Part shown: positions 1 to 64,000 of the stretch, piece after piece | Position numbering within the stretch: the stretch's first letter is position 1 | Layout of the letters: every line of letters starts with the position of its first letter | NCBI GenBank assembly: GCA_963806875.1 | Contig: CAWDYU010000001.1 | Location: 783,508 to 847,507 of the forward strand | From: an uncultured Gemmatimonadales bacterium | Lineage (GTDB): Bacteria; Gemmatimonadota; Gemmatimonadetes; Gemmatimonadales; GWC2-71-9 | DNA length: 64,000 bases | Direction of reading: 5' to 3' | Made by a program: the position numbers and the translations under genes | Notes under the pieces: model-generated | The model's input: only the letters and a program-made list of their open reading frames with translations | Database searches by the model: none | What the model was told of the DNA's origin: nothing

Positions 1-1027
1 GCCGGCTGTAGAAATAGACCGGCCGCTGGATGAAGTTCTGCGCCAGCCCGGTGAGCGCCTCTCCTCCTTCGGTAAAGAACGGCCGCCGTTCGGCGAAGAT
101 CGTCTCGAACGCGCTCAGGTTCACGTCGGCCGGATCCGCCTCGACCTGGCCGAAGTCGGGAAGAACCGTGGCGTCGAGCGTCAGGTTGGGTCCGAGCCCC
201 ATCTTGAGGTCGCCGCCGGCGCGCACGTTCGACCGGTCGGCAAATGGATTTCGCGGATTCACGTCGGCGCGATAGGTGAGCGAGGCAGCCGCATAGGGCA
301 GCAGCTCCAGGCGCCGCGACGACGGAATACCGGCGATCCCCTCGAGGGTCCCGAACTGCGAGATGTACCCCGCCGCGTCACGAGGGATCAGCGTCCACTG
401 AACCAGTTCGTTCCTGTCGGGGATCTCCCGGGTGAGCTGCAGGCCCCAGATCTGCTCCGGGCCGGCATTGAAGCGGATCTGCGAGAAAGGAATCCGCATT
501 TCGGCCGACCATCCCTCGGCGTCGACATGTGCCCGCGCCGTCCACACCGGATCGTACTGCGCCTGGCCACCGTCCTGGTCCTGCGGATGATACCGGTCGC
601 CGCGCACGCCGCCCGAGTTGACCGAGAAGGTGTACCCCGTGCGCCGGTCGAGGTACGGATCGAGCGAGATCAGGAACACCTCGGCGTCGCTTTCAGTGTC
701 GCGGCGGGAAACCGATCGGCGGATCACGTGCGCATCGGGGCGGAGCATCCGCGCGGCAACGTAGAGCGCATCGTCGTCATGCAGCAGCCTGACCTGCGTG
801 ACGAATGAGGGTGCCGTCCCCTCGTCGGGGTCGCGCTGCACGAAGTCCGAGATGATGGCAGCATCGGCCCACGCGGCATCGTCGAGTCGGCCGTCGATCT
901 GTGGGGCCGGACCGCTGAGCCGGGTCGCCCGGGTCGACTTGGCCGGCGACTGCGCGGCGAGGGGCAGGGCGGCGGCCAGGGCGAGTGCGGCCAGCGCACA
1001 TCGGGAGATGTGTGGGGTGATCGTCAA
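1..1027 (-). CDS. Secreted CBM9-like / DUF5916-family protein; the C-terminus lies outside the window
   Basis: The minus-strand frame is open from a TTG at 1027 to the window edge. It is missing from the ORF track because no stop codon falls inside the window. My own translation gives a signal peptide (TITPHISRCALAALALAAALPLAAQ) followed by IDGRLDDAAWADAA, a motif typical of carbohydrate-binding family 9 / DUF5916 proteins. Confidence 0.6.
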   Translation of the reverse strand, partial: MTITPHISRCALAALALAAALPLAAQSPAKSTRATRLSGPAPQIDGRLDDAAWADAAIISDFVQRDPDEGTAPSFVTQVRLLHDDDALYVAARMLRPDAHVIRRSVSRRDTESDAEVFLISLDPYLDRRTGYTFSVNSGGVRGDRYHPQDQDGGQAQYDPVWTARAHVDAEGWSAEMRIPFSQIRFNAGPEQIWGLQLTREIPDRNELVQWTLIPRDAAGYISQFGTLEGIAGIPSSRRLELLPYAAASLTYRADVNPRNPFADRSNVRAGGDLKMGLGPNLTLDATVLPDFGQVEADPADVNLSAFETIFAERRPFFTEGGEALTGLAQNFIQRPVYFYSR

Positions 1028-1109
1028 GAGGTGCTCGGATTGGATGTGGTGCAGCGCCAGACGCCAATGACGATTGTAATCGGCAAGGGTTTCAGGCCAC
1101 CTTTGTGCC

Positions 1110-2063
1110 ATGGATCCTGTCACCCACACCCTCGCCGGCGCCGCGATGGCCCGCGCCGGTCTCGACCGCCGCACCCCGCTGGCCATGGCAACCCTGATGT
1201 TGGCCGCGAGTGCGCCGGACATCGACATCCTGTCGATGTTCGGTGGGTCGTATGCCAGTCTCGCGTTCCGGCGCGGCTGGACCCACGGGCCGGTGGCGCT
1301 CCTGCTTCTTCCCTTCGCGCTCACGACGCTGATCATCCTGTGGGATCGTCTCGTCAGGCGCCGCCGCGATTCTTCGCTCGCTCCTGCCGTCCCGGGGGCG
1401 ATCCTCCTCCTGTCGGCCATCGGCGTGGTGAGTCACCCGGTGCTCGACTGGCTCAACACCTATGGTATCCGCCTGCTGATGCCGTTCAGCGAGCGCTGGT
1501 TCCACGCCGATGCCGTGTTCATCATCGATCCGTGGATCTGGCTGATGCTCGGTCTCGGCCTCTTCCTCCCGGGTCGGACGCCCAGGCGGGTGCAGCGCTT
1601 CGGTGCTGCGGCCTTGGTGTATGCCGTGGCGATGATCGGCATGAGTGCGGCTGCGGAATCGATTGCGGGGCGGCACGCCGAGTCGCGGGGGATCACCGGC
1701 ATCACCGATGTCATGTATGCGCCGGTGCCGATGCGTCCGCTCGCCGGCGGGCTCATCGTGGTCACTGAGGCAGCGTATCACTTCGGCGACTTCCGCTGGC
1801 TGGCAGGTGGGGCAAGCCGCGTACAGCTGCAGGATGCGGTGACGCCGCGCGGCGACTGGAACGATCCGGCGGTGCACGAAGCGATGCGAACCGATGACGT
1901 GCGCGATTACCTCACCTGGTCACGCTATCCGTTCGTGCGGGTCGAACCCTCGGGTGCCGGAACCGCGGTGACCTTCGGCGATGCGCGTTTCACCGGCAGT
2001 ATCGGCGGAGGGAGCCTGGGTGGGTTGCGAGTGGTGGTGAGCGCACCTGCGACCCAGCCGTGA
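1110..2063 (+). CDS. Membrane-bound metal-dependent hydrolase (YdjM/DUF457 family)
   Basis: 317-aa ORF. The N-terminus MDPVTHTLAGAAMARAG and several hydrophobic helices match the DUF457/YdjM pattern. Confidence 0.7.
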   Translation: MDPVTHTLAGAAMARAGLDRRTPLAMATLMLAASAPDIDILSMFGGSYASLAFRRGWTHGPVALLLLPFALTTLIILWDRLVRRRRDSSLAPAVPGAILLLSAIGVVSHPVLDWLNTYGIRLLMPFSERWFHADAVFIIDPWIWLMLGLGLFLPGRTPRRVQRFGAAALVYAVAMIGMSAAAESIAGRHAESRGITGITDVMYAPVPMRPLAGGLIVVTEAAYHFGDFRWLAGGASRVQLQDAVTPRGDWNDPAVHEAMRTDDVRDYLTWSRYPFVRVEPSGAGTAVTFGDARFTGSIGGGSLGGLRVVVSAPATQP

Positions 2064-2072
2064 CGAGTTCGC

Positions 2073-4358
2073 TCACCACTTCTCCATGCTCACGTCCGCC
2101 AGCACGCCTGCGAAATCGTTGAACACCAGCGACGTGGGCTTCGCGGGCATCACCGGCAGGTCGATCTCGGTGAGCGCGCCCTGCACCTTCACGCGGAGCC
2201 TGGCGACCTGCCCGCCCTCCAGCTGGAGCGTGACCGGCACGTAGGCGAGAAAGCTGTCCGGGACCTTCTGCTGTTTCACCCGGAGCTTGACCGTGTAACG
2301 CCCACCGTCGCCGGGCTGGGCATTCCACGCCACCTTGTATTCGGGAATCGCCGTGGTGTTGAGCCACTGGTCGAAGAACCAGCCCAGATCGGCGCCGGCG
2401 TGCTTCTCGGCGATGCGGCGGAAGTCGTCGGTCGACGCCGCGCGGCCCTTGTAGGTCTGGAAATACTCGCGCATGGTGTTCTCGAACCGCTCTTCCTTCA
2501 TCGTGCGGAGGTCCAGCAGGAGGTTGCGGAGCATGTGCAGCGTCCACGCGCCCTTCTGGTACACCACGAGGCTGTACTCCGAGCCATCTGAAGCGGTCGC
2601 CGTCCGGTAACCCAGGCCGACCGGGCCGACCTCGCGCTGCCGCGCCTTGAGGTCTGCCTTCCACCGTTCGAGCTGGTCGAAGTAGTACTTGCTGTTCTTC
2701 TGCGAGATCTGCGTGTACCAGAGCCCCGAAAAGTTGGAGAAACCCTCGCTCAGCCACTGATCGCGGTAACTGGCAAAGTCGACGCCGATACCCCACCACT
2801 GGTGGGCCACCTCGTGCGCGCGGAAGAACTGGTCGAAATCGTCGCGTCCATCTTCGCTCTGGGCGAACGTCGAGAAGCTCAGGTGGATGAGACCGGGGAA
2901 AGCCTCACCGTGGCCATACGGGATGATCGTCGCGTACAGCCGCTCGTGGCCCACGTCGCCAAACATCGCGGTGAAGAACTCCGACGCCTGCGAGACATCG
3001 AGCGCGACCCGTTCCTTTGCCTTTCCGACCGAGCGCATCCCGAACGAACGGAGGGCCTGGTCTGAATGGAGCACCGTGATCTCGGGGCCCTTGCCCTTGC
3101 TGGCGGTAACGTGATCGTCAAAGAAACCGATGTTGAACGACACGTTCCGCATCGGGGCAGCGCTCACCCAGTGCGTGGTGAGCACCTTGTTCGCCACCGT
3201 GGAATCCTTCAGCACCCCGACCGACGCAAAGCGGTACGACTCGGGCGTGTGAAAGGTCATGTCGAACTCCGCGCGCTGCCGCGCGTCGAGCGGCCGCGGA
3301 TACCAGAGCGTCGATGACTTGAGGAAGAAGAAGTCGCCATAACGATCGATCAGGTCGCCGCCGTAGACGAGACGGATATCTGTGGAGCTGCCGGCGTTGA
3401 GCGCCTTCGGCATACGCAGCCAGAGAAAGGTCCCGTCCTTCTTCTTCTCGAACGGCACGGCGGTGCCATCTGTTGTGGTGGCCGAGTCCACCTGCACGCC
3501 AGGGGCGAGATAGAACGGCAACCACGGGCCCACCACGTCGGTTGCCGTGATCTTCATGGTGGCGGCTGCGGAGAAACGGGCCTCGCCCATGCCGGTTCGC
3601 GCGAGTGTGGCGTCGATGACGTAGTGCGAGACGCCGTAGGGCGACTTCACGTCGGAGCCATCGGTCGGCACCAGCGCATTACCGAACTGCGCGGCGCTCT
3701 CGGTGGTGCGCACAAACCCCACGCGCCGAGCCTTGGTGAGGAGGCGCACCGGCTCGGCGCTGAGCGGATCGATCTGCAGCATCACCGGGGTGGTGCCGGT
3801 GCGGTCGATGTGGGCGTAGAACGCACCGTCTTCGTTGCCGTTGAGGAGCGGCAGCATCAGTTCGGGGCTGAAGCTCTCGTCGTCCCTGGGCTTGATGAAC
3901 GCCAGGGCGTCGTTGGCGAGACGGGACGCGCCCGATACCGCGGCGAGGGGCGCGAACTTCACGCTGCGACCCAGCTCGGCGAGGGTCGAGTCGGTGAACA
4001 GGAAAAACACCCGCTCCAGTCTCGAATCGACGGCGGAGTCACCGAGGAGGCGGGCCAGCTGGCCGCGTTCGATGGGCGTGGGTGCGGTGAACTGGAACCG
4101 GCCGGCGCCCACGAACATCGCGCCCACCACGCGACCGCTCACCGGCTTCGCAAGCCAGAGCGTGCCGCGTTCCAGTTCGATCTTCCCGGTGCCGCGGGTG
4201 ATGGTCAGGTTCGCGACCTGGGCGCCTTGTGCCGGGTCCGGCTCGAGGGCGAGCAGCGCCTTGAACATGGAGCTGGGCGTGTCAGTGGTGGTCTGGGCCG
4301 AAAGGGCCACAGGGGCGAGCATGAAGAGTCCGCGCAGCCAGAGAGAAGGGCGGTGCAT
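2073..4358 (-). CDS. M1-family zinc aminopeptidase, secreted
   Basis: 761-aa ORF with an N-terminal signal peptide. The gluzincin signature HEVAHQWWG is followed 18 residues later by E (WLSEGF), giving HEXXH-X18-E. Confidence 0.85.
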   Translation of the reverse strand: MHRPSLWLRGLFMLAPVALSAQTTTDTPSSMFKALLALEPDPAQGAQVANLTITRGTGKIELERGTLWLAKPVSGRVVGAMFVGAGRFQFTAPTPIERGQLARLLGDSAVDSRLERVFFLFTDSTLAELGRSVKFAPLAAVSGASRLANDALAFIKPRDDESFSPELMLPLLNGNEDGAFYAHIDRTGTTPVMLQIDPLSAEPVRLLTKARRVGFVRTTESAAQFGNALVPTDGSDVKSPYGVSHYVIDATLARTGMGEARFSAAATMKITATDVVGPWLPFYLAPGVQVDSATTTDGTAVPFEKKKDGTFLWLRMPKALNAGSSTDIRLVYGGDLIDRYGDFFFLKSSTLWYPRPLDARQRAEFDMTFHTPESYRFASVGVLKDSTVANKVLTTHWVSAAPMRNVSFNIGFFDDHVTASKGKGPEITVLHSDQALRSFGMRSVGKAKERVALDVSQASEFFTAMFGDVGHERLYATIIPYGHGEAFPGLIHLSFSTFAQSEDGRDDFDQFFRAHEVAHQWWGIGVDFASYRDQWLSEGFSNFSGLWYTQISQKNSKYYFDQLERWKADLKARQREVGPVGLGYRTATASDGSEYSLVVYQKGAWTLHMLRNLLLDLRTMKEERFENTMREYFQTYKGRAASTDDFRRIAEKHAGADLGWFFDQWLNTTAIPEYKVAWNAQPGDGGRYTVKLRVKQQKVPDSFLAYVPVTLQLEGGQVARLRVKVQGALTEIDLPVMPAKPTSLVFNDFAGVLADVSMEKW

Positions 4359-4451
4359 GGCAGGTCTCGGCGGGTGGGGGATCAGGTAAGGTACTGCCGC
4401 CGGCTTTGCCCGTCAGGCTCCGCCCGTCAGTGGTCGAGAGCGTGAAAGCAC

Positions 4452-4481
4452 GAAGGCCAGCCCCTCGCGGAACTGGCCTTC
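4452..4481. repeat. GC-rich stem-loop GAAGGCCAG-N12-CTGGCCTTC (REP-like; probable terminator for the minus-strand small genes)
   Basis: Perfect 9-bp stem with a 12-nt loop. As a reverse complement it matches the stem-loop at 5437-5466 at about 27 of 30 positions. Confidence 0.5.
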
Positions 4482-4500
4482 AGCGGGGTGCGCCTGAAAG

Positions 4501-4578
4501 TCATTCCTGCCCGATGATGTATCCGAACAGCGCCCCGACGCCCATCCCGACGAGGCCAAACACGATGGGAATGAGCAC
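4501..4578 (-). CDS. Candidate 25-aa single-helix membrane peptide (MLIPIVFGLVGMGVGALFGYIIGQE)
   Basis: GTG-initiated mini-ORF directly downstream of the 4588-4893 gene. An AAGGAG sits 12 nt upstream and overlaps that gene's stop codon. The peptide is entirely hydrophobic and Gly-rich. It is too short for the ORF track; I read it from the sequence. Confidence 0.25.
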   Translation of the reverse strand: MLIPIVFGLVGMGVGALFGYIIGQE

Positions 4579-4587
4579 GGCCGCCGA

Positions 4588-4893
4588 TCACTCCTTCCGT
4601 TTCACGTGCATGTTCGACTCGGTGACCGCGTCCTCGCCCTCGGTCGGGTGATCGTGGCGTGCCTGGTCCTTGGCCAGTCGATTCTTCTCGCTTTGCAAGT
4701 CCGCCTGATCGTGCTGCTCGCGACCCTCGAACATCCGGTCCTTCCCGGTGTCGTCGTGCTTGCTGATCTTGTCGGCGTCATGCCCGGCGTGACTATTCGA
4801 ACTGGCATCCGTGGGTGCCTTGGCTGATTCCGCCGCGGCGTCGAGCGCCTTGTCGCTCGCGCTGTGCTTGTAGCCGCTCTGATCCTTGCTCAT
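4588..4893 (-). CDS. Small hydrophilic, probably disordered protein (Lys/Asp/His/Ser-rich), function unknown
   Basis: Internal ATG (MSKDQSGYKHS...) preceded by GGAG at 7-nt spacing. The composition is unlike the Arg/Ala/Pro-rich shadow ORFs of this high-GC DNA, and local GC is lower. Confidence 0.5.
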   Translation of the reverse strand: MSKDQSGYKHSASDKALDAAAESAKAPTDASSNSHAGHDADKISKHDDTGKDRMFEGREQHDQADLQSEKNRLAKDQARHDHPTEGEDAVTESNMHVKRKE

Positions 4894-4946
4894 GGTCCTG
4901 CTCCGTTGGTGAGGCACACTGTCGTCACGTATGCGCTGTTGGAGAC

Positions 4947-5438
4947 GGGATCGCGGGTCGCGACAACACGTCGGAAGCGCTGGCAAGGCTGTCGCAGGGA
5001 TACGCCGGCTCGCAGAACCCGTTAGGCGGAAGGGATGCGGTGCTCGAACACGGCGTGATGATCATCAATCCACAATTCGAGGGCGCAGGTGGCGGGTACG
5101 CCGCATCGGCCGCCGACGCGGCGCGCTGGGGAGCTCTCTACTTCAGTGGTGCAATTCATGGTGACGCACTGCTCGCCGAAGCCACCGCCGGCATTCCCGC
5201 CCGGATGCTCGGTGGCGCCTACGGGCTCGGCATGATCCTGCGCGACTCGACCGCGGCCGGCCCGGTGCGGAGTCATTCCGGCTTCTTTCCCGGGTACGTG
5301 ACGGAATTGCGGCACTACCCGCGCCATGGTGTGACCGTCGCGATGATGGTCAACGCAAGCAACGTCCGGATGCGGCCAGGAATGGCGACGTGGCTGGACG
5401 GCGTGGTGGCGGAGATGTACGCCAAGCCGCGCGATTGA
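4947..5438 (+). pseudogene. C-terminal remnant of a beta-lactamase-family serine hydrolase (N-terminal SxxK half missing)
   Basis: The frame encodes ...GAGGGYAASAADAARWGALYF...YGLGMIL...SHSGFFPGYVTELRHYP...TVAMMVNAS, typical of the C-terminal half of class-C-like serine hydrolases. No SxxK-containing N-terminal half exists in any frame upstream; that space is occupied by the opposite-strand gene 4588-4893. The left boundary is approximate. Confidence 0.45.
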
Positions 5439-5466
5439 AGGCCAGGCCCGGGAGGGGCTGGCCTTC
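5437..5466. repeat. GC-rich stem-loop GAAGGCCAG-N12-CTGGCCTTC (REP-like; probable bidirectional terminator between convergent genes)
   Basis: Same 9-bp stem as 4452-4481 in inverted orientation, with loops identical at 9 of 12 positions. It overlaps the stop codon of the hydrolase remnant. Confidence 0.5.
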
Positions 5467-5522
5467 GCCGTTCGGAAGCACAGTTGACGAGCCGACGGCG
5501 CTCCCGAGCGTTTCGCTGCCGA

Positions 5523-7238
5523 TCAGGGCAGCAGGACCGTCGAAAACCCGATGTTGAACTGGCCTGACACGCCCGTGCCAAGCTGCCCGAATTGGTTCGA
5601 CCCCCAGCAGTACACCTTCGAATCCGACTCGATGCGGCATTCGTGGCCCGTCGCGTTGGACACCGGTCCACCCCCCGTGCCGAACCCCTGCACCAGCGAG
5701 GGCACCTGGGTGATGAGCATGCCCGGCTTTCCGATCCCCCACGCGTACAGAGCGCCTGTCAGCGTGCTGGCCTGCGATGAATGTCCGCCCAGATGCAGGT
5801 CGACAAACCGGACGGAAGTGTTGACGGTGACGGGCACGGCGCTCGATGCGGGCGAGCCGGATCCGAGTGCACCGGCCTTGTTTCGGCCCCAGCAGTGCAC
5901 CGTTCCGGCAGGCGTGCGTCCGCACGCGTGTTCCCACCCCGCTTCAATTTCGGCGAATCGAAGAAGCGTCTGGACGGCCGTCGGTGTGTGCCTCGCGATC
6001 GTGGTGCCATCGCCGAGCTGTCCATGGAAGTTGTATCCCCAGCAGAATGCCTTCCCATCAAAGGCCAGCCCGCAGGTGAACTGGTCGCCCAGCGTGATGG
6101 AACTGAACCCGAAGTTCGCGATCACCGGGAGCGGGTAGGGACCGGTCGTATTGTTACCCAGCTGCCCGTTGGCGTTGGATCCCCAGCAGCGGACTGTGCC
6201 GTTTACCTCGCGGCCGCATGTGTGCGATCCCGTGCTGGTACGAACCTCGGCGAAGTTGTGACCACCCGTTACCTCGGTTGGAACCAACGTGGCTACGGTG
6301 GTGCCGTTGGCCAGTTCGCCGTTCGGGTTCTTGCCCCAGCACCACGCGCTACCGTTGGAGGCTCGGGCGCACGTGTACTGCCAACCCGCGCTGATCTGCA
6401 CAAACCGCTCACTGGTTTGAACGCGAACCGGGGTGCTGCGATCGGTGGTTGTCCCGTCGCCGAGCGCTCCGGAATAGTTCTGGCCCCAGCACCACGCGAC
6501 TCCGCCGTGACTCAGGGCGCAGGTGTGGGAGTATCCGGCCGAAATATCGGCGTAGCCACCGACATGCAAGCGAACCCGCACCATGATCGTCGGATCGGTG
6601 ATTGGCGCGTCGATGTCGGCGATCACTGGCACCAGCGCGTCGTATCGACCAGCGGGCAGCTGGGACGCCGTCACGACAAGCTGCACGTTTGCCGGAAGGG
6701 ATCCAGATGTGAGGGTGGGGGTGAGCCAAGGAGTGTTGGCGGGCGTTGTGTATTCGACGGCACCCAGCCGCAGCGCGATCGGATAGTTGGCGCCGATGTT
6801 TTTCAGGTGCAACAACTTCCCGCCTTGAACGCTGACATCCTCGACGTCGCGGGCGTATGTCACCGTTGAATCGGAGATGGTGACAATCGGTGGTGCCACC
6901 TGGATCGTGACGGTCGCATTCTGGGTGCCAATGTTGGCATGGATCGTGGTGGACCCGAACGCGATAGGCGTCACCAATCCATCCGCGCTGACCGTCGCAA
7001 TGTGCTGATTCGTCGACAGCCACTTGAAAGCGGCATCGACGGGCTGCCCCTGGCGATTGTACGCAGTCGCCACGAGTTGGAACGGGGTTCCGATACGCGG
7101 CGAGTTTGCCGGGACCGATATCCGGACACCTGCGGCGGTCGGCCCGGGGGTGTCGGTTCCACGATCGTCCGACGAACAGCTCGCGAGCGCCACGCAAATC
7201 AGCGCGACGACGAGGCGCGTCGTTGGGTGGAGAACCAT
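5523..7238 (-). CDS. Lipoprotein with a bacterial Ig-like (BIG2) domain and RCC1/beta-propeller repeats
   Basis: 571-aa ORF. The lipobox context is VALASCSS. It has a BIG2-like segment (HIATVSADGLVTPIAFGSTTI) and repeated ...HTCA....G...CWG.N..G.LG.G motifs characteristic of RCC1 repeats. Confidence 0.8.
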   Translation of the reverse strand: MVLHPTTRLVVALICVALASCSSDDRGTDTPGPTAAGVRISVPANSPRIGTPFQLVATAYNRQGQPVDAAFKWLSTNQHIATVSADGLVTPIAFGSTTIHANIGTQNATVTIQVAPPIVTISDSTVTYARDVEDVSVQGGKLLHLKNIGANYPIALRLGAVEYTTPANTPWLTPTLTSGSLPANVQLVVTASQLPAGRYDALVPVIADIDAPITDPTIMVRVRLHVGGYADISAGYSHTCALSHGGVAWCWGQNYSGALGDGTTTDRSTPVRVQTSERFVQISAGWQYTCARASNGSAWCWGKNPNGELANGTTVATLVPTEVTGGHNFAEVRTSTGSHTCGREVNGTVRCWGSNANGQLGNNTTGPYPLPVIANFGFSSITLGDQFTCGLAFDGKAFCWGYNFHGQLGDGTTIARHTPTAVQTLLRFAEIEAGWEHACGRTPAGTVHCWGRNKAGALGSGSPASSAVPVTVNTSVRFVDLHLGGHSSQASTLTGALYAWGIGKPGMLITQVPSLVQGFGTGGGPVSNATGHECRIESDSKVYCWGSNQFGQLGTGVSGQFNIGFSTVLLP

Positions 7239-7378
7239 GGGTCGGCCTCGGCGTTCGGGATACCAAGCAAGCTCGCCGACCAGGCCATAATGTCAACTTT
7301 CCTTCGCGGCCCCGGGCATGGCACGAAAATGCGCCCCGCAATCCCGTGGGGGGATGGCGAGGCGCCGAACTGCGTTCA

Positions 7379-7451
7379 TGGAGCGGAAGGGAATCGAACC
7401 CTTGACCCCCTGCTTGCAAAGCAGGTGCTCTGCCAACTGAGCTACCGCCCC
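7379..7451 (-). tRNA. tRNA-Ala (anticodon TGC)
   Basis: Hand-folded cloverleaf: GGGGCGG TA GCTC AGTTGGCA GAGC A CCTGC TTTGCAA GCAGG GGGTC AAGGG TTCGATT CCCTT CCGCTCC A. The G3:U70 alanine identity pair is present, the anticodon loop reads TT-TGC-AA, and CCA is not encoded. Confidence 0.9.
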
Positions 7452-7524
7452 TCGTGCGCGAGACAACTTAGCCGGATCGGCCCGCCCGTTCCAACCTCGC
7501 CGCGCCCGCCTGCGTACCACCCCT

Positions 7525-9162
7525 TTGTCCCCCCACCACCCATCGGAGCCCGTCATGTCCCTCGCTGTCGTGCCAGCCGCACCGCGGATGGCCGCCGTTC
7601 GCAACATTTCGCTCGCGGCCCTCGCCGCCCTCGCCCTCGCCACCCCGCTTTCTGCCCAGGAACGGGTCGACGCGGCCACCATCAGCCGGATCCGCGCCGA
7701 GGCGATGGACAACTCGCAGGTGATGGACATCATGAGCTGGCTGACCGATGTCTACGGGCCGCGCCTCGCCTGGTCGCCCAACCTGACCAGGGCCGGCGAA
7801 TGGGCCGCCACGACGATGAAGGGGTGGGGCCTCAGCAACGTCGCCCTCGAGCCCTGGTCGACCCCCGCCGGACTCGGCTGGGCCAACGAACGGTTCACCT
7901 TCGTCTCGACCGCGCCGAACTTCTTCCAGATCCAGGCCGCGCCCCGCGCGTGGTCGGCCGGCACCAAGGGCACGCTGTCCGGTGGCGTCGTGATCATCCC
8001 CGCCGACACCGCGATGACGCTGGAGTCGTTCAAGGCCGCGTACGCCGGCAAGCTCAAGGGAAAGTTCGTGATGATGGTCGGTCCCAACGGTTCGCCCTCG
8101 ACGCGCTTCACCCCCGATGGCACCCGCCTCACCGATGAACGCCTCGCCGAGATGGCCGCCGCCCAGCCAGCGGCTCCGGGCGCCGGTCGCGGCAACTTCG
8201 CTGGCCGGGCCGTCGGTCCCCGCCGCTTCAACATGACCACCGACACCAGCGCGCTCCGGTTCATGGAGCAGCAGGGCGCAGGCGCGATCCTGATGATGGC
8301 GCGCGGTGGTGACGGCACGCTGTTCACCGACAACGGCGCCCGCCGTTCGCTCGCCGCCCCACAGGTGCCGATGGTGCACGTGGCCTACGAGTCGTACGGC
8401 CGGATCTGGCGCATGGCCGAGCGCAACATCCCGGTGACGCTCGAGCTCAACATGCAGAACAGGTTCTATCCCGCCGACTCGACGTCATTCAACGTGATCG
8501 CCGAGATCCCGGGGACCGACCCGAAGCTCAAGGACGAAGTGGTCCTGATCGGAGGACACTTCGACTCGTGGCACGCCGGCACCGGCGCCACCGACAACGC
8601 CGCCGGCTCGGCCACCATGATGGAAGCGATGCGCATCCTCAAGAAGCTCGATCTCAAGCCGCGCCGCACCATCCGGATCGGCCTGTGGACCGCGGAAGAG
8701 CAGGGGCTGATGGGGTCGCGCGCCTACGTGGCGAAGCACTACGGCACGCGCGATTCCACCGGTATCAAGCCGACCAGTGAGCACGAAAAGTTTTCGGCCT
8801 ATTTCAACGTCGATAACGGCGGCGGAAAGATTCGCGGCATCTACCAGCAGGGCAACGCCGGCGTCGGGCCGATCTTCAGCGCGTGGATGGCCCCGTTCAA
8901 CGTCGACGGCATGACCACCGTGACGATTTCCAACACCGGCGGCACCGATCACCAGTCGTTCGATGCCGTCGGCCTCCCGGGTTTCCAGTTCATCCAGGAC
9001 GGGCTCGACTACGCCTCGCGCACCCACCACTCGAACATGGACGTGTACGAGAAGATCCAGCCCGATGACATGAAGTGGAATTCTGCCGTGCTGGCAGCAT
9101 TCGCCTGGCAGGCCGCGCAGCGCGATGAGCGACTGCCGAGGAAGCCCGTCACCGCCCCCTGA
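7525..9162 (+). CDS. M28-family metallopeptidase with a PA domain, secreted
   Basis: 545-aa ORF with a signal peptide (ALAALALATPLSAQE) and M28 zinc-ligand context (IGGHFDSWHAGTGATDNAAG, WTAEEQGLMGS, GGTDHQSF). An alternative start at 7555 is possible. Confidence 0.85.
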   Translation: MSPHHPSEPVMSLAVVPAAPRMAAVRNISLAALAALALATPLSAQERVDAATISRIRAEAMDNSQVMDIMSWLTDVYGPRLAWSPNLTRAGEWAATTMKGWGLSNVALEPWSTPAGLGWANERFTFVSTAPNFFQIQAAPRAWSAGTKGTLSGGVVIIPADTAMTLESFKAAYAGKLKGKFVMMVGPNGSPSTRFTPDGTRLTDERLAEMAAAQPAAPGAGRGNFAGRAVGPRRFNMTTDTSALRFMEQQGAGAILMMARGGDGTLFTDNGARRSLAAPQVPMVHVAYESYGRIWRMAERNIPVTLELNMQNRFYPADSTSFNVIAEIPGTDPKLKDEVVLIGGHFDSWHAGTGATDNAAGSATMMEAMRILKKLDLKPRRTIRIGLWTAEEQGLMGSRAYVAKHYGTRDSTGIKPTSEHEKFSAYFNVDNGGGKIRGIYQQGNAGVGPIFSAWMAPFNVDGMTTVTISNTGGTDHQSFDAVGLPGFQFIQDGLDYASRTHHSNMDVYEKIQPDDMKWNSAVLAAFAWQAAQRDERLPRKPVTAP

Positions 9163-9186
9163 ACCGGGGTGGGCTTGCAACGGCGC

Positions 9187-9215
9187 ACGGGGGGCCTCCT
9201 GACGGGGCCCCCCGT
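9187..9215 (+). terminator. Candidate terminator hairpin after the M28 peptidase gene
   Basis: ACGGGGGGCC-N9-GGCCCCCCGT forms a 10-bp GC stem 25 nt after the stop. The downstream T-tract is weak (CTGCGTATCTT). Confidence 0.4.
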
Positions 9216-9251
9216 CTGCGTATCTTGGGACACCTCCTTCCCGGAAGCGGC

Positions 9252-10643
9252 ATGATTCGCTTGACCATTCGCTCGGTCCGTTCCCTCGCCATCGCCGCGA
9301 CGCTCGTCAGCACCGCGTGCAGCGGTGCACCATCGGTCGAGGACGCGCGAAAGACGGTGATCGTCGACGCAGAGGGATCCCAGCTCACCGGCGCGATGCT
9401 CGAGCAGTACCTGCTTCGCATTCCCGAAGCAGCGAGTCGCGTCGCGGCCGACATGCTGGTCTCGGCATGGATCGACGTGGCGCTGCTGCAGCACGCCGAA
9501 CGCACCAATGTCGACCTGCTCGATTCGGCGACGGTCGACCTGGCACTTCGTCCCGACGCCGTCCGCGGTCTCCTCCAGCAGTTTGCGATGCAGCGGTTGC
9601 AGGCGCGGCCCGCACCCAGCGACGCCCAGGCCGACTCGATCTTCAGCCTCGGCAACGTCCGGGTATACCAGCAGCTGCTGCTGCCCATGAATGTTCGCGA
9701 CACGTCGGCCGCGAATCTCGAGCGAGTGAAGTTTGGACGGACCCTGCAGGACCGGGCCAAGGCGGGCGAGTCGTTCCTGGCGCTGGTACGCGAGTACTCG
9801 GAAGATTCGGCCTACAAGAACGTCGATGGTTTCCTGCCCGCCGCAGGGTTCGACGACTTGCCGCCTTCGATCCGGAATGCCATCTGGAACCTGGCTCCCA
9901 ACGAGGTCAGTCAGCTCGCGCCCTCGCCCCTCGGCGTCCATCTGTTCCGACGCGCGACGATCGCGGAGTCGCGGTCCGGGCTCAAGATGTGGTTGCAGCC
10001 CCGGCTCGCCGAGGTCGAGAATCTCGCATACGCCGACAGCATGCGCTCTGCCCACGACCTCAAGATTCCCGCCGGATCGGTGGAGCGGATGCGCAGCTTC
10101 GCGTCCGACCCGTTGCACGACTCGGGTGGTGACGGGCCGATGGTGACCTGGCGCGACGGCCGCCTCGACCCGCCAACCGTCCGGCTCTGGCTGTCGGTCC
10201 TCGCGCCCCGTGAACGGGTCCAGTTCGCCGGAGCCGCCGACACCACGATCAGCAACTGGCTGCTTCAGGTGGGGACGTGGGAAGTGATGGCGAAGGCGCT
10301 CGCACCCGCCGGCGTGCCCACGCCGGAAGCGAGGGCGTCGCTGGTGCCGCAGTACACCGAGTCGCTGAATCGGGTGATCGCGGCGTGGAAGATGGTCGGC
10401 CAGGGGCGCGCCGCGACCGCGGCCACGGCCGCTGTCGTCGATACGCTGACCAGCGGCAAGGTGGCCTACAACCCACCACCGGGCGCGCTGTCGGGGATAC
10501 TGCGCGGAATGTTCAAGGTTTCCGTCCAGTCCGATGCGATCGACGCGATCGTGGAATCGGCGTTGCTCGAGCGGTACCGGCGGCAGGCCGCAGACAGCGC
10601 CGGCACGAACGGCCAGCCGGCGGCGCCCAGCCCCGCGCAGTGA
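9252..10643 (+). CDS. SurA-like periplasmic chaperone / PpiC (parvulin)-type peptidyl-prolyl isomerase lipoprotein
   Basis: Start chosen at MIRLTIRSVRSLAIAATLVSTACSG (signal peptide plus lipobox). The parvulin-like core is FLALVREYSEDSAYKNVDGFLP...PPSIRNAIWNLAPNEVSQLAPSPLGVHLFRR. Confidence 0.6.
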   Translation: MIRLTIRSVRSLAIAATLVSTACSGAPSVEDARKTVIVDAEGSQLTGAMLEQYLLRIPEAASRVAADMLVSAWIDVALLQHAERTNVDLLDSATVDLALRPDAVRGLLQQFAMQRLQARPAPSDAQADSIFSLGNVRVYQQLLLPMNVRDTSAANLERVKFGRTLQDRAKAGESFLALVREYSEDSAYKNVDGFLPAAGFDDLPPSIRNAIWNLAPNEVSQLAPSPLGVHLFRRATIAESRSGLKMWLQPRLAEVENLAYADSMRSAHDLKIPAGSVERMRSFASDPLHDSGGDGPMVTWRDGRLDPPTVRLWLSVLAPRERVQFAGAADTTISNWLLQVGTWEVMAKALAPAGVPTPEARASLVPQYTESLNRVIAAWKMVGQGRAATAATAAVVDTLTSGKVAYNPPPGALSGILRGMFKVSVQSDAIDAIVESALLERYRRQAADSAGTNGQPAAPSPAQ

Positions 10644-10670
10644 CCGGTCCGATGCCGTTGGGGAGGCGGT

Positions 10671-11195
10671 TCAGCTCCGGGTGCGCTCGGTCTCGCGGCG
10701 CGACTCGACGGCGAAGAGCTGGCGGAGACGACGGCGCTCGGTGGCGGGGTATGGATGCCGCGGCGACAGACGGTCCCAGCCATCGGGACCGTGACCGACC
10801 CACAGGACATCGAGCACCAGGACCAGTTCGCGTGCCAGCGCTGTGAGCGGACACGCCAGCGCGACGGTGCGCTCCTGCGACATCATCATGTCGACGCTGC
10901 CCGATTGCCGATCGGCCCAGCTGTGAATCCTCAGGTTGACCAGTGCGCCCGACATCTCGAAGGACCACTCGTGCACCCCGGGCGAGTCTTCGATCACCAC
11001 CGACGCCCGCTCGGCGCCTTCCAGCAGCGACACGACGGCGCGGGCGAGGTCGCCGAGTGCGTCGGTGGCGTCGGTTGCCTGCATCGCGACGCGAAGGTCG
11101 TCGGCCTCGAGCGCGATCACGGCGCGGCCCGGAGTGGTCAGTGCAAAGCGCAACGAGAGCGCCATCGGTATTCCGCAGGTCGGGGTTGATTGCAT
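10671..11195 (-). CDS. Hypothetical protein
   Basis: Internal ATG (MQSTPTCGIPMALSL...) preceded by GGAG at 6-nt spacing, within an unusually AT-rich divergent promoter region. No recognisable motifs. Confidence 0.45.
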   Translation of the reverse strand: MQSTPTCGIPMALSLRFALTTPGRAVIALEADDLRVAMQATDATDALGDLARAVVSLLEGAERASVVIEDSPGVHEWSFEMSGALVNLRIHSWADRQSGSVDMMMSQERTVALACPLTALARELVLVLDVLWVGHGPDGWDRLSPRHPYPATERRRLRQLFAVESRRETERTRS

Positions 11196-11311
11196 ACTTA
11201 TCTCCAAGTATCGGCCACGCCGTTCCATGCAACAGGGATACCTCGAGGATTGGGTTGCTCGTCCAACCCTCGCCATCCGATGTGTTGCCAAATCCGTCCG
11301 GGAATTCCCGC

Positions 11312-12526
11312 GTGAACCTCGTCCTGTTGTGGCTCGCGGTGCCGCTCGTCTTCGCCCCGCTGGTGTCCCGGACCGCGACAGCAGGAGTTGCCCGCCTCCT
11401 CACCGGTGCGATCGCGCTGGCCATTCTCTGGCAGGGCAGCGGCACGCTCGATCCCACCGATCTTGCCGGGCTCGGGCGGCTCTCGCCCGATGACGCACGG
11501 TTCATCGCGTTCTCGGCCGGGATCGGCATCGCCGCACTCCTGATCGCTCCCCAAGACACCGCGTGGGGCGCAGCTCCAGCGGTGCCGCTCGCTGTCGGAC
11601 TCGTGATGTCGATCGTGCCGTCGGCGCTGCCGATTGCAGCCCTGGGAACGGTCATCGCGCTGGTCCCCAGGGCTGGGGCGGCGCTCGTGGCCCGCAGCCG
11701 CAGGCCGCCCGACCTTGGCGACGACGCCGTGTCGATCACCCCTCGTGCTCTTGCGATGCCGACGCTCGCGGCGGTTGCGATCGGGGCGCAGGGGCCGTTC
11801 CTGCTGACCGTTGCCATGGCTTTCGGGATCACGGAGTGGAGCCGCAGCGGGGCTGGCTCGACCACGCCGTGGCGGTGGCCATTGCTGCGCCCTGTCGTGG
11901 TGTTCGTACTGCTCGTACTCGCGTACGGTCTGGTTGCCACGGTTGCCGGCGATCCGCTCGTGATGGTTCGTGGCGCGGAACAATCGATACCAGCGTCGCC
12001 GGCGCTCGAGCGGCTCGTGGCCGCGCTCGTGCTGGCTGCCGCGCTCGCCATGGTGGCACCTGCGGAGCGGCGCGAACTGGCTCGCAACGCCGCGATCGCG
12101 CCGGCTGCGGTGCTCCTTGCGGCGACCGCCCTGCAGATCGCGCCCCAGGGCGCCGGGCACTGGGCGCCTCTCGCCGCCGCGGTCGTCGTACTGCTGGTTG
12201 CGGTGGCCATGTGGCGGCGGACGCCGCTTCACGCCCTCGCGCCGATCGCGGTGCTCGGCGCCATCATGCCGGGAGCGGGGTGGCCGACGGCGGCGCTCCT
12301 GCTGGCGTTGTATCCGGTGGTGGTCGTGGCTGGCGGGCCGAAAACATCGCCCCGAGGCGACGGGGCCTCCGGCTACGCACGAGTTCTGGCGAGCGGTGCC
12401 GCGATCTCGCTGGCGTTCGTCCTACGGGGTGTACTGACCGACGAAGTCGTCTGGGCGCTGCTGCTCAGCGTGCTGTGCACCACCGCTGCGTGCGTCGCGG
12501 CGCGCGACACCGGCACGGTTGCATGA
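11312..12526 (+). CDS. Ala/Leu-rich polytopic membrane protein, function unknown
   Basis: GTG start (VNLVLLWLAVPLVF...). About 10-12 hydrophobic segments run through to the stop. No family recognised. Confidence 0.5.
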   Translation: MNLVLLWLAVPLVFAPLVSRTATAGVARLLTGAIALAILWQGSGTLDPTDLAGLGRLSPDDARFIAFSAGIGIAALLIAPQDTAWGAAPAVPLAVGLVMSIVPSALPIAALGTVIALVPRAGAALVARSRRPPDLGDDAVSITPRALAMPTLAAVAIGAQGPFLLTVAMAFGITEWSRSGAGSTTPWRWPLLRPVVVFVLLVLAYGLVATVAGDPLVMVRGAEQSIPASPALERLVAALVLAAALAMVAPAERRELARNAAIAPAAVLLAATALQIAPQGAGHWAPLAAAVVVLLVAVAMWRRTPLHALAPIAVLGAIMPGAGWPTAALLLALYPVVVVAGGPKTSPRGDGASGYARVLASGAAISLAFVLRGVLTDEVVWALLLSVLCTTAACVAARDTGTVA

Positions 12527-12589
12527 TGTGATATTGCCCGTTGCCGCATGTCGGTTCATCTTGGTCCTTCAACCTGCCGGAGTCTGATG

Positions 12590-13201
12590 ATGGCTTACAC
12601 CCTGCCGCCCCTTCCATACGATTATGCCGCACTCGAGCCGAGCATCGACGAGGAGACGATGCGGATCCATCACGACAAGCATCACGCCGGGTACGTGAAC
12701 AACCTGAACGCCGCGCTCGAGGGACACGACGACCTTCTCAAGATGCCGGTCGAGCAGTTGATCGCGAACCTTGACAAGGTGCCGGAGGCCAAGCGCACCG
12801 CTGTTCGCAACAACGGTGGGGGCCACGCCAACCACTCGCTGTTCTGGACGCTGATGACGCCGGGTGGTGCGAACAAGCCGGACGGCAAGCTGGCGATCGC
12901 GATGGACAACAAGTTCGGGTCGTTCGACAGCTTCAAGGAACAGTTCGGAAAGGCGTGTGCCACGCGGTTCGGATCCGGCTGGGGTTGGCTGTCGATGGAC
13001 GCCGACGGTGCGCTCCGGATCGAGAGCACGCCCAATCAGGACTCGCCGCTGATGGAGGGCCGGACGCCACTGCTCGGCTGCGATGTCTGGGAGCATGCCT
13101 ACTATCTCAAGTACCAGAACAAGCGCCCCGACTATGTGAGCGCCTGGTGGAACGTCGTCAACTGGACCGTCGTCGGCGAGAGCTTCTCCGGGTCCCGTTG
13201 A
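12590..13201 (+). CDS. sodA: Superoxide dismutase, Mn-type (Fe/Mn SOD family)
   Basis: [57 protein letters not shown] and [18 protein letters not shown]. The GGGHxNHxxFW and NQD contexts favour Mn specificity. Confidence 0.88.
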
Positions 13202-13671
13202 ACGGACTTCCCGCCGTCGGCTCGGTCGCACCCGATTTCACGCTGCCATCGACCAGTGGGCAGCCGGTGACGTTGTCGTCGTTTCGTGGCTGGAAGAACG
13301 TGGTGCTCGCGTTCTTCCCGCTTGCCTTCACCGGCACCTGCACCCGTGAGATGGTCGATTTCTCCGACGACCACACCGCGTTCGACGATCTCGACGCGGT
13401 GGTGCTGGCGATCTCGGTCGACTCGGTGCCGACCCTCAAGGAGTTTCAGGGGAAGATCGGGATGCGGGTCGAGTTCCTGAGCGACTTTCGTCGCGACGTG
13501 AGTCGCGCCTACGGCACGTTGCTCGAAGACCAGTTCTTCTCCCGTCGTGCCTATGTCCTGATCGATGAAGCGGGCGTGGTGCGCTGGACGCACGAAGAAG
13601 CCGTGCTCGGCCAGAAGCGCAACAACGCCGAGTTGTTCGAGCAGCTGCGCCTGCTGAACGCCGCCGTCTGA
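13198..13671 (+). CDS. Peroxiredoxin (AhpC/TSA-redoxin family, Bcp/AhpE-like)
   Basis: The TTG start overlaps the sodA stop (TTGA). [43 protein letters not shown] contains the peroxidatic Cys in the P-x-x-x-T-x-x-C context. Confidence 0.8.
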
Positions 13672-13727
13672 GCAGGGCCGACGCACGGCGCTTGCCGCGC
13701 ACGGCGCGCCAGCCCACCTTCCACGCA

Positions 13728-14189
13728 ATGCTCCCTACACGATACGTCCTCGCGGCGGCAATCCTGGTTGCCGCCAGCGGATGCCGATTCGAGGACCGGA
13801 CACCCGGTGGTGCCCGGCGCGACGACCTGTCGCTCGATCGGGTCGCCGGGGTGTTCTACGGGGCACTGGCGCGCCACGACACCGCGGCACTCGCCCGGAT
13901 CACCTTTCCCACCGCCACCGCGCTGGTCGACGACGGTCGGCGCCCCGCGTCGCTCGTCCCGATTCCCGCCGTGCTCGATGTTCCGGGCGCCCGCACCGCG
14001 TTGCCGGTGCCCCGGATCGTGCGCACCGAACTCCGGGCAGAAGGCGGGGCCGCGACCGCGCGCGTCGTGATCGCGGTCTCCGCGCCCCGCGAGATGGAAG
14101 CGGTGGACGTGCTGACACTCGCACGGGAAGGGGGCAGCTGGCGAGTCGCACACGTACTGTTCGGGCCATGGCGCACCCGACCGCAGTGA
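13728..14189 (+). CDS. Hypothetical lipoprotein
   Basis: MLPTRYVLAAAILVAASGCRF gives a signal peptide plus lipobox. About 150 aa, no catalytic motifs recognised. Confidence 0.45.
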   Translation: MLPTRYVLAAAILVAASGCRFEDRTPGGARRDDLSLDRVAGVFYGALARHDTAALARITFPTATALVDDGRRPASLVPIPAVLDVPGARTALPVPRIVRTELRAEGGAATARVVIAVSAPREMEAVDVLTLAREGGSWRVAHVLFGPWRTRPQ

Positions 14190-15634
14190 CCGAGACGCCG
14201 CGCCCCGTGCCACCACCCCTCGCGGTGGTGTCCGGCGCTGCGCGCATCCTCGCGATCCCCGGTGCCGGATCGGAGCGCTTGCAGGAACTCTGTGATTTCC
14301 TCCGCTCGGCGCTCCCCGCCACCCAGGTCAGGATCAGGGTCGGCACCCGGCGCAGCGATGAGCATGTGTGCGGCGATGGCGTCGAGGGTGACACGCCGTT
14401 CGTCGTCACGGTGCCGATGGGCGCAGACCGCGTGGTGACGATCGAGGCCTACGGTTCCCGGCGGCTGCCCGCCGAGCTTCGTCCGATCCTCGAGACCGCC
14501 GCAACATTGCTCGTCTCGATGTTGCCAGCCATCGCCCAGTCGTCCGAGTCAGACCCGGCGCTGGAGCGGCGCCTTAACCGGCTCACCGTCGATTCGCTTC
14601 CCCTCGGGCTGTATCTCGTCGACCGCGACTATCGCATCGTGCTCTGGAACCGCAAGCGTGAAACCGGCACCCAGGGCCTGCGTCGTGAGGAGGTGCTCGG
14701 TCGCACCGTGTTCGACGTGTTGCGTCGCCAGGAAGCGGATGCGCTGCGCGCCGAGTTCGATCATGTCTTCCTCACCGGCGAGGCGCACGAATCGGAGCAG
14801 CTGGTGCAGGCGGGGGGCGACGCGCGCATCTACCGGACGTCGCGGCTCCCGATGCGCCTCGAGGGCGACGAAGTGTCGCACGTGATCACCATTGGCGAGG
14901 ACGTGACCGAGACCCGTGCCATGAACCAGTCGATGTACCAGACGGAGAAGCTGGCCGCAGTCGGGCAGCTCGCCGCCGGGGTCATGCACGAGATCAACAA
15001 CCCGCTCGCGACGATCGGCGCATGCGTCACCGCCATCTCATCGCGGCTGGGCGTCTCGGCAGAGCCCGTCGTGCGGGAGTATCTCGACATCATCGAGAGC
15101 GAGGTGGTGCGGTGCACCAACATCGTCGATGGCCTGCTCGATTTCTCGCGTGCCGGTCGCGCCGGTGGTGCGTTCGAGGATTGCGAACTCAATTCGCTGC
15201 TCGACCGTACCCTCTATCTCCTCAAGCATCACCAGCGGTTCCGGCGCCTCGACGTGAAGCGTGAGATGCACGCCAACCTCCCGGTGATCAAGGGGAACGC
15301 GGAGCGGTTGATCCAGGCGATCATGGCGATCCTGCTCAACGCCGCCGACGCGACCAACGGCAACGGACAGGTCACGGTGTCGACCCGCGTCGAGGGGTTG
15401 TTCGTGGTCGCCGAGCTGACCGACGACGGGCCGGGCATTCCCGCCGATGTCGTGCCCAAGATCTTCGAGCCGTTCTACACCACCAAGGGTCCCACGCGCG
15501 GAACCGGACTCGGCCTTGCGATCTCGTACGGCATCGTTGCGGATCATCAAGGAAAGCTCGATGTGCGCAGCGAGCCGGGCCGCGGCACCACCTTCCGCAT
15601 TGCCCTGCCGATTGCGCGGGAGGCGGTCGCGTGA
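14168..15634 (+). CDS. Soluble PAS-domain sensor histidine kinase
   Basis: Start at MAHPTAV. PAS-like segment (LGLYLVDRDYRIVLWNRKRE...), H-box AAGVMHEINNPLATI, N-box LLNAADA and G-boxes DDGPGIP / GTGLGLAISYG. No TM helix. Confidence 0.8.
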   Translation: MAHPTAVTETPRPVPPPLAVVSGAARILAIPGAGSERLQELCDFLRSALPATQVRIRVGTRRSDEHVCGDGVEGDTPFVVTVPMGADRVVTIEAYGSRRLPAELRPILETAATLLVSMLPAIAQSSESDPALERRLNRLTVDSLPLGLYLVDRDYRIVLWNRKRETGTQGLRREEVLGRTVFDVLRRQEADALRAEFDHVFLTGEAHESEQLVQAGGDARIYRTSRLPMRLEGDEVSHVITIGEDVTETRAMNQSMYQTEKLAAVGQLAAGVMHEINNPLATIGACVTAISSRLGVSAEPVVREYLDIIESEVVRCTNIVDGLLDFSRAGRAGGAFEDCELNSLLDRTLYLLKHHQRFRRLDVKREMHANLPVIKGNAERLIQAIMAILLNAADATNGNGQVTVSTRVEGLFVVAELTDDGPGIPADVVPKIFEPFYTTKGPTRGTGLGLAISYGIVADHQGKLDVRSEPGRGTTFRIALPIAREAVA

Positions 15635-16299
15635 AACTGCTCGTGGTGGAGGACGACCGTACGGTCGGACAGTACGTCAAGCGGGGGCTGGAGGAGCAGC
15701 AGTACATCGCCGATTGGGTGGGCGACGGCGCCGAGGCGCTGCAACTCGCGTCGGCGGGGCACTACGACCTCATGATCCTCGACCTCCGGCTCCCCGGAAT
15801 GACCGGACTCGAGGTGTTGCGGACATTGCGGGACCGCGGAATCACGATGCCGGTGCTGGTCCTCACGGCGCAGGACGGCGTCGAGTTCAAGGTCGATGCG
15901 CTCCGCGGTGGTGCCGACGATTACGTCACCAAGCCATTTGCGTTCGACGAGTTGCTGGCCCGGGTCGAAGCGCTCTCACGACGGCCCCGGCAGCTCACCG
16001 CGCGGGTGCTGCGGGTTGCCGATCTCGAGCTCGACCTCGATGCGCGGCAGGTTACCCGGGCCGGTGAGGCGATCGAGCTCACCCCCAAGGAGTATGCGGT
16101 GCTGGAATACCTCATGCGCCATCCCGGGCGGGTGATGACGCGCACGCTCATCACCGAATACGCGTGGGACTACCATTTCGATCCGGGCACCAACATCGTC
16201 GACGTCGTCATCAACCGGTTGCGCAAGAAGATCGATGCGTCGTGGCCGCAGAAGCTGGTGCACACGGTGCGCGGGGTTGGCTACGTCGTGAAGCCCTGA
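15631..16299 (+). CDS. OmpR/PhoB-family response regulator
   Basis: The GTG start overlaps the upstream kinase stop (GTGA). Receiver domain (MKLLVVEDD...DLMILDLRLPGMTG...TAQD) plus a winged-helix C-terminus (LTPKEYAVLEYLMRHPGRVMTR...VHTVRGVGY). Confidence 0.9.
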   Translation: MKLLVVEDDRTVGQYVKRGLEEQQYIADWVGDGAEALQLASAGHYDLMILDLRLPGMTGLEVLRTLRDRGITMPVLVLTAQDGVEFKVDALRGGADDYVTKPFAFDELLARVEALSRRPRQLTARVLRVADLELDLDARQVTRAGEAIELTPKEYAVLEYLMRHPGRVMTRTLITEYAWDYHFDPGTNIVDVVINRLRKKIDASWPQKLVHTVRGVGYVVKP

Positions 16300-17805
16300 A
16301 TGCAGTCGATCCGGCTCCGGCTCACCCTCTGGTACACCTTCGCGATGACCGTGACCCTCGCGATCTTCGCGGCCGGGTTGTACTGGGAGCGTCGGCAGGC
16401 GGCGGTGTTCGAGCAGGAGACGCGGCTCACGGAACGCCTCACGATCGAGGCTGATTTCGCCGAGCGCTGGTTGAACGAGTCGTGGAAGTCGCTGCAGACG
16501 GTGGTGGTGCCCATCGAGGGGGTCGGTCGCGAGGTCGACACCAGTTACGTGCTGGTGAGCGACGTCAGTGCCTACTTCGAGGGAATGGGGCTGCGCGACT
16601 ACCTCGCCGTTTCCGACAACGCGGGGCGGCCCCTCTATGTGTCGGCTCGCGCCACCGAGCTGGGTTACGACGGCGCCGCGCGGATGCGGGACCTGCTGGC
16701 GCGGCGCCCGCTGGAGGACCGCAGCGGCCTGGTCCGCCTGGCGCCGACCGGGCCGCCGTTCCGCTATCAGGTGCGGCGGATCGACAGCGCCGGTCCCCAG
16801 ATCAGCGCCTTGCTGGTGGCGGCCCAACCCGAGCCGCTGCTGTACGGGCCGCGGGAGCTGCTGCGCTCGATGCTGATCGTGGCACCCTTGATCGTGGTGG
16901 CGTCGAGCATTCTCGGATACTGGCTCGCGGCCAACTCGCTCCGCCCTGTCGATGCGATCATCAACGAGATCGAGGCGATCACCGATGGGCGCTCACTCCA
17001 CCGTCGGCTGGCGTCGGCCCCCGGTCGCGACGACGAACTCGGTCGGCTGGCCACCACGCTCAATGCGATGCTTGCCCGCATCGAGACCTCATTCACCGCC
17101 CTCAGGCGGTTCACCGCCGACGCATCGCACGAGCTCAAGACGCCGCTGATGGTGCTTCGCGCCGGGGTCGAGCGGTCGCTCACCCACCCTGGTACACCGG
17201 GTGACGTGGTGGCCACGCTCGACGAGACGCTGCGTCAGGTCAACACGATGAACGAGCTCGTCACCAACCTGCTCACACTGGCCCGGGCCGACGAAGGGCG
17301 TGCCTCGCTCTCGCTTGAACCGGCCGATCTCAGGGCGATCGTCGTCGAGACCGGCGAGACCGCCGAGATCCTCGGCGAGGAACGAGGGATCGCCGTTTCC
17401 GTGCAGCTCCCCGACGAGCCGGTGATCCTCACGGTGGACCCCGTCCGGGTGCGACAGCTCCTGCTCAACCTGATGACCAACGCGGTCAAGTACACGCCGG
17501 AGGGGAGCGTCACGATCACGCTCGCCCAGGCAGACCGCCATGCCACGATTGCGGTGCGGGATACCGGTATCGGGATTGCGGCCGGCGATCTCGCCAACAT
17601 CTTCGACCGCTTCTGGCGGGCCGATCCGGCGCGCTCCCGGGCCGAGGACCGGCCCGGTGTGGGGCTGGGGCTGTCGATCGCAAAGTGGATCACCGAGGCA
17701 CATGGTGGTACTATTGCGGTCCAGAGTCGCCCGGGGCGGGGTACGACATTCGTCGTGACACTTCCGCTGGACGACACCGCGACCCTCCCTGGCGCGGATC
17801 AGTAA
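16300..17805 (+). CDS. Membrane sensor histidine kinase (TM-periplasmic-TM-HAMP-HisKA-HATPase)
   Basis: The ATG immediately abuts the regulator's stop. Two TM helices, a HAMP region, H-box FTADASHELKTPL, and G-boxes DTGIGIA / GVGLGLSIAK. Confidence 0.85.
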   Translation: MQSIRLRLTLWYTFAMTVTLAIFAAGLYWERRQAAVFEQETRLTERLTIEADFAERWLNESWKSLQTVVVPIEGVGREVDTSYVLVSDVSAYFEGMGLRDYLAVSDNAGRPLYVSARATELGYDGAARMRDLLARRPLEDRSGLVRLAPTGPPFRYQVRRIDSAGPQISALLVAAQPEPLLYGPRELLRSMLIVAPLIVVASSILGYWLAANSLRPVDAIINEIEAITDGRSLHRRLASAPGRDDELGRLATTLNAMLARIETSFTALRRFTADASHELKTPLMVLRAGVERSLTHPGTPGDVVATLDETLRQVNTMNELVTNLLTLARADEGRASLSLEPADLRAIVVETGETAEILGEERGIAVSVQLPDEPVILTVDPVRVRQLLLNLMTNAVKYTPEGSVTITLAQADRHATIAVRDTGIGIAAGDLANIFDRFWRADPARSRAEDRPGVGLGLSIAKWITEAHGGTIAVQSRPGRGTTFVVTLPLDDTATLPGADQ

Positions 17806-17922
17806 TCCGGTTGTCATTGAAATGTCACGAAGTGGTGAACCAGGCGCGACGTGCGTCCCCCATCTTTGTGGTGTAAGACATCATCCCGCCGCCTGGCGGA
17901 TGGTCCCGCATCGGAGGTAGTC

Positions 17923-18624
17923 GTGTTCGACAACCTGATCGAATCGAAACCGAAGCGCGAACGGACGATCGGCGAGCTGGCCGTCTCGTTCCTTGTCCAC
18001 GGCGTGCTCATTGCCGGCGCCGCGATGGCGACCAAGGGCGCCGCTGAGACGGTCCGCGCGATCGTCGAGGATACGACGTCGTTCCTGCTCAAGCCGCCCC
18101 CGCCGCCCCCGCCGCCGCCCGACCAGCCGCCGCCGCCCGATGTGGTGGTGTCGAGCAATCCGCCGCCACAGGGCTTCCAGACCATCGTGCCGCCCAAGGA
18201 CATCCCGACGAACATTCCGCCGGTGAACCTCACCGAGAAGTTCGATTCGAAGAACTTTTCCGGTAAGGGCGTCGAGGGTGGCATTGCGACCGGTGTTGTC
18301 GGCGGTACCGGCCCCGTGATCACCGGCGAGGTGTTCACGGTCGACCAGATCGACGACCCGGTGCAGCGCCTCAGTGGCCCCGATCCGCGGTACCCGCCCG
18401 GACTCAAGGCTGCGAGCATCGAGGGCGTGGTCACGCTCGAGTTCGTCGTCAGCGCGGAGGGTCGTGTCGAGGGCGGTTCGATCAAGGTCATCGACAGCAG
18501 CAACAAGGCGTTCGAGGAGCCCGCCATCGAGGCGGTGCGGAAGTCGATCTTCAAGCCGGCACGGGTGCGTGGCTCGCCGGTTCGGCAGTTGGTACGACAG
18601 TCGGTCCGATTCACGATTTCCTGA
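17923..18624 (+). CDS. tonB: Energy transducer TonB
   Basis: GTG preceded by GGAGG at 5-nt spacing. N-terminal TM helix, proline tract KPPPPPPPPPDQPPPPDVV, and a TonB C-terminal domain (YPPGLKAASIEGVVTLEFVVSAEGRV...). Confidence 0.8.
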   Translation: MFDNLIESKPKRERTIGELAVSFLVHGVLIAGAAMATKGAAETVRAIVEDTTSFLLKPPPPPPPPPDQPPPPDVVVSSNPPPQGFQTIVPPKDIPTNIPPVNLTEKFDSKNFSGKGVEGGIATGVVGGTGPVITGEVFTVDQIDDPVQRLSGPDPRYPPGLKAASIEGVVTLEFVVSAEGRVEGGSIKVIDSSNKAFEEPAIEAVRKSIFKPARVRGSPVRQLVRQSVRFTIS

Positions 18625-18697
18625 CGACGGCGCAGCAGATCACAAGCGGCCGCGCCGTCGCGGCCAACACACAACCTGAACTTCGGAAGGCCGAATC

Positions 18698-19450
18698 ATG
18701 AACATGAGCATGATGCATCTCTGGAACGACGCCGGCTTGTTCGCGCGTGGAGTGATCGTCGTCCTGGCGATCATGTCGATCTACTCACTGACCGTGTCGA
18801 TGCAGAAGTGGCTCAAGGTGCGCAAGAGCGAGGCGGAGACCCGCAAGTTTGCGCCGCAGTTCTCCCGCGCCATCCAGGAAGAGAACCTCGACCAGGCAAT
18901 CGCCCTCGCCGAGAAGATGAAGGACTCCCACGTCGCCCGCGTGCTCGGTGGCGCCCTGTCGGAGGTCAAGCCACTGCTCCGCGACCGCGCGACCATCACC
19001 GCTGCCGACATCAACTCGGCCGAGCGGGCCGTCGAGCGCCAGATGCTGATCGTCCTCGCCGAGTTCAAGCGCGGCCTGGGTGTGCTCGGTACGGTGGCCT
19101 CCACCGCACCGTTCGTCGGTCTGCTCGGCACGACGATGGGTATCGTGAACTCGTTCGCGGCCATGGGTGAAGCGGGCGGCGCGGCTGGCGGTCTCGCCGG
19201 CATCTCGGCCGGTATTTCCGAGGCGCTGATCACCACCGCCTTCGGCCTCATCGTGGCCATCCCGGCGGTGTGGCTCTACAACTACTTCACGACCAAGGTC
19301 GACAATCTCTCGGTCGAGATGACCTACACCTCCAAGGAACTGATCGACTACCTCATCAAGAGCGTCGGCAGCGAGTTTGGCCGGTCGATCTTCACCAAGG
19401 AATTCCAGGCACAGAAGGCGGTGACGGGCAGTGGCCACATCAGCGGGTAG
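18698..19450 (+). CDS. exbB: MotA/TolQ/ExbB proton-channel protein
   Basis: 250-aa ORF with three TM helices and the conserved LGLLGTVxG / GISEALITTAFGLIVAIP context. Confidence 0.9.
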   Translation: MNMSMMHLWNDAGLFARGVIVVLAIMSIYSLTVSMQKWLKVRKSEAETRKFAPQFSRAIQEENLDQAIALAEKMKDSHVARVLGGALSEVKPLLRDRATITAADINSAERAVERQMLIVLAEFKRGLGVLGTVASTAPFVGLLGTTMGIVNSFAAMGEAGGAAGGLAGISAGISEALITTAFGLIVAIPAVWLYNYFTTKVDNLSVEMTYTSKELIDYLIKSVGSEFGRSIFTKEFQAQKAVTGSGHISG

Positions 19451-19871
19451 TTCTCGCGCGAAGGTGAACGCGAACATCAACGTCACGCCGATGATCGACG
19501 TGATGCTGGTGCTCCTGATCATCTTCATGATCGTGACGCCGCTGGTTGCAGCCGGCTTCCAGGCCACGCTCCCGATTGCGGCGAACACGTTCGACAGCAA
19601 GGAAGAGGATGACGAGATCATCCTCGGCATGGACGTCACGGGGAGCTACTTCCTCGACGGCCTCCCGGTGCCCAAGGAGCAGATCGAGGCCCGGCTGCAG
19701 TCTTTGTATGCCGACCGCGAGACGGACAAGCTCCTCTACTTCAAGGCGCATTCCGGCCTGAAGTACGCGCAGATCCAGGAGGGCGTCGAGATGGCCCGCC
19801 GCGCCGGCGCCCGTGTGCTGGTGGCGATCATGGACAAGAAGGGCGGTTCGTCAAGCGGAGAGGAGAACTAA
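19431..19871 (+). CDS. exbD: Biopolymer transport protein ExbD/TolR
   Basis: INVTPMIDVMLVLLIIFMIV signature near the N-terminus. An alternative GTG start at 19464 would remove the 20-nt overlap with exbB. Confidence 0.85.
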   Translation: MATSAGSSRAKVNANINVTPMIDVMLVLLIIFMIVTPLVAAGFQATLPIAANTFDSKEEDDEIILGMDVTGSYFLDGLPVPKEQIEARLQSLYADRETDKLLYFKAHSGLKYAQIQEGVEMARRAGARVLVAIMDKKGGSSSGEEN

Positions 19872-19872
19872 C

Positions 19873-20286
19873 ATGGGTATGGCAGCTGGCGGCGAAGCCG
19901 GAGAGGTCAATTCGGAGATCAACGTCACGCCGATGATCGACGTGCTCCTCGTGCTCCTGATCATCTTCATGATCGTGCAGCTCGTGGTGCGGCCCGTGGT
20001 CGAGATCCAGATTCCGCCGATCGAGACCGGGAGCCTGTCGTCGGCGCCGAGCACCCAGATCGTGCTCGAGCTCCGTGACGATGGGTCGTACATCATCAAC
20101 GGGACGCCGTATCCGAAGGAAGGGCTGGATCAGGCGATCCACACGATCTACGACATCCGGCCGGCGAAACTGATCTTCGTCAAGCCGGGGCAGAATCGTC
20201 TCTACGGCGACATCATCGAGGCGATCGACATCGTGAAGGGCGCCGGAGTCGAAGTGGTGGGACTCACGCCGATCGAGGCGAACTGA
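19873..20286 (+). CDS. exbD: Biopolymer transport protein ExbD/TolR (second copy)
   Basis: ATG preceded by GGAG at 7-nt spacing. INVTPMIDVLLVLLIIFMIV signature. Confidence 0.85.
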   Translation: MGMAAGGEAGEVNSEINVTPMIDVLLVLLIIFMIVQLVVRPVVEIQIPPIETGSLSSAPSTQIVLELRDDGSYIINGTPYPKEGLDQAIHTIYDIRPAKLIFVKPGQNRLYGDIIEAIDIVKGAGVEVVGLTPIEAN

Positions 20287-20295
20287 GTCCGTCCG

Positions 20296-21093
20296 ATGAA
20301 CAGTGATGCAGCACACGACGCGGATGTCCCCCCACGGGGCGTCCGCGTTCGTGCATCCCTGCCCATGCGGAGCGAGCGTTCGACAGCGTCGTTGATCGTA
20401 TCCGTGCTCGTCCACGGGGTCGTGGTGGTCCTGGTGATCATCGGTACCGCCACGATCGTCCAGCCGCGCGCCGGGGCGATCAGCGACGCGATCCTCGCGC
20501 AGACCCGAGGCGGCGGTGGTGGGGGGGCAGGAGGCGGTACGTTCGTGGCCGTGGCGGCGCCGCGAAGCGCCACCCCCACCCCGGCGCCGGTCGAGCCAAC
20601 GGTGGTGCCCGCGGTGGTGCCGCCACCGCCGTCGCCCGCGGTTGTACCGCCGCCAGTGGCGCCCCCGGCAGCGGCTCCCGCCGACACCGGTCGCCCGGCA
20701 GTCGCCAGCGCCGGCAGCGGAACAGGCGGTGGAACCGGTGGAGGGCAGGGGACCGGCCAGGGAACCGGCACGGGGAGCGGTACCGGCGCCGGCAGTGGCG
20801 GAGGCACCGGCGGTGGTGTCGCAACCGGCTCGCGTGGCACCGATCCGGTGTCGCGGCAGCTGATGCTTCCGCCACTCGATTCGCCCAAGTCGTTGCGCGG
20901 ACGCACGGTCGCCGTCACCTTCGTCGTGTCGGCGGAGGGCAGGGTCCTCGATATCGCCGTCGTCCCACCGATTGCCGACCGCGGTTTCTCCAGGAAGTTC
21001 GATGAAGTGATGCGTTCGTACCGGTTCTATCCGGCGCGAGACCCCTCGGGCGCCGCCGTGCCCGGTACCACCACCGTGGATGTCACCTTCTAG
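20296..21093 (+). CDS. TonB-family protein with an atypical Gly/Thr-rich linker
   Basis: TM helix (LIVSVLVHGVVVVLVII), a Pro/Ala tract followed by GSGTGGGTGGGQGTGQGTGTGSGTGAGSGGGTGGG, and a TonB-C-like end (TFVVSAEGRVLDIAVVPP...). Confidence 0.7.
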   Translation: MNSDAAHDADVPPRGVRVRASLPMRSERSTASLIVSVLVHGVVVVLVIIGTATIVQPRAGAISDAILAQTRGGGGGGAGGGTFVAVAAPRSATPTPAPVEPTVVPAVVPPPPSPAVVPPPVAPPAAAPADTGRPAVASAGSGTGGGTGGGQGTGQGTGTGSGTGAGSGGGTGGGVATGSRGTDPVSRQLMLPPLDSPKSLRGRTVAVTFVVSAEGRVLDIAVVPPIADRGFSRKFDEVMRSYRFYPARDPSGAAVPGTTTVDVTF

Positions 21094-21101
21094 GGAGCAC
21101 C

Positions 21102-22619
21102 ATGAACGGACTCTTCAGCCGCAAGCCGATCGCCGAGGAAAGCAGTCGCGGCCTGGTGCGCTCGCTCGGCGCCGGCGACCTCATCATGCTCGCGATCGGC
21201 GCCGTGATCGGGGCCGGCATCTTCGCGTCGCTCGGCACGGCAGCCGCCGGTGAGACCAGCGCCAGCGGCGAGGTGATCCGCGCGGGCGCCGGCCCGGCCC
21301 TGATCCTCTCGTTCATCCTCCTCGGCGTCGTGTGCGGTCTCGCCGCGCTCTGCTACGCCGAACTGGCATCGATGATCCCGCAGGCGGGATCGGCGTATGC
21401 GTACACCTACGCCACGCTCGGCGAACTGATGGCGTGGGTGATCGGCTGGGCGCTGGTGCTGGAGTACGCGATCGGCAACGTCGCGGTCGCGGTGGCATGG
21501 AGCGGATACTTCACGTCGTTGCTCATCGGGCTGGGGGATCTTCCTGCCCGGCTGGCTCTCCCACGGCTATTACCAGGTCACGCTCGCGAGCGATCCCGCG
21601 ATCCGGGCGCTCGCCGACACCGCACCGCAGATCGCCGGCGTCCCGGTCCTCCTCAATCTCCCCGCGTTCGGGATCACCGCCGCCGTCACCGCGGTGCTGC
21701 TGATGGGAGTCAGGGAGAGCGCACGGGCCAACGCGTTCATGGTCATCCTCAAGCTGCTGGTGCTCGCCTTCTTCGTGATCGTCGGCGCCGGTCACATCGA
21801 CCCGGAAAACTACAAGCCGTTTGCACCCAACGGATTCCGCGGCATTCACCAGGGCGCTGCGATCGTGTTCTTCGCGTACATCGGCTTCGATGCCATCAGC
21901 ACGGCGGCCGAGGAAACCAAGAACCCGCAGCGCAACCTGCCGCTCGGCATTCTCGGTGGACTCGGCATCTGCACGCTGATCTACGTGATCGTCGGCGTCG
22001 TGGCAACCGGTCTCGTCCCGTATCAGCAGCTGGCCGGCGCGGATCCGCTCGCTCGCGCACTCGAGATCGCCGGACTTCCCACCGCAAGCTGGATCGTCGC
22101 TGCCGGCGCCGTGGTATCGATGACCGCCGTGCTGCTCGTGTTCCAGTATGGCCAGACCCGCATCTTCTTCGGCATGGGACGCGATGGCCTGCTCCCGCGC
22201 TGGTCGACGAGGGTGCACCCGCGCACCCGGATCCCGCACATCAGCACGATCATCATCGGCGTCGTGGTCGCCATCGGATGCGCTGATCGCCGAAGAGAAC
22301 AGCATCTACGACCTGGTCAACATCGGCACGCTGGCGGCGTTCTTCCTCGTCTGCATCGGGGTGCTGGTGCTGCGCATGCGCGAGCCGGAGCTCCACCGCC
22401 CGTTCCGCGTCCCGATGATCTGGCTGGTGGCGCCGCTGGGTGCGATCGGCGTGCCTCTTCACCATCAAGGGGCTGCCGAACCGGGCGTACAAGATGTTCG
22501 GCTGGTGGATGGCCGCCGGGCTGATCTTCTACTTCCTCTACGGATATCGGCAGTCGGTGCTGCGGACCGGGAAGCCGGTGCCGGTGGATGAGTGGGAATG
22601 GGTGATAGTGAAGGGTTGA
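21102..22619 (+). pseudogene. APC-superfamily amino acid permease (cationic amino acid transporter type), interrupted by at least 3 frame changes
   Basis: Homology continues across three reading frames: 21102 frame to about 21535, 21694 frame to about 22280, 22148 frame to about 22455, then back to the first frame ending ...YGYRQSVLRTGKPVPVDEWEWVIVKG. The first shift lies in a GGGGG run. Confidence 0.75.
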
Positions 22620-22631
22620 AGGGTTGAAGGG
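22610..22631. repeat. Short tandem repeat (GAAGGGTT) x about 2.75
   Basis: Read directly: GAAGGGTT GAAGGGTT GAAGGG. It contains the stop codon of the permease gene. Confidence 0.6.
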
Positions 22632-22653
22632 ATCGCGTTCCTGCCGCTCCAGT

Positions 22654-23521
22654 CTACCGCGCCAGCACCACCGCCCCGCGGCATGGGTCGACCGCTTTCC
22701 GGATCACCGTGACACCCTGACCCTCCAGGGCGTCGGCGACCCTGTCACGCAGCGGTCGTCCCGGCGCCAGCAAGCCGCCTGATAGCGCCACCGGCATCGG
22801 TCCGGCGCCAGCGGCGTTGGCGAGTTCGGTGAGGGCGCTCACCGCGCTGTCGCGAAGGGCGCCCGCCACCGCGTCACCTTCGTCGGCGCACGCAACCACC
22901 GTGGGCGCGAGCGCGGCCACGTCGGCCGCGCTCGCCGTGGTCGACCACCGCACCAGCGCGGCAACGCCGGGAACTTTCGCGGCAGCGGGAAGCCTCTCCG
23001 CGAGTCGTGTCGGCGGCCCGATGCTGTCGTGCATCAGCCCGACCGCCTCGAGTGCCCGGGTCGCGAGCCAGTAGCCCGATCCCTGGTCGCCCATCCGCCA
23101 CCCCAGTCCGCCGACCCGCCGCAACATTCCGAGCATCGTCCTGCGAAATGGCGATGCTGCCGGTGCCCGCGATCACCAGCACTCCAGCGCCACCGTCGAA
23201 TGCGGCCGCGCGCGCGAGCTCGGCGTCGCCCACCACGATCACTTTCCACGCCAGGCGATGTCGCTCGAGGGCCGCGCGGAGTTCTTCCCGTTCGGCGGAG
23301 CGGCCCGCGCCCGACGCGCCCACCACGAACGCATCGGCCCGCGGGCCGTCCTCCCGCAGCAGCAGCGGTCGCGCCAGTTCGGCGAGCCGTGCCGCCAGCT
23401 CCTCACCGTTGCCGGCACGCATCGGACCACCGCGTCCCTCGGCGCGCGCCCGCTCGCTGTCGCCCCGGAAGAGCGCCACGCGGCTGGACGTGCCACCGAC
23501 GTCGGCGCCGATGACGATCAT
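22654..23521 (-). pseudogene. BadF/BadG/BcrA/BcrD-type ATPase (GlcNAc/MurNAc-kinase-like sugar kinase), one frame change
   Basis: MIVIGADVGGTSSRVAL...VLVIAGTGSIA in one frame continues as MLGMLRRVGGLGWRMGDQGSGYW... in another, with the shift near 23137. The start overlaps the upstream symporter stop (ATGA). Confidence 0.7.
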
Positions 23522-24994
23522 GTCGTGGCTGGCGTGCGCACGATACGCGACAGGACGAGCGCGGTGATCAGCATGACGGCCGTGCCCAGCGGTACGTACC
23601 ACGGCCAGGCCAGTTCACCGAGCGGTGCGAGGGCCGGCACACCCGCCGCCGCGATCCGCTTGGCAAACACCGTGACCACCATGAACACCATCGTCACGCA
23701 CGCCGCGACGATCACGTGAATGCCGCGGATCCGTTCACCCATCCCCGACAACAGGTACGCACCGAGCAGGACGCCGTAGGTCACCGACGCGATCGACAGG
23801 GCAAGCACCACGGCGGGCGTGTCGGTGCCGGTGGTGAGGCGGTAGAAGCCGAGCGCGGCGAGCATCAGCAGTGTCCCCCATGCGAGCGAAACCATCCGAC
23901 CGACCCTGAGCAGCTTGGCCGGGTCGCGCTCACCGGTCCAGGTGGCGTAGATGTCGTGCGTCAGCGACGAGGCGAGGGCATTGATCGACGACGACATCGT
24001 ACTCATCGCGGCGGCCAGGATGCCGGCGATCACCAATCCAGCCAACCCTTGCGGGAGATATCCCAGCACGAAGCGGCCGAAGATCTCATTCGAAGGCGTC
24101 GACTCGGGGGCGAGCTGTGCCGCCCAGATCGCGGTGCCGACGAGCAGGAAGAGGAGGAACTGGGCGATCACCAGTACGCCCGAACCCACCAGCGCGATGC
24201 GTGCGTCGCGCAACGAGCGAGTGGCGAGGAGTCGCTGCACGATCAGGTGGTCGGTGCCGTGCGATGCGGCCGACAGCATCGCGCCGCCGATCAGCCCGCC
24301 GACGAACGCGTACGGCACCGTCCACGAGAAGCGCCAGTCGAAGATCCGCAGCTTGTCCGCTTCGGCTGCAGCGGCGAGCATCGGCCCGAACCCACCGACC
24401 AGGCCCGAGGCAATCCAGATCGCTGCGATGCCCCCGGCGATGTAGACCGCAAGCTGCACCACATCGGCCCAGATCACGGCCTTGATGCCGCCGAAGTAGG
24501 TGTAGATGATGGTGAGCACTCCCATCGCCACGATCGACGCGGGGATGCTCCAGCTGGTGAGCAGCGCCAGCGGGATCGCGCCGGCAAAGATCCGGACACC
24601 GTCGCCCAGGAAACGCGTGACGAGAAAGACCAGCGATAGCGTGCGACGGGTGTTCCCACCGAATCGTGTCTCGAAGCGCGCGTACGCGGTTTCCTGTTCG
24701 CCGCGGAAGTAGCCCGGGAGCAGCCACGTGGCGACCGCGATGCGTCCGATGAGATAGCCGATCGGGAGGATCAGGAAGGTGAGGTCGCCCCGCGCGCCGA
24801 TGGCCGGGCGTGGAGATCACCGTGACCGCCGATGTTTCCGTGGCGACGATCGACAGCATGATCGTCCAGGCGGGAAGGTCGCGAGCGCCGAGGAAGTAGT
24901 CGCTGGTCGACTTCTGGTCGCGCGACATCCAGAAACCGATGCCCAGGGTGCCGACGAAATAGGTGGCGACGACGGCGAGGTCGAGTGGGGTCAC
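23518..24994 (-). pseudogene. Sodium:solute symporter (SSS family), one frame change
   Basis: MTPLDLAVVATYFVGTLGIGFWMSRDQKSTSDYFLGARDLPAW...ETSAVTVISTPG continues in another frame (IGARGDLTFLILPIGYLIGR...YTYFGGIKAVIWADVVQ...). The shift is near 24808. Confidence 0.75.
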
Positions 24995-25037
24995 GGAGGG
25001 CCCGATTGAGGACGGATTGCGGATGCACCATCAGGGG

Positions 25038-25150
25038 GTCAGTCGACAGTCGACAGGTAACATACCTCCAAACAAAAGGCCGACACCATCAATCGATGTC
25101 GGCCCTGCCCGGATCGCCTGTCACCTGTTACCTGTCGACTGTCGACTGAC
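25038..25150. repeat. Perfect 25-nt inverted repeat (GTCAGTCGACAGTCGACAGGTAACA / reverse complement) flanking a terminator hairpin
   Basis: The arms lie at 25038-25062 and 25126-25150. Each contains a tandem GTCGACA GTCGACA. With one mismatch, pairing extends 5 bp further on each side. Confidence 0.7.
25078..25104 (-). terminator. Rho-independent terminator of the IscA-family gene
   Basis: GGCCGACA-N11-TGTCGGCC hairpin. On the minus strand it is followed by TTTTGTTTG. Confidence 0.6.
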
Positions 25151-25196
25151 ACCCTGTTCCAGCACAACCATCAACAGGGCAATCGGCCGCGCCCCA

Positions 25197-25562
25197 TCAA
25201 GCGTTGAAGCTGCTTCCGCAGCCGCAGCCGCCAGTGGAGTTGGGGTTGTTGAACGTGAACCCGCTGCCCTGCATCGCGGTGACGTAGTCGATGGTGACCC
25301 CGTTGAGGTACTGCGCCGAAAACGCATCGACGAAGACCCGCACCCCGTTGATGTCCGACGACATGTCGTCCTCGACCGGGTTGTCCTCGATGTTGAGCGA
25401 GTACTTGAAGCCGGAGCAGCCGCCGGGCAGGACCGACACGCGGAGGCCAGCCGTGTCCGCCGGCACGCCATCGGCGCCCATGAACTTCTGGACCTCGGCC
25501 GCGGCGTTCTCGGTGATCGTGAGGACGAATCCCTCGGGCAAGGCCTGAATCGTTTCGCTCAT
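25197..25562 (-). CDS. Iron-sulfur cluster insertion/assembly protein (HesB/IscA/ErpA family)
   Basis: 121 aa. GGCSGFKYSL and the C-terminal NPNSTGGCGCGSSF supply the three conserved cysteines. Confidence 0.9.
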   Translation of the reverse strand: MSETIQALPEGFVLTITENAAAEVQKFMGADGVPADTAGLRVSVLPGGCSGFKYSLNIEDNPVEDDMSSDINGVRVFVDAFSAQYLNGVTIDYVTAMQGSGFTFNNPNSTGGCGCGSSFNA

Positions 25563-25643
25563 CTGCTGCTCCGGTAGGTAACTCCTGCAAAATCGCCCCG
25601 CCGTGTGGCAGGGTCAATGATCAAAAACGCCCGCCCCATGACC

Positions 25644-26849
25644 TCAGTTCCCGGGAAGGGGGGCCCGCGGCACCGCATCCGGGAACAGTGCCCGCATCAC
25701 GGCGTCGGCCACGATCCCGCGGATCGGCCCGAAGCGCGGGGTGTTGCGGGTCGGGTGGACCCGGTTGGTGAGCAGGACGATCACCACCTCGCGGGTGGGG
25801 TCGACCCAGATGCTGGTGCCGGTGAAGCCGGTGTGGCCGAAGCTTCGGGCCGCCATGATGGTGCCAGCACTGCTCGCCCCCGATGGGGTGTCCCAACCCA
25901 GCCCCCGCGACGAACCGACGGGACGATCCTGCTTGAGCGTCCAGGTGGCGAATCCCCTGGGCGGCGTCGGCGCGCCCGGCACCGAGCGCCCGAGCGCACC
26001 GGCCAGCGCCCACTCCCCGAAGCGGAGGATGTCCTCCGCGTCACTGAAAAGGCCGGCATGTCCCGAGGCACCGTCCAACCGGCTGGCGTTTTCGTCGTGC
26101 ACCTCGCCGCGCAACATGCGCCCGCGCCACGGATCCTGCTCGGTGGGCGCGATGATGCTGCGCCAGCTGGCAGGCGGGAGGAACCGGGTGCGCGCCAGCG
26201 CGAGCGGTCGCGCAACGCGTGCATCGAAGAGCTGGTCGATGCGCTGGTCGTACAGCGACTCAAGGATAGTGGCCAGGGTGATGGCCCCGAGGTCGGAATA
26301 CACCATGCGGGCGCCCGGCAATGTGTCGAGGTCGCTGATCAGTGCGGAGTGGATCGCGCCACTGCGGCCGGCGCTCTGCAACCACAGGGGTCGGTGCGCG
26401 AGCATGCCGCTGTCGTGAAGCAGCAGGTCGCGCACCGTCACGCGATCCTTGGCGCCGAGGCCTGCAGCGTAGCGAGGGAGGTAGCGCACCACCGGGGCGT
26501 CGAGGTCGAGCCGCCCTTCGTCGACCGCCATCATCGCGAGTGTTGTCAGCGCGACAACCTTCGTGAGTGACGCCATGTCGTACACCGTCTGCCCGTCGGG
26601 GCGGGAGGCATCGTCCTGCCCGAGTCGGCCCGCGCCGTACACGAATCGCTCGCCGCGGACCGAGACCGCGAGTACGGCGCCCGGAAAGGTGGCCGCGGCG
26701 ACGGCCGAATCAATGGTGCGCGCCGCTGGTGCGAGCCGTGCGGCGAGCGGTGCCGACACCGCAATCGGCGTCGGCCGGGGAGGCGCCGAGTGACACGCCA
26801 GCGCTGCCGACACCACCAGGAACGCTGCCGTGTTGGCGCCGTGGGTCAC
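25644..26849 (-). CDS. Beta-lactamase-family serine hydrolase (position and family resemble the B. subtilis AmiE-type MurNAc-L-Ala amidase)
   Basis: SxxK motif in YDMASLTKVVALTT; C-terminal HTGFTGTSIWVDP. The GTG start overlaps the nagZ stop (GTGA). The amidase assignment is inferred from gene context only. Confidence 0.75.
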   Translation of the reverse strand: MTHGANTAAFLVVSAALACHSAPPRPTPIAVSAPLAARLAPAARTIDSAVAAATFPGAVLAVSVRGERFVYGAGRLGQDDASRPDGQTVYDMASLTKVVALTTLAMMAVDEGRLDLDAPVVRYLPRYAAGLGAKDRVTVRDLLLHDSGMLAHRPLWLQSAGRSGAIHSALISDLDTLPGARMVYSDLGAITLATILESLYDQRIDQLFDARVARPLALARTRFLPPASWRSIIAPTEQDPWRGRMLRGEVHDENASRLDGASGHAGLFSDAEDILRFGEWALAGALGRSVPGAPTPPRGFATWTLKQDRPVGSSRGLGWDTPSGASSAGTIMAARSFGHTGFTGTSIWVDPTREVVIVLLTNRVHPTRNTPRFGPIRGIVADAVMRALFPDAVPRAPLPGN

Positions 26850-28624
26850 GGGCGCGCCTCTGGCATCACGATGCCCGACTGGATTGGCCACGACGGCGGA
26901 ATCGGGATCGGTGCCTTGCCCGTGATCGGATTCCGGCCAGTGAGCGCTGCGCCGACCGCCGTCTCCACCACGGGGGTGTTCGACCAGCCGATGAGATAGC
27001 TGCCGGCGGTGGGCACCTGCGAGATCACGTACGGTGAACCGAACGACACGAGCACTGTCGGGCGGCGGCGCGAAAACCGGGTGAGGAGGTCGGCGGTCGA
27101 CTTGGCGAGGCCAATCGTTCCCTGATACGAACCCCAGCGCACCGACGTCGCGAGCACCGTGTATTTCGAGGCACCGATGATGGAGTCGATCCGGCGCAGG
27201 TCACGGGCCGTTGGTTCGGCGGGGACCAGCACCGGACTCACGGTGTGACCGCCCCGACGCAACTCCGCGGCGAGCGTGGAGCCCAGCGTGGTTGATCCGA
27301 CCGTCACGAGGGCGATCCGCTGCGGCCCTGCACGCATCGCGGCCACCGTACCGCCGCCATCCTTCAGCAGCACCAGGCTGCGCTCGGTGATGTCGCGCGC
27401 AATCGCCTTGTGCGCCGATCCACCGACGACGTCTGGTACGGCAGTCAGGTCGACGTCGCGCTTCTCGAAGAGTCCCATCCGCGCCTTCAGCTCGAGGATC
27501 TTCCGAACCGACAGGTCGAGACGGGCCATCGAGATTCGCCCGCTCTCCACGGCGCGGGTCACGGCCGTGATCGCGGCCGCAGGGTCGGCCGGCATGAGCA
27601 GCAGGTCGCTGCCGGCCTCGAATGCGCGAATCACCGCCTCGTCGGCGCTGACTTCCTTGGCGATCCCGCCCATGTCGAGTGCGTCGGTGGTGATCAATCC
27701 CTTGAACTGCAGCGAGTCGCGGAGGATCCCGGTGAGGATCGCCGGTGACAGCGTTCCCGGCAGGCGCGATCCTCCGTCGAGTGCCGGCAGCGCGATGTGG
27801 GCCGACATCACGGCGTCGACGCCGGCGTCGATGGCGGCGCGGAACGGCACCAGTTCGAGCGAGTCGAAGCGTGCCCACGGCGCCGTGATCACCGGCATCG
27901 CGAGGTGTGAATCGGTTTCGGTGTCACCATGACCGGGGAAGTGCTTCGCCGTCGACAGGATCCCGCCGTCGCGCATCCCGCGCACCGTTGCGGCGACGAG
28001 TTCGGCCACCGCATGCGGGTCGGCGCCGAACGCGCGGGTGTTGATGATCGGGTTCGCCGGATTGCTGTTGACGTCGGCCACCGGGGCAAATGCGAGGTGC
28101 ACGCCGACCGCTCGTCCCTCGACCGCGGTGATCCGGCCGAGCTGATAGGCGTCCTCCGTGCGTCCGGTCGCACCGATACCCATCTGGGTCGGGAACGCTG
28201 TTCCGGCTGCGATCCGCATCACGATGCCGCCCTCGAAATCGGCGGCAATCAGGAGTGGGAGTGGCGCGCGACGCTGCAATGCGTTCAACTTGGATGCGAC
28301 ATCGAGCGGCGTACCGGTCGAGATGATGATCCCGCCGACCTCGAGCGAGTCGACCCAGGCGTACGCACGGCGCATCGACGGATCGTCGGCCGAGACGTAA
28401 TCGCCCAGCAACCAGGGCATCACGAGTTGCGCCACTTTCTGGCGGGTCGTGAGTCGCGCCAGCGCCACGGTCACGCTGTCGGCCGGCTCCGGTGCGGGCA
28501 CCACGGCCACGGGCGGCGGGTTGCGCGTAGGCTGCGGCCCGATCACACGCGGTTCCGGTGCGCGGGACGAACACGCGACGGCGCCAAGCATCAGAACGAG
28601 CACGGAGGTTGGATGAAGTTTCAC
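26846..28624 (-). CDS. nagZ: Glycoside hydrolase family 3, beta-N-acetylhexosaminidase (NagZ-like) lipoprotein
   Basis: GH3 N-terminal domain motifs (AADFEGG, KHFPGHGDTETDSH, ITTDALDMGGI). Start taken at the GTG giving VKLHPTSVLVLMLGAVACSS; the longer ORF upstream is Arg-rich shadow sequence. Confidence 0.8.
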   Translation of the reverse strand: MKLHPTSVLVLMLGAVACSSRAPEPRVIGPQPTRNPPPVAVVPAPEPADSVTVALARLTTRQKVAQLVMPWLLGDYVSADDPSMRRAYAWVDSLEVGGIIISTGTPLDVASKLNALQRRAPLPLLIAADFEGGIVMRIAAGTAFPTQMGIGATGRTEDAYQLGRITAVEGRAVGVHLAFAPVADVNSNPANPIINTRAFGADPHAVAELVAATVRGMRDGGILSTAKHFPGHGDTETDSHLAMPVITAPWARFDSLELVPFRAAIDAGVDAVMSAHIALPALDGGSRLPGTLSPAILTGILRDSLQFKGLITTDALDMGGIAKEVSADEAVIRAFEAGSDLLLMPADPAAAITAVTRAVESGRISMARLDLSVRKILELKARMGLFEKRDVDLTAVPDVVGGSAHKAIARDITERSLVLLKDGGGTVAAMRAGPQRIALVTVGSTTLGSTLAAELRRGGHTVSPVLVPAEPTARDLRRIDSIIGASKYTVLATSVRWGSYQGTIGLAKSTADLLTRFSRRRPTVLVSFGSPYVISQVPTAGSYLIGWSNTPVVETAVGAALTGRNPITGKAPIPIPPSWPIQSGIVMPEARP

Positions 28625-29878
28625 GGGCAGGTCACAAGCAAATGGTGGTGTTGCAGCGCAACGCTCATCGTTGCGTGCGCGGGAGCGCCGAGTCCGGCAC
28701 CCGCTCCCGCTCCGCTGCCGGTCCCGGTGACGGCTCGTCCGGTGCGTCCCGGCATTGACGTGCTGCTCACTGATTCGACCGCGCTGGTGCGTGGACGTCG
28801 GGTCGGCTTCGTCGCGAACGTGAATGCCGTCGACCGCAATGGAGAGAGTGCCATTGAACGACTCCGTGCGTCCGGCGTCAACCTTGTCGCGCTGTTCGGG
28901 CCGGAACACGGGCTCGATGCCAATGCCGCGCCAGGCGAGAAGGTGGAGTCATCGGTCTATCGCAACACCAGCATTCCAATCTACTCGCTCTACGGGCAGA
29001 CCCGCGCGCCAACGGCGGACATGCTGCAGGGCATCGACGTGATGCTGGTGGATCTCCCCGATGTCGGCGCCCGTTACTACACCTGGCTCGCGGCTACCGT
29101 CGAGGTGATGCGAGCGGCCGGGGCCCACGGGATCGGGGTGATCATCCTCGATCGTCCCAATCCGATCAACGGCGTGGTGCAGGGAAATGTTCTCGACCCG
29201 GCGTTCTCGTCGTATGTCGGGCGACTGGCCGTGCCGATGCGGCACGGACTCACGCTGGGTGAGCACGCAACGCTCGCGCGCGCCGATCTCGGGCTCGATG
29301 TGGATCTCCGCGTCGTGCCGGTCGACGGATGGACCCGCAGCATGCCGTTTCGCCAGACGGGGCTTCCGTTCCTTCCGCCCAGCCCGAATCTGCGCGACCT
29401 CGATGCACTCTTCCATTATCCCGGTACCTGCCTTTTCGAGGGGACTGCGCTCTCGGTGGGACGGGGAAGTGACGCACCATTTCACCAGGTCGGCGCACCG
29501 TGGCTCGACACCACTGCAGTGCTGGCACGCATGCGCGGCGTGGCGCTTCCGGGCGTTGCCTTCCGTGGGGTGCAGTTCACGCCCTCGAATCCGGGTGACG
29601 CCAAGTTCGCCGACACCCCGCTTCTCGGAGTCCGTCTCGAGATCACCGACCACGGTCGATACGACCCGGTCCGGACCGCCATCCATCTCCTCGCAGCAAT
29701 ACAAGCCGTGCATCCCGACCTGATCCGGATTGGCGGGTCATTCGATCGGCTCGCCGGTGGGAGTGCGCTGCGGACCGCGCTGGAACGCGGTGACGCGCCC
29801 GATGCGATCATCGCGACCTGGGCGCCCGATCTCGCCGCGTACCGCAGCCGCGTTGCGCCCTTTCATCTTTACCGCTGA
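28613..29878 (+). CDS. DUF1343-family protein (NamZ-like exo-beta-N-acetylmuramidase)
   Basis: MKFHG..., a lipoprotein-like leader, then GIDVLL...RVGFVANVNAVDRNGE...LFGPEHG...IPIYSLYG...DVMLVDLPDVGARYYTW...ILDRPNPING, characteristic of DUF1343. GGAGG lies 4 nt upstream. Confidence 0.8.
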   Translation: MKFHGQVTSKWWCCSATLIVACAGAPSPAPAPAPLPVPVTARPVRPGIDVLLTDSTALVRGRRVGFVANVNAVDRNGESAIERLRASGVNLVALFGPEHGLDANAAPGEKVESSVYRNTSIPIYSLYGQTRAPTADMLQGIDVMLVDLPDVGARYYTWLAATVEVMRAAGAHGIGVIILDRPNPINGVVQGNVLDPAFSSYVGRLAVPMRHGLTLGEHATLARADLGLDVDLRVVPVDGWTRSMPFRQTGLPFLPPSPNLRDLDALFHYPGTCLFEGTALSVGRGSDAPFHQVGAPWLDTTAVLARMRGVALPGVAFRGVQFTPSNPGDAKFADTPLLGVRLEITDHGRYDPVRTAIHLLAAIQAVHPDLIRIGGSFDRLAGGSALRTALERGDAPDAIIATWAPDLAAYRSRVAPFHLYR

Positions 29879-29885
29879 GCACTCC

Positions 29886-31071
29886 GTGAATCGCTGGCTT
29901 GTGGCCGGTCTCCTGCTGGGGGCGGCATGCGCAGACAAGGCGCCCCCGAACGACGCGTCCGTCGCGCCGAGTGGTGTATCGACTCGGCAGGCCGAGGGCG
30001 GAGATCATCCCGAGGTCATCGTGAGTGGCGATCCCGCGCCTGGTTCCCTCGACTCGATGATCGTCGTGGACGACGCGTTCCGCGGGGTCCGGAGCCTCCT
30101 CCTCGACCCCGCTGGCGGGGTGTGGGTCCTCGACCGCGGCGCGAAGACAGTCGCGCACTACGGTGACGATGGCACCAAGGGCGCCAGCGTCGGTTCGATC
30201 GGGAATGGTGCGGGGCAGCTTGCCGATCCCCACTCCCTGGCGTGGGGAGCCGGCAACCTCATGGTCTATGATCCCGGCAATTCCCGCGTCGCCCGCTTTC
30301 GGCCCGACGGCGGCTGGGAAGGTTCATGGCCCGTTGTGCCGATCACCGGCGGACCGAACGCCCGGTTCTTTGCCAGCGGCACGTCGGCATCCGCGTGGCT
30401 TTTTCAGTTCTCGTTCCTGAGCACCGGCGAAGCAGCGCCAGGCTTCGCTCGTTTCCCGCTCACGCCCCGTGGCGACGTCCGCTGGGTGCCACCGACCCGC
30501 AGCGGTCCGCTGTCGAACATCGTGATCTGCACGATTCCCGACAGCCAGGCGAGCTTTTCCCGCCCGTTCACGACCACCGAGCTCTGGCAGCCGTCGCCCG
30601 ACGGATATCTCTACCGCGTTGAGGGGGTCGATTACGTGGTGACGACGGTGGACAGCGCCGGCCGGGTGCTCAGGAGCGTCCGTCGGGAGATCCCCGGCGC
30701 GCCGATCAGCGATGCGGAGTGGACTGCGGCGGTCGCACCCCTCGAGCGCTTCCGGGCCGAGCACCCGGCGAGCTGCAATGGCGCCTTCACCCGCCCGGCC
30801 ACCAAGTCTGCGGTTCGGGCTCTCACGCTCGACGACCGGAGTCGTCTCTGGGTGGAGCGAATGACGGAATCCGGCGCGACCTGGGAGGTGTGGGAGGGCG
30901 AGCGGCTCGTTGGCGCGATCCCGGGTATCGACCGCGTTGCCGAGGTTCAGGTGGACATCCGGGGCGACCGATTTGCAGTTCTCGCGACTGGCGCCCACGG
31001 GCGCCCCCGAGGTCAGGGTTTACCGTTTCCGCCTCGCCGCTCCGATTGCTCCAAGTCCCACCGGCCGTTAG
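29886..31071 (+). pseudogene. NHL-repeat/beta-propeller lipoprotein, one frame change near its 3' end
   Basis: VNRWLVAGLLLGAACADK leader and NHL-like repeats (GNGAGQLADPHSLAWGAGNLMVYDPGNSRVARFRPDG). In the deposited frame it reads through into the next gene. A +1 shift near 30993 (a GGG run) gives a plausible end ...GAPEVRVYRFRLAAPIAPSPTGR*. Confidence 0.55.
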
Positions 31072-31136
31072 GTTTTCGCCCTGTCCGCCACCCCATCCGG
31101 GGGGCGGGATCTGATCGACCTCACGGTCGGGGGCGC

Positions 31137-31779
31137 GTGACGGAACTGGTACCGGACGTCGTGAAGCGGGCATACTTCAGCAGCACGGCCCCATTCATCC
31201 GGGCCCTGCTGCGCAGCGGCGTCACCCCGAATACCCTCACCACCGTTGGCGCGCTGCTCATCCTGGCGTCGTCGGTCGCCTTCGGCCTTGGCGCGATCCG
31301 CTCCGGCGGGCTGTTGCTGCTGGTGAGCGGAATGCTCGACACCTTCGACGGGCAGGTGGCCCGGGAAGGTGGACTGACGTCGCGATTCGGGGCGTTCTAC
31401 GACTCGACCCTCGACCGGGTCGGCGATGGCGCCTCCTTCATCGGTATCGCGGCGTACCTGATGTACACCCCCGATATCCAGTGGCGCGAGTTCGCGGTCA
31501 TCGCGTGCATGGTCGGGATCCTCGCGGCACTGCTGGTGTCGTACATGCGAGCCCGCGCCGAGGGCCTCGGCCTCGACTGCAAGGTCGGTATCGCCCAGCG
31601 TGCCGAGCGGATCCTCGGCCTCGGCCTCCCGACGGTGTTGCTTGGTGCTGGTCCGCGAGGCCTCGTGCTCACGACGGTCGTCATCGTCCTGACAGGTTTG
31701 TCCCTCATCACGGTCGCGCAACGGTTCGCCCACGTCCATCGGGAAACCGCCAGCGCTGACGTCAACAAAGGAACATTGA

Positions 31780-31787
<8 letters not shown>
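31137..31787 (+). CDS. CDP-alcohol phosphatidyltransferase (phosphatidylinositol-phosphate-synthase-like)
   Basis: The signature D-x2-D-G-x2-A-R...G-x3-D-x3-D is present as DTFDGQVAREGGLTSRFGAFYDSTLDRVGD. Multiple TM helices; GTG start at 31137. Confidence 0.75.
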
Positions 31788-33104
<1,317 letters not shown>

Positions 33105-33108
<4 letters not shown>

Positions 33109-33395
33109 AGTACTATCACCGCACCAGTGTCGCGCCCGATGCCGTGATGGCACGGGCTGCGGCATTGTTCGGGGCGCGGCTCGCGCCCACCGAAACTGGC
33201 CCCCGCGCACTGGCGTTCACCGGTTCGCTCGGGTCGATCAGGGTTGATGTGGCCGCCGAGGGCGGTCACTACACCCTGGTCACCATCCTCACCGACCAGC
33301 CTGCCGAAAGTGAGCTCGATCGCCTCGGAAAGCACTTCATGGGCGAAGTGCACAAGATGGCCAATCCGCAGCACGAGCTTCGCGGCACCTACTGA
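33105..33395 (+). CDS. Small hypothetical protein (96 aa) translationally coupled to ino1
   Basis: The GTG overlaps the ino1 stop (GTGA). VKYYHRTSVAPDAVMARAAALFG... has non-shadow composition and a coding-like third-position bias. Confidence 0.45.
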
Positions 33396-33419
33396 CGGCC
33401 GCCCCACCGGGAAGGTCCC

Positions 33420-34046
33420 TTGGCACTACGTCTCCTCCCACGCGACGAGCGATTCTTCGAGCTCTTCGCGGAACTGGCCACCGCATCGGTCGATGCCTCG
33501 CGACACCTCGCCGATCTCCTCGGCAGGCGTGACGCCGACCGCTGGCCGCTCGTCGATGCCATCAAAGCCCTCGAGCACGGTGCCGACACGGTGACCCATA
33601 CGATCGTGACCCGACTGGACCGGTCCTTCATCACGCCGTTCGACCGTGAAGACATCCACCTCCTCGCCTCCCGGCTCGACGATGTCATCGACCGGATGGA
33701 TTCGTGCGCACGTCGGGTGAAGATCTTCCGGATCGTCGACGTGCCCGAGGGAGCAGTCAAGATCAGCGAGGTGATCCACCGCGCATCGATCGAACTGCTT
33801 CGTGCCGTGCACGCCATGGAAAAAGGTCCGCCCGCCACCGTGCTCGACGCCTGCCGCGTGATCAAGGGCCTCGAGACCGAGGGTGACGCGCTGTATCACG
33901 AATGGCTGGGGCGCCTGTTCGAGGAGGAAACCGACCCGATCACGATCATCAAGTGGAAGGAGCTCTACGACACGCTCGAGAAGACGCTCGACAGCGCCGA
34001 AGATGCTGCGAACGTGCTCGAGTCGGTCTCGATCAAGCACGGCTGA
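33420..34046 (+). CDS. DUF47-family (PhoU-like) phosphate transport accessory protein
   Basis: MALRLLPRDERFFELF...; typical DUF47 features and the conserved pairing with a PiT transporter directly downstream. Confidence 0.85.
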   Translation: MALRLLPRDERFFELFAELATASVDASRHLADLLGRRDADRWPLVDAIKALEHGADTVTHTIVTRLDRSFITPFDREDIHLLASRLDDVIDRMDSCARRVKIFRIVDVPEGAVKISEVIHRASIELLRAVHAMEKGPPATVLDACRVIKGLETEGDALYHEWLGRLFEEETDPITIIKWKELYDTLEKTLDSAEDAANVLESVSIKHG

Positions 34047-34049
34047 TCG

Positions 34050-35084
34050 ATGGACCAGTCGCTCGCCTTCGTCCTGCTGGTGATCGTCGTGGCGCTCATC
34101 TTCGACTTCATCAACGGCTTCCACGACAGCGCCAACTCGATTGCAACGGTCGTGGCGACCCGCGTGCTGACGCCGGGCGTGGCCGTGCTCTTCGCCGCCA
34201 GCTGCAACTTCCTGGCGGCGTTCATCGTGGGAACGGCGGTGGCCAAGACGGTCTCGAAAGGCCTGGTCGACCCGAGCGTGATCACCCCGACGCTGCTCAT
34301 GGCCGCACTCCTCGGCGCGATCATCTGGAACCTGATCACCTGGTGGTTCGGCCTGCCAAGCTCGTCGTCGCACGCGCTGCTCGGTGGCTTTGCCGGTGCA
34401 GCGATTGCCAAGGCCGGGATCGGGTCGATCCTCCTGAAGGGCTGGATCAAGCCGGTCGCCGGCATCGTGATCTCCCCGTTGCTCGGCATGACACTCGGCG
34501 TGTTGCTCTCGGTCGGCCTGTCGTGGGCGCTGTGGAAGCGTGAGGCCCGGACCATGGAACGGGTGTTCAAGCGATTGCAGCTGGTGAGTTCCGGCCTCTA
34601 TTCGCTTGCGCATGGGTCGAACGATGCGCAGAAGACGATGGGTATCATCGTCGGTTTGCTGGTCGCGTCGCAGGATATGTTCGCCGGTGAGACCGGGATC
34701 ATGAGCCATCTCTACCTGCGGACCGCCGACCACGTCCCGCTCTGGATCGAGATGTCGGCCTACACCGCCATCGCATGCGGCACGGCACTCGGCGGTTGGC
34801 GGATCATCAAGACGATGGGCACGGGAATCACCAAGCTCAGGCCGTTTGGCGGATTCTGTGCCGAGACCGGGGGCGCCATGACCATCCTCGTGGCATCGTC
34901 ACTGGGCGTGCCGGTGAGCACCACGCACACCATCACTGGCGCCATCGTCGGCGTCGGAGCCAGCCGGCGCCTGGCGGCGGTGCGCTGGGGCGTGGCGAGC
35001 CGGATCGTCTGGGCCTGGGTGATGACCATCCCGTTCAGCGGGCTGCTCGCGGCCGCCATCTACGCGCTGATGCCGGGGCGCTGA
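34050..35084 (+). CDS. Inorganic phosphate transporter, PiT family
   Basis: 344 aa. FDFINGFHDSANSIATVV and HGSNDAQKTMGII are the duplicated PiT signature motifs. Confidence 0.9.
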   Translation: MDQSLAFVLLVIVVALIFDFINGFHDSANSIATVVATRVLTPGVAVLFAASCNFLAAFIVGTAVAKTVSKGLVDPSVITPTLLMAALLGAIIWNLITWWFGLPSSSSHALLGGFAGAAIAKAGIGSILLKGWIKPVAGIVISPLLGMTLGVLLSVGLSWALWKREARTMERVFKRLQLVSSGLYSLAHGSNDAQKTMGIIVGLLVASQDMFAGETGIMSHLYLRTADHVPLWIEMSAYTAIACGTALGGWRIIKTMGTGITKLRPFGGFCAETGGAMTILVASSLGVPVSTTHTITGAIVGVGASRRLAAVRWGVASRIVWAWVMTIPFSGLLAAAIYALMPGR

Positions 35085-35175
35085 ACGCGTCGAGCGTCTC
35101 GTACGCTTGACCCATCTCGCTGTCACGTCGAAGTTTCCGCCCGTTCCCGACCCGCACCAGAGGCCTCCGACCGGC

Positions 35176-36272
35176 ATGGCGACACCCCCCACTTCCGAAC
35201 CGGCGACCCACGGCCTCACCCGCGAGCAGCTGCTCGCGCTCTATCGCTGGATGCGCCTCACGCGCACCCTCGAGGAGCGGCTCGTCGCGCTCTATCGCCA
35301 GACCAAGGTCGTGGGCGGCCTGTTCCGTTCGCTCGGCCAGGAGGGCTGCGCCGTCGGCTCGGCGTTCGCGCTCGAGCGCCGCGACGTCCTCTCGCCGCTG
35401 ATCCGCAACCTCGGCTCGATGCTGGTGAAGGGCGCCGAGCCCGTCGAGATCCTGCGGCAGTACATGGCCAAGGGTGATTCGCCGACGCGCGGACGCGAGC
35501 TCAACATCCATTTCGGCGATGTCGAGGAGCGCAACTTCGTCGGCCAGATCTCGCACCTCGGCGACATGGTGCCGGTGATGGCCGGCGTGACCCTCACGTT
35601 CAAGATGCGCGGCGAGGACCGCGTCGGTCTCGTGTATGTCGGCGACGGCGCGACGAGCACCGGCGCGTTTCACGAGGGCATCAACTTCGCCGCCGTGCAG
35701 CGCTGCCCGCTCGTCGTGATCGTCGAGAACAACGGCTACGCGTACTCGACGCCGACGTTCCGGCAGACCGCCGCCCGACAGTTCATCGACAAGGCGATCG
35801 GCTACGGCATCCCGGGGGAGCACGCCGACGGCAACGACGTGCTCGACGCCTATCGCGTCACGAAGCGACGCCGTCGACAACGCGCGCGCAGGGCGGGGGC
35901 GTCACGCTCATCGAGCTGCTGACCTACCGGCGAAGGGTCACGCCGAGCACGACAACCAGAGTTACGTGAAGCCCGGCGAGATCGAACAGTGGGCCGCCAC
36001 GAACGATCCGATCGACCGGTACATCGTGCGCCTCACCGGCGAGCTCGGCTTCACCGCCGCCGAGGTCGAGGCGGTCGACGAGCGAGGTGCGCGCCGAGGT
36101 CGACGCCGCGACCGACGCAGGCCGAGGCGTCGCCACCGTGCGAGGCCCCGATGCGCTGCGCGGCGTGTACGCGGAACCCGCCGAGATGCCGCGGCTCTGG
36201 TATCGCGAGGGGATCGCATCGGCGGTGGACGCGCACGAGCGCCCCGCGAGCTGGGGGACGCACGATGGCTGA
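35176..36272 (+). pseudogene. 2-oxoacid (branched-chain/pyruvate) dehydrogenase E1 alpha subunit, 4-6 frame changes in the last 400 bp
   Basis: The N-terminal 230 aa are intact (TPP-binding GDGATSTGAFHEGINFAA..VVIVENNGYAYSTP). The conserved ...AVDNARAG / [12 protein letters not shown] / [20 protein letters not shown] / [10 protein letters not shown]... segments lie in alternating frames between 35866 and about 36145. Confidence 0.75.
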
Positions 36273-37240
36273 GATCACCTATCTCGAGGCGATCCGCGAG
36301 GCGATCACCGAGGAGATGGAGCGCGACAGCAACGTCTTCTGTCTCGGCGAGGACATCGGCGCATTCGGCGGCGCGTTCAAGGTCACCGAGGGTCTGCACG
36401 CGCGGTTCGGCGACATGCGCGTCATCGACACGCCGATCGCCGAGATCGGCATCGTCGGCGCGGCGGCGGGCGCGGCGCACACGGGATGCGACCGGTGGTC
36501 GAGATGCAGTTCATCGACTTCGTCTCGTGCGCCTACGACATGCTGACCAACTACGTCGCCACGGCACGCTACCGCGCCTTCCTGCCCTGCCCGATCGTGG
36601 TGCGCGGACCGACGGGCGGCTATGTGCGCGGTGGGCCGTTCCACTCGCAGAATCCCGAAGCGGCATTCCTGCACACGCCGGGGCTCAAGATCGTCTATCC
36701 GGCGACCGCCGAGGACGCGAAGGGGATGATCAAGGCGGCGATCCGCGACGAGGATCCGGTGCTCTTCTTCGAGCACAAGTACCTGTATCGCCGGATCAAG
36801 GGCGACGATGCCGGCGGGCGACCACGTGGTGCCGCTCGGGCAAGGCGCGGATCGCCCGCGAGGGCACCGACCTCTCGATCATCACCTACGCCGCCACGGT
36901 GTGGAAGGCACTCGAGGCGGCGGAAGAGCTCGCGGCGGACGGGATGTCGGTCGAGGTGATCGACCTGCGCACGCTGCTCCCGCTCGACGATGCGGCTATC
37001 GTTGCTACAGTGAAGAAGACCAATCGGGTGCTGGTGGTCCACGAGGACACCGTCACCGGTGGGGTCGGGGGCGAGATCACGGCCCGCATCAACGAGCTCT
37101 GCTTCGAGTGGCTCGATGCGCCGGTCCGGCGGGTGACCGCGCACGACGTTCCGCTGCCGTACGCGCCACCGCTCGAGGATTTCGTGTTGCCGCAGACGTC
37201 GGACATCGTGCGCGCGTGCCGTTGGCTCGCCGCCTACTGA
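36265..37240 (+). pseudogene. 2-oxoacid dehydrogenase E1 beta subunit, about 3 frame changes
   Basis: [21 protein letters not shown]...[17 protein letters not shown], then [12 protein letters not shown]..., then PAGDHVVPLG, then KARIAREGTDLSIITYAATV... are spread over three frames (shifts near 36487, 36805 and 36840). The first shift is a G missing from a G run. Confidence 0.75.
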
Positions 37241-37264
37241 ACAAGGTTTCCACGGGGAGTTGGG

Positions 37265-38654
37265 ATGGCTCGCATAGACGTGATCATGCCGCAGATGGGC
37301 GAATCAATCACCGAGGGCACGATGTCGCGGTGGATCCGGCAGGTCGGCGATACAGTGAAGCGCGACGAGCCGATCTTCGAGATCTCGACGGACAAGGTCG
37401 ACGCCGAGATCCCCGCACCCAATGCCGGCGTGCTCAGCTGAGGTGCTGGTCACCGAGGGCCAGACTGTGGCGGTCGGCACGATCGTGGCCCGGATCGAGA
37501 CCGACGCCAGTGCCGCCGCTTCGGCGCCAGCTGCGCCAGCCGCGCCGGCCGAACCTGCGCCGCAGCGGCGCCCGCTGCATCTCCCGCAGCACCGGCTCGC
37601 GCCACCCGCCGCCGCTCCCCCAGCTTCCGCGCCGAAGCCTGTCGACTGCCGGACGCCGACGAGATCGGCCGAGGAACGCCTCAAGCGCAAGTCGACGCCG
37701 CTGGTGCGCAAGATGGTGGAGGAACATGGACTCGACCTCGGCGTGATCCCCGGCAGCGGGTCGGCCGGTCGCGTGACGAAGCAGGACGTCCTCGACTTCA
37801 TGGAGACCGGCGCCCCAGCGCCGAAGCCCGCCGCAAGCCAGGCCGACGGCTCGCCGGCGCCAGTGGCCGCAGCCCCGCCGGCCAGCACCGCTCCGGCTGC
37901 ACCCGCTGCGACGCCGTCGCTGCACCGCGGGCACGCCGGTGATGGCATGGGAGGGCGACCGCGTCGAGCCGTGGAGCCGCATCCGCAAGCTCACCGCCGA
38001 TCACATGGTGCTGTCGCGTCGCGTGTCGGCGCACGTCAACTCGCTCATCGAGGTCGACTTCACGCACGTGGCATCGTGCGCAAGTCGCTCAAGGCGGGCT
38101 ACGCCGAGCGCGGTGTCAACCTGACCTTCCTGGCATTCATCGTGAAGGCGATTGCCGACAACCTCCGGAAGCACCCGGTGATCAACGCGGCGGTGTCGGG
38201 CGACAACACCGTCTTCCGTCGCGACATCAACGTCGGGATCGCGGTCGCACTCGACTGGGGCCTGATCGTCCCGGTGATCCATCACGCCGACGAGCTGTCG
38301 CTGCTGGGCATCGCCCGCGCGGTGCAGGACCTCGCCGATCGTGCTCGCAACCGGAAGCTTGCGCCCGACGAAGTCCAGAAGGGGACGTTCACGATCACCA
38401 ACCCCGGCGGCTTCGGTACGTATGTGGGCACGCCGGTGATCAACCAGCCGCAGGTCGCGATCCTCGCCATCGGTGCGATCGAGAAGCGCCCGTCGGTGAT
38501 CACGCTGCCCGATGGCAGCGACGCGCTCGGTATTCGCACCAAGGGGATGATGGCGCTGGCGTTCGATCACCGGATCGTCGACGGTGCCGACGCCGATCGG
38601 TTCCTCGCCGACGTCCGCCAGACGCTGCACGCCTTCCCCGAGCAGCAGGGCTGA
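37265..38654 (+). pseudogene. Dihydrolipoamide acyltransferase E2 subunit, about 3 frame changes
   Basis: Lipoyl domain ([45 protein letters not shown]), E3-binding domain (STPLVRKMVEEHGLDLGVIPGSGSAGRVTKQDV) and catalytic domain (ALAFDHRIVDGADADRF). Shifts are near 37437, 37935 and 38075. Confidence 0.75.
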
Positions 38655-38655
38655 C

Positions 38656-38972
38656 GTGGCCCGGGTGCTGACGGCGACGCGGGTCACGGTCGCTGCCGGA
38701 GCACACCGATGCCTGGCTCGACATCCTGGAGGTGCTGGCGGTGCGCTTGAAGGCGCGCGGCCAGCACCTCTGGGTTTTCCGGGCCGACGGCGCATCCGAC
38801 CAGTGGCTGGAGTTCACCGAAGGGCCGGATCCGGCGACGCACCGCGCCGCGGGGCCGGCCGACGGCGAAGAGCGAGCCCTCGAGGCGTCGCTCCGCCAGC
38901 TGGCTTGCTATGATGAAGGATCCCTGGCCACGCACTGGCAGGAAGTTCCCTTGATTCGTCCCGGGAGGACCG
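38656..38972 (+). pseudogene. Small hypothetical protein; frame change near 38695 and uncertain 3' end
   Basis: A GTG lies 1 nt after the E2 stop (VARVLTATRVTVAA...). Coding-like sequence continues in another frame (EHTDAWLDILEVLAVRLKARGQHLWVFRADGASDQWLEFTEG...). The boundaries are guesses. Confidence 0.3.
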
Positions 38973-39245
38973 ATGGCGCGACAGATAAAGGACGATGCGG
39001 GCCGAACCTGGGAAGCGGCGCCGAGCGGGCGGGTGACGCAGTACGATGTGGACGAACTCTCGATCGAGTTCCGGCTTGTCGATCCCGACACTGACGAACG
39101 CCGATTCGCGCGTTTTTCACCACGCGGCGCCAAGGTGGGCGAGATGGCGTTCGAGCAGACCAGCGACGCCGCGCTCCAGTCATTGCTGCGGGCCTCACAG
39201 GTCGCGTGGACATCTCCAGATGGTGGCTACGCCACACCGGCGTGA
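38973..39245 (+). CDS. Small hypothetical protein (90 aa)
   Basis: ATG preceded by GGGAGGA. MARQIKDDAGRTWEAAPSGRVTQYDVDELSIEFRLVDPDTDERRFARFSP... has non-shadow composition. Confidence 0.5.
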   Translation: MARQIKDDAGRTWEAAPSGRVTQYDVDELSIEFRLVDPDTDERRFARFSPRGAKVGEMAFEQTSDAALQSLLRASQVAWTSPDGGYATPA

Positions 39246-39246
39246 G

Positions 39247-40079
39247 ATGATCGACCTCCACTGTCACTCGACGGCATCGGATGGGATGCTCTCGCCCGCC
39301 GACGTGGTCCGGCATGCCGCCGAGGTGGGCGTGGCAACGCTCGCCCTCACCGATCACGACACCACCGCCGGCGTGGCCGAGGCAATCGAGACTGGCCGCC
39401 GGTCGGCGTCAACGTGATCAGCGCGTGCGAGTTCTCGGTGCAGGTGCGGTGGGGCGAGATGCACCTGCTCGGCTACTTCCTTCCGGTGAGCGATGCGCGC
39501 CTCGAGGACTTCCTGGTGCACGCCCGTGCTGGGCGCGACCGGCGCGCTCGCGCGATGGTGTCGCGCCTCACCGGACTCGGCCTGCGCATCGACTTCGACA
39601 GCATCCAGCATATCGCCCAGGGAGGCGCGGTCGGGCGGCCGCACGTCGCTCGCGCGCTGCTCGCGGCCGGTCACGTCGCAACGATACAACAGGCTTTCGA
39701 CCGATACATCGGGACAGGCCGACCAGCATTCGTGGAAAAGGAACTGCCGCAGTTTCGCGATGTCGCAGATCTCGTGCACAGTGTCGGCGGGATCGTGTCG
39801 GCGGCGCACCTCAAGCGCCATGGCACCCGTACCGAGCTTGCGCTGTTGTGCGATGAAGGCCTCGACGCGGTCGAGACCCGCCACCCCAGTCACGACGGGG
39901 AGACTCGCGCCACGATCACCGAGGCGGCCGACGCGCTCGGCCTGGGCCGCACCGGGGGGTCCGACTGGCACGGCGAGCTCGATGCGATCGGCACGCACTC
40001 CCGACTCGGGTCGCAGGACGTGCCCGACGAATGGCTGCCGCCCCTCGAGCAGCGCCGACCGGCGATCAACCCGGCATGA
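39247..40079 (+). pseudogene. PHP-domain metal-dependent phosphoesterase, one frame change
   Basis: MIDLHCHSTASDGMLSPADVV...LALTDHDT (PHP motifs) continues in another frame from about 39403 (GVNVISACEF...GEMHLLGYF...VSAAHL...GGSDWHG). Confidence 0.75.
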
Positions 40080-40819
40080 GCATCGAACTCGCGGGGCGCG
40101 TGGCCCTCGTGACCGGCGGTGCCCGTCGGCTCGGCCGCGCCTTTGCGGTCGCGCTGGCGGAGCGGGGGATGCACGTCGCGGTGCACTACGGCAGCTCGGC
40201 CGGAGAGGCCCAGGAGTTGGTGGCGGAACTCGAGGCGGCGGGTCATCGCGCGGCGTCGTTCGGTGCCGACCTCACCGACGCCGATGCAGCGTGCGCCCTC
40301 CCCGGTCGCGGTGGTCGACCTGTTCGGACGGCTCGACGTGCTGGTCAACTCGGCAGCGGTGATGGAACGCATCAGCGTGGCCGACACGACCGCGAAGCAG
40401 TGGGATGAGATCATGCACCTCAATCTCCGCGCGCCGTTCTTGCTGGCGCAGCAAGCGGCACCCTACATCGCGCAACAGAAGGGCCGGATCGTCAACATCG
40501 CCGACCTCGGCGGCCTGGAGCCCTGGCCATCGTACGCCGCACACTCGGTCAGCAAGGCTGGTGTGGTGATGCTCACCAAGGTGCTCGCCACTGCGCTTGC
40601 ACCCGACATCACGGTCAACGCCATTGCGCCCGGGCACGGTGCTGGTGCCCGACGATTACGACGATGCCCGCCGCACCTTTCTCAGCGAGACCACGCCCGT
40701 TGCAGCGCCTCGGCACGCCCGGTGACGCGGTGCAGGCGCTGCTCTTCCTGCTCGAACACGGCGATTTCATCACCGGTGAGACCCTCGTGGTCGACGGCGG
40801 CAGGATGCTGCGGCGGTGA
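40076..40819 (+). pseudogene. Short-chain dehydrogenase/reductase (SDR), about 3 frame changes
   Basis: VALVTGGARRLGRAFAVALAERG (TGxxxxxG), NSAAV, and the YAAHSVSKAG catalytic Y-x3-K. The C-terminus ...ITGETLVVDGGRMLRR is recovered only after shifts near 40298, 40633 and 40699. The start overlaps the PHP stop (ATGA). Confidence 0.75.
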
Positions 40820-41551
40820 TCTCGTTGGGTGAGGTGGTGATCATCGGCGGTGGTTGCTACGGATCGTTCTACACCGGCCAGCTCGAACGCGCCCGCGCCG
40901 ACGGCGCAGTCGAGTATCATCGCCTGGTCGTGGTCGACCGCAATGCCGCGTGCCAGGTGGCATCGCAGGAAGCCGTCGCCGGGCGCGATCTCGTCGTGTC
41001 CGACTGGGATGCGTTCCTCGATGCATGGCTCGACCGCGTCCGTGCGTCGCACCGGCGACGCTCCCGACATGATCGTTCCCTCGCCATTGATGCCCCACCT
41101 CATGGCCAACTGGATCATGCGCCGCGCGCGCGAGCAATGGCCGGAACACGGCGTGCGCACGGTGCCGGCGGCCGCGCCACTCGGGACGTCGTTCGACATG
41201 CTCCACGGCGACGGGACCCGGTATGTGTCGTTCGCCGATTGGCTCTGCCCGACGCACTGCATCGAGCCGGGGCTTTGCCCTGCCACGCGCGCGCCGCGCA
41301 CCTGGGAAATGGGTGAGGCGGTCGCACGGTGGACCCTGGAGCGTGCGGGAGAGCGACCCACCGCCGGGCCGGCACTCTTCACCTGTCGCCACGTGGTGCA
41401 CGGGGTCGGGATGTACCCTGCAGCCGGTGCCTTCGAGGGCTTCGACGCACTGGTGGCGCAGGTCGCAGCCACCGGCACGGCCGATCTCGTGGTGGGCTCA
41501 GTGTCGGCGTGTCACGGAGCCATCGGGTTGATTCGTGTGGGTGATGGATGA
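40816..41551 (+). pseudogene. Hypothetical protein with an N-terminal GxGxxG fold and a Cys-rich motif, one frame change
   Basis: The GTG overlaps the SDR stop (GTGA). VVIIGGGCYGSFY..., then after a shift near 41060 ...FADWLCPTHCIEPGLCPATRAPRTWEMG...FTCRHVVHG...SACHG. No family recognised. Confidence 0.5.
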
Positions 41552-41595
41552 TGAATGATGGATGATGGATGGTGGATGATGGATGATGGAGAATG
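41543..41595. repeat. ATG-rich 14-bp tandem repeat (GATGGATGATGRAT) x about 3.6
   Basis: Read directly: GATGGATGATGAAT GATGGATGATGGAT GGTGGATGATGGAT GATGGAGAATG. It contains the stop of the upstream gene (41549-41551) and the predicted ATG of the DUF389 gene (41583). Confidence 0.7.
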
Positions 41596-43355
41596 CCGCT
41601 GACGACTGTCGACTTGTCACCCCCAAAGGCCAACGATCCTTGACCACTGACGCCGAGCGCGACACCTCCAACAGCACCAGCCTGCAGGCTTTCCTGCGGC
41701 TGATGCGGCGTCTCGCGCGTCCCTGGCAGGCACGTGCGGCGGCGGCGGTGGGAATCGACGCAACGACGCGCATCCAGACGGTCGAGGAGATGCTCGACCT
41801 CAACGCGCGGCGTGCGCCGGCCTACTGGATCCAGCTCGTGCTCGCGTCGGGGATCGCGATCCTGGGCCTGGTGCTCAACAGCACCGCCGTGGTGATCGGT
41901 GCCATGCTTGTCTCGCCATTGATGGGGCCGATCGTCGAGCTCGGCATGGGCTTCGCCGTCGGGTCGTCGTATCTCGTGATCCGCTCGGCGCTGCGCGTCG
42001 CGATGAGCATCGTGGTCGTGGTGACCGGCACTGCGTTGTTCACGCTGGCGCTCCCCTTTCACGAAGTCACCAACGAGATCGCCACCCGGACCGTCCCGAC
42101 CGCGCTCGACCTGATGGTGGCCGTGTTCTGCGCGCTCACCGCCGCATACACCACCGTGCGAAAGACCTCCGACACCACGGCGGCGGCTGCCGGCACCGCG
42201 ATCGGTATCGCCCTCGTCCCGCCAGTCTGCGTGATCGGCTACGGGATCGGCACCGCCAACGCCTCGGTGACCGCCGGATCCACGTTGTTGTTCACGGCGA
42301 ACATGTCGGCGATCCTCGTCTTCACCGTGTTCAGCTTTCTCGCGCTGGGCTACAACGAGGTCGACGCCGAGACCCTCGAGGCCGAGGCGCTCACCAGCCG
42401 TGCCACCCGGTTCGATCGGATCGCCGAGCGAGGTCAGGCGCTGCTCAAGCGGGTGTTCGCGACTCGGTATGCCGCCTTGACGCGAGTCCTCGTGCCGGTG
42501 GTGTTTCTCGCGGCGGTGTACGTGCCGTTGTCGTCGGCGCTGCAGGAAGTGACCTGGCAGGTGCAGCGTCGAGCCGCCGTCACCCGGATCCTGCAGAACC
42601 TTGCGCCGAACGCAGTGCAGCAAGTGTTGCGGGTGGAGCAGGGGTCGGTCGAGCTCCGACTCCTGGTCGTCACCGATGACGTCGGGCCCGTCGACCTCGA
42701 GCGCCGCCTGACGACCGCGATCGCCGCGGCGACCGGTGTCGAACCCGTGGTGCAGGTGGTCGCGGTGCCCGACATCGCCGCGCTGGCGCGGGCCCGTACG
42801 GCGCAATCAGAACCCACACCGGTTGCGTCGGCACTGGTCCCCGCCGTGGAACAGGCGCGCGCGCGGCTCGCGACCACGCTGGCGCGCGCGTGGCCTGCGG
42901 GCGCCGGGCAGCTCGCGGGCTGGCAGCTCGAGGTGCCGCCCGCTGGCGCACCCCGGGTGACCGTGATCCACCTCGGTGCCCCGATCGGTCCGGTGGCCGC
43001 GGAACTGCTTGCCACGGCGCTCACGCCTGCGCTCGACATCCGGCCGAGCATCGTCGATCGGTCGCTCGATGGTTCGGTACGGACGCCGGGACGCGACACG
43101 TCCGGCTGGATCGCCGGACTCGACAGCACGCTCGTCATCGCGCCGTGGCTCAACGGCGTGACGGGATGTATCGCCGTCCGCAGCCGCGACAGCTCCAGCA
43201 CCTGGGATGACTCCCTGCGGGCGCTGGCGGCGCGATCGGGTAATCGCCTGCGAGTGGACACCGCGGGCGACTGGCGTTTCCAGTGGCGCGTCGGGAGTTG
43301 CACTGGGGCCGCCCGGGACAGCGTACGACCCGCGGGAACCGGTGGTGCACCCTGA
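41583..43355 (+). CDS. DUF389-family (TIGR00341-like) integral membrane protein with a long C-terminal extension
   Basis: YWIQLVLASGIAILGLVLNSTAVVIGAMLVSPLMGPIVELGMGFAVG is the DUF389 hallmark. The start is uncertain because of several in-frame and out-of-frame ATGs in the repeat. Confidence 0.75.
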   Translation: MMENAADDCRLVTPKGQRSLTTDAERDTSNSTSLQAFLRLMRRLARPWQARAAAAVGIDATTRIQTVEEMLDLNARRAPAYWIQLVLASGIAILGLVLNSTAVVIGAMLVSPLMGPIVELGMGFAVGSSYLVIRSALRVAMSIVVVVTGTALFTLALPFHEVTNEIATRTVPTALDLMVAVFCALTAAYTTVRKTSDTTAAAAGTAIGIALVPPVCVIGYGIGTANASVTAGSTLLFTANMSAILVFTVFSFLALGYNEVDAETLEAEALTSRATRFDRIAERGQALLKRVFATRYAALTRVLVPVVFLAAVYVPLSSALQEVTWQVQRRAAVTRILQNLAPNAVQQVLRVEQGSVELRLLVVTDDVGPVDLERRLTTAIAAATGVEPVVQVVAVPDIAALARARTAQSEPTPVASALVPAVEQARARLATTLARAWPAGAGQLAGWQLEVPPAGAPRVTVIHLGAPIGPVAAELLATALTPALDIRPSIVDRSLDGSVRTPGRDTSGWIAGLDSTLVIAPWLNGVTGCIAVRSRDSSSTWDDSLRALAARSGNRLRVDTAGDWRFQWRVGSCTGAARDSVRPAGTGGAP

Positions 43356-43427
43356 CGTTTGGCACGTGGAGACGCCGTCCGGAATATCTTGTGGTGTCCC
43401 GGATTCCTTTGCAGATGGAGTGGTGTT

Positions 43428-44472
43428 GTGAGTGAACCGATGAACCCCCCGCCGAGCCCCGAAACACTGGTGATCATCGGTTCGGGCCCTGCCGCCTGGA
43501 CCGCCGCGATCTACGCCGCTCGCGCCCAGCTCAACCCGCTGGTCTACGAGGGCGAGCCGGCTCGCGAGATGATCCCCGGCGGACAGCTCATGTTCACCAC
43601 CGATATCGAGAACTTCCCGGGATTTCCCGACGGTATCGACGGCCAGGAGATCATGGCCCGGATGCGCTACGCAGGCTGAGCGGTTCGGCACGCGGATCAT
43701 CACCGAGAACATCACGAAGGTCGACTTCTCCAACCGTCCGTTCACGCTGACGCCGTCGTATGGTGCACCGGTGATGGCCAAGACCGTGATCGTGGCAACC
43801 GGCGCACGAGCCATCTGGTTGAACGTCCCGAACGAGCAGCGGTTCGCGCAGGCGGGGCTCGGCGTGTCGGCGTGCGCGGTGTGCGACGGCGCCCTGCCGT
43901 TTTTCCGGAACAAGGTGCTGGCAGTGGTGGGCGGGGGTGATTCAGCAATGGAAGAGGCGACCTACCTCACCAAGTTCGCGAGCCAGGTGGTGATCATTCA
44001 TCGTCGCGACGAGTTCCGCGCGAGCAAGGTGATGGCGGACCGGGCGCTCTCCAACCCGAAGATCCGGGTCGAATGGAACACCGAGGTGACCGAGGTGCTG
44101 GGCGAGGACGAGATCACCGGTGTTCGCATGCGCGACACCGTGACTGGCGCCGAGCGCGACCTGTCCGTGGGCGGCCTCTTCGTCGCGATCGGGCACACGC
44201 CCAATACTGCCTTCCTCGATGGTCAGCTCACGACGTCGCCCAAGGGATACATCCTCACGCCCACCCCGTGGCGAACCGAGACCAATGTCACCGGGGTGTA
44301 CGCCGCCGGCGACGTGATCGATGACTATTACCGACAGGCCATCACGTCGGCGGGCACGGGCTGCATGGCTGCACTCGAAGCCGAGCGCTGGCTTGCCCAC
44401 CATGAGGACGGACCGGCAGAGTCGCCGGTGCTGGAGACGGCGGAATCGTCGATTGGCCGGGCAGGCAAGTGA
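43428..44472 (+). pseudogene. trxB: Thioredoxin-disulfide reductase, one frame change
   Basis: [20 protein letters not shown]..., then after a shift near 43672 ...[33 protein letters not shown] (redox-active CAVC plus the NADPH GGGDSA motif) ...YAAGDV. GTG start with GGAG 7 nt upstream. Confidence 0.8.
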
Positions 44473-45110
44473 CCGCAGTACCAGCATTGACGATGGTGTG
44501 CATCGAAAACGGAACATTTGTCGAGAACACCTGGCTCATGGTCGACAACGACACCAGCAACGCAGTGGTGGTCGACCCCGGGGAGGAGCATGACCGCATC
44601 CTTTCCGAGATTGCCAGGCGCAAGCTCACGGTTGTCGCGATCTGGCTCACTCACGCGCACATCGATCATATCTGGGGTGTCGACGCGATCCGCTCGGCGA
44701 CCGGTGCCCCCGTCTCGCTCCATCCTGCCGACCGCCGCTGGTACGACTCACTCCCCGAGCAGGGAAAGATGTTCGGCATCGACAACCTGCCGCGTCTTGC
44801 CCCGCCGGATCATGCACTCGCGGATGGTGACGTGGTCTCGCTGGGGTCGCACCGTTTCGACGTCCGTCACGCGCCCGGCCACGCACCGGGGCATGTGGTG
44901 TTCATCGGCCAGGGCATGGCGATCGCGGGTGATGTCATCTTCCAGGATTCGATTGGTCGCACCGATCTTGCGGGCGGGAACCACGAACAGCTGCTGGACA
45001 GCATCCGGCGCGTGCTGATGGTGCTGCCCGACGACACGCGGGTGCTGCCCGGCCACGGTCCGGAGACGACAGTGGGGCGGGAGCGACGCAGCAATCCGTT
45101 CCTGCGGTAG
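44469..45110 (+). CDS. MBL-fold metallo-hydrolase (glyoxalase II-like)
   Basis: The [12 protein letters not shown] motif (HxHxDH). The start overlaps the trxB stop (GTGA). Confidence 0.8.
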
Positions 45111-45217
45111 CACGCAAAACCTGGGATACCCATTCCTGCTGCTGCCATTTTCCGTCCTCCCTTCTCGCTCCTCTCTAGTCGCCTATTTTCCGCCATACTC
45201 AAACGGACTGACCCTTC

Positions 45218-46639
45218 ATGACGTTTCGCACCGAAAAGGACCCCCTGGGCGACAAGCAGGTTCCTGCCAGCGCCCTCTACGGCATCCAGACGCTTCGGGC
45301 CGCCGAGAACTTCCCCATTTCGGGGCTGATGCCGCTGCCTGGGTTTGTCGATGCGGTGGTCATGATCAAGCGGTCGGCCGCTGAGACGCACCGCGAGACC
45401 GGGCGGATCGAGGCGGAGCATGCGGCGGCGATCATCGCGGCCGCTGATGAGGTGCTCGGTGGTCAGCATCGCGACCAGTTCATCGTCGATCCGTACCAGG
45501 CGGGCGCGGGCACGTCGCACAACATGAACTGCAACGAGGTGCTCGCGAACCGGTCCAACGAGATCCTGGGCTTCGACCGCGGCACCTATTCGCCGATCCA
45601 CCCGAACGATCACGTCAACATGGCGCAATCGACCAACGACGTGATCCCCACCGCGATGCGGCTCGCCACGCTGCTGGTACTGCCGAAGTTGCTCGACGCG
45701 ATGGACGGGTTCGCTGCGACATGCATGGCCAAGGGCGTCGAGTTCGACAACGTGATGAAGTCGGGTCGCACCCACCTGCAGGACGCCACGCCGATCCGGC
45801 TGGGTCAGGAGTTCTCGGCGTACGGTCGCACGGTGTCGCGCCATCGCGCCAAGCTGGAACAGGCGTCGAAGTGGCTCCTCCCGATGAATATCGGCGGCAG
45901 CGCGGTCGGCACCGGGCTCAATGTGGAGCCGGAATACCCCGCCCTGATGGTCAAGCATCTCCGCGCCATCACTGGCCTCGAGGTCGAGGTTGCCGAGGAC
46001 CGGATCCAGTTGATGCAGTCGATGGGCGACATCGCGACGTTCAGCGGCGCATTCCGGGCATTCGTTCTCGACCTCTGCAAGATCGCCGACGACATCCGGT
46101 TGCTCGCCTCGGGGCCGCGCACCGGTCTCGCCGAGATCGTGTTGCCGGCGGTGCAGCCGGGGTCGAGCATCATGCCGGGGAAGGTCAATCCGTCGATCGC
46201 CGAGATGGTCAACCAGGTCTGCTACCAGGCGATCGGGCTCGACACCACGGTGGCGATGGCGGCAAAGGCAGGCGAGCTGGAGCTCAACGTGATGATGCCG
46301 GTGATCACCCACAACATCGTCTTCGGCATCGAGATCGTCGCGAATGCCGTACGGGTCTTCGACGAGCGGTGCATCGCAGGGATCGAGGCCGACGCCGAGC
46401 AGTGTGCGTACTGGCTGGAGCGAAGCCCGGCGCTGGTGACGGCGCTGATGCCGAAGATCGGGTATGGCGAGGCAGCGAAGCTTTCGAAGGAAGCGTTGGC
46501 CACGGGCAAGACCGTCAAGCAGCTCGTCACCGACAAGAAGGTGCTCGAGGGTGCCGAACTCGATGAAGTGCTGAACTTGCGCGCGATGACCGAGATCGGC
46601 GTCCCCGGGGGCGGGAAGGGCGTCCCGCTGGGAGGCTGA
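45218..46639 (+). CDS. aspA: Aspartate ammonia-lyase (class II fumarase/aspartase family)
   Basis: MTFRTEKDPLGDKQVPASALYGIQTLRAAENFPISG and the GSSIMPGKVNP signature loop. The N-terminal pattern favours aspartase over fumarase. Confidence 0.8.
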   Translation: MTFRTEKDPLGDKQVPASALYGIQTLRAAENFPISGLMPLPGFVDAVVMIKRSAAETHRETGRIEAEHAAAIIAAADEVLGGQHRDQFIVDPYQAGAGTSHNMNCNEVLANRSNEILGFDRGTYSPIHPNDHVNMAQSTNDVIPTAMRLATLLVLPKLLDAMDGFAATCMAKGVEFDNVMKSGRTHLQDATPIRLGQEFSAYGRTVSRHRAKLEQASKWLLPMNIGGSAVGTGLNVEPEYPALMVKHLRAITGLEVEVAEDRIQLMQSMGDIATFSGAFRAFVLDLCKIADDIRLLASGPRTGLAEIVLPAVQPGSSIMPGKVNPSIAEMVNQVCYQAIGLDTTVAMAAKAGELELNVMMPVITHNIVFGIEIVANAVRVFDERCIAGIEADAEQCAYWLERSPALVTALMPKIGYGEAAKLSKEALATGKTVKQLVTDKKVLEGAELDEVLNLRAMTEIGVPGGGKGVPLGG

Positions 46640-46641
46640 TC

Positions 46642-47819
46642 GTGCCGGCTGCGCGGTGGCGGCAGCTTGCGTTGCTTGCCGTCGCGCAGCTGCTGGCGAT
46701 GTCTGTCTGGTTTGCGGGGAGCGTTGCGCTCCCCGCCTTCCGTTCCGGCATCACGCTCACCGACTCACAAGTCGGCTGGCTCACGTCGGCAGTGCAGTTG
46801 GGGTTCGTTGCCGGCACGCTGATCGCTGCGGTGCTCAACCTTCCCGATATCTTGCCGGCCCGCTGGTATGTCGCGGCGTCGGCGTTGTGTGCTGCGTTGG
46901 CGAATGCCTCGCTGCTGATGGCCGACGGATTTGCCCCCGCGGTGGCGTCGCGCATACTCACTGGCGTGGCGCTCGCCGGCGTGTATCCGCCGGCGATGAA
47001 GATGGCCTCGACCTGGTTCCGGGAGGGGCGTGGGCTCGCCATCGGTACCGTGGTCGGCGCGCTCACGGCGGGAAAGGCGTTGCCGTACCTGCTGAGTGGC
47101 GTTCATGTCTCGCTCGGCGCTGCGGTACTGGTGCCGTCGGGTGGCGCGCTGTTCGCGGCGCTGCTCGTTGCGGTGGCATATCGTGACGGGCCGCATGCGT
47201 TTCCGGCCCGGCCGTTCTCGTGGCAGCTCGCGGGGACGGTGGTGCGCGACCCCGCGCTGCGGCGCATCAGTGGCGGATACTTCGGGCATATGTGGGAGCT
47301 CTATGCCTTCTGGGCGTGGCTGCCGGCTTTTCTCGCTGCGTCCGCCGTGGCATCGGGGCAGGGCGAGGTCTCGAATGCTCTGGAGTTTCGGGTGCATCGC
47401 CATCGGTGCAGTGGGATGCGTGTGGGGTGGGTGGGCAGCCGACCGGGTGGGTCGACCGCGGGTGGTGCGTATGGCACTGGTGACGAGCGGTGCCTGCTGC
47501 CTGCTCAGTGCGGCGCTGTTCGGCGCACCGTTTGGCGTGGTGATCGCTGCTCTGCCTTGTCTGGGGTGTCGCGGTGATCGCCGATTCGGCACAGTTCTCG
47601 GCGCTGGTCACCGAGCACGCGCCGCCCCACGCCGTGGGCACGGCGCTCACGTTGCAGACGTCACTCGGGTTTCTGCTCACGATCGGGTCGATCCAGCTGT
47701 TGCCGGTGCTTGCCGGCGCGGTGGGGTGGCGCTGGACGATGATGGTGCTGGCGCTGGGTCCCGTGGCGGGGCTGTGCGCGGTGCGAGGGATGGGTGGCAG
47801 GGGGCTCACGAGTCGATGA
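46642..47819 (+). pseudogene. MFS transporter, 2 frame changes
   Basis: Twelve-helix-like hydrophobic pattern spread over three frames (46642 frame, 47096 frame, 47574 frame). Shifts are near 47385 and 47560. Confidence 0.65.
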
Positions 47820-47915
47820 CTCTGTGTGGCCCCGGACTGGCAGAACGTCCCGACTCATGCACGGCGAAGCGAAGCGTACCGAACACACCCACAATGGCAA
47901 CTGGAGTATGAACGC

Positions 47916-48233
47916 ATGCAGATTCAGGTCAACACCGACAGCAATGTCGAGGGAAGCGAAGGGCTCACTGAGCAGGTGGTAGCGGTGGTGAGAGCCGCCA
48001 TGGATCGTTTCGGTGAGCATATCACGCGCATCGAGGTGCATCTCAGCGACGAGAACAGCGACAAGAAGTCCGGTGCCGACGACAAGCGCTGCCTCCTGGA
48101 GGCTCGTCTTGCCGGGCTTCAGCCGATCTCGGTGTCGGAGGTGGCGGCGACCCTGGAGCAGGCGGTTGACGGCGCCGTCGACAAGCTGGCGCGTTCCATC
48201 GACTCCACGCTGGGGCGGTTGGAGACACGCTAG
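47916..48233 (+). CDS. HPF/RaiA-family ribosome-associated protein (short form)
   Basis: MQIQVNTDSNVEGSEGLTEQV...ITRIEVHLSDENSDKKSGADDKRCLLEARLAGLQP...LEQAVDGAVDKLARSIDSTLGRL matches the short HPF/RaiA-like family. GGAG lies 9 nt upstream. Confidence 0.75.
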   Translation: MQIQVNTDSNVEGSEGLTEQVVAVVRAAMDRFGEHITRIEVHLSDENSDKKSGADDKRCLLEARLAGLQPISVSEVAATLEQAVDGAVDKLARSIDSTLGRLETR

Positions 48234-48338
48234 ACCATCGACGACGGCCCAGGGGCCCTGGCACCCACGGAGCCCGGGCCACGTGGCTTCGCCGTGACCG
48301 CGCCGTCGCAGCATCTCAAGCAGCGAGGTGGAAAACGA

Positions 48339-48866
48339 ATGATCAAGGCCAGAAGTGGCTCCTCGTCCGAGTACCTCTTCGAGGACCTTGAGGGAAAGCC
48401 TCTCGGCTCATTGAAGATGCCGACCTACGTCGCCGTGCCGCGCGACGGATGGGCAAAGGGCGTCATTCCAGAGTCGCTACAGGACGGGCCGAGTATCCGG
48501 CTCCTGGACCGAACGTTCATCATCGACCATCAACTGCTCAGCGACCGCGCCATCAAGCCGAACGACCTGAGGTTCTTCCTGATGGAGGGTGACCGCGAGG
48601 TGGCGGTCACCGACGCCCTCGTCGAGAGAGCGCGAAGATGGGATTTCGATCTCGACGGCCGGCGATTCACATTGGCGAAGGTCGGCGGGATCTTCTCGTC
48701 ATTGCGTTACGACCTGACTCTGGATGCGCACAAGGTCGGGGAGATTGTCGAGGCGGCCCGGTTCACGCTTCGGTCCCGCTCATTCGTCATCGATTGTCCC
48801 GAGGAGATCGATCGGCCAATTCAGCTGTTCATGTTCTTTCTCGCCGCAAACGCGACATACCGGTAG
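48339..48866 (+). CDS. Hypothetical protein, possibly tubby/scramblase-like (LURP-one-related) beta-barrel fold
   Basis: Lower-GC ORF with atypical codons (aga, tca, ttg, aca). The alternating beta-hairpin-like pattern ...RRFTLAKVGGIFSSLRYDLTLDAHKVGEIVEAARFTLRSRSFVIDCPEEIDRPIQLFMFFLA gives only a weak impression of the fold. An alternative GTG start exists at 48294. Confidence 0.45.
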   Translation: MIKARSGSSSEYLFEDLEGKPLGSLKMPTYVAVPRDGWAKGVIPESLQDGPSIRLLDRTFIIDHQLLSDRAIKPNDLRFFLMEGDREVAVTDALVERARRWDFDLDGRRFTLAKVGGIFSSLRYDLTLDAHKVGEIVEAARFTLRSRSFVIDCPEEIDRPIQLFMFFLAANATYR

Positions 48867-48924
48867 CCGCCAGGGCCGGCGATCGCCTGCTCGAGGCGTC
48901 GCGGCCCATGAGCGCCGCCCGCCC

Positions 48925-50025
48925 TCACGTGAAGTGAAGGTTCCGCTGGAAGTCGTCGGGGCTCGTGGCGGCCGCCATGGCCACGTCGAGGGTGATGAGG
49001 CCTTCGCGATGGAGCGTCATCAGGTTCTGGTCGAAACTCTGGGTGCCATACATCGGCCCGCCATCTTCGATCAGCTTCACGATCTCGGCGGTCTTGTCGG
49101 GATCCGCGATGCACTCCTCGATCGCCGACGTATGCCGCATGACCTCCACAGCGAGCACCTGGCCCTTGCCATCGGCACGAGGCAGGAGTCGCTGCGACAC
49201 CATCGCGCGCAGCACCTCGGCGAGTCGCTTCCGGACCCCAAGCTGCTCGCTCGGCTCGAACACGCTGGCGAACCGGGTCACGCCGCGGATCGAGTCCGTG
49301 GTGTGCACCGTCGCCATGATGAGGTGTCCGGTCTCGGCCGCCTGAAGCGCCACGTCCACCGTGACCCGGTCGCGCATCTCCCCGATCAGCACCACGTCGG
49401 GATCCTGCCGGAGGGCCGCACGCAGCGCCGGCTCGAAGCCGTGGGTGTCGCTGCCGACTTCGCGCTGGATCACGATCGAGTTGACGTCGCGGTGCAGGAA
49501 CTCGATCGGATCCTCGATCGTGACGATCTTCTTGCGCTTGTGACGGTTGATGTGATCGACCATCGCCGCCATGGTCGACGACTTTCCGCTGCCGGTGGTG
49601 CCGGTGACCAGAATCAGGCCGCGATCTTCCATGGCGATATCGGTGAGCACCGGCGGAAGGCCGAGCTGATCGAAGGTGGGTATGATCTCGGCAATGCCAC
49701 GGAGTACCGCCGAGAACGAGCCGCGCTGGAGGCAGATGTTGGCGCGAAAGCGGCCGAGGCCGGCAACGGAATATGAGCAGTCCATCTCCGTGAGCTCGGT
49801 CAACCTGTCGACGACGTTCTCCCGCGTCGCCTTCCTGGCGCTGACCAGTATCTCCGCGGCGATCTCGGCGAGATCGGCTGCAGTCAGGGTCGGCGAGCCC
49901 TCGATCGGTACGACCTCGCCGTCGATCCGGAGCCGGAGCGGCCCACCTGCACTGACGTGCAGGTCCGAGGCCCTGCGATCGTGAGCCGCCTTCAGGCCTG
50001 TCCTGAATACGTCGAGAATCGGCAT
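48925..50025 (-). CDS. pilT: Type IV pilus retraction ATPase PilT/PilU family
   Basis: 366 aa. Walker A GTTGSGKSST, Asp box/Walker B (IVLIGEMRD) and His box (GHLIMATVHT). The N-terminus is typical of PilT. Confidence 0.85.
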   Translation of the reverse strand: MPILDVFRTGLKAAHDRRASDLHVSAGGPLRLRIDGEVVPIEGSPTLTAADLAEIAAEILVSARKATRENVVDRLTELTEMDCSYSVAGLGRFRANICLQRGSFSAVLRGIAEIIPTFDQLGLPPVLTDIAMEDRGLILVTGTTGSGKSSTMAAMVDHINRHKRKKIVTIEDPIEFLHRDVNSIVIQREVGSDTHGFEPALRAALRQDPDVVLIGEMRDRVTVDVALQAAETGHLIMATVHTTDSIRGVTRFASVFEPSEQLGVRKRLAEVLRAMVSQRLLPRADGKGQVLAVEVMRHTSAIEECIADPDKTAEIVKLIEDGGPMYGTQSFDQNLMTLHREGLITLDVAMAAATSPDDFQRNLHFT

Positions 50026-50135
50026 TGCACGCTCCCGATGAGTGGAACTGCCGGCACCGCCGCGTGCGGCACGCGGAGCGCGGCGGACGTGATCCTGCTA
50101 TCCCGGTTGGATCGGAAAGTTATGGGGGTCGGGAC

Positions 50136-50163
50136 ACAATACCACGCCGTGTCATCCGATCAA
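50136..50163 (-). promoter_or_regulatory. Candidate sigma70-type promoter upstream of pilT
   Basis: On the minus strand: TTGATC, a 16-nt spacer, then TATTGT, about 110 nt upstream of the pilT ATG in a 230-nt intergenic gap. Pattern match only. Confidence 0.2.
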
Positions 50164-50255
50164 AGGGACGTGGCGGAGGAGGTGCAGCGTTGTCACCGAC
50201 GTGCCGTTGCCGGCATCGACGACACATCCCAAAGCGGCCAGGGATGGCCGCGGCG

Positions 50256-51263
50256 TCAGCGAGGGCGATTGATCCCCAGGGCGACCAAGACGTCATCAAT
50301 GGCCACCGCTGCGTACCGGCCCTGTGGAACGGCTCGCACCGCCCTTGCGCGCACAACTCCGATCACCTCGGCGCGATCATTGAGCAACGGGCCGCCGCGG
50401 TCGAGCGCCCCGACGGTCACGGTGGTCTGCACGACCCGAATTACTTCCGATGTACTCACGGACGCGACGACTCCCCGCGAGAGGGTTTGCGGATGGCTGA
50501 GCGCCGATCCGATACCGAACACCCTCTGTCCGGGGACAACCGTGGTGATCGACCCCATTCGCAATGGCACCAGCGAATCCAGCGAGACCTTGAGCAACAC
50601 CACGCCCACCATGGTATCCGACGCCTGCACCACCGCGCCGCTTCGCCGACCATCGGCGGTCTTGACGATGATCGCGGTCGATCCGCGCACGACATCGTAA
50701 TTCGTGAGGATCAGCCCGCTCGCCAGCACGACGAATCCACTGCCTTGCGCGTTGTCAGTCTCGATCTGCACGACCGATGGCGCGGCGATCGCGGTGACGG
50801 CTCGCACGCTCAGCGGAGTCGCTGACCTCGGTTGCAGGTCGCGGGGAAGAACCAGCGGGGGCGATGGGTCCGGCTTGAGGTAACGAATTGCAATGCCGGT
50901 GGCAGACGCGGCCGGGATGGTCATGGAACCGGTCAATGACGCGCCCTTGAACTCCGATGTCTCCCGGATGATGACGGCGTCGGCGCCCAGCGCGCGGGCC
51001 TGCGCCTGCAGCATCGGCACCAGGTCGGCGAGCTGCACGGTGTTGAACGCCGTGGCAGCGCGCTTCTGTGCCGAGACCATGCCGACTTCTTCAAAGGGAT
51101 GGTCGACCTTCTGTTCGGCGAGGTAGATGTCGATCGGGGCCGCGTCGGGCCTTGCGGCGAGCGTCTTGCTCCCGGTGCGAACACTCTGTTGAGTCGTCGC
51201 CGCACAACCGCACAGCCCAAGGACCAGGATCAGTATGGCGCCCCTCTGATGCAATGCACGCAT
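50256..51263 (-). CDS. Lipoprotein with a trypsin-like (S1C/HtrA-type) fold lacking all three catalytic residues (pseudoprotease)
   Basis: LVLGLCGC lipobox. The C-terminal half aligns to HtrA-type proteases, but TNxHVV is TNYDVV (H->D), D[IL]A[VL][IL] is GVVLL (D->G), and GNSGGPL is LDRGGPL (S->R). Confidence 0.7.
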   Translation of the reverse strand: MRALHQRGAILILVLGLCGCAATTQQSVRTGSKTLAARPDAAPIDIYLAEQKVDHPFEEVGMVSAQKRAATAFNTVQLADLVPMLQAQARALGADAVIIRETSEFKGASLTGSMTIPAASATGIAIRYLKPDPSPPLVLPRDLQPRSATPLSVRAVTAIAAPSVVQIETDNAQGSGFVVLASGLILTNYDVVRGSTAIIVKTADGRRSGAVVQASDTMVGVVLLKVSLDSLVPLRMGSITTVVPGQRVFGIGSALSHPQTLSRGVVASVSTSEVIRVVQTTVTVGALDRGGPLLNDRAEVIGVVRARAVRAVPQGRYAAVAIDDVLVALGINRPR

Positions 51264-51321
51264 GACGCCCCCATTGATTGCCGCCTGACGCAGACTGAGT
51301 CTGCGCGAATCTCCCTCGTGA

Positions 51322-53028
51322 CTACCCCTGCACGGTTGCTCGCGTCACCCGCCAGCTTCCGTTTGCGCCCTGGCTCAGCTGCAACGTGAACCGCGCAGTC
51401 TTGCGCTTCGATGACCCGAATGCCGAGCGCACCTCGACCTCACTCGAGACCGTGGCGGTGGCCTCCGAGCCGTTGACGTTCACCGACGGTGTGCCCGGCG
51501 CCCCCAGCACCAGACGCTTCTCGCGCAGCATTCGGTCGGCTGGCTGGCCATCGACCGAACCGGTGAGACCGGCGCCGTCGCCTCGGCGGAACCAGTCTCG
51601 TACTGCTGTCGCGACTTCGCGCTCCGAGTCCGCGGCGGAGTTGCGCGATGTGCCACCGTCCGACCCGCCGACCGGAGAAGGCGTGTCGGGCTTCTTCTCG
51701 GGCGCTGGCGCTGGCGTGGGCGGTGGTGCAGGTGCCGGTGCCGGTGCCGGTGTCTGCCGGCTGGGCGGAGTTTTCCGCACCGGGTCCGGCTGCCGGATGA
51801 CCTCCGGCGGTGGCGCAACCCCACTGCCTCCCACGGGCGCAGCCGGCCGCGACTGTGCGCCCGGCCCGAGCACCGGAGGTGGAATGGGGCGCGCCGACAC
51901 GGTCGGCCCGATCTCTGTCGATGGCGGCCCTTCGCTCGGAACTGCCGGCGTGTCGGTACCGCCGCTGCGCAGCACCACGCCAACGGCGAGTGCCAGCATC
52001 GCGACCGTCGACCACGTGCGCCAGTCGGTCCAGAGCCCGCCACTTGTACCACCACTCGACGACCCGGCCGCGGTCGTGTATACCGGCGCCGTTGTCGCGA
52101 CCGGAGCCGTCGCTGCGCTTCCGTCGTGCGGCGTCGCATGACGCGGCGTCGAGGCGATCCGGGTCGCGGGGGCAGGCCCGCGCGCCGCGTGTGTCTCGGT
52201 GACGACGCTCGCGGCCGCTTCCATCAGTGCATTCCGCATCGCCGCCGCCGTGGCGTATCGGTCTCCCGGCAGCTTCGACATCGCCCGGAGCACCGTGCGG
52301 TCGACCACCGCCGGCAACTCCGGGTTGCTCTCGCTCGGCGCCATCGGCGGCTCGTTCAGCTGCCGCATCATCAGCTTGTAGTCGCTGTCGGCCTCGAACG
52401 CGACCTTGCCGGTCACCAGTTCGTAGAACACGGCGCCGAGCGCGTAGAGATCGGTACGACCGTCGCACTCCTCGCCGCGCAATTGCTCCGGTGCCATGTA
52501 GGCTGGCGTGCCGACCGAGTGTCCGTGCCGGGTTTGCCTGCTGCTTCCTGCCATCCTGGCGATGCCGAAGTCCATCACCTTGGTCGCATCGCCCGGCCCG
52601 ATCATGATGTTCGCCGGCTTGATGTCGCGATGCACCACGCCATGATCGTGGGCATGGTCCAGCGCCTCGGCGACCTGTGCGCAGATCCCCGCTGCACGCC
52701 GCCAGCTCACCCGTCCGGTTCGGGCAACGAGATCCTCCAGCGTCTCTCCACGGAGGAACTCCATCACCATGTAGAACTCATCGCCGTCCCGCTCGAGCCC
52801 GTAGAGCGTTGCGATCCGCGGATGCGCCAGGCGCGCCAGCGCAATCGCCTCGGTGCGGAACCGTTCGACCAGTGCGGTCTGCCGGACGAGATCGGGGCGG
52901 AGGACCTTGATGGCGACGTCGCGGTCGAGCATCTCATCGCGGGCGCGATAGACCGTGCCCATCCCGCCCTCACCCAACCGGTCGACAATCTGGTACTTGC
53001 CGAGGGTGGTGCCACGGCGGTCGCTCAC
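51322..53028 (-). CDS. Ser/Thr protein kinase with a TM helix, Pro-rich periplasmic linker and a small C-terminal domain
   Basis: GEGGMGTVY, VAIKVL, HRDIKPANIM, DFGIA and APE motifs. TM helix WSTVAMLALAVGVVL and a PAPAPAPAPPPTPAPAP linker. The start overlaps the upstream stop (ATGA). Confidence 0.85.
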   Translation of the reverse strand: MSDRRGTTLGKYQIVDRLGEGGMGTVYRARDEMLDRDVAIKVLRPDLVRQTALVERFRTEAIALARLAHPRIATLYGLERDGDEFYMVMEFLRGETLEDLVARTGRVSWRRAAGICAQVAEALDHAHDHGVVHRDIKPANIMIGPGDATKVMDFGIARMAGSSRQTRHGHSVGTPAYMAPEQLRGEECDGRTDLYALGAVFYELVTGKVAFEADSDYKLMMRQLNEPPMAPSESNPELPAVVDRTVLRAMSKLPGDRYATAAAMRNALMEAAASVVTETHAARGPAPATRIASTPRHATPHDGSAATAPVATTAPVYTTAAGSSSGGTSGGLWTDWRTWSTVAMLALAVGVVLRSGGTDTPAVPSEGPPSTEIGPTVSARPIPPPVLGPGAQSRPAAPVGGSGVAPPPEVIRQPDPVRKTPPSRQTPAPAPAPAPPPTPAPAPEKKPDTPSPVGGSDGGTSRNSAADSEREVATAVRDWFRRGDGAGLTGSVDGQPADRMLREKRLVLGAPGTPSVNVNGSEATATVSSEVEVRSAFGSSKRKTARFTLQLSQGANGSWRVTRATVQG

Positions 53029-55206
53029 GACATCACCGGCGAGGCCTGGGTGATACTGACCGCTTCGGGGCCCGACATCGGCACCCCGAGGATCACCACG
53101 CTCACGTTGTCGGGGGCGCCGGCCTCGCGGGTTACCCTGACCAGTTCGTTGCAGGCGAGGTGTGGGGGCATCGAGTCGACCACCCGAAGGATCTCGGCCT
53201 CGGGGATGACATCATGCAACCCGTCGGACGAGAGCAGGAGTCGGTCGCCGGGGCGGATCACGAACGGTCGCGCCCAGGTCGCGACGTCGACGTCGGGGTG
53301 ACTGCCGAGTGCACGGGAAATCACGTTCTTGTCGGGATGCTCGCGCGCCTCATCGCGGGAGATGCTGCCCTCCCTCACCAGTTCCATGACGGCGCTGTGG
53401 TCCTCTGTCATCACGAAGATCTCGTTGGCGCGGATGAGGTAGCAGCGTGAGTCGCCGACATGGGCGCACCACGCGAGTCCGCCGCGCAACACGATGGCAG
53501 TGCACGTTGTGCCCATGCCGCGGAGCGCGGTGTTGCCGGCGGCAGTGTCGTAGATCTCGCGGTTGGCGCGCCGCACCGCACGTGCGAGGATCTCACCAGG
53601 GTCGCCGGTCTCCTGATATCGCTCGGCGACGGCGTCGGCGGCAATCCGGCTCGCCTGCTCGCCGCCGGCATGGCCGCCCATGCCATCGCACACCATGGCG
53701 AGCAACGCACCGTTTTCGTCGGGCGGCCGCACCACGCGCACGGTGTCCTCGTTGTTGGTGCGCTGGCAGCCCGGATCACTCGCCGTTCCTATCACCACCC
53801 GTGATTCGACACCGAGGGCATCGCCGTGAAATGCCGGACGATCGACGGTCTCCTGCGCGCGTCGCGCGGCTGATGCCTTGCGCCCCCATGGAACCCCGAA
53901 CCATGCAAAGCCGAGGAGCAGGGGCAGCAGCGGTCCGCCGTTCGAGTGCGGCCGACCACCGCTCGGCCGCAGCACGAACGAGTATTCGGAGCGTCCCTCG
54001 GTCACGTTGAAGCGCACGTCCTCGTCACGGTAACCGCTGCGCCGCAGGATCAGGTGTACTTCTGCGCCCAACGCCATCTGCAGGCGATAGGGTGTCTCTC
54101 CCACCTGCTGTCCGTCCTGCCAGACGGTGGCGGTGCCATTGATCGTGTTCACGGTGACGTTGCGCACCCGCCCAGGGGGTGTGAGGGTGGCGGGTGGTGC
54201 GGAGTCACGAACGATGCTGACAGCCATGGAATCGGCCGGGCCAGCGGGATTGCGAGACCAGAGGCCACTGAACGCGAACACGAGTGCCATTGCCGCAACG
54301 CTGCCTGCCGCCAGCAGCGGCGCGTGGCGGCTTGCCCTGGCGGCGAGTTCCGGCATGCTGACCGGTCCTGGGGCACGCTCGCCAGTGCGGATTCGCTCGA
54401 GGTCGCTGCGCAGCGTATCGAACGATCCATACCGGGCCCGCGGGTCGACCTTGAGGCATCTGCTCGACCACGGCGTCGACGAAACGCGGCAAGCCTGGGT
54501 TCGATACTGTCGGTGCCGGATAGCGGGCGGTACGGATCCGCTGGGTGATGTCCTCCACCCCTGCGGCTGCAAACGGGTGCCGCGCCGTGAGCATCTCGTA
54601 GAAGAGGACACCGAGCGCCCAGATCTCGCTCTGCATGTCGGCTGGCGCGCCCATGAGTTGTTCGGGAGCCATCGATTGCAGCGTCCCGATGACGCTTCCA
54701 TCGGCGGTGAGGGCGGGAGAATCGGGTCCCTTGGCAATCCCGAAGTCGAGCAGTTTCACTTCGCCCGACCGGGTGATCTTCACATTGCTCGACTTGATGT
54801 CCCGGTGCACCGTGCCCCGCTTGTGTAGGTAGTCGATGGCTTCCACCAGGCCCTGCATGCTGTCAACCGCTCGTGCCAGCGGCATCGGACCATGGGAGGC
54901 GAGCCACGATTCGATGGTCTTGCCATCGACGAACTCCAGCACGATCGCCGGTGTCCCGTCATGCGAAGCAAAGGCGATCATCCTGGCGATTCCGGGGTGC
55001 GCGAGAGACGAATGGATTCGCGCCTCGTTGGCGAAGCGTGCGCGAAGCGATTCCGATCCGCGCACCGCCGTGAGGATCTTCACGGCAACTTCCTGCCCCG
55101 ACTGCCGATCCACGCCGCGATAGACCTCCCCCATGCCACCGGCGCCGATGAACTCGACGAGATGCCAACTCCCGAACTGGACGTGCAGCCAGGTGCCGGT
55201 GGTCAT
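53025..55206 (-). pseudogene. Apparent single-polypeptide fusion: Ser/Thr kinase - TM - PEGA-like domain - TM - PP2C phosphatase, one frame change
   Basis: The kinase motifs (GAGGMGEVY, VAVKIL, HRDIKSSNV, DFGIAK, APE) end at ...FVDAVVEQM. An extra C near 54456 shifts the frame to LKVDPRARYGSFDTLRSDL. The sequence then runs without a stop through TM1 (LLAAGSVAAMALVFAFSGLW), a PEGA-like domain (VNTINGTATVWQDGQQVGETPY...GYRDEDVRFNV), TM2 (LLPLLLGFAWFGVPW) and a PP2C domain (NEDT, MVCDGMGGHAGGEQAS, SSDGLHD, DNVSVV). Confidence 0.7.
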
Positions 55207-55220
55207 GAGTCTTCCTCTGG

Positions 55221-56969
55221 TCAGTTCGAGTTGGGTGCGACCGACATCAACTCCATCCCGTAGCGAATCGGGAGGGAGAACGAGATCTGCACGTCGCCAG
55301 TCTTGCCGGCGAAGAAGATGCCGATCACCCGTCCGAATGCATCGAACATCGGACCGCCGCTATTGCCGCCGCCGGTCGAGTTGATGGTCAGCTGATAGGT
55401 GTCACCGCTGGAGTACTCCTGCATCGACTGGGTGGTCGGGCCGTCGGCAGCGCGCAGGATCTTGCCGATGTTGCCGACTGACACGGTCGGGTCGGGGACG
55501 ACTCGCTGCTGCGCATCACGGTTGAAGAGATCCCGTGAACGGAGGACCGCGACGACATAGTCGGATACCGACGGATACCCCATGACGGTGACCTGATCTC
55601 CGACCTTGGTTTCGTCGTATGAGTCGTACAGCTCGACCTTGGGGAGCGTGGAGGGCGCCGAGACCTTGATGAGCGCCACGTCGTGCTGGTCGCTGACTCG
55701 CTGGGTCGCAGCCTCGAGCGGAGTGGTGTTCTTGCGGAAGCGAACCATCACGTATTCCTGCCGGCCGCGGAAAACATCGAACTCGTTCTTCGGCCCGGTC
55801 TGCTTCGTCTCCGACGGGATCCAGCGGGTTGGCGGGCGCGTGAGGATGGGCTGTCCCTGCTGGTCGAACGCGACCTGCCCTCCCTGCATGACCACCCCCA
55901 CCGCGTTCGGGTCGAAGCCGTAGGGCGCGCGCCAGTTGGCGGCAACGTGGCGGTTGGTGAGGATGAAGCCGTCATTGGTCACCACAAACCCCGAACCACT
56001 TCCCGTCACGGCGATCGGCGCTCCGCTTGCAGCGTCGAGGGTGAGGGCCGGTTCGATGGCGCCGTCATCCAGCCGGACGTAGGCCGGCACCATGTCGCCG
56101 GCACCCTGCATCAGCGTGATCACACGCTTCTGGCCGTTGACCTGGACTTGCAGCTGGTTTGGCACGTAGCGGTGGAAGACCTGGGCACCGGTCGGGGCGT
56201 AGATGAGGTTCCAGGAGAAGTCCACCTGTACCACTGCGCCGGAGTTTTTCTCGGCGACCTCGGCCGGAGTCTGCATCGTGCCCAGCGCCTGCGCCCGCTC
56301 TCCTGCCTTGCCGATCGAGTCGGTACGCGCCGCGAGCAGCGCTGCCTGTCGCTTCGCTTCTTCGCCGCTGCTGTCGGCGTTCGACTTGAGGTACGCTCCG
56401 CCGGCCACGGCGAGTAGCACGACGGCGGCCACGGCCATCATCGTGGTGCGCTTTCCCTCATTGCGGGTCTCGCCGATCATCCGCTCCACCGTGGCCTTGC
56501 CGACGCTGCCGGCGGGCCGCGCTGCAGGCACGGTCTCGCCCACCGCGACACCGGCGGTGCGCGTCTCACCCGCAGTGCTCGCTGCTGCGGGCGCTGCGAG
56601 CCCGCCCAGGCGGGTGGCCTTCACGTATGCGGCGGGAAGTGGGTCGATCTCGAATCCGATCTCGGGTCCACCAGCGCCGAGCTGGATGATGTCGCCCGGT
56701 GCGAGTGGCACACTGCCGGAGATCCGGACCTTGTTGAGGAAGGTGCCGTTGCGGCTGTTGAGGTCGGTGAGGGAGAAACGGATGGGATCCTTCGGGTCCC
56801 GCACGATTCGGGCGTGCTGGCGACCGACGAGATCGTCCTTGTCGGCGTCGAACCGGACCTGGGCGATCGGGTCGCGCCCGAGGGTGAGTTCCGAGACGTC
56901 AGCGAGAGGGAATTCCTCGACCGACCCGGCTTTCGATCCCTTCATATGACGCAGGATCACACGTTCCAT
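55221..56969 (-). CDS. FHA domain - TM - trypsin-like serine protease (S1C) fusion protein
   Basis: N-terminal FHA domain (LTLGRD...VGRQHARI...LTDLNSRNGTFLN), TM helix (MMAVAAVVLLAVAGGAYL), and a periplasmic protease domain with an intact triad (TNRHVA, HDVALIKV, GGNSGGPMF). Confidence 0.85.
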   Translation of the reverse strand: MERVILRHMKGSKAGSVEEFPLADVSELTLGRDPIAQVRFDADKDDLVGRQHARIVRDPKDPIRFSLTDLNSRNGTFLNKVRISGSVPLAPGDIIQLGAGGPEIGFEIDPLPAAYVKATRLGGLAAPAAASTAGETRTAGVAVGETVPAARPAGSVGKATVERMIGETRNEGKRTTMMAVAAVVLLAVAGGAYLKSNADSSGEEAKRQAALLAARTDSIGKAGERAQALGTMQTPAEVAEKNSGAVVQVDFSWNLIYAPTGAQVFHRYVPNQLQVQVNGQKRVITLMQGAGDMVPAYVRLDDGAIEPALTLDAASGAPIAVTGSGSGFVVTNDGFILTNRHVAANWRAPYGFDPNAVGVVMQGGQVAFDQQGQPILTRPPTRWIPSETKQTGPKNEFDVFRGRQEYVMVRFRKNTTPLEAATQRVSDQHDVALIKVSAPSTLPKVELYDSYDETKVGDQVTVMGYPSVSDYVVAVLRSRDLFNRDAQQRVVPDPTVSVGNIGKILRAADGPTTQSMQEYSSGDTYQLTINSTGGGNSGGPMFDAFGRVIGIFFAGKTGDVQISFSLPIRYGMELMSVAPNSN

Positions 56970-57055
56970 GATGACGAGCCTCCAGTGGATGGGATTTGCC
57001 GGAAATCGGCGCTTCCTCCCACACGCGTCAGGGGCTCCTCAAACGGCTCATCAGC

Positions 57056-59332
57056 TCACGGTTTCGCCCCGCTGGTCTCCGGCGCATCGCGCCACCTGGC
57101 CTCGTCGGCCGGCCGACCCCACGCGCGGTACAGGGCGGCGAGCCGTTGCCGCGCCTCACGCGCCGGCTGGCTCGTGGCGCCGCGCACCTCGGCCAGTCGC
57201 CGCTCGGCGGGGAGGAGCAGGCGCTCCGCTTCGGGGTAGCTGCCTCGCTTGATCAGCGTCGCAGCGAGAACGCTACGACTCGATGACAACAACCAATGCT
57301 CCGCCGGAAACACCGCCTCGCGCAGTGCCAGGCTCTCGCGTAGCCAACGCTCGGCCACCTCGAGCGAATCGAGCTCGGCGAGCGCTCGCCCGAGGACCTG
57401 CATGCCGGTGGAGACCGCCGGGTGACTGTCGTCGAGTGTGCGGCCACGCAGTGCCAGCACCCGTCGCGCCCACACTGCCGCGTCGGCCGGGCGCCCCGAG
57501 CTGAGGAGCAGGTCGGCATAGCTGAACATCGTCCAGGCGTAATCCGGATGCTCCGCTCCGAGCAGGATCTTCCGCACCCGGAGCACTTCGCGGTAAGCCG
57601 AATCGGCGGCCTCCGGCCGGCCCATGCGTTCGAGGATGGTAGCGTAGGCGTTGAGGGTCGAGGCGTGCAGCGGGTGAATGTCGTCGAACGCCTCGGCTTC
57701 GAGTGCCAGCGCAGCGCGAAAATGGGCATCAGCCGAATCGGTCTCACCGGCCTCGCCAAAAACCGCTGCGAGGTTGTGGTGCGCGTACGCGAGCGCCGAA
57801 TCGTTGTCGGGCTCGAGTCGCCGCTGCATGGCGAGCGCCTCCACGAGAAAGGGCACCGCACCTTTTGCGTCGCCGAGCCGGCTCCGGAGTCGGCCGCGGT
57901 GGTCGAGGAATGCCACACCAGTGGGCGTCTCGGCGTCGGCGCCGGCGCCGAGCAGGTCGATCGCCACGGCAAGCACGGAGTCGGCGCGTTCGAGTTCGCC
58001 GTCGAGTTCGAGCGCCGTGCTGAGGTTGGCCAGCGCCGCTGCCAGGCGTTCATGATCCGGCGGGTCGAGGCGTCGCGCCGCGTCCACCGCTCGATGGGAC
58101 TGGTCGATCGCGAGCGCGAACTCGCCGAGTGTCAGGTAGGTGTTGGAGAGGACGTGACGAACCCGCACTTCGAGGTCGGGTTGATCTTTCAGGGAATCGG
58201 CGCGCAGTGCCGCGGTGTCGAGCACCTCACGCATCGTGATGTCGCGGCCGAGCTGACCCGGGTCCGGCGCCGCAAGCATCGATGTGAAGAACGCAGTCAC
58301 CGCCGTTGCCTGCTCGCGCTCGTGCACGGCACGAGTGGCCTGACGACGCGTGGCGACGACGCCCCAGCTGAGCGAACCGAGCACGAGAACGCGCGGCAAC
58401 GAGTTCAAGCCGACGCCGACGAATGAACTTCGTCAGGCGATAGCCGGCTCTATCGGGACGGGCAGCAACCGGAAGTCCATCGAGATGCCGCTCGATATCG
58501 TCGGCGAAGCGCGCCACGGTACCGTAGCGACGGTCGGGATCTTTCCGGAGTGCCATCAGCATGATGGCGTCGAGATCGCCGCGCAGCCGCCGTGCACCTG
58601 CGACAGTGCTGGGACGGGGGGAGCTTCGTGGCAGACGATCGCCTCGATCTCCGTCCGCATCCTGCCATGGAGGTCGAACGGGCGACGTCCGGTCAACAGC
58701 TCGTAGAGGATCACGCCGAGCGCATAGACATCGGTCGCAGGGCTGGCGGGGAGCCCGCGCAGCTGCTCCGGCGCGGCATACTCGGGTGTCAGCCCCGGTT
58801 GATCGCCTTGCGTGAGCGGCAGCTGGCCGCTTCCCTCGTCCTCCCGAAGGAGCCGGGCGATCCCGAAGTCGAGCAGCTTGACCGTACCAGCCTCGGTCAC
58901 GAGGATGTTGCCAGGCTTGAGGTCGCGGTGCACGACCAGCTGCTGGTGGGCATGCTGTACCGCAGCGGTGACCTGGAGAAAGAGTACCAGCCGTTGGCGA
59001 AGCGTCAGCTTGCGCGCGTCGGCCCAGGTGGTGAGTGGCGCTCCGTCGACATACTCCATGGCGAAGTACGGCTGGCCGTCGACCGTGATCCCGCCGTCGA
59101 TCAGCGCGGCAATGTTGGGATGGTCGAGGGCGGCGAGAATCGTTCGCTCGTAACGGAACCGCCTGACTGCGAGATCACCCTCGGCGCTCGCCCGCATGAG
59201 CTTGATCGCCACGCGATGCTCGAACTCGGTGTCTGCGCGTGCAGCCTCGTACACCGACCCCATCCCACCGGTACCGATCTGTCGCACCAACTGATATGGG
59301 CCGATCCGCATGTTGAGGGCGGGATCGTTCAT
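57056..59332 (-). pseudogene. Ser/Thr protein kinase - TM - TPR repeat protein (downstream paralog), 2 frame changes
   Basis: MNDPALNMRIGPYQLVRQIGTGGMGSVYEA..HRDLKPGNILV..DFGIA. Shifts lie near 58590 and 58400. The rest is collinear with the intact paralog at 59332-61803 (RRLRGDLDAIMLMALRKDPDRRY..., AVTAFFTSMLAAPDPGQLGRDITMREVLD..., TPR repeats). The ATG overlaps the upstream stop (TGATG). Confidence 0.75.
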
Positions 59333-61803
59333 CAGGGCACCTTTGCCGGCAGGAGTGCCGCCCAGCGGGCGGCCTGGGCTGGTTTCTGCCACGCGGTATA
59401 GAGGCGCACCAGTCGCGTGTGGGCATCGGTCATCGGCTGCGAGCTCGGTTCCCGGTCGGCAGCCAGCGCGGTCTCGCTCCGCAGCAGCAGTCGCTCGGCC
59501 TCGACGTATCGACCGACACCGGTATAGAAATCACCGAGGATTCCTTCGCTGCTGGCGATGAGCCAGTGGTGCGCCGGCAAGGAGGCGCGACGGAGCGCGA
59601 GACTTTCCTTCAGGTACCGCTCAGCCGCAACAGTCGAGTCGAGATGACTGAGCGAGATGCCCAGTGCCTGCATTGCGGTGGCGATCGCCGGATGCGCGTC
59701 GGGCAAGGTCCTGCCACGGAGGGCCAGCACCTCGCGCGCGCGACCGGCCGCGCGGCTGTACTGCTTCATTCGAGCCAGGAACTGTGCCGACTGGAAGAGC
59801 GCCCAGGCGTAGTCGGGATGCTCGGCTCCGAGGAGGCGTCGCTGCATTGCGAGCGCCGCCTCAGAGACGGAATCAGCCCGGTCGAGGTGCCCGTTGAGTT
59901 CGAGCGAGTACGCGTACTGTGCCATGGCGTTGGCGACCAGCGGATGCTCGGCGCCGTGCGCCCGGCGTGCGGCCGCGACCGATTGGGCGTGCAACGTTTC
60001 GCCCTCGGCGAAGCGGCCCAGTTGGGTGATGACTTGCCCGAGATTGTTGTACGAGAAGAGCAGCAGGGAGTCGTTGTCGGGGGCTACGCGCGCCCGGAAC
60101 TCGAGCGCCTCGCGGTAGAGTTGTGCCGACGCCGGGAGGTCGCCCGCTGCGTCGCGCAGTCGTGCCCGCGAATCGAGGATGCTCGCGCGGGAGAGATCAT
60201 CGGGGGCTGCGTGCCGCTGCACCATCGGATCCGCGATCCGCATCACGGAGTCTGCCTCGGGATAGGCTCCCGTGAACTCGTAGATCCCGCTCACCTTCGA
60301 GAGCAGCGTGCCGGTGGCCAGGTCGCCGTTGGGCGACAGCATGCGCCGCAGTACCACCGCCCGGCTGTACTGCGCCGCGGCGGCTTCGTACTCGCCGAGA
60401 CCGCGATAGGTGTCACCGATCACCTCGCGTATCTCGGCGGCAAGGTCCGGTCGCTCGTCGAGTGAGTCCGCCCGGATTGCGGCGGTGTCGAGCACCTCGC
60501 GCATCGTCACCGAGCGACCGAGCCTGGCCGGGTCGGGGGCGGCAAGCATGGTGGTGAAGAATTCGGTGACAGCCGTGGAGCGATCACGCTGGAGTTCGGC
60601 GGCGCGCGCCTGCCGTGTGCTGAAGACCATCCCACCGACCGACGAACACAGCAGCAGCACCGCGGCGATCGACTCGACGGGGTGGCGTCGAAGGAGCCTG
60701 CGGGTCCGATATCCCCATCCCTCGGGGCGGGCGTGGACCGGGCGCCTGTCGAGCAGCGCCTCGACATCCTGGGCCATCTCATCGACCGATCCGTAGCGAC
60801 GTTCTGCCTCCTTGCGGAGCGCGACAAGAATGATCGCATCGAGGTCGCCGGAGATCCGGCGTCGAAGGGCGGGCGCCGACCGTGCTGCCAGCTTGCGCCA
60901 GCGATCGGGACCGAGCGCTTCGCTGGGCCTGGGCGGCGGTGTGGTACAGACGATCTGCTCGATCTCGGCGATAAGCTTGCCCTGCAAACCAAACGGGCGT
61001 CGGCCGGCGACCAGTTCGAAGAGGAGAACACCGAGCGCGTAGACGTCGGAGGCCACACCGACAGGAAGTCCGCGCACCTGTTCCGGGGAGGCATACTCGG
61101 GCGTGAAGATCCGGGCACCGCCCTGCGTCGCCGGAAGTTGATCGGTCCCCTCTGATACCCGCAGCAGTTTCGCGATTCCGAAGTCGAGGAGCTTCACCGT
61201 GCCCTCGTCGGTCACCAGGATGTTTGCCGGCTTGAGGTCACGGTGGACGACGAGTTGCTGGTGGGCGTGCTGCACCGCCCGGCAGACCTGCAGGAAGACG
61301 AGGAGCCGTCCACGAAGCGGCAGCGTCCTTTCGTCACACCATTCGGTGATCGGGCGACCCTGCACGTACTCCATCACGAAGTAGGGCTGGCCGTCGTCGG
61401 TCACGCCGCCATCGATGAGTGCTCCGATGTGGGGATGACTCAGGTTGGCCAGGATCTGCCGTTCGTAGCGGAATCGCCGAATGGCGAGATCACTCTCGAC
61501 GCCCCGCTGCAGGAACTTGATCGCCACGCGCCGGTCGAATCCCGGGTCGGCGCGGATGCCTTCGTACACGATGCCCATCCCGCCGACACCGATCTGCCGG
61601 ATGACACGGTACGATCCGACCTCCGTCCCCGACCGGTCACTCCGGTCGGCCAGCGTGAACCCCGGTTCCCGGGAGATACGGGTCTGCAGCGTGGCGCCGG
61701 TCTGCCGGTGCGCAGTGAGCAGGGCGCGCACCTCGTGACGCAGCGCCGCGTCGTCGGGGGAAGCGGCCTCCAGGAACGCGTCGAGGTCGGGCGGGTTGCT
61801 CAT
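59332..61803 (-). CDS. Ser/Thr protein kinase - TM - TPR repeat protein with an N-terminal extension (ECF-sigma-associated type)
   Basis: Start taken at MSNPPDLDAFLEAASPDDAALRHEVRALL. Kinase motifs (GVGGMGIVYEG, VAIKFL, HRDLKPANILV, DFGIAK), TM helix (IAAVLLLCSSVGGMVF) and a long TPR region. Confidence 0.85.
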   Translation of the reverse strand: MSNPPDLDAFLEAASPDDAALRHEVRALLTAHRQTGATLQTRISREPGFTLADRSDRSGTEVGSYRVIRQIGVGGMGIVYEGIRADPGFDRRVAIKFLQRGVESDLAIRRFRYERQILANLSHPHIGALIDGGVTDDGQPYFVMEYVQGRPITEWCDERTLPLRGRLLVFLQVCRAVQHAHQQLVVHRDLKPANILVTDEGTVKLLDFGIAKLLRVSEGTDQLPATQGGARIFTPEYASPEQVRGLPVGVASDVYALGVLLFELVAGRRPFGLQGKLIAEIEQIVCTTPPPRPSEALGPDRWRKLAARSAPALRRRISGDLDAIILVALRKEAERRYGSVDEMAQDVEALLDRRPVHARPEGWGYRTRRLLRRHPVESIAAVLLLCSSVGGMVFSTRQARAAELQRDRSTAVTEFFTTMLAAPDPARLGRSVTMREVLDTAAIRADSLDERPDLAAEIREVIGDTYRGLGEYEAAAAQYSRAVVLRRMLSPNGDLATGTLLSKVSGIYEFTGAYPEADSVMRIADPMVQRHAAPDDLSRASILDSRARLRDAAGDLPASAQLYREALEFRARVAPDNDSLLLFSYNNLGQVITQLGRFAEGETLHAQSVAAARRAHGAEHPLVANAMAQYAYSLELNGHLDRADSVSEAALAMQRRLLGAEHPDYAWALFQSAQFLARMKQYSRAAGRAREVLALRGRTLPDAHPAIATAMQALGISLSHLDSTVAAERYLKESLALRRASLPAHHWLIASSEGILGDFYTGVGRYVEAERLLLRSETALAADREPSSQPMTDAHTRLVRLYTAWQKPAQAARWAALLPAKVP

Positions 61804-61909
61804 CGAGCGCCTGTTCGAACAGCCCCTTGATGCGCGCCAGGCGAGTCGGCGTCCAGTCTGGAGTCTGGACCATGTCAGGACACGCGGCGTTGTTGGCTGA
61901 AGTCGCTCA

Positions 61910-62489
61910 TCAGTGCGCGGGCGAGGCGCCGCCCATGGCGTGCAGCAGGAAGGCCCGGGCGAAGGTCCAGTCACGCTTCACGGTGGCGGGGGAGATCTCC
62001 AGCGCCTCGGCGGTCTCGTCGATCGAGAGCCCGCCGAAGAAGCGGAGCTCCACCACTCGGCCCTGGCGCGGATCCAGCGCCTCGAGGCGCTCGAGGGCGT
62101 CGTTGAGGGCGAGCACATCGAGTTCGCGGTCGCAGGCATCTCCGATGGACTCGTCGAGGGTGACCCGGATCCCATGGTCGCGCTTGATGGTCCGGCGCTT
62201 GCGCGCCTGGTCGATCAGGATCCGGCGGATCGCCTGGGAGGCGATGCCATAGAACTGCGACCGGTTCTGCCAGTTGGCGTTCCGCTGGCCGACCGTCCGC
62301 ATGAACGCCTCATGGACCAGTTCGGTCGGCTGCAGGGTGTGGCCGGCCGATTCCCGCTGCATCGCGAAGGTGGCCAGCTTGTGAAGCTCGGCGTAGACCA
62401 GTGGCGCGAGCTGCATCTGCGGCGGCCGCGTTGCCGGCGCTCAGGTCTGCGAGCAGCCGGGTGACCTCGTGTTCGGGCGCGTCGGGCAT
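61910..62489 (-). pseudogene. ECF-type RNA polymerase sigma factor (TIGR02999 / kinase-associated ECF43-like), one frame change
   Basis: MPDAPEHEVTRLLADLSAGNAAAADA in one frame, then LAPLVYAELHKLATFAMQRESAGHTLQPTELVHEAFMR...RVVELRFFGGLSIDETAEALEISPATVKRDW in another (shift near 62420). No anti-sigma gene is adjacent; the next gene is a Ser/Thr kinase. Confidence 0.75.
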
Positions 62490-62648
62490 GAAACCCCTTT
62501 GGGCTCGGGGTCGGGAGTGCATGGGGATGTCGGCGTCGGGACCCGGAAAGTAGCCCGAAGCGGCTCGCGGGACGAGAGTTCCATGCGATGAGCCGATTTC
62601 GGGGTCGCTCACGCGTGTGAGAGGAACCCGATCCAGGAGCCCACTCGC

Positions 62649-63247
62649 ATGCGCACCACCATCACCGCCATTGCCGTTCGTCGCCCTGCTGCCAGCGCTT
62701 GCACCGCTGCAGGCGCAATCCGCCCAGCGGTTCTCTGCGCAGGGATCACTGCTTCACGTGTCACCGTCCGGTGACGCGTATGAAGGTCTGGGCTCCGGCC
62801 TCGGATTCGAGGCGCAGCTCCGCTATACGCCGAGCGCGTTCTCGATCGGCCTCGGCTACCAGAGTTCGTCGCACGACATTGATTTCGAGGGACTTCACCG
62901 GCGAGACCGCCAAGATCTCCGGCGTGTTCCTCGAGCCGCGCTATGTGATCGATGTCGGCAGCATGGCCTACGCGCCCTACATCGCGGGACGGCTCGCGCT
63001 ACTCAAGCAGTCGATCGACATCGATGCGCTCGAGGCGAGCGCCAGCGGGACGCAGATCAATATCGGCGGTGGTGTGCTGGTGCGGCTCACGCCGCGGATC
63101 AACCTCGACCTGGGCGCCACGTACGGCGCGATCGATTTCGACGACGTCGAAGTGACGCTCGACGGCGAGACCGCCACCATCGCCGACAGCGGCGGCAGCG
63201 GCAAGAACCTGGTGCTCCGCGCCGGCCTGACGATCGGCATCAAGTAG
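62649..63247 (+). pseudogene. Small outer-membrane beta-barrel protein, 2 frame changes
   Basis: ATG with AGGAG 9 nt upstream. The signal peptide (...FVALLPALAPLQAQ) and alternating beta-strand pattern end in ...NLVLRAGLTIGIK, spread over three frames (shifts near 62675 and 62890). Confidence 0.6.
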
Positions 63248-63289
63248 ACGCACGGAACCGCGTGCCCGGTGGGCGGCGTATCTTTCGGT

Positions 63290-64000
63290 ATGCCGCCCAC
63301 CACGCATCTCGCTCCTGACGAACTGCTCCGCTACGCCCGCCACCTGACGCTTCCAGAGGTCGGCGTGAGCGGCCAGGAGAAACTCAAGGCAGCCCGCGTG
63401 CTGCTGATCGGTGCCGGGCGGCCTGGGCTCACCGGCCGCGCTCTACCTCACCGCCGCCGGGGTGGGCACCATCGGCATCATCGACGCCGATGTGGTCGAC
63501 GCCTCCAACCTGCAGCGACAGGTGCTCCACGACACTCAGTCGATCGGTGATCTCAAGGTCGAGTCGGCACGGCGACGGATGAACGCACTCAACCCGTTCG
63601 TGACGGTGGAGCCAATCAACGAACGGCTCACCTCCGCGAATGCCCGGGAGATCGTTTCCCGCTACGACATCATCCTCGATGGCAGCGACAACTTCCCGAC
63701 CCGCTACCTCGTCAACGATGCCTGCGTGCTGGAGAAGAAGCCGTTCGTGTACGGCAGCATCTTCCGCTTCGAGGGGCAACTCTCGCTCTTCGGCACGCCA
63801 GGCGGCCCGTGCTACCGCTGCCTCTTTGCCGACCCGCCCGATCCCGAACTCGTGCCCAGTTGCATCGAGGCCGGCGTGCTCGGCGTGCTGCCCGGCCTGG
63901 TCGGCACGCTCCAGGCGCTCGAGGTCCTGAAGTGGATCATCGGGACGGGAACCAGCGCCGCGGGGCGGTTGTTGCTCATCGATGCACATGACCTCCGCTT
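63290..64000 (+). pseudogene. ThiF/MoeB-family adenylyltransferase (MoeB-like), one frame change; 3' end outside the window
   Basis: LLRYARHLTLPEVGVSGQEKLKAARVLLIGAG, then after an extra G near 63418 GLGSPAALYLTAAGVGTIGIIDADVVDASNLQRQ...DGSDNFPTRYLVNDAC...PCYRCLF. The frame remains open to the window edge. Confidence 0.75.

Follow-up and report, generated by a model that had tools for sequence, protein, structure and literature searches.

Do eight signalling genes that lie together on one strand make up a single circuit? The question is raised by a 13.6 kb region of the window, by which we mean the whole 64,000-nt stretch of Gemmatimonadales chromosome analysed here. The first-pass annotation read this region as an island of phosphorylation signalling wired into one circuit. 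Its eight co-directional minus-strand genes are present with the domains assigned to them, as searches with Pfam and NCBIfam profiles show:

48925..50025, minus strand: PilT/PilU-family ATPase (TIGR01420, 412 bits against a cutoff of 319)
50256..51263, minus strand: trypsin-fold lipoprotein, 335 aa, all three catalytic residues lost (Trypsin_2)
51322..53028, minus strand: second operon kinase, starting at GTG 53028 (Pfam Pkinase)
53025..55206, minus strand: kinase-TM-PEGA fused to PP2C, about 726 aa (Pfam Pkinase, PEGA, PP2C_2), +1 frameshift near 54464
55221..56969, minus strand: FHA domain, one TM segment, coiled stretch and HtrA-like S1 protease without PDZ (Pfam FHA and Trypsin_2)
57056..59332, minus strand: kinase-TM-TPR 2, tandem paralogue of the next gene (Pfam), frameshifts near 58616 (C run) and near 58393
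59332..61873, minus strand: TM Hanks-type kinase 1 with C-terminal TPR (Pkinase and TPR_12/TPR_10), frameshift near 61826
61910..62489, minus strand: ECF sigma factor of the TIGR02999/ECF43 type, about 192 aa (PF07638, TIGR02999), frameshift of +1 nt near 62415

Of the spacings first described, the TGATG overlap and the gaps of 86, 14, 58 and 230 nt are right, but two others need correction. TPR-kinase 1 starts at the ATG at 61873 and not at 61803, so it lies 36 nt from the sigma gene instead of 106 nt; its N-terminus was recovered by a three-frame comparison against loci L004, L083 and L084. The overlap between the PP2C and second-kinase genes is GTGA, not ATGA. The word island does not fit either, since GC is 64-70% throughout the window and the region is not set apart by composition. 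Scans for tRNAs and Rfam families returned a single result in the window, a tRNA-Ala at 7379-7451.

On balance we favour a different division of the region into two linked signalling modules and two unrelated neighbours, with the second module transcribed by the sigma factor of the first and the frameshifts being errors. Module A is an ECF43-type sigma factor with a TM Hanks-type kinase that carries TPR, an already known kind of phosphorylation-activated sigma pair. Module B is the FHA-protease / kinase-PEGA / PP2C / kinase operon, which is common to three phyla and uncharacterised.

Gene order does not support one circuit

The case for one integrated circuit, with ECF transcription and PilT retraction as its outputs and the dead protease regulating the active one, rests on co-directional genes and short gaps, with only 58 nt before the dead protease. 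There is also no terminator-like site between the eight genes on the coding strand outside genes; the consensus scan told us little, with no sigma-70 promoters and with terminators at chance level. The conservation of the order gives a divided answer. The four operon genes keep their order in three phyla and the sigma/TPR-kinase pair keeps its place in part of the Gemmatimonadota only, but not one of the 28 loci compared has the dead protease or PilT within 10 kb of the operon. These loci include relatives whose protease is 75-87% identical. Close relatives have leuS instead, directly after the last kinase in L004, L005 and L084 and behind one extra gene in L083. Neither the dead protease gene nor pilT is preceded in the window by the promoter-like motif described below, and the 230-nt gap falls before pilT. 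Synteny has largely refuted the one-circuit reading already, so we hold it to be very improbable, and pilus retraction as an output is without support; the link between PilT and the operon is not conserved.

The lipoprotein had been called catalytically dead, and it is. Compared with MucD and with its own sole full-length homologue, its His is replaced by Asp, its Asp by Gly and its Ser by Arg, and no other reading frame restores the catalytic motifs. That homologue is the only one among 5.8 billion proteins; it has an intact triad and adjoins an IS transposase, which also speaks against a conserved role in the circuit. Two candidate relatives of the dead protease, a 392-aa gene in L083 and a downstream gene of about 380 aa in Acidobacteriota, were tested and are unrelated to it. 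The dead protease and PilT are probably chance neighbours specific to this lineage.

Frameshifts in four of the eight genes

Contrary to the first description, half of the reading frames are broken in this sequence. The five frameshifts listed above interrupt the sigma factor, both TPR-kinases and the kinase-PP2C gene. One could argue that the locus is decaying, that the shifts are true and that these four genes are pseudogenes. Five shifts within 13.6 kb and a neighbouring protease that lost its triad by substitutions are what such decay might look like. However, frameshifts of the same type are found in the window in trxB, the 2-oxoacid dehydrogenase E1-beta gene (2), an amino-acid permease gene (3), an MFS gene and the gene of an outer-membrane protein (OMP). 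Such shifts in housekeeping genes point to indel errors of assembly, not to pseudogenes.

The details of the shifts agree with this. One of the indels sits in a C homopolymer, the coding signal runs on past each shift, and the out-of-frame segments are highly similar to intact orthologues. Relatives carry intact ORFs for the frameshifted genes; the sigma indel could be located against L004, and the same locus has TPR-kinase 2 as an intact ORF of 778 aa. In the window the two shifts of TPR-kinase 2 compensate each other. L092, which belongs to another assembly whose ENA accession has a similar number (ERZ250394xx/395xx), has a split kinase where its sister contig L091 has the gene intact. Frame plots of GC3 and of codon usage carried too much noise for a count over the whole window, so each frameshift is shown in its own gene, from three-frame translations and comparison with orthologues. 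The frameshifts are most likely assembly errors, and we consider decay improbable.

An operon shared by three phyla

The order and strand of FHA-protease, kinase, PP2C and kinase are kept in Gemmatimonadota, Acidobacteriota and Bacteroidota (tblastn, 28 loci), with five Flavobacteriia loci lacking the first kinase. G. aurantiaca T-27 and four more long contigs (L083-L085 and L093) confirm the order in their called genes with Pfam domains. Taxonomic counts from the contig scan are lower bounds, and alphaproteobacterial matches to the trypsin part only (L030-L082) were left out of the comparison. The proposal that a writer, an eraser and a reader are attached to a periplasmic protease therefore describes a real unit. 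Clustering of ORFs from 25 loci gives the same picture: the protease and the kinase/PP2C families are the only ones shared across phyla, and the remaining shared families are limited to one phylum or clade. As first noted, genes for the T6SS core or for rodA/pbpA-type division functions are not linked to the operon, either among these clustered ORFs or among the called genes. Cultured hosts of the operon include Gemmatimonas aurantiaca, Runella and Aequorivita.

The fusion of the first kinase to PP2C is genuine in this clade, while most other lineages keep separate genes. It is a single intact ORF of 726-774 aa in L004, L005, L083, L084 and L085, and two genes encode kinase and PP2C in G. aurantiaca, L007, L010, L011 and L093. 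The phosphatase part scores 228 bits against the Stp1/IreP model, slightly below the cutoff of 230. A second TM segment had been placed before PP2C, where we find just a short, weak hydrophobic stretch; the kinase-PEGA-PP2C topology needs a second membrane crossing through this weak segment. In the second operon kinase the kinase domain is followed by a weakly hydrophobic segment and then a Pro-rich linker, which leads to a C-terminal domain of about 110 aa that is conserved with G. aurantiaca. Its orthologues come after PP2C in all three phyla.

Could the operon be an anti-phage or conflict system, with the kinases sensing and the protease as effector? The kinases match PADLOC PD-T4-6 and mad6, and the protease domain weakly matches RT-Protease_XI. 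But these matches are made at the level of the kinase or trypsin domain, PP2C has none, and no full system is matched. The operon is in synteny with neighbouring housekeeping genes and its identity follows taxonomy through three phyla, which is not how a mobile defence island behaves. Its protease is also predicted to be periplasmic. We reject this reading, which retains hardly any probability, because the PADLOC matches are generic at the domain level.

The FHA-protease

The protein that gives Module B its character has one strong TM segment at residues 176-194, from which we predict a cytoplasmic FHA domain and a periplasmic protease domain. The triad His341/Asp430/Ser537 is intact and invariant in 105/105 sequences. 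An AF2 model from these 105 aligned sequences has a mean pLDDT of 79; an earlier model from 23 sequences was poor (pLDDT 57) and was redone. The best matches of the model in the PDB are HtrA1, AlgW, DegP and DegS, with target-normalised TM-scores of 0.71-0.78 to the catalytic-domain chains of HtrA1 and DegS. Insertions enlarge the catalytic domain considerably (about 340 aligned columns for a domain of 200 residues), and the protein ends about 30 residues past it. Pfam finds no PDZ domain in this protein or in the lipoprotein.

The FHA domain is atypical. Arg32, His52 and Asn74 do not vary, but where the canonical SxxH has its Ser, 105/105 sequences have Gly49, so that GarA reads VSRRHA where this family reads VGRQHA. 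Because the phosphate-contacting Ser is a Gly, classical phosphothreonine binding is not assured. The family is large, with at least 512 representatives of 50%-identity clusters at E<=1e-30, most of them full length. The annotator knew of no characterised system of this make-up, and our literature searches agree; they found no characterised member of the family or of its operon, and nothing specific on ECF or kinase work in Gemmatimonadota.

The sigma factor and its kinases

The assignment of the sigma factor is firm. Once corrected for the frameshift it scores 205.3 bits against TIGR02999 (NCBIfam cutoff 126.15), and its C-terminal 168 aa score 160.8 bits against PF07638 (Pfam cutoff 21.1, 4e-47). 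Region 2.2 is without the acidic DAED-type motif; it has one acidic residue after a conserved Thr. This residue, Thr55 in HTLQPTELV, is invariant in 17/17 sequences, in which the stretch reads HTLQPT(E/A)LV. The neighbours of the sigma gene are the Hanks-type kinase gene and the OMP gene, and there is no anti-sigma factor gene; L083-L085 and L093 likewise have a kinase next to the sigma factor and no anti-sigma gene. The literature bears out the background given for ECF43, namely that these sigma factors lack anti-sigma factors and are linked to kinases (PMC13147305, PMC8999054, PMC7826278).

TPR-kinase 1 is the cognate-type partner of this sigma factor. A TM segment between kinase and TPR is seen in its L004 orthologue, and the TPR domain is predicted to lie outside the membrane, in the periplasm. 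TPR-kinase 2 is about 48-49% identical to it and lacks its N-terminal extension of about 60 aa; L093 has a second TPR-kinase too. The pair of sigma factor and TPR-kinase is directly upstream of the operon in 8 of 10 informative Gemmatimonadota loci (the window, L003, L004, L006, L083, L084, L085 and L093). It is missing from the operon locus in G. aurantiaca and beyond the Gemmatimonadota, so the link is confined to part of this phylum.

A promoter-like motif with fixed spacing

What is new in this analysis is a promoter-like motif, TGAGCC-N18-GCGTG(T/A). The window has two exact copies and one with a single mismatch, all intergenic, and they face the OMP, TPR-kinase and FHA-protease genes:

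57021..57050, minus strand: TGAGCC-N18-GCGTGT, ending 51 nt upstream of the FHA-protease ATG
61880..61909, minus strand: TGAGCG-N18-GCGTGT, one mismatch, beginning directly after the sigma stop codon
62589..62618, plus strand: TGAGCC-N18-GCGTGT, ending 30 nt upstream of the OMP ATG
62649..63247, plus strand: divergent outer-membrane beta-barrel (OMP) gene, PF13505-like, about 200 aa, frameshift near 62890

Within the window the two exact matches are weakly significant, as 8 of 100 shuffles reach two. Across loci, the Gemmatimonadota sequences (211 kb) give 20 exact matches, against 0 in 1.23 Mb from the other 75 loci. All 21 listed instances have a spacing of 18 nt, in a search that permitted 16-20.

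The positions of the copies are conserved. The one facing the OMP gene is exact, at the same position and orientation, in L002, L003, L004, L006, L083, L084 and L085, and reads GCGTGG in L093 and L094. The one before the FHA-protease keeps its position in L002, L003, L004, L006, L083, L084, L085 and L093. The third copy has its -10-like hexamer ending 6 nt upstream of the TPR-kinase ATG, a leaderless-like layout, and its equivalents are 6-7 nt upstream of the ATG in L003, L004, L083 and L084. The OMP gene is itself a conserved neighbour of the modules in Gemmatimonadota. The Pfam OMP_b-brl match covers its C-terminal part; its identity to orthologues (54-80%) is confined to residues 92-208, which makes the frameshift visible, and a divergent OMP gene is found at the same place in L002, L004, L006, L008, L083-L085 and L094.

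The conservation of these positions across Gemmatimonadota loci argues that the sigma factor probably drives the FHA-protease operon. The sigma factor had been placed at the output of the circuit. We would reverse the direction, since the shared motif suggests that it stands upstream and transcribes the operon.

It might still be that the sigma/TPR-kinase pair and the operon are independent, that their adjacency in Gemmatimonadales is a by-product of the large expansion of TIGR02999 sigma/kinase pairs in the phylum, and that another regulator or sigma factor reads the motif. The operon does occur with no sigma gene beside it in G. aurantiaca, L008, Acidobacteriota and Bacteroidota. Homologues of the sigma factor are very abundant (7991 of 8000 candidates are significant), and paralogous sigma/kinase pairs are found in unrelated contexts; the one in L089 has no motif copy. 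No forward copy precedes the sigma gene itself. In G. aurantiaca, which has no sigma gene at this place, the motif is kept before the operon, and its reader there could be some other regulator or a sigma factor whose gene lies elsewhere; two more copies in that genome stand before genes just downstream of another TPR-kinase gene.

Against independence, the adjacency is still seen where identity has fallen to 64-67% for the sigma factor and about 58% for the protease (L006 and L093), and it spans lineages with fused and with unfused PP2C. The motif also keeps company with TPR-kinases. In 5-6 loci its place is exactly between the stop codon of the sigma gene and the ATG of the TPR-kinase gene, and it adjoins further TPR-kinase genes in L002 and L091; a related TGAGCC-N18-GCGTA site adjoins the paralogous sigma/kinase pair in L091 and L092. 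We consider independence rather unlikely, and we continue with two linked modules. The candidate promoter TGAGCC-N18-GCGTGW was not found in the ECF43 literature searched.

A proposed mechanism

By analogy with EcfP/PknT and EcfK/PknS, TPR-kinase 1 would phosphorylate the conserved Thr in region 2.2 of the sigma factor, and the phosphorylated sigma factor could then bind core RNA polymerase. The holoenzyme most likely initiates at TGAGCC-N18-GCGTG(T/A), if the conserved motif positions are those that this sigma factor recognizes. Initiation before the TPR-kinase gene would possibly give a leaderless transcript and positive feedback, and the other sites would put the divergent OMP gene and Module B under the sigma factor. 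Module B would then supply two membrane kinases with extracytoplasmic domains (PEGA in one, the Pro-rich linker and C-terminal domain in the other), and PP2C would reverse the kinase marks and reset the system. The FHA domain would most likely dock on phosphothreonines of the kinases, so that the state of phosphorylation in the cytoplasm would determine where the periplasmic protease is placed, how it oligomerises or how active it is. The overall logic would resemble an envelope-stress regulon with its ECF sigma factor, OMP and periplasmic HtrA-type protease.

In its fullest form this proposal makes the operon a phylum-spanning 'inside-out' device, in which an atypical FHA domain gates a PDZ-less periplasmic HtrA protease. 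Together with the OMP gene it would be an ECF43-type regulon in Gemmatimonadales, read through the previously undescribed TGAGCC-N18-GCGTGW motif and including a leaderless feedback promoter of the sigma factor's own kinase. We offer this full form tentatively, as a possibility suggested by the sequences.

Comparison with known systems

Module A is most like EcfP-PknT of Vibrio parahaemolyticus and EcfK-PknS of Xanthomonas citri, which also have a TIGR02999/PF07638 sigma factor, no anti-sigma factor and an adjacent TM Ser/Thr kinase. The phosphorylation site of ECF43 reads QTTA in the consensus and QATE in EcfK (PMC13147305, PMC8999054); the conserved Thr of sigma region 2.2, in QPTE, appears to be its counterpart in the window. 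The window kinase differs in its large TPR domain, predicted to be periplasmic, and in its tandem duplicate. The candidate regulon differs as well, being the OMP gene and the FHA-protease/kinase/PP2C operon and not T6SS or polymyxin-resistance genes.

The protease shares with DegP, and with DegS/AlgW of the sigma-E/AlgU envelope-stress pathway, an N-terminal membrane anchor, a periplasmic HtrA-fold protease and the His-Asp-Ser triad, and as for DegS/AlgW an ECF sigma factor and an outer-membrane protein gene are nearby. Unlike these proteases it has large insertions and no PDZ, and no RseA-like anti-sigma substrate is encoded. The cytoplasmic FHA domain ahead of the anchor leads us to expect regulatory input from the cytoplasmic side, unlike in DegS/AlgW.

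Module B can also be set beside Fha1-PpkA-PppA of the Pseudomonas H1-T6SS and FhaA/FhaB-PstP-PknA/PknB of actinobacteria. In all of these reader, writer and eraser are co-encoded and probably co-transcribed, and the writer is a TM kinase with an extracytoplasmic sensor domain. In contrast to both triads, the window's FHA domain is fused to a periplasmic protease instead of being a scaffold, its canonical Ser is Gly, there are two kinases, and no T6SS, rodA or pbpA is nearby. The architecture itself has a precedent in the Bacteroidota. A 2008 survey of prokaryotic serine proteases lists NP_811686.1 of B. thetaiotaomicron as FHA-FHA-Tryp, with no function reported (PMC2605481). Its FHA is N-terminal to a trypsin-family protease as in the window protein, but it has two FHA domains and was listed alone, without operon context or mechanism.

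Implications

This locus carries a caution: a domain-level reading of a long-read MAG can hide frameshifts and merge unrelated adjacent genes into an 'island'. What is left after the correction matters for a signalling field with wide gaps. Hanks-type kinase signalling is poorly understood in Gram-negative environmental phyla, and few of its direct outputs are known apart from T6SS and a small number of ECF43 sigma factors. In Gemmatimonadota, where sigma/kinase pairs have expanded massively and regulons are unreported, the motif is a candidate for the promoter that TIGR02999-type sigma factors target. A periplasmic protease tethered to a cytoplasmic phospho-reader would make phosphorylation-controlled periplasmic proteolysis directly testable.

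Gene content and reading frames

The eight minus-strand genes that the first-pass annotation placed at 48925-62489 are all there, and every domain call made for them is confirmed by Pfam and NCBIfam. They are listed here in order of transcription, with the divergent outer membrane protein (OMP) gene that faces away from them.

62649-63247, plus: OMP gene
61910-62489, minus: ECF sigma factor (PF07638; TIGR02999 at 205 bits against a cutoff of 126)
59332-61873, minus: TPR-kinase 1 (kinase and TPR domains)
57056-59332, minus: TPR-kinase 2 (kinase and TPR domains), tandem paralogue of kinase 1
55221-56969, minus: FHA-protease (FHA and Trypsin_2)
minus: Pkinase, PEGA and PP2C in one protein
minus: kinase with a Pro-rich tail
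50256-51263, minus: Trypsin_2 lipoprotein
48925-50025, minus: PilT/PilU ATPase (TIGR01420 at 412 bits against 319)

Read from the translations, all four kinases have the VAIK Lys, HRD and DFG motifs, and the PP2C retains its metal-binding Asp motifs. GC content is uniform over the window (64-70%) and the nearest relatives of its proteins are in Gemmatimonadales MAGs. Elsewhere in the window, a Big_2 and RCC1-repeat protein (5523-7223, minus) lies within a region of weak coding signal and adjoins the only tRNA of the window, tRNA-Ala(TGC) (7379-7451, minus).

In this sequence the reading frame is interrupted in four of the eight genes, and frameshifts also occur elsewhere in the window. The contig from which the window comes measures 1.05 Mb.

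near 62415: sigma factor, +1 nt, leaving the first ~26 residues in a different frame
near 61826: TPR-kinase 1
near 58616 and near 58393: TPR-kinase 2, -1 in a C run and then +1, with an in-frame stop between
near 54464: kinase-PEGA-PP2C gene
near 62890 (gene at 62649-63247): OMP gene
46678-47819: MFS transporter gene
43440-44472: trxB
36270-37240: 2-oxoacid dehydrogenase E1-beta, two frameshifts
20950-22550: amino-acid permease, three frameshifts

The orthologues in five comparison loci (L004, L005, L083, L084, L085) are single intact reading frames. Frameshifts of the same kind disrupt housekeeping, transport and OMP genes, and a kinase that is split in one other assembly, whose ENA accession has a similar number, is intact in its sister contig, so we consider it highly probable that these are indel errors of assembly. 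Counting the island's five, the 64 kb carry at least 13 frameshifts, a load that points to uncorrected long-read indel errors. Details change as a result. The gap between the sigma factor and TPR-kinase 1, formerly put at 106 nt, is 36 nt, with the kinase starting at the ATG at 61873. The overlap of PP2C and the following kinase had also been misread as ATGA; the sequence there is GTGA.

A conserved operon within a divided region

We collected homologues of the FHA-protease, took their loci from species-representative genomes and long contigs, and used tblastn to find where each window protein lies in them. The eight genes had been proposed as one circuit, with conservation of their order as a test. 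In the loci compared they are not one unit; synteny splits the region into three parts, and conservation of order holds for only some of the genes.

The first part is the operon. FHA-protease, kinase(-TM-PEGA), PP2C and kinase keep their order and strand in at least three phyla: the Gemmatimonadota, including the cultured Gemmatimonas aurantiaca T-27 (L002; AP009153, 4.496-4.518 Mb), the Acidobacteriota (Blastocatellia, Pyrinomonadaceae) and the Bacteroidota (Runella, Chitinophagaceae). In at least five Flavobacteriia loci (Aequorivita, Winogradskyella, a Bacteroidota MAG) the first kinase alone is missing. Searched with a profile, 1.84 billion cluster representatives gave at least 512 matches to the FHA-protease at E<=1e-30, mainly full-length at 550-620 aa.

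The second part is the sigma factor with its TPR-kinase. This pair immediately precedes the operon in the window and in seven comparison loci (L003, L004, L006, L083, L084, L085, L093), across which sigma identity falls as low as 64-67% and protease identity to ~58%. Among the loci compared, it is not at the operon in G. aurantiaca, in L008 or in the other phyla.

The third part, the lipoprotein and PilT, adjoins the operon in 0 of 28 compared loci (tblastn). The order breaks right behind the last kinase, at 51263-51322 of the window (against 15648-15714 in L004 and 5504-5708 in L005). Past this point L004, L005 and L084 have leuS directly, and L083 has one extra 392-aa gene before it; the window has a near-orphan lipoprotein there, and leuS was not found anywhere in its 64 kb. 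On this comparison of gene order, the lipoprotein and PilT are lineage-specific neighbours of the operon. Taken as a whole, the first-pass observation holds in part and its interpretation has partial support. The conserved unit is smaller than was proposed on one side, without these two genes, and larger on the other, where it takes in the OMP gene and the promoter motifs described below.

The lipoprotein had been called catalytically dead, and it is: against MucD and its own one full-length homologue, His, Asp and Ser are replaced by Asp, Gly and Arg, and the other reading frames do not bring the catalytic motifs back. That homologue, the only one among 5.8 billion proteins searched, is 54% identical, has an intact triad and, on its 3-kb contig (L086), adjoins an IS transposase.

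Other secreted proteins are found near the operon elsewhere. A ~380-aa protein lies directly behind the last kinase in Acidobacteriota-type loci (L010 6378-7508, L011 15469-16605, L013 15069-16238, and L012, L014 and L015); we considered it as a relative of the dead protease and rejected it as unrelated. Bacteroidota loci (MAG, Runella) have a beta-barrel-like gene of ~205 aa downstream of the operon (L016 15705-16334, L019 15332-15946, L021 15375-15983), whose resemblance to the OMP neighbour of the Gemmatimonadota loci is only marginal (E ~0.002 against a tiny database). The operon may repeatedly be accompanied by a small OMP.

The operon proteins

The FHA-protease has a single strong transmembrane segment (residues 176-194) with basic residues before it, and by the positive-inside rule the FHA domain would be cytoplasmic and the protease domain outside. 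The triad His341, Asp430 and Ser537 is invariant in 105 sequences. An AlphaFold model from this alignment has a mean pLDDT of 79, exceeding 90 across most of the protease, and its top PDB matches are the catalytic domains of HtrA1, AlgW, DegP, DegS, DegQ and MucD (target-normalised TM-score 0.71-0.78 for the HtrA1 and DegS catalytic-domain chains). Pfam finds no PDZ domain in it. Of the residues that form the canonical phosphothreonine pocket, the FHA domain (residues 1-115) retains Arg (Arg32), His and Asn. In place of the 'SxxH' Ser, 105 of 105 family members have Gly (residue 49, codon 56823-56825; VGRQHA aligned with GarA VSRRHA). The substitution runs through the whole family and calls for caution with any model of the domain as a phospho-reader.

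In most lineages the PP2C is a separate soluble protein of ~290-320 aa; Gemmatimonadales and L008 have it fused to the first kinase. Within the fusion, the PP2C domain is back in the cytoplasm only if a short hydrophobic stretch behind PEGA spans the membrane, and a hydropathy scan does not call this stretch as transmembrane.

The sigma factor and its kinase

The background given earlier, that TIGR02999/ECF43-type sigma factors have no anti-sigma factor and are linked to Ser/Thr kinases, holds. The sigma factor here scores above the TIGR02999 cutoff, a Hanks kinase gene adjoins it, no anti-sigma gene lies beside it at the window locus, and the Thr of the sigma-2.2 phospho-site is invariant. 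That site reads QPTE, where EcfK has QATE and the ECF43 consensus is QTTA (PMC13147305, PMC8999054). The predicted phosphorylated residue is this Thr (Thr55, in HTLQPTELV), and the Thr in RVTLDES may be a second one. Together these features place the pair, as judged from its genes, in a known type.

Kinase 1 and its orthologues have an N-terminal extension of ~60 aa (W-T-P-x-R-L...LFEQAL...DLDAFL...LRxEV) that kinase 2 lacks. The extension may be the sigma-specific part of the sigma-adjacent kinase.

A promoter-like motif

Aligning the upstream regions of protease and sigma genes across loci revealed the motif TGAGCC-N18-GCGTG(T/A). The 64-kb window has two exact copies and a third with one mismatch.

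57050-57021, minus: exact, ending 51 nt ahead of the protease ATG
62589-62618, plus: exact, ending 30 nt ahead of the divergent OMP gene ATG
61909-61880, minus: TGAGCG, beginning just past the sigma stop codon, second hexamer ending 6 nt before the TPR-kinase ATG

These positions are also occupied in other Gemmatimonadota loci, and in L003, L004, L083 and L084 the pre-kinase copy stands 6-7 nt ahead of the ATG. The exact motif matches 20 times in the Gemmatimonadota loci (211 kb) and not once in the other 75 loci (1.23 Mb). The spacer is 18 nt in 21 of 21 listed instances, with 16-20 permitted in the search. Given this fixed spacing, the gene-facing orientation and the CGT-containing second element, the motif fits an ECF-type promoter. 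Its association with sigma/TPR-kinase pairs makes the TIGR02999-type sigma factor the best candidate to read it.

Past the second hexamer, the OMP and protease sites share a conserved stretch, GCGTGT-GGGAGGAA / GAGAGGAA (57007-57020, 62619-62632; also in L003, L004 and L083), which may serve as a further regulatory element or represent conservation of the initial transcribed sequence. The pre-kinase copy has no such stretch.

G. aurantiaca (AP009153) has two further copies, at 20793-20822 and 21539-21568 of L002, preceding the genes of a 1229-aa Big_2 protein and a 226-aa protein that come right behind another TPR-kinase gene. These genes may extend the regulon, or a paralogous sigma factor may control them. 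Beside a paralogous sigma/kinase pair in L091 and L092, the adjacent gene has a TGAGCC-N18-GCGTA site ahead of it.

Comparison with known systems and proposed mechanism

The operon resembles the FHA/kinase/PP2C triads of the T6SS and of the actinobacterial division cluster in those three components. However, the partner genes of those triads are missing from the operon loci compared, as had been noted for the window. The FHA-protease is like DegS and AlgW in being a membrane-anchored HtrA protease, but differs from them in having a cytoplasmic FHA domain instead of a PDZ domain. A 2008 survey lists the FHA-trypsin architecture for one B. thetaiotaomicron protein, with no function given (PMC2605481). 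PADLOC returns kinase matches only, at the domain level. The earlier impression that no such combination had been characterised stands: our literature search found no characterised member of the operon or of the FHA-protease family.

We propose the following mechanism. The TPR-kinase would detect a periplasmic cue and phosphorylate the sigma factor, which would drive transcription at the motif sites: its own kinase, possibly from a leaderless mRNA, the small outer-membrane barrel, and the operon. The operon's two sensor kinases would then set a cytoplasmic phosphorylation state, to be read by the protease's FHA domain, and this reading would govern the site or the mode of action of the periplasmic HtrA-like domain. 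PP2C would reset the system. With its ECF sigma factor, OMP and HtrA-type protease, the set is reminiscent of envelope-stress regulons. The operon is present in cultured relatives, which provides a clear experimental route.

Follow-up and report, generated by a model that had tools for sequence, protein, structure and literature searches.

A membrane-associated kinase and PP2C phosphatase fused around a PEGA-like domain in Gemmatimonadota

Three genes and one extra base

We focused on a cluster of three minus-strand genes within the window, the 64,000-nucleotide stretch of Gemmatimonadales DNA analysed here. The central gene (53025..55206) encodes 726 amino acids and a stop codon once one extra base is removed. 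The corrected protein comprises, in order, a Hanks kinase, a transmembrane segment (TM1), a PEGA-like β-sandwich, a short hydrophobic segment with an Arg/Lys cluster and a PP2C phosphatase. Upstream (55221..56969, minus strand), a 582 aa protein combines a single TM segment with an FHA domain (Pfam FHA E 3e-16) and a trypsin-like serine protease domain (Trypsin_2 E 9e-18). The FHA domain has a weak FhaB/FipA match. Downstream (51322..53028, minus strand) is a second Ser/Thr kinase of 568 aa (Pfam Pkinase E 5e-53). Its GTG start overlaps the TGA stop of the fused gene by 4 nt. The initial annotation, which gave the central gene as 53025 to 55206, is amended with respect to strand; the gene runs from 55206 to 53025.

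As assembled, the central gene appears as two overlapping minus-strand open reading frames. The first (54205..55206) is the kinase with an out-of-frame tail. The second (53025..54737) contains the motif CLKVDPRARY, followed by TM1, the β-domain, the hydrophobic segment and PP2C. Global DNA alignment with an ortholog (L001:1624-3804, 76% nucleotide identity) identified exactly one indel in 2182 nt. A single additional base accounts for it, at gene position ~743; plus-strand 54464 is the best candidate. The base is outside any homopolymer and could be any of 54459–54465; removal restores the family consensus G-R-C-L. Deletion of 54464 generates the 726 aa frame, reading AVVGRCLKVDP at the repair, and the corrected gene equals the ortholog in length. 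In the surrounding family alignment, column 248 is G or A, 249 is R in 45 of 56 sequences, and C250 and L251 are invariant. A single extra C near 54456 had been proposed initially. One base and a 726 aa product were correct, but the site is ~3–9 nt away and the exact base cannot be fixed. The frameshift is inside the kinase domain, in subdomain XI, not between the kinase and PP2C halves. The hidden second error feared at the outset is absent, since sliding identity shows no break against any of three orthologs, and no further indel occurs.

Comparison with orthologs and neighbouring genes indicates that the frame break is almost certainly an assembly indel error. Briefly, because GC3 and codon-usage frame plots over the whole window gave too much noise at its 67% GC, we applied three-frame reading and Pfam to suspect genes instead. 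This located at least seven frame changes in conserved SDR, MFS and kinase-TPR genes within ~20 kb, in line with the initial warning that the region is indel-prone. Each of these genes needs 2–3 frame changes yet has perfect motifs. Hence, they point to consensus indel errors rather than decay. Together with the single indel relative to the ortholog, this argues for an artefact. The alternative is a true pseudogene; the +1 insertion would be real in the strain, the kinase would be cut short in subdomain XI, and whatever follows would either go untranslated or start at the wrong site. The deposited assembly does carry the frameshift, outside any homopolymer, and its gene call is a 400 aa PP2C-only product. 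However, the gene aligns collinearly with orthologs (77% identity), has the same length and shows one base as its sole lesion, and three other conserved genes nearby are broken in the same way. We therefore regard a pseudogene as very unlikely. Programmed frameshifting was ruled out; a slippery site is missing, the ortholog is free of the additional base, and unrelated neighbours contain similar breaks. The public call (P0007), which begins at an internal Met after TM1, is thus a fragment because of the assembly indel.

Domains of the corrected protein

The kinase domain (residues 15–265; 54411..55164, minus strand) spans the frameshift. Hence, the Pfam Pkinase match (E 9e-49; 166.6 bits against a cut-off of 31.7; profile positions 2–258 of 263) is found in the corrected frame only; the assembly puts subdomain XI out of frame. 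The protein has all the catalytic residues (K43, E61, D136, N141, D154 of the DFG motif, E182 and R258), and none varies among the 57 sequences. In the activation loop, T167 is invariant and T175 is kept in at least 90% of members. The nearest solved structures are PknB, PknA and StkP (E ~1e-45). By profile and catalytic residues this half is a Hanks-type kinase, with predicted activity. The segment LKVDPRARYGSFDTL, previously taken as juxtamembrane, is kinase subdomain XI and is inside the Pfam match.

The phosphatase is a PP2C (PPM) domain (residues 474–708; 53082..53786, minus strand). It matches Pfam PP2C_2 (residues 483–671; E 1e-15; 58.4 bits against a cut-off of 24) and PP2C (E 6e-11; 43 against 20.3). 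The NCBIfam equivalog Stp1_PP2C_phos (Stp1/IreP) scores 226.6 bits, just under its cut-off of 230, over model positions 2–231 of 232. Metal-binding and motif residues D487, D507-G-M-G-G-H, D661-G and D699 are invariant in the family. The motifs NEDT, DGMGGH, SSDGLHD and DNVS are all present, as expected from the complete domain described initially. Solved relatives include tPphA, PstP, Stp1 and PppA. The profile matches and metal-binding aspartates identify a PP2C phosphatase, and activity is again predicted.

Between the two enzymes is a PEGA-like or transthyretin-like β-sandwich (residues 347–410; 53976..54167, minus strand). The PEGA profile (PF08308) aligns with residues 349–404 of the corrected protein at 17.4 bits, below the cut-off of 20.8 (E 0.004). 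At E ≤ 0.01, the profile matches 19 of the 57 members of the family (best E 1.4e-6). Modelled alone, the domain has seven strands and a pLDDT of 92.9. Foldseek returned weak matches to carboxypeptidase regulatory-like and transthyretin-like domains (best E 0.018, TM ~0.5). Mean column identity is 56%, and T371 and P372 are invariant.

TM1 (residues 295–316, APLLAAGSVAAMALVFAFSGLW; 54258..54323, minus strand) has a hydropathy peak of 2.08 over 19 residues. The region is hydrophobic in all members, and AlphaFold places a helix at 287–313. The proposed return pass, with its basic cluster, occupies residues 424–450 (GPLLPLLLGFAWFGVPWGRKASAARRA; 53856..53936, minus strand). It is a Trp/Pro-rich uncharged stretch, of 21 residues here and a median of 15 in the family, with 2–3 prolines. 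In nearly all members 3–6 K/R follow the uncharged run. AlphaFold gives pLDDT < 50 across residues 417–462, covering this segment and the linker, and a helix at residues 433–437 only. Hence, of the second TM segment proposed initially, the uncharged hydrophobic stretch followed by a basic cluster was recovered, but it is short, Trp/Pro-rich and poorly modelled.

A fused family and its split relatives

Searches of NCBI, ENA, JGI and Logan assemblies identified 56 independent, uninterrupted homologues with the same domain order (711–807 aa, 39–77% identity). Pkinase and PP2C profiles both match in 57 of 57 family members, and the catalytic residues of both enzymes are invariant. The family is small; end-to-end matches form only eight representative clusters at 50% identity among 1.84 billion proteins. 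The stretch between the second segment and PP2C varies in length. At the sequence level, the proposed fusion of kinase and PP2C in one membrane protein, around a predicted outside-facing domain, is thus confirmed as real and conserved. Two further candidates were rejected. P0172 (475 aa; TM, PEGA, hydrophobic segment and PP2C without a kinase) was considered as a natural split form; it starts with Leu inside the juxtamembrane region and looks like a truncated call. We also considered reverse-order PP2C-kinase fusions; the multi-stretch matches checked among the top 150 representatives are tandem kinases.

The five Gemmatimonadota loci that we examined share one gene order, in which the fused gene lies between an FHA-TM-trypsin-like protease gene (upstream, Pfam-typed in three of the loci) and the second kinase gene. 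Both the 4-nt overlap and the second-kinase neighbour recur in L001, L082, L083 and L084. Of these, L082 and L083 have the FHA-protease called as neighbour; the upstream gene of L001 and of L084 is cut by the contig end and is without Pfam data.

Split relatives were obtained from a genome-collection scan using the very general motifs DGMGGH and GAGGMG, with no Gemmatimonadota orthologs among the matches listed. In four of six Bacteroidota/Rhodothermales loci examined, the same cluster has kinase-TM-β-domain (STK1) and PP2C as separate adjacent genes. In these (L002, L003, L008 and L013), STK1 ends right after the β-domain. In three of them, PP2C begins no more than 3 nt from the STK1 stop or shares 1 nt with it; in L003 the two genes overlap by 50 nt. 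The other two loci (L005, L006) have a short upstream kinase (~300 aa) in which no β-domain was seen. The FHA-TM-trypsin-like protease gene also precedes the split clusters of L002, L003 and L008. All six relatives encode PP2C on its own, and its N-terminus is short and has no long hydrophobic stretch. Most of these N-termini bear an aromatic-plus-basic motif (MGWMNFFRKKNKK, MFWKRKKR) resembling AWFGLPWRRRR. A stop codon and separate start between the halves, named initially as evidence against a fusion, are absent from orthologs and present in distant clusters, where they represent the unfused state. The adjacency of the separate genes in the same cluster indicates that the fused protein arose by fusion of neighbouring genes. 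The ancestral cluster would have encoded the FHA-TM-trypsin-like protease, STK1, PP2C and a second kinase (STK2), with STK1 and PP2C later joined.

Topology, tethering and known systems

An in-out-in topology, as predicted initially, is supported as the best reading by TM1 in all members, the charge bias and the architecture of split relatives. The number of K+R per 12 residues falls from 2.72 to 1.33 across TM1 and rises from 1.37 to 4.18 across the second segment. The rise is seen in 56 of 57 members, and the Arg/Lys cluster directly after the segment fits the positive-inside rule. The topology is a prediction because the second pass is short, proline-rich and not helical in the model. These features, with the low AlphaFold confidence, would suit an arrangement in which the stretch does not span the membrane, leaving the phosphatase outside the cytoplasm, or is only an interfacial anchor. 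The split-cluster PP2Cs also bear a similar N-terminal motif that is unable to span the membrane. However, the basic cluster is strong in almost every member, the fused family gained a 10–20-residue uncharged extension absent from split PP2Cs, and split PP2Cs have no signal peptide. For PstP, Stp1 and PrpC, PP2C substrates and Mn2+-dependent chemistry are cytoplasmic. A periplasmic PP2C is hence highly improbable.

With the in-out-in topology, the kinase would be cytoplasmic, TM1 would take the chain out and the ~70 aa PEGA-like sandwich would be in the periplasm. The short Trp/Pro-rich stretch, locked by its Arg cluster, would return the chain inside, where a flexible linker of ~30 residues may keep PP2C. 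By analogy with PknB/PstP, PrkC/PrpC and PpkA/PppA/Fha1, the kinase would autophosphorylate its activation-loop threonines (T167, T175) and may phosphorylate partners such as STK2. The tethered PP2C would reset the kinase and its substrates at the membrane, with fixed 1:1 stoichiometry. On the upstream membrane protease, the FHA domain could serve as reader of the phospho-Thr marks.

The fusion more likely serves mainly to secure co-localisation and stoichiometry of writer and eraser, and does not obviously create a conformational switch. A ligand-controlled switch would have the PEGA-like domain, clamped by two membrane segments, toggle kinase and phosphatase reciprocally, like bifunctional histidine kinases. 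The outside domain is indeed well conserved and, by prediction, membrane-attached at both ends in every member, and both catalytic centres are intact. This leaves room for real signalling through the β-domain. However, in split relatives the outside domain belongs to the kinase alone and PP2C is a separate soluble protein. Furthermore, the link from second segment to PP2C, with its variable length and predicted disorder, would be a poor lever, and no HAMP-like or coiled-coil transmitter was seen. We consider such a switch unlikely and favour simple tethering.

The rule that bacterial Ser/Thr kinases and PP2Cs are separate proteins, stated initially, holds in general, but exceptions were already on record. 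Genome surveys describe PP2C-Pkinase fusions in Pseudomonas, Deinococcus and Campylobacterota (PMC1262709, PMC12088040, PMC9239204). These are termed putatively bifunctional, with no characterisation reported in the surveys consulted, explicitly so in the 2005 survey (PMC1262709, PMC12088040, PMC9239204). Like the protein described here, they combine a Hanks kinase and PP2C in one polypeptide. Hence, kinase-PP2C fusion is known as a kind and this domain order is a variant. In the Pseudomonas fusions PP2C is N-terminal to the kinase, with no intervening TM or extracytoplasmic module described. The Gemmatimonadota protein instead has the order kinase, TM, PEGA-like domain, hydrophobic segment, PP2C, which would require two membrane passes. 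Literature searches for the exact architecture (PEGA with PP2C and kinase; Gemmatimonad with PP2C) returned nothing relevant.

The nearest solved structures for both halves come from separate-protein pairs, namely PknB-PstP (M. tuberculosis), PrkC-PrpC (B. subtilis), StkP-PhpP and Stk1-Stp1. These share a single-pass receptor kinase with an extracytoplasmic domain, genetic linkage of kinase and phosphatase, and a similar PP2C, which here falls near the Stp1/IreP cut-off. They differ in having a PASTA rather than PEGA-like sensor and no FHA-protease partner, and PstP has its own C-terminal TM segment. PpkA-PppA-Fha1 (P. aeruginosa T6SS), which includes the solved relative PppA, and FhaA/FhaB with PstP-PknA-PknB likewise co-encode an FHA reader, Hanks writer and PP2C eraser. 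In contrast, the Gemmatimonadota cluster carries its FHA domain on a membrane-anchored trypsin-like protease and combines writer and eraser in a single chain, and no T6SS or cell-division genes are adjacent to the fused locus.

The KKP prophage module is also a three-gene unit of two Ser/Thr kinases and one PP2C, with an FHA domain involved. KKP is a toxin/antitoxin-like defence system with the order PP2C, kinase-CSD, kinase-FHA; its genes of ~0.9–1.3 kb encode soluble proteins of ~300–430 aa, and membrane segments and a protease are outside its definition (PMC11341870). Here, the order is FHA-protease, kinase-PP2C, kinase, and the proteins are 568–726 aa, with TM segments and no CSD. A defence-system reading was rejected, as PADLOC matched nothing beyond generic kinase and protease domains. 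Bifunctional sensor histidine kinases of the EnvZ type share the concept alone, one membrane protein with opposing phosphorylation and dephosphorylation outputs. Their folds and chemistry are unrelated, and a single DHp domain has two activities where two separate catalytic domains are found here.

We conclude that the gene probably is intact apart from an assembly error, belongs to a small Gemmatimonadota family whose members combine receptor kinase and phosphatase in a single polypeptide, derives from neighbouring genes and serves to tether writer and eraser. For annotation, the lesson is that the contig bears many such indel errors. The protein is a natural Rosetta-stone fusion, indicating that kinase and PP2C act as a cognate membrane pair. 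A second kinase and an FHA-anchored periplasmic protease are also linked to this pair through the cluster, which Gemmatimonadota, Bacteroidota and Rhodothermales have in common. That a one-chain phospho-switch receptor and the protease form an inside-out/outside-in unit specific to Gemmatimonadota seems improbable. The fused form offers a defined 1:1 system for asking how PP2Cs reset bacterial receptor kinases, and would let extracytoplasmic control over both enzymes be probed.

Reading frame and conservation of the fused gene

The fused gene lies on the minus strand (window 55206..53025) and is read in two frames. A kinase ORF with an out-of-frame tail occupies 54205..55206. In the other frame, 53025..54737 encodes ...CLKVDPRARYGSFDTLRSDL followed by a strong hydrophobic segment and, beyond a beta-rich region, another hydrophobic stretch that leads to PP2C. 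Joining the two frames yields a protein of 726 aa. Here, Pfam identifies Pkinase at residues 15-265 (E 9e-49) and PP2C_2 at residues 483-671 (E 1e-15; PP2C E 6e-11). PEGA matches residues 349-404 (E 0.004) with 17.4 bits, under the 20.8 cut-off. With the NCBIfam Stp1/IreP model, the PP2C half falls just short of the cut-off (226.6 bits; cut-off 230). Among solved structures, the kinase half is closest to PknB, PknA and StkP, and the phosphatase half to tPphA, PstP, Stp1 and PppA. The stretch described in the initial annotation as a juxtamembrane segment is in fact kinase subdomain XI; it falls inside the Pfam kinase match and carries the invariant R258.

The closest ortholog with DNA (L001:1624-3804, a Gemmatimonadota locus in GCA_038258395.1) also encodes 726 aa, with 77% amino acid and 76% nucleotide identity. 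When the two are aligned globally over 2182 nt, they differ by only one indel, an additional base at position ~743 of the fused gene, equivalent to plus-strand position 54464. Deletion of 54464 leaves a clean 726-aa ORF that reads AVVGRCLKVDP. In the family alignment, position 248 is G or A, 249 is R in 45 of 56 sequences, and C250 and L251 are invariant. The restored reading matches these columns and, therefore, the extra base is within 54459-54465. The single extra base proposed previously, with a 726-aa ORF upon its removal, is retained, with its site moved about 3-9 nt from 54456. A hidden second error had also been feared. Sliding identity to three orthologs revealed no local collapse indicative of a compensating indel pair in the fused gene, which argues against this.

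Similar interruptions occur nearby. A short-chain dehydrogenase gene (39900-40900, plus strand) is split over three frames, and its TGGxxxxG, YxxxK and C-terminal segments (~39.9-40.9 kb) become continuous only after at least three frame changes. The Rossmann motif VTGGARRLG and C-terminal GETLVVDGG share one frame, the central NSAA...YAAHSVSK is in another and a short piece is in the third. An MFS transporter gene (46600-47950, plus strand) contains at least two frame changes according to Pfam and frame reading. Its MFS_1 match, in ORF 46642..47577, is limited to profile positions 1-228 of 347, and the remaining helices are found in the other two frames. Finally, a kinase-TPR gene (57056-59392, minus strand) is interrupted by two frame changes that compensate each other, one near 58.57-58.64 kb and one at ~58.39 kb, so that the segment ...LMALRKDPDRRYGTV... 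is encoded out of frame with its flanks. An intact 880-aa gene (59332..61974) is its paralog (49% identity). Altogether, at least eight indels affect four otherwise well-preserved genes in ~20 kb, a pattern that fits consensus errors rather than decay. We conclude that the frameshift in the fused gene is almost certainly an assembly artefact. Because of this error the public gene call, P0007 on a 1.05-Mb contig, is a 400-aa protein containing PP2C only.

In a protein search, about 60 full-length homologs (711-812 aa), all with Pkinase and PP2C, were retrieved from NCBI, ENA, JGI and Logan assemblies; the two bearing source names are from Gemmatimonadaceae and Gemmatimonadales. In a 57-sequence alignment, both Pfam families matched every member, while PEGA matched 19. 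Catalytic residues of the kinase (K43, E61, H134-R-D136, N141, D154-F-G and E182) and of PP2C (D487, D507-GMGGH, D661-G and D699) are invariant. The covalent kinase-PP2C fusion, as first proposed, is real and conserved. When 1.84 billion representatives were searched exhaustively with a profile, only eight clusters at 50% identity gave end-to-end, single-stretch matches. The fused family is therefore small. Separately, the representative search returned P0184, an 844-aa protein with kinase-kinase-PP2C architecture, which is another writer-eraser fusion.

Gene neighbourhood and split relatives

In the window, and at Gemmatimonadota loci L001, L082, L083 and L084, a long gene precedes the fused gene and a second membrane Ser/Thr kinase gene (STK2) follows it with a 4-nt GTGA overlap. 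In the window (55221-56969, minus strand), L082 (4262-5983) and L083 (4149-5915), the product of the upstream gene is an FHA-TM-trypsin-like protease (about 575-590 aa); this assignment covers these three loci, the gene being truncated at the end of the contig in L001 and L084. In this protein a single TM segment separates an FHA domain from a trypsin-like serine protease whose His, Asp and Ser motifs are intact. The FHA domain is predicted to be cytoplasmic and the protease periplasmic. Just downstream of STK2 in the window is another trypsin-like (HtrA-like) protease gene (50256-51263, minus strand), with a lipoprotein-type signal, LGLCGC, and no detected PDZ domain. In L084, a Trypsin_2 gene also follows STK2. 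The kinase-TPR genes (57056-61974) adjoin the cluster in the window and, at L082:1019-4183, beside the cluster, an ECF sigma factor gene is directly upstream of a kinase-TPR gene.

A scan of genome collections found, among the matches listed, same-order clusters in Chitinophagaceae, Spirosomataceae, Cytophagales, other Bacteroidota and Rhodothermales, and no Gemmatimonadota orthologs of the fused gene. The first gene encodes ~560-640 aa and is an FHA-TM-protease in the three clusters translated (L002:8258-9937, L003:6075-7841 and L008:8247-9926). Hence, wherever identified, in Gemmatimonadota, Bacteroidota and Rhodothermales, this protease is directly upstream of the kinase/PP2C/kinase genes. 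The next gene is STK1. In L002, L003, L008 and L013 it encodes kinase, TM and beta domain, ending just past the latter; the L005 and L006 versions are shorter, at only ~300 aa, and showed no beta domain. A stand-alone PP2C of ~300-330 aa follows and STK2 is last. The PP2C start is 3 nt after the STK1 stop in L002, overlaps it by 1 nt in L008 and L013 and by 50 nt in L003, and is 26-70 nt downstream in L005 and L006.

Since STK1 and PP2C are separate in these same-order clusters, the Gemmatimonadota protein is a fusion of neighbouring genes, presumably a cognate pair. Most split PP2Cs have an aromatic-plus-basic start (MGWMNFFRKKNKK, MFWKRKKR, MNFLHKLFGRKQKK) resembling AWFGLPWRRRR of the fused family. 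This start corresponds by homology to the last part of the family's second hydrophobic segment, and may serve as a tag for the membrane interface or for docking to the kinase. In the fused protein, the read-through segment has turned hydrophobic.

Predicted topology of the fused protein

TM1, hydrophobic over about 17-23 residues, is conserved and is modelled by AlphaFold as a helix (287-313). The beta domain, which includes a conserved TPY patch, is modelled confidently both within the whole protein (pLDDT >90) and by itself (92.9). Its predicted fold is a transthyretin-like or carboxypeptidase regulatory-like sandwich, with weak matches to solved structures (best E 0.018, TM ~0.5). The second hydrophobic stretch is unusual: an uncharged run (median 15 residues) in which W, F, L, G and P abound precedes 3-6 Arg/Lys. 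Across the family, K+R per 12 residues falls from 2.72 before TM1 to 1.33 after, and rises from 1.37 to 4.18 across the second segment (56 of 57 members). Together with the split relatives, in which the kinase-attached domain would be outside and the soluble PP2C inside, this charge distribution makes the in-out-in topology of the initial annotation the best reading. However, the second segment is short and residues 417-462 have pLDDT <50.

Relation to known systems and proposed mechanism

Bacterial Pkinase+PP2C fusions are known. Surveys describe them in Pseudomonas and Deinococcus, with PP2C N-terminal to the kinase (2005; PMC1262709), in Campylobacterota (2022; PMC9239204) and mainly in Pseudomonadota (2025; PMC12088040). 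None of the three includes biochemical work on a fused protein. What differs here is the kinase-TM-PEGA-like-hydrophobic-PP2C architecture; we found no description of this arrangement, or of the FHA-TM-trypsin-like membrane protein and its cluster, in the literature. The prophage KKP module (PMC11341870) differs in composition and gene order, and PADLOC gave only generic kinase and protease domain hits.

At the sequence level, both catalytic domains are intact, conserved and covalently linked, and their gene shares a conserved cluster with genes for an FHA reader and a second kinase. If PknB/PstP, PrkC/PrpC and PpkA/PppA/Fha1 are taken as a guide, the kinase would autophosphorylate its own activation loop, where T167 is invariant and T175 is kept in at least 90% of family members. 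The tethered PP2C would reset the kinase and its substrates, and the membrane protease would bind phospho-Thr marks through its FHA domain. A ligand-driven reciprocal switch between kinase and phosphatase output, as originally envisaged, is unlikely: the split relatives encode PP2C apart from the kinase, and the linker to PP2C is of variable length and predicted to be disordered. The same observations favour tethering, with fusion serving the stoichiometry and co-localisation of kinase and PP2C. The association of FHA-protease and kinases points to a signalling unit in which phospho-Thr is read and the protease is the output (or input).

Follow-up and report, generated by a model that had tools for sequence, protein, structure and literature searches.

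A predicted membrane-spanning FHA-protease encoded with a Ser/Thr kinase–phosphatase cassette in Gemmatimonadota and other bacterial phyla

The window, a stretch of 64,000 nucleotides from an uncultured Gemmatimonadales bacterium, encodes a protein whose sequence predicts a bitopic arrangement (N-terminus inside, C-terminus outside), with a cytoplasmic FHA domain joined through a single transmembrane helix to a periplasmic HtrA-like protease that retains its catalytic triad and has no PDZ domain. The gene is followed by a conserved set of kinase and phosphatase genes, and on balance we favour reading the four genes as a largely membrane-anchored Ser/Thr phospho-signalling module in which the FHA-protease is the reader and effector subunit. 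Through this cassette, internal Ser/Thr phosphorylation would probably control the cutting of periplasmic proteins.

Domain architecture of the FHA-protease

The gene comprises 582 codons plus a stop, begins with ATG and occupies positions 55221–56969 of the window on the minus strand, as do all parts of the protein and the cassette genes located below; the first-pass annotation had given no strand, which is corrected here. Its limits follow from the list of open reading frames and the translation, Pfam matches to FHA and Trypsin_2, and full-length homologues. The open reading frame is considered genuine because one database protein is 100% identical to it and at least 120 full-length homologues share 54–87% identity.

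The cytoplasmic FHA domain spans residues 1–110 (56640–56969), and the N-terminal FHA assignment made at first pass was borne out by a Pfam match (PF00498) at residues 29–98 (E = 3e-16, 60.1 bits versus a cut-off of 20.7). The AF2 model of this region is a beta-sandwich with block pLDDT values mostly between 83 and 91, falling to 51–57 for residues 31–50. Alignment to the FHA domains of GarA, Rv0020c and Vps64 placed the binding pocket at G31-R32, G49-R50-Q51-H52 and S72-R73-N74-G75-T76, of which G31, R32, R50, H52, N74 and G75 are essentially invariant in the FHA-protease family. The GR block, carrying the phosphate-binding Arg, is invariant among 60 orthologues (across 151 family representatives, G31 is kept in 147 and R32 in 146), and N74-G75 is likewise invariant. 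The motif string originally quoted for the domain (GR...QHARI...SRNGTF) does mark a real FHA domain but masks a substitution in the SxxH block, where His52 is kept and the serine position is occupied by Gly49 (VGRQHA versus VSRRHA in GarA). The phosphate-contacting Ser of SxxH belongs to the five residues that are best conserved among FHA domains (PMC4238996). Gly49 is invariant among 60 close orthologues, while the wider family has Ser at this position in 93 representatives and Gly in 52, with all Gemmatimonadota and Blastocatellia members being of the Gly type. As the canonical phosphate-contacting Ser is a Gly in this lineage, binding of phosphothreonine (pThr) may be weakened or altered and is not to be assumed; if the mechanism proposed below holds, the Ser-to-Gly form would also be a natural variant in which the plasticity of the pThr pocket could be studied.

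The FHA domain is followed by a cytoplasmic linker (residues 111–175; 56445–56639), predicted to be disordered (pLDDT below 50 for residues 117–159) and marked by conserved T-R sites, and then by the transmembrane helix at residues 176–194 (TMMAVAAVVLLAVAGGAYL; 56388–56444). The single helix proposed earlier corresponds to the sole hydrophobic segment of the protein, whose 19-residue Kyte-Doolittle mean is 2.11 (no other peak exceeds 1.6), and lies within an AF2 helix spanning residues 158–196; neither a second hydrophobic segment nor an N-terminal signal peptide was seen in the FHA-protease. One hydrophobic segment was found in 138 of 141 family representatives, at a position conserved family-wide. 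The predicted N-in/C-out orientation is accompanied by a positive-inside bias in the flanks of the helix (K+R 3.76 on the N-terminal side versus 2.30 on the C-terminal side), with the N-terminal flank the more basic in 111 representatives and the C-terminal flank in 8.

On the periplasmic side, a poorly conserved helical stalk (residues 195–245, 56235–56387; AF2 helices 202–230 and 235–245) leads into the HtrA-like, chymotrypsin-fold protease domain (residues 246–582; 55224–56234), which is delineated by Pfam, a phmmer search of the PDB, Foldseek and conservation of the triad. Trypsin_2 was matched at residues 325–551 (E = 8.7e-18, 65.9 bits versus a cut-off of 27.6). The intact triad reported from the sequence was upheld, with His341 (55947–55949), Asp430 (55680–55682) and Ser537 (55359–55361) aligning to that of HtrA1 (TNRHV/TNAHV, HDVALIKV/ADIALIKI and GNSGGP/GNSGGP); among 151 family representatives, 145 retain the His, 147 the Asp and 145 the Ser. 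Foldseek searches with the AF2 monomer model (mean pLDDT 75.7, with confident domains) returned HtrA1, AlgW, DegP, DegS and MucD as top hits, and the top 50 were all HtrA-family proteins, with target-normalised TM-scores of 0.41–0.53 for full-length AlgW, DegP and MucD and 0.66–0.76 for the protease domains of HtrA1 and DegS. Scores against the NCBIfam models for this family were far below their cut-offs (60.5 versus 416.2 bits for TIGR02037, 50.2 versus 450 for HhoA/HhoB/HtrA and 27.8 versus 422.95 for DegS), and no NCBIfam model specific to the FHA-protease was found. The PDZ domain is absent, as had been noted: Pfam gave no PDZ match in this protein, none was found in any family member, and there is no room for one because only 45 residues follow Ser537, a length that is also the family median.

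Two inserts flank the catalytic His. The first, of about 60 residues (258–319; 56013–56198), is structured and beta-rich (AF2 strands within residues 265–318, pLDDT approximately 88–96) and occupies the HtrA LA-loop position before the GSGF strand, N-terminal to His341; the family length from W253 to G327 has a median of 64. The second follows directly after His341 (approximately residues 346–404, 55758–55934; pLDDT approximately 90). An atypical insert between His and Asp had been described as about 90 residues long, and its presence was confirmed, but its size is closer to 59 residues, since the His-to-Asp distance is 88 residues (family median 94) versus 29 in DegP, DegS and HtrA1. In the alignment, query residues 345 to 413 correspond to HtrA1 chain residues 64 to 73, and W346, W383 and P385 of the insert are nearly invariant.

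The downstream cassette and the shared T-R motif

At an E-value of 1e-30 or lower, the FHA-protease family comprises 412 clusters at 50% identity, and scanning 185,579 species-representative genomes recovered 414 stretches that encode a relative, with carriers including Gemmatimonadota, Acidobacteriota, Abditibacteriota, Armatimonadota and Bacteroidota (Rhodothermales). A survey of the architecture had been proposed at first pass, and it does occur elsewhere, but it proved widespread and less singular than implied, and databases name it only generically. The window protein aligns with family representatives over residues 1–582. Its position between kinase genes was correctly recognised, with a STPK-TPR gene upstream (57056–59392), disrupted by a frameshift around 58400–58600 that may be an assembly error, and a Ser/Thr kinase gene starting 14 nt downstream. 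A cassette was counted where kinase, PP2C and kinase genes, or a kinase/PP2C fusion and then a kinase, followed immediately downstream on the same strand; by this count, 55 of the 59 loci that extended 5 kb or more downstream had the order FHA-protease, K1, PP2C, K2, and these spanned several phyla. The order was also found in the window, where K1 and PP2C are fused, and in the gene calls of further genomes, among them Gemmatimonas aurantiaca T-27, whose FHA-protease orthologue lies at 4506246–4508039 of AP009153.1. The features taken to define the family (a collinear FHA domain, T-R linker, one transmembrane helix and a protease with the W346/W383-x-P385 insert, followed by K1, PP2C and K2) are all present in the window. 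All-against-all clustering of open reading frames from 87 loci revealed no further neighbour or substrate gene conserved across phyla beyond these four.

The K1-PP2C fusion gene (53025–55206) was identified from Pfam matches to Pkinase, PEGA (weak) and PP2C, and from a tblastn search with the orthologue from locus L003. It encodes, in order, a Ser/Thr kinase starting at 55206, a transmembrane segment, a PEGA-like periplasmic domain, a second hydrophobic segment and a PP2C phosphatase. The intact 730-aa L003 orthologue matches two frames of the window, and comparison with loci L003, L007 and L008 showed the reading frame to be split by a 1-nt insertion near 54467–54472, so the module may be impaired in this genome or the assembly may contain an indel error. 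Among the periplasmic elements, only the protease domain and the PEGA-like ectodomain of K1 are conserved in every locus, similarity between K1 ectodomains being detectable in 1590 of 1770 pairs. K2 (51322–53028), identified from Pfam and motif positions, starts where K1-PP2C stops and consists of a Ser/Thr kinase domain, a juxtamembrane linker, a transmembrane segment near residue 340 and a variable periplasmic tail, which was rejected as a conserved substrate as only 69 of 1225 pairs were detectably similar. Both kinases retain the HRD, DFG and Gly-loop motifs, while a T-R sequence in the activation loop is found in 48 of 62 K2 versus 5 of 63 K1 proteins (RQTRHG at 52528–52533 in the window K2). 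The kinase and PP2C catalytic domains resemble PknB/Stk1 and Stp1 in NCBIfam, with the PP2C scoring 217 bits against the Stp1 cut-off of 230. The PP2C is not always membrane-anchored, since no N-terminal hydrophobic segment was seen in its unfused forms.

Several neighbouring genes were considered and set aside. The upstream ECF sigma factor and STPK-TPR pair is specific to Gemmatimonadota and was rejected as part of the core module, while the PilT-like ATPase (48925–50025) and a dead HtrA-like lipoprotein (50256–51263) are not conserved with the cassette. A role in anti-phage defence was unsupported, with PADLOC returning no more than generic similarities to a kinase (PD-T4-6) and to protease domains. 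A promoter and terminator scan of positions 48500–57400 gave nothing above shuffle expectation, so the operon boundaries are drawn from gene spacing and synteny only.

The protease linker contains two T-R sites, T119 (KATRLG, 56610–56615) and T136 (GETRTA, 56559–56564), which are kept in 136 and 141 of 144 representatives, respectively, and are therefore near-invariant within an otherwise unconserved and disordered region; a juxtamembrane helix motif in the same linker, VGKATVERMI (T160), is also conserved. The motif [K/P][A/E/P]-T-R-[L/I/V]-[G/A] recurs in two copies in the protease linker and zero to six in the juxtamembrane linker of K2, the window K2 having a single copy in the putative docking sequence PAPATRIAS (T289, 52159–52164). 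The core TR[LIVM][GAS] was observed 92 times in protease linkers versus 3.0 ± 1.7 in shuffled sequences and 100 times in K2 linkers versus 2.0 ± 1.4, an approximately 30–50-fold enrichment that overstates independence, as the shuffle control disregards phylogenetic relatedness. No enrichment of the same core over background was seen in K1 linkers, in kinase or FHA domains, or in periplasmic parts. Variable copy number and conservation within linkers that are themselves unalignable argue against pure inheritance of the motif.

A candidate mechanism and its alternatives

The coupling of cytoplasmic phospho-recognition to periplasmic proteolysis suggested at first pass is supported, at the level of sequence analysis, by the predicted topology, the cassette linkage, the shared motif and the HtrA fold. 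In the tentative mechanism proposed here, the T-R sites in the protease linker and in the juxtamembrane linker of K2 would be phosphorylated by K2 itself, perhaps after priming by K1, a sensor-like kinase with its PEGA-like ectodomain. The FHA domain could then bind pT-R-[L/I/V] on K2, leading to recruitment, and/or on neighbouring protease molecules, leading to self-clustering, for which the FHA proteins Rv1747, TIFA and Chk2 provide precedents. Since proximity and oligomeric state are the main means by which a single transmembrane helix can pass information, docking or clustering is suggested as the signal, one that may place the periplasmic protease domain or bring about its assembly; HtrA enzymes work as trimers or higher oligomers. 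The inserts on either side of the catalytic His would probably stand in for a PDZ domain in gating the access of substrates, with envelope proteins and the ectodomain of K1, itself conserved, as candidates, and PP2C would remove the phospho-marks and reset the system. Such an inside-out switch, running from T-R phosphorylation through FHA docking or clustering to assembly or activation of the protease and cleavage of a specific target such as the K1 ectodomain or an envelope protein, is put forward as a possibility to which we attach limited confidence.

It is also conceivable, if unlikely, that signals travel from the outside in or as feedback, with the protease sensing or clipping the K1 ectodomain or the K2 tail and the FHA domain merely tethering it to autophosphorylated K2, so that an active kinase recruits its own sheddase or the protease licenses kinase activation. 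Three observations fit this arrangement: besides the protease domain, nothing periplasmic but the K1 ectodomain is conserved across the loci, the cassette has no conserved substrate gene beside it, and the putative docking motif is located on K2. DegS, a membrane-anchored HtrA protease that cuts the bitopic signalling partner RseA, provides a precedent. However, it leaves the two near-invariant T-R sites of the protease itself unexplained and gains nothing from the unconserved K2 tail; it also overlaps with the mechanism favoured here and does not exclude it. In another reading, the FHA domain of the Gly49 lineage would have ceased to recognise pThr and become a constitutive protein–protein module, as are the FHA-like domains of YscD and PrgH in type III secretion systems, and the T-R motif would be a non-phosphorylated docking peptide or serve another purpose. 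The invariance of Gly49 among the 60 orthologues and a weak Pfam match to Yop-YscD_cpl (23.9 bits, under the cut-off of 33.2) point in this direction, yet the remaining pocket residues (G31, R32, R50, H52 and N74) are still invariant, Ser- and Gly-type members have an identical context (DDLV[S/G]RxHA) and cassette, and the invariant motif residue is a Thr, encoded beside two kinases with intact catalytic motifs and a PP2C, which together make a phospho-independent FHA domain improbable.

A generic HtrA-like chaperone or protease in envelope quality control, localised by its FHA domain and with phosphorylation having no role in its activity, is judged quite improbable. The nearest folds are indeed the quality-control enzymes DegP, DegQ, HtrA1 and MucD, the best NCBIfam match of the FHA domain is FhaB/FipA, for which localisation to growth or division sites has been proposed, and the kinases and phosphatase are similar to PknB/Stk1 and Stp1, families tied to control of cell-envelope growth. 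Nevertheless, the family-wide lack of PDZ, the large conserved inserts around the catalytic His, which suggest restricted access rather than broad specificity, and the low HtrA-family scores (60.5 versus 416) fit poorly with a housekeeping enzyme, while a dedicated circuit is indicated by the strict linkage of the four genes and by the shared motif.

Relation to known systems

The closest structural matches are the S1C proteases of the DegS/HtrA group (DegP, AlgW, MucD and HtrA1), which share the chymotrypsin fold and His-Asp-Ser triad and differ in having a PDZ domain, the shorter His-to-Asp spacing and no insert at the LA position. Escherichia coli DegS, which serves as site-1 protease in the sigma-E pathway and has a signalling role instead of degrading proteins in bulk, is anchored like the FHA-protease by a single N-terminal transmembrane helix, with its protease domain in the periplasm; in contrast, the 175-residue cytoplasmic FHA-plus-linker region has essentially no counterpart in DegS. 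MarP (Rv3671c) of Mycobacterium tuberculosis, which was among the PDB and NCBIfam matches (NF033740, 39.2 bits versus a cut-off of 250), is likewise a membrane-anchored periplasmic chymotrypsin-like protease without PDZ, but has four transmembrane helices and no FHA domain, whereas the FHA-protease has one hydrophobic segment.

Kinase, PP2C and FHA proteins are combined in other envelope systems. In the type VI secretion pathway, the Hanks kinase PpkA, the PP2C PppA and the FHA reader Fha1 switch an envelope-spanning machine post-translationally; here, in contrast, no type VI secretion genes are present, the effector enzyme itself carries the FHA domain and there are two kinases. The mycobacterial membrane protein Rv1747 uses cytoplasmic FHA domains to read pThr in its own disordered linker, controlling an outward-directed activity. 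The mycobacterial locus fhaA-fhaB(fipA)-pstP-rodA-pbpA-pknA-pknB brings together FHA protein(s), one PP2C and two Hanks kinases. Partner STPK and FHA proteins encoded at one mycobacterial locus include PknB-Rv0019c, PknF-Rv1747 and PknH-EmbR (PMC4238996). The gene order, gene content and phyla differ, however, as the cassette lacks rodA and pbpA, its kinases lack PASTA domains and its effector is a periplasmic protease instead of an ABC exporter or small adaptor. FhaB/FipA (NF049868, 43.9 bits versus a cut-off of 125) is such a small membrane-anchored FHA adaptor, unlike the FHA-protease with its N-terminal FHA domain and protease. No functional study of the FHA-protease was found in the literature searched, the only entry being an FHA-FHA-Trypsin protein of Bacteroides thetaiotaomicron (NP_811686.1) catalogued once in a 2008 survey of prokaryotic serine proteases (PMC2605481). 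Compared as a domain architecture only, this protein shares the combination of FHA and trypsin-like protease but has two FHA domains, and the survey did not analyse topology, operon, motif or function.

The Gemmatimonadota and Acidobacteriota are very rich in Hanks-type kinases, at least four of which are encoded in the window, and to our knowledge almost none of their outputs has been established. The cassette represents a compact circuit of two writers, an eraser and a reader fused to an enzyme that is predicted to lie across the membrane from it, with a defined candidate docking motif. If the proposed reading holds, cytoplasmic Ser/Thr phosphorylation would gate periplasmic proteolysis by a route beside regulated intramembrane proteolysis and two-component systems, and the inside-out switch would further connect Ser/Thr phosphorylation directly and reversibly to extracytoplasmic proteolysis in several little-studied phyla, a connection for which no described case was found in the literature searched. 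Cultured bacteria such as Gemmatimonas aurantiaca T-27 and Abditibacteriota bacterium IAD-21 carry the module, which makes it experimentally approachable.

Architecture and spread of the FHA-protease

The gene at 55221-56969 lies on the minus strand, a correction to the first-pass annotation, whose coordinates and 582-aa product otherwise stood; the open reading frame begins with ATG. An identical (100%) protein encoded on a 1.05-Mb contig is present in public data and more than 120 full-length homologues (54-87% identity) occur among the matches listed, indicating that the ORF is a real gene; the source-named homologues among those listed belong to Gemmatimonadales, Gemmatimonadaceae, Gemmatimonas or Gemmatimonadota/-etes, which places the window in a Gemmatimonadales genome. 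The product contains, as initially described, an FHA domain (residues 29-98; 60.1 bits versus a Pfam cut-off of 20.7) and a trypsin-like protease domain (Trypsin_2, residues 325-551; 65.9 bits versus 27.6). Its TNRHV, HDVALIKV and GNSGGP motifs align with the HtrA1 segments that bear catalytic His, Asp and Ser (phmmer against the PDB), placing the catalytic triad, already read as intact, at H341, D430 and S537. PDZ domains are a defining feature of HtrA proteins, but a Pfam scan of the 582-aa product gave no PDZ match and no family member has room for one after the catalytic Ser (median tail 45 aa), in agreement with the absence first noted. The protein also scores far below every curated cut-off for Do/DegP, DegS, MarP and FhaB, and its predicted mode of action combines that of an HtrA with that of an FHA adaptor.

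The AF2 model, built on 60 orthologues (mean pLDDT 75.7), is confident for the FHA domain (residues 1-110) and the protease domain (240-580), with a disordered linker (117-176) and one long helix (158-196) covering the juxtamembrane and TM segments. The top 50 Foldseek matches in the PDB were all HtrA-family protease domains, including HtrA1, HtrA3, AlgW, DegP, DegS, MucD and plant Deg1, with a target-normalised TM-score of ~0.7-0.76 against the isolated HtrA1 domain. The single TM helix proposed earlier is likewise predicted here, with residues 176-194 (mean hydropathy 2.11) as the sole candidate and exactly one hydrophobic segment in 138 of 141 family representatives. Across these 141, K+R residues beside the segment averaged 3.76 N-terminally versus 2.30 C-terminally, the N-terminal flank being the richer in 111 and the poorer in 8, and no N-terminal signal-like segment was found, which together make an N-in/C-out topology, with a cytoplasmic FHA domain and a periplasmic protease, a well-supported prediction.

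The protease domain is enlarged by two inserts. Catalytic His and Asp are separated by 29 residues in DegP, DegS and HtrA1, versus 88 here. An atypical post-His insert had been correctly recognised, but its size of ~90 aa describes this whole gap; as residues 345-413 map onto HtrA1 chain positions 64-73 (HMMER), the extra piece is ~59 aa. This insert is a family hallmark (median His-to-Asp spacing 94), with W346, W383 and P385 kept in at least 97% of the family. The second, a structured insert of ~60 aa (residues 258-319; several beta strands, pLDDT ~88-96 in the AF2 model), occupies the LA-loop position ahead of the GSGF strand, and the Asp-to-Ser stretch contributes ~28 further residues.

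The distribution survey suggested by the first-pass annotation found the architecture to be widespread. Searched exhaustively with HMMER, 1.84 billion cluster representatives yielded 412 clusters (50% identity) at E<=1e-30, the majority aligning across residues 1-580, and a pattern scan covering a single genome for each GTDB species identified 414 stretches encoding a relative. The best 80 of these 414 loci fall in the Gemmatimonadota, Acidobacteriota (Blastocatellia, Pyrinomonadaceae, Chloracidobacterium, Bryobacterales, Vicinamibacterales, Terriglobia and Thermoanaerobaculia), Abditibacteriota, Armatimonadota and Rhodothermales/Bacteroidota. Triad residues are kept in 145-147 of 151 representatives. 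A 2008 survey catalogued, without analysis, one FHA-FHA-trypsin protein from Bacteroides thetaiotaomicron (PMC2605481), public annotations read 'trypsin-like peptidase domain-containing protein' or 'S1-C subfamily serine protease', and full-text literature searches found no functional study of an FHA-protease, which leaves the architecture on record yet uncharacterised.

The four-gene cassette

The main new finding is the genomic context. Called genes near orthologues run FHA-protease, Pkinase, PP2C phosphatase, Pkinase (the two Ser/Thr kinases, or STPKs, hereafter K1 and K2), an order that Gemmatimonas aurantiaca T-27 shares with three further Gemmatimonadota lineages. When 86 loci were scored by tblastn, 59 had at least 5 kb downstream, and 55 of these carried K1-PP2C-K2, or a kinase/phosphatase fusion followed by a kinase, on the same strand, with few exceptions beginning no more than about 300 nt past the end of the protease gene. 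No fifth gene conserved across phyla was found by all-against-all ORF clustering of 87 loci.

In the window, K1-PP2C (55206-53025, minus strand) starts 14 nt from the protease stop and K2 (53028-51322, minus strand) begins directly where K1-PP2C ends. Throughout the family both kinases retain HRD, DFG and Gly-loop motifs; their catalytic domains are PknB/Stk1-like according to curated family models, while PP2C is Stp1-like (217 bits versus a cut-off of 230). Besides a TM helix, K1 carries a ~106-aa PEGA-like ectodomain conserved at every locus (1590/1770 pairs detectable by BLAST); the K2 periplasmic tail is variable (69/1225 pairs). K1 and PP2C are fused as one 730-aa protein in some lineages, laid out in close relatives as kinase, TM, PEGA-like periplasmic domain, second hydrophobic segment and PP2C. 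The window carries a split form of this fusion (53025-55206, minus strand; two overlapping frames, indel near 54467-54472), caused by one extra base relative to three relatives ('GTCGAGCAGATGCCTC' versus 'ATCG-GTCGTTGCCTC') and representing either an assembly error or a pseudogene.

Thr-Arg motifs, the FHA pocket and a proposed mechanism

The disordered, otherwise unalignable protease linker contains two near-invariant Thr-Arg pairs, T119-R120 and T136-R137 (Thr kept in 136/144 and 141/144 representatives, respectively), with the surrounding consensus [K/R/P][A/P]-T-R-[V/L/I/E]-[A/G/S]. The K2 juxtamembrane linker carries 0-6 copies of the same motif, [K/P][E/A/P]-T-R-[L/I/V]-[G/A], for example '...KETRLGEAAP...KATRLGEP...KATRLGTM...'; the window copies are 'PAPATRIAS' (T289) in K2 and 'KATRLG' and 'GETRTA' in the protease. 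Against composition-preserving shuffles, a baseline that ignores shared ancestry, TR[LIVM][GAS] occurred 100 times in 55 K2 linkers (shuffles 2.0 ± 1.4) and 92 times in 145 protease linkers (3.0 ± 1.7), versus 4 in K1 linkers (2.2), 7 in K2 kinase domains (3.5), 5 in K1 kinase domains (3.3), 3 in FHA domains (3.2) and 10 in periplasmic parts (11.1). Even so, the motif persists where nothing else does, and its copy number varies. The K2 activation loop, SR[M/Q]-T-[R/Q]-xG, has T-R in 48/62 sequences versus 5/63 for K1, suggesting that K2 itself prefers T-R sites. No paper retrieved by full-text searches contains the conserved cassette or the T-R motif.

In the window's K2 activation loop (52528-52533, minus strand), T-R mirrors the core of the linker motifs, while the K1 loop, LT[Q/S]TG, does not. 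The cytoplasmic part has one more conserved element, the third, at the N-terminal start of the juxtamembrane/TM helix: VG[K/R]xTVER[M/L][I/L] (residues 158-169; 56463-56498, minus strand; T160 kept in 143/147). It may serve as a helix cap, as a phospho-site or as an interaction surface close to the membrane.

The FHA domain was rightly identified at first pass, though the motif string used hid that its SxxH block is GRQH, with Gly49 aligned to the Ser of GarA 'VSRRHA'. Gly49 is invariant among 60 close orthologues, and across 151 representatives the position is Ser in 93 (Abditibacteriota, Rhodothermales/Bacteroidota, Bryobacterales, Thermoanaerobaculia) and Gly in 52 (Gemmatimonadota, Blastocatellia, Vicinamibacterales), within the identical context DDLV[S/G]RxHA. 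This dimorphism of a phosphate-contacting position is clean and tracks taxonomy, and neither the operon nor the T-R motif differs between the two types (related loci L001-L086). The SxxH Ser ranks among the five FHA residues with the highest conservation (PMC4238996), and a Gly49 FHA domain could be phospho-independent, which we consider rather improbable; at least 141/151 representatives retain G31, R32, R50, H52, S72 and N74.

Alongside the architecture, predicted topology, intact triad, strict four-gene linkage and common Thr motif, which are established at sequence level, we propose a mechanism in which K2, possibly downstream of a sensor-like K1, would phosphorylate the T-R sites, and the FHA domain would dock on pT-R-[L/I/V] of K2 and/or other protease molecules. 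Such docking or clustering may set the location and oligomeric state of periplasmic protease action, with PP2C resetting the system and the two conserved inserts beside the catalytic His plausibly gating access instead of a PDZ domain. Rv1747, TIFA and Chk2 are precedents for FHA/pThr-linker self-association, and DegS for a TM-anchored HtrA acting in signalling. The protease may instead mainly regulate the kinases by clipping the K1 ectodomain, a reading that is unlikely and overlaps with the preferred model, and it is quite improbable that it is a housekeeping HtrA merely localised by its FHA domain. For the preferred docking model, STPK-FHA partners encoded at one locus have a mycobacterial precedent (PMC4238996). 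The FHA-protease system is widespread, coherent and directly testable, yet made of familiar parts.

Genes around the cassette

A 335-aa HtrA-like lipoprotein-type protein (50256-51263, minus strand; signal LVLGLCGC, Trypsin_2 domain) is encoded 58 nt downstream of K2. Compared with MucD, all three catalytic residues are replaced (His to Asp in LTNYDV, Asp to Gly in VGVVLLKV, Ser to Arg in LDRGGP), and it is predicted to be a dead HtrA-like pseudoprotease; it is absent at locus L003 and showed no conservation over 87 loci. A 366-aa T2SSE-family (PilT/PilB-like) secretion or pilus ATPase (48925-50025, minus strand), encoded downstream of the cassette at a distance of a few kb, is not conserved alongside it.

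Kinase genes flank the FHA-protease gene, as first described, with K1 downstream from 55206 and a second, disrupted STPK-TPR gene directly upstream (57056-59392, minus strand). The latter contains an in-frame TGA at 58556-58558, and its expected kinase C-terminus (DAIMLMALRKDPDRRYGTVARFADDIERHLDGLPVAARPDRAGYRLTKFIRRRR) sits in another frame at about 58400-58570, indicating two indels; with the K1-PP2C frameshift, this suggests assembly indel errors or local gene decay. Further upstream are an 880-aa STPK-TPR gene (59332-61974, minus strand) and, preceding it, an ECF sigma factor gene (about 61919-62413, minus strand). No upstream kinase of the STPK-TPR kind was seen in most non-Gemmatimonadota loci. 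Several Gemmatimonadota loci (L003-L006) have the ECF sigma and STPK-TPR pair ahead of the cassette, and the pair is specific to this phylum.
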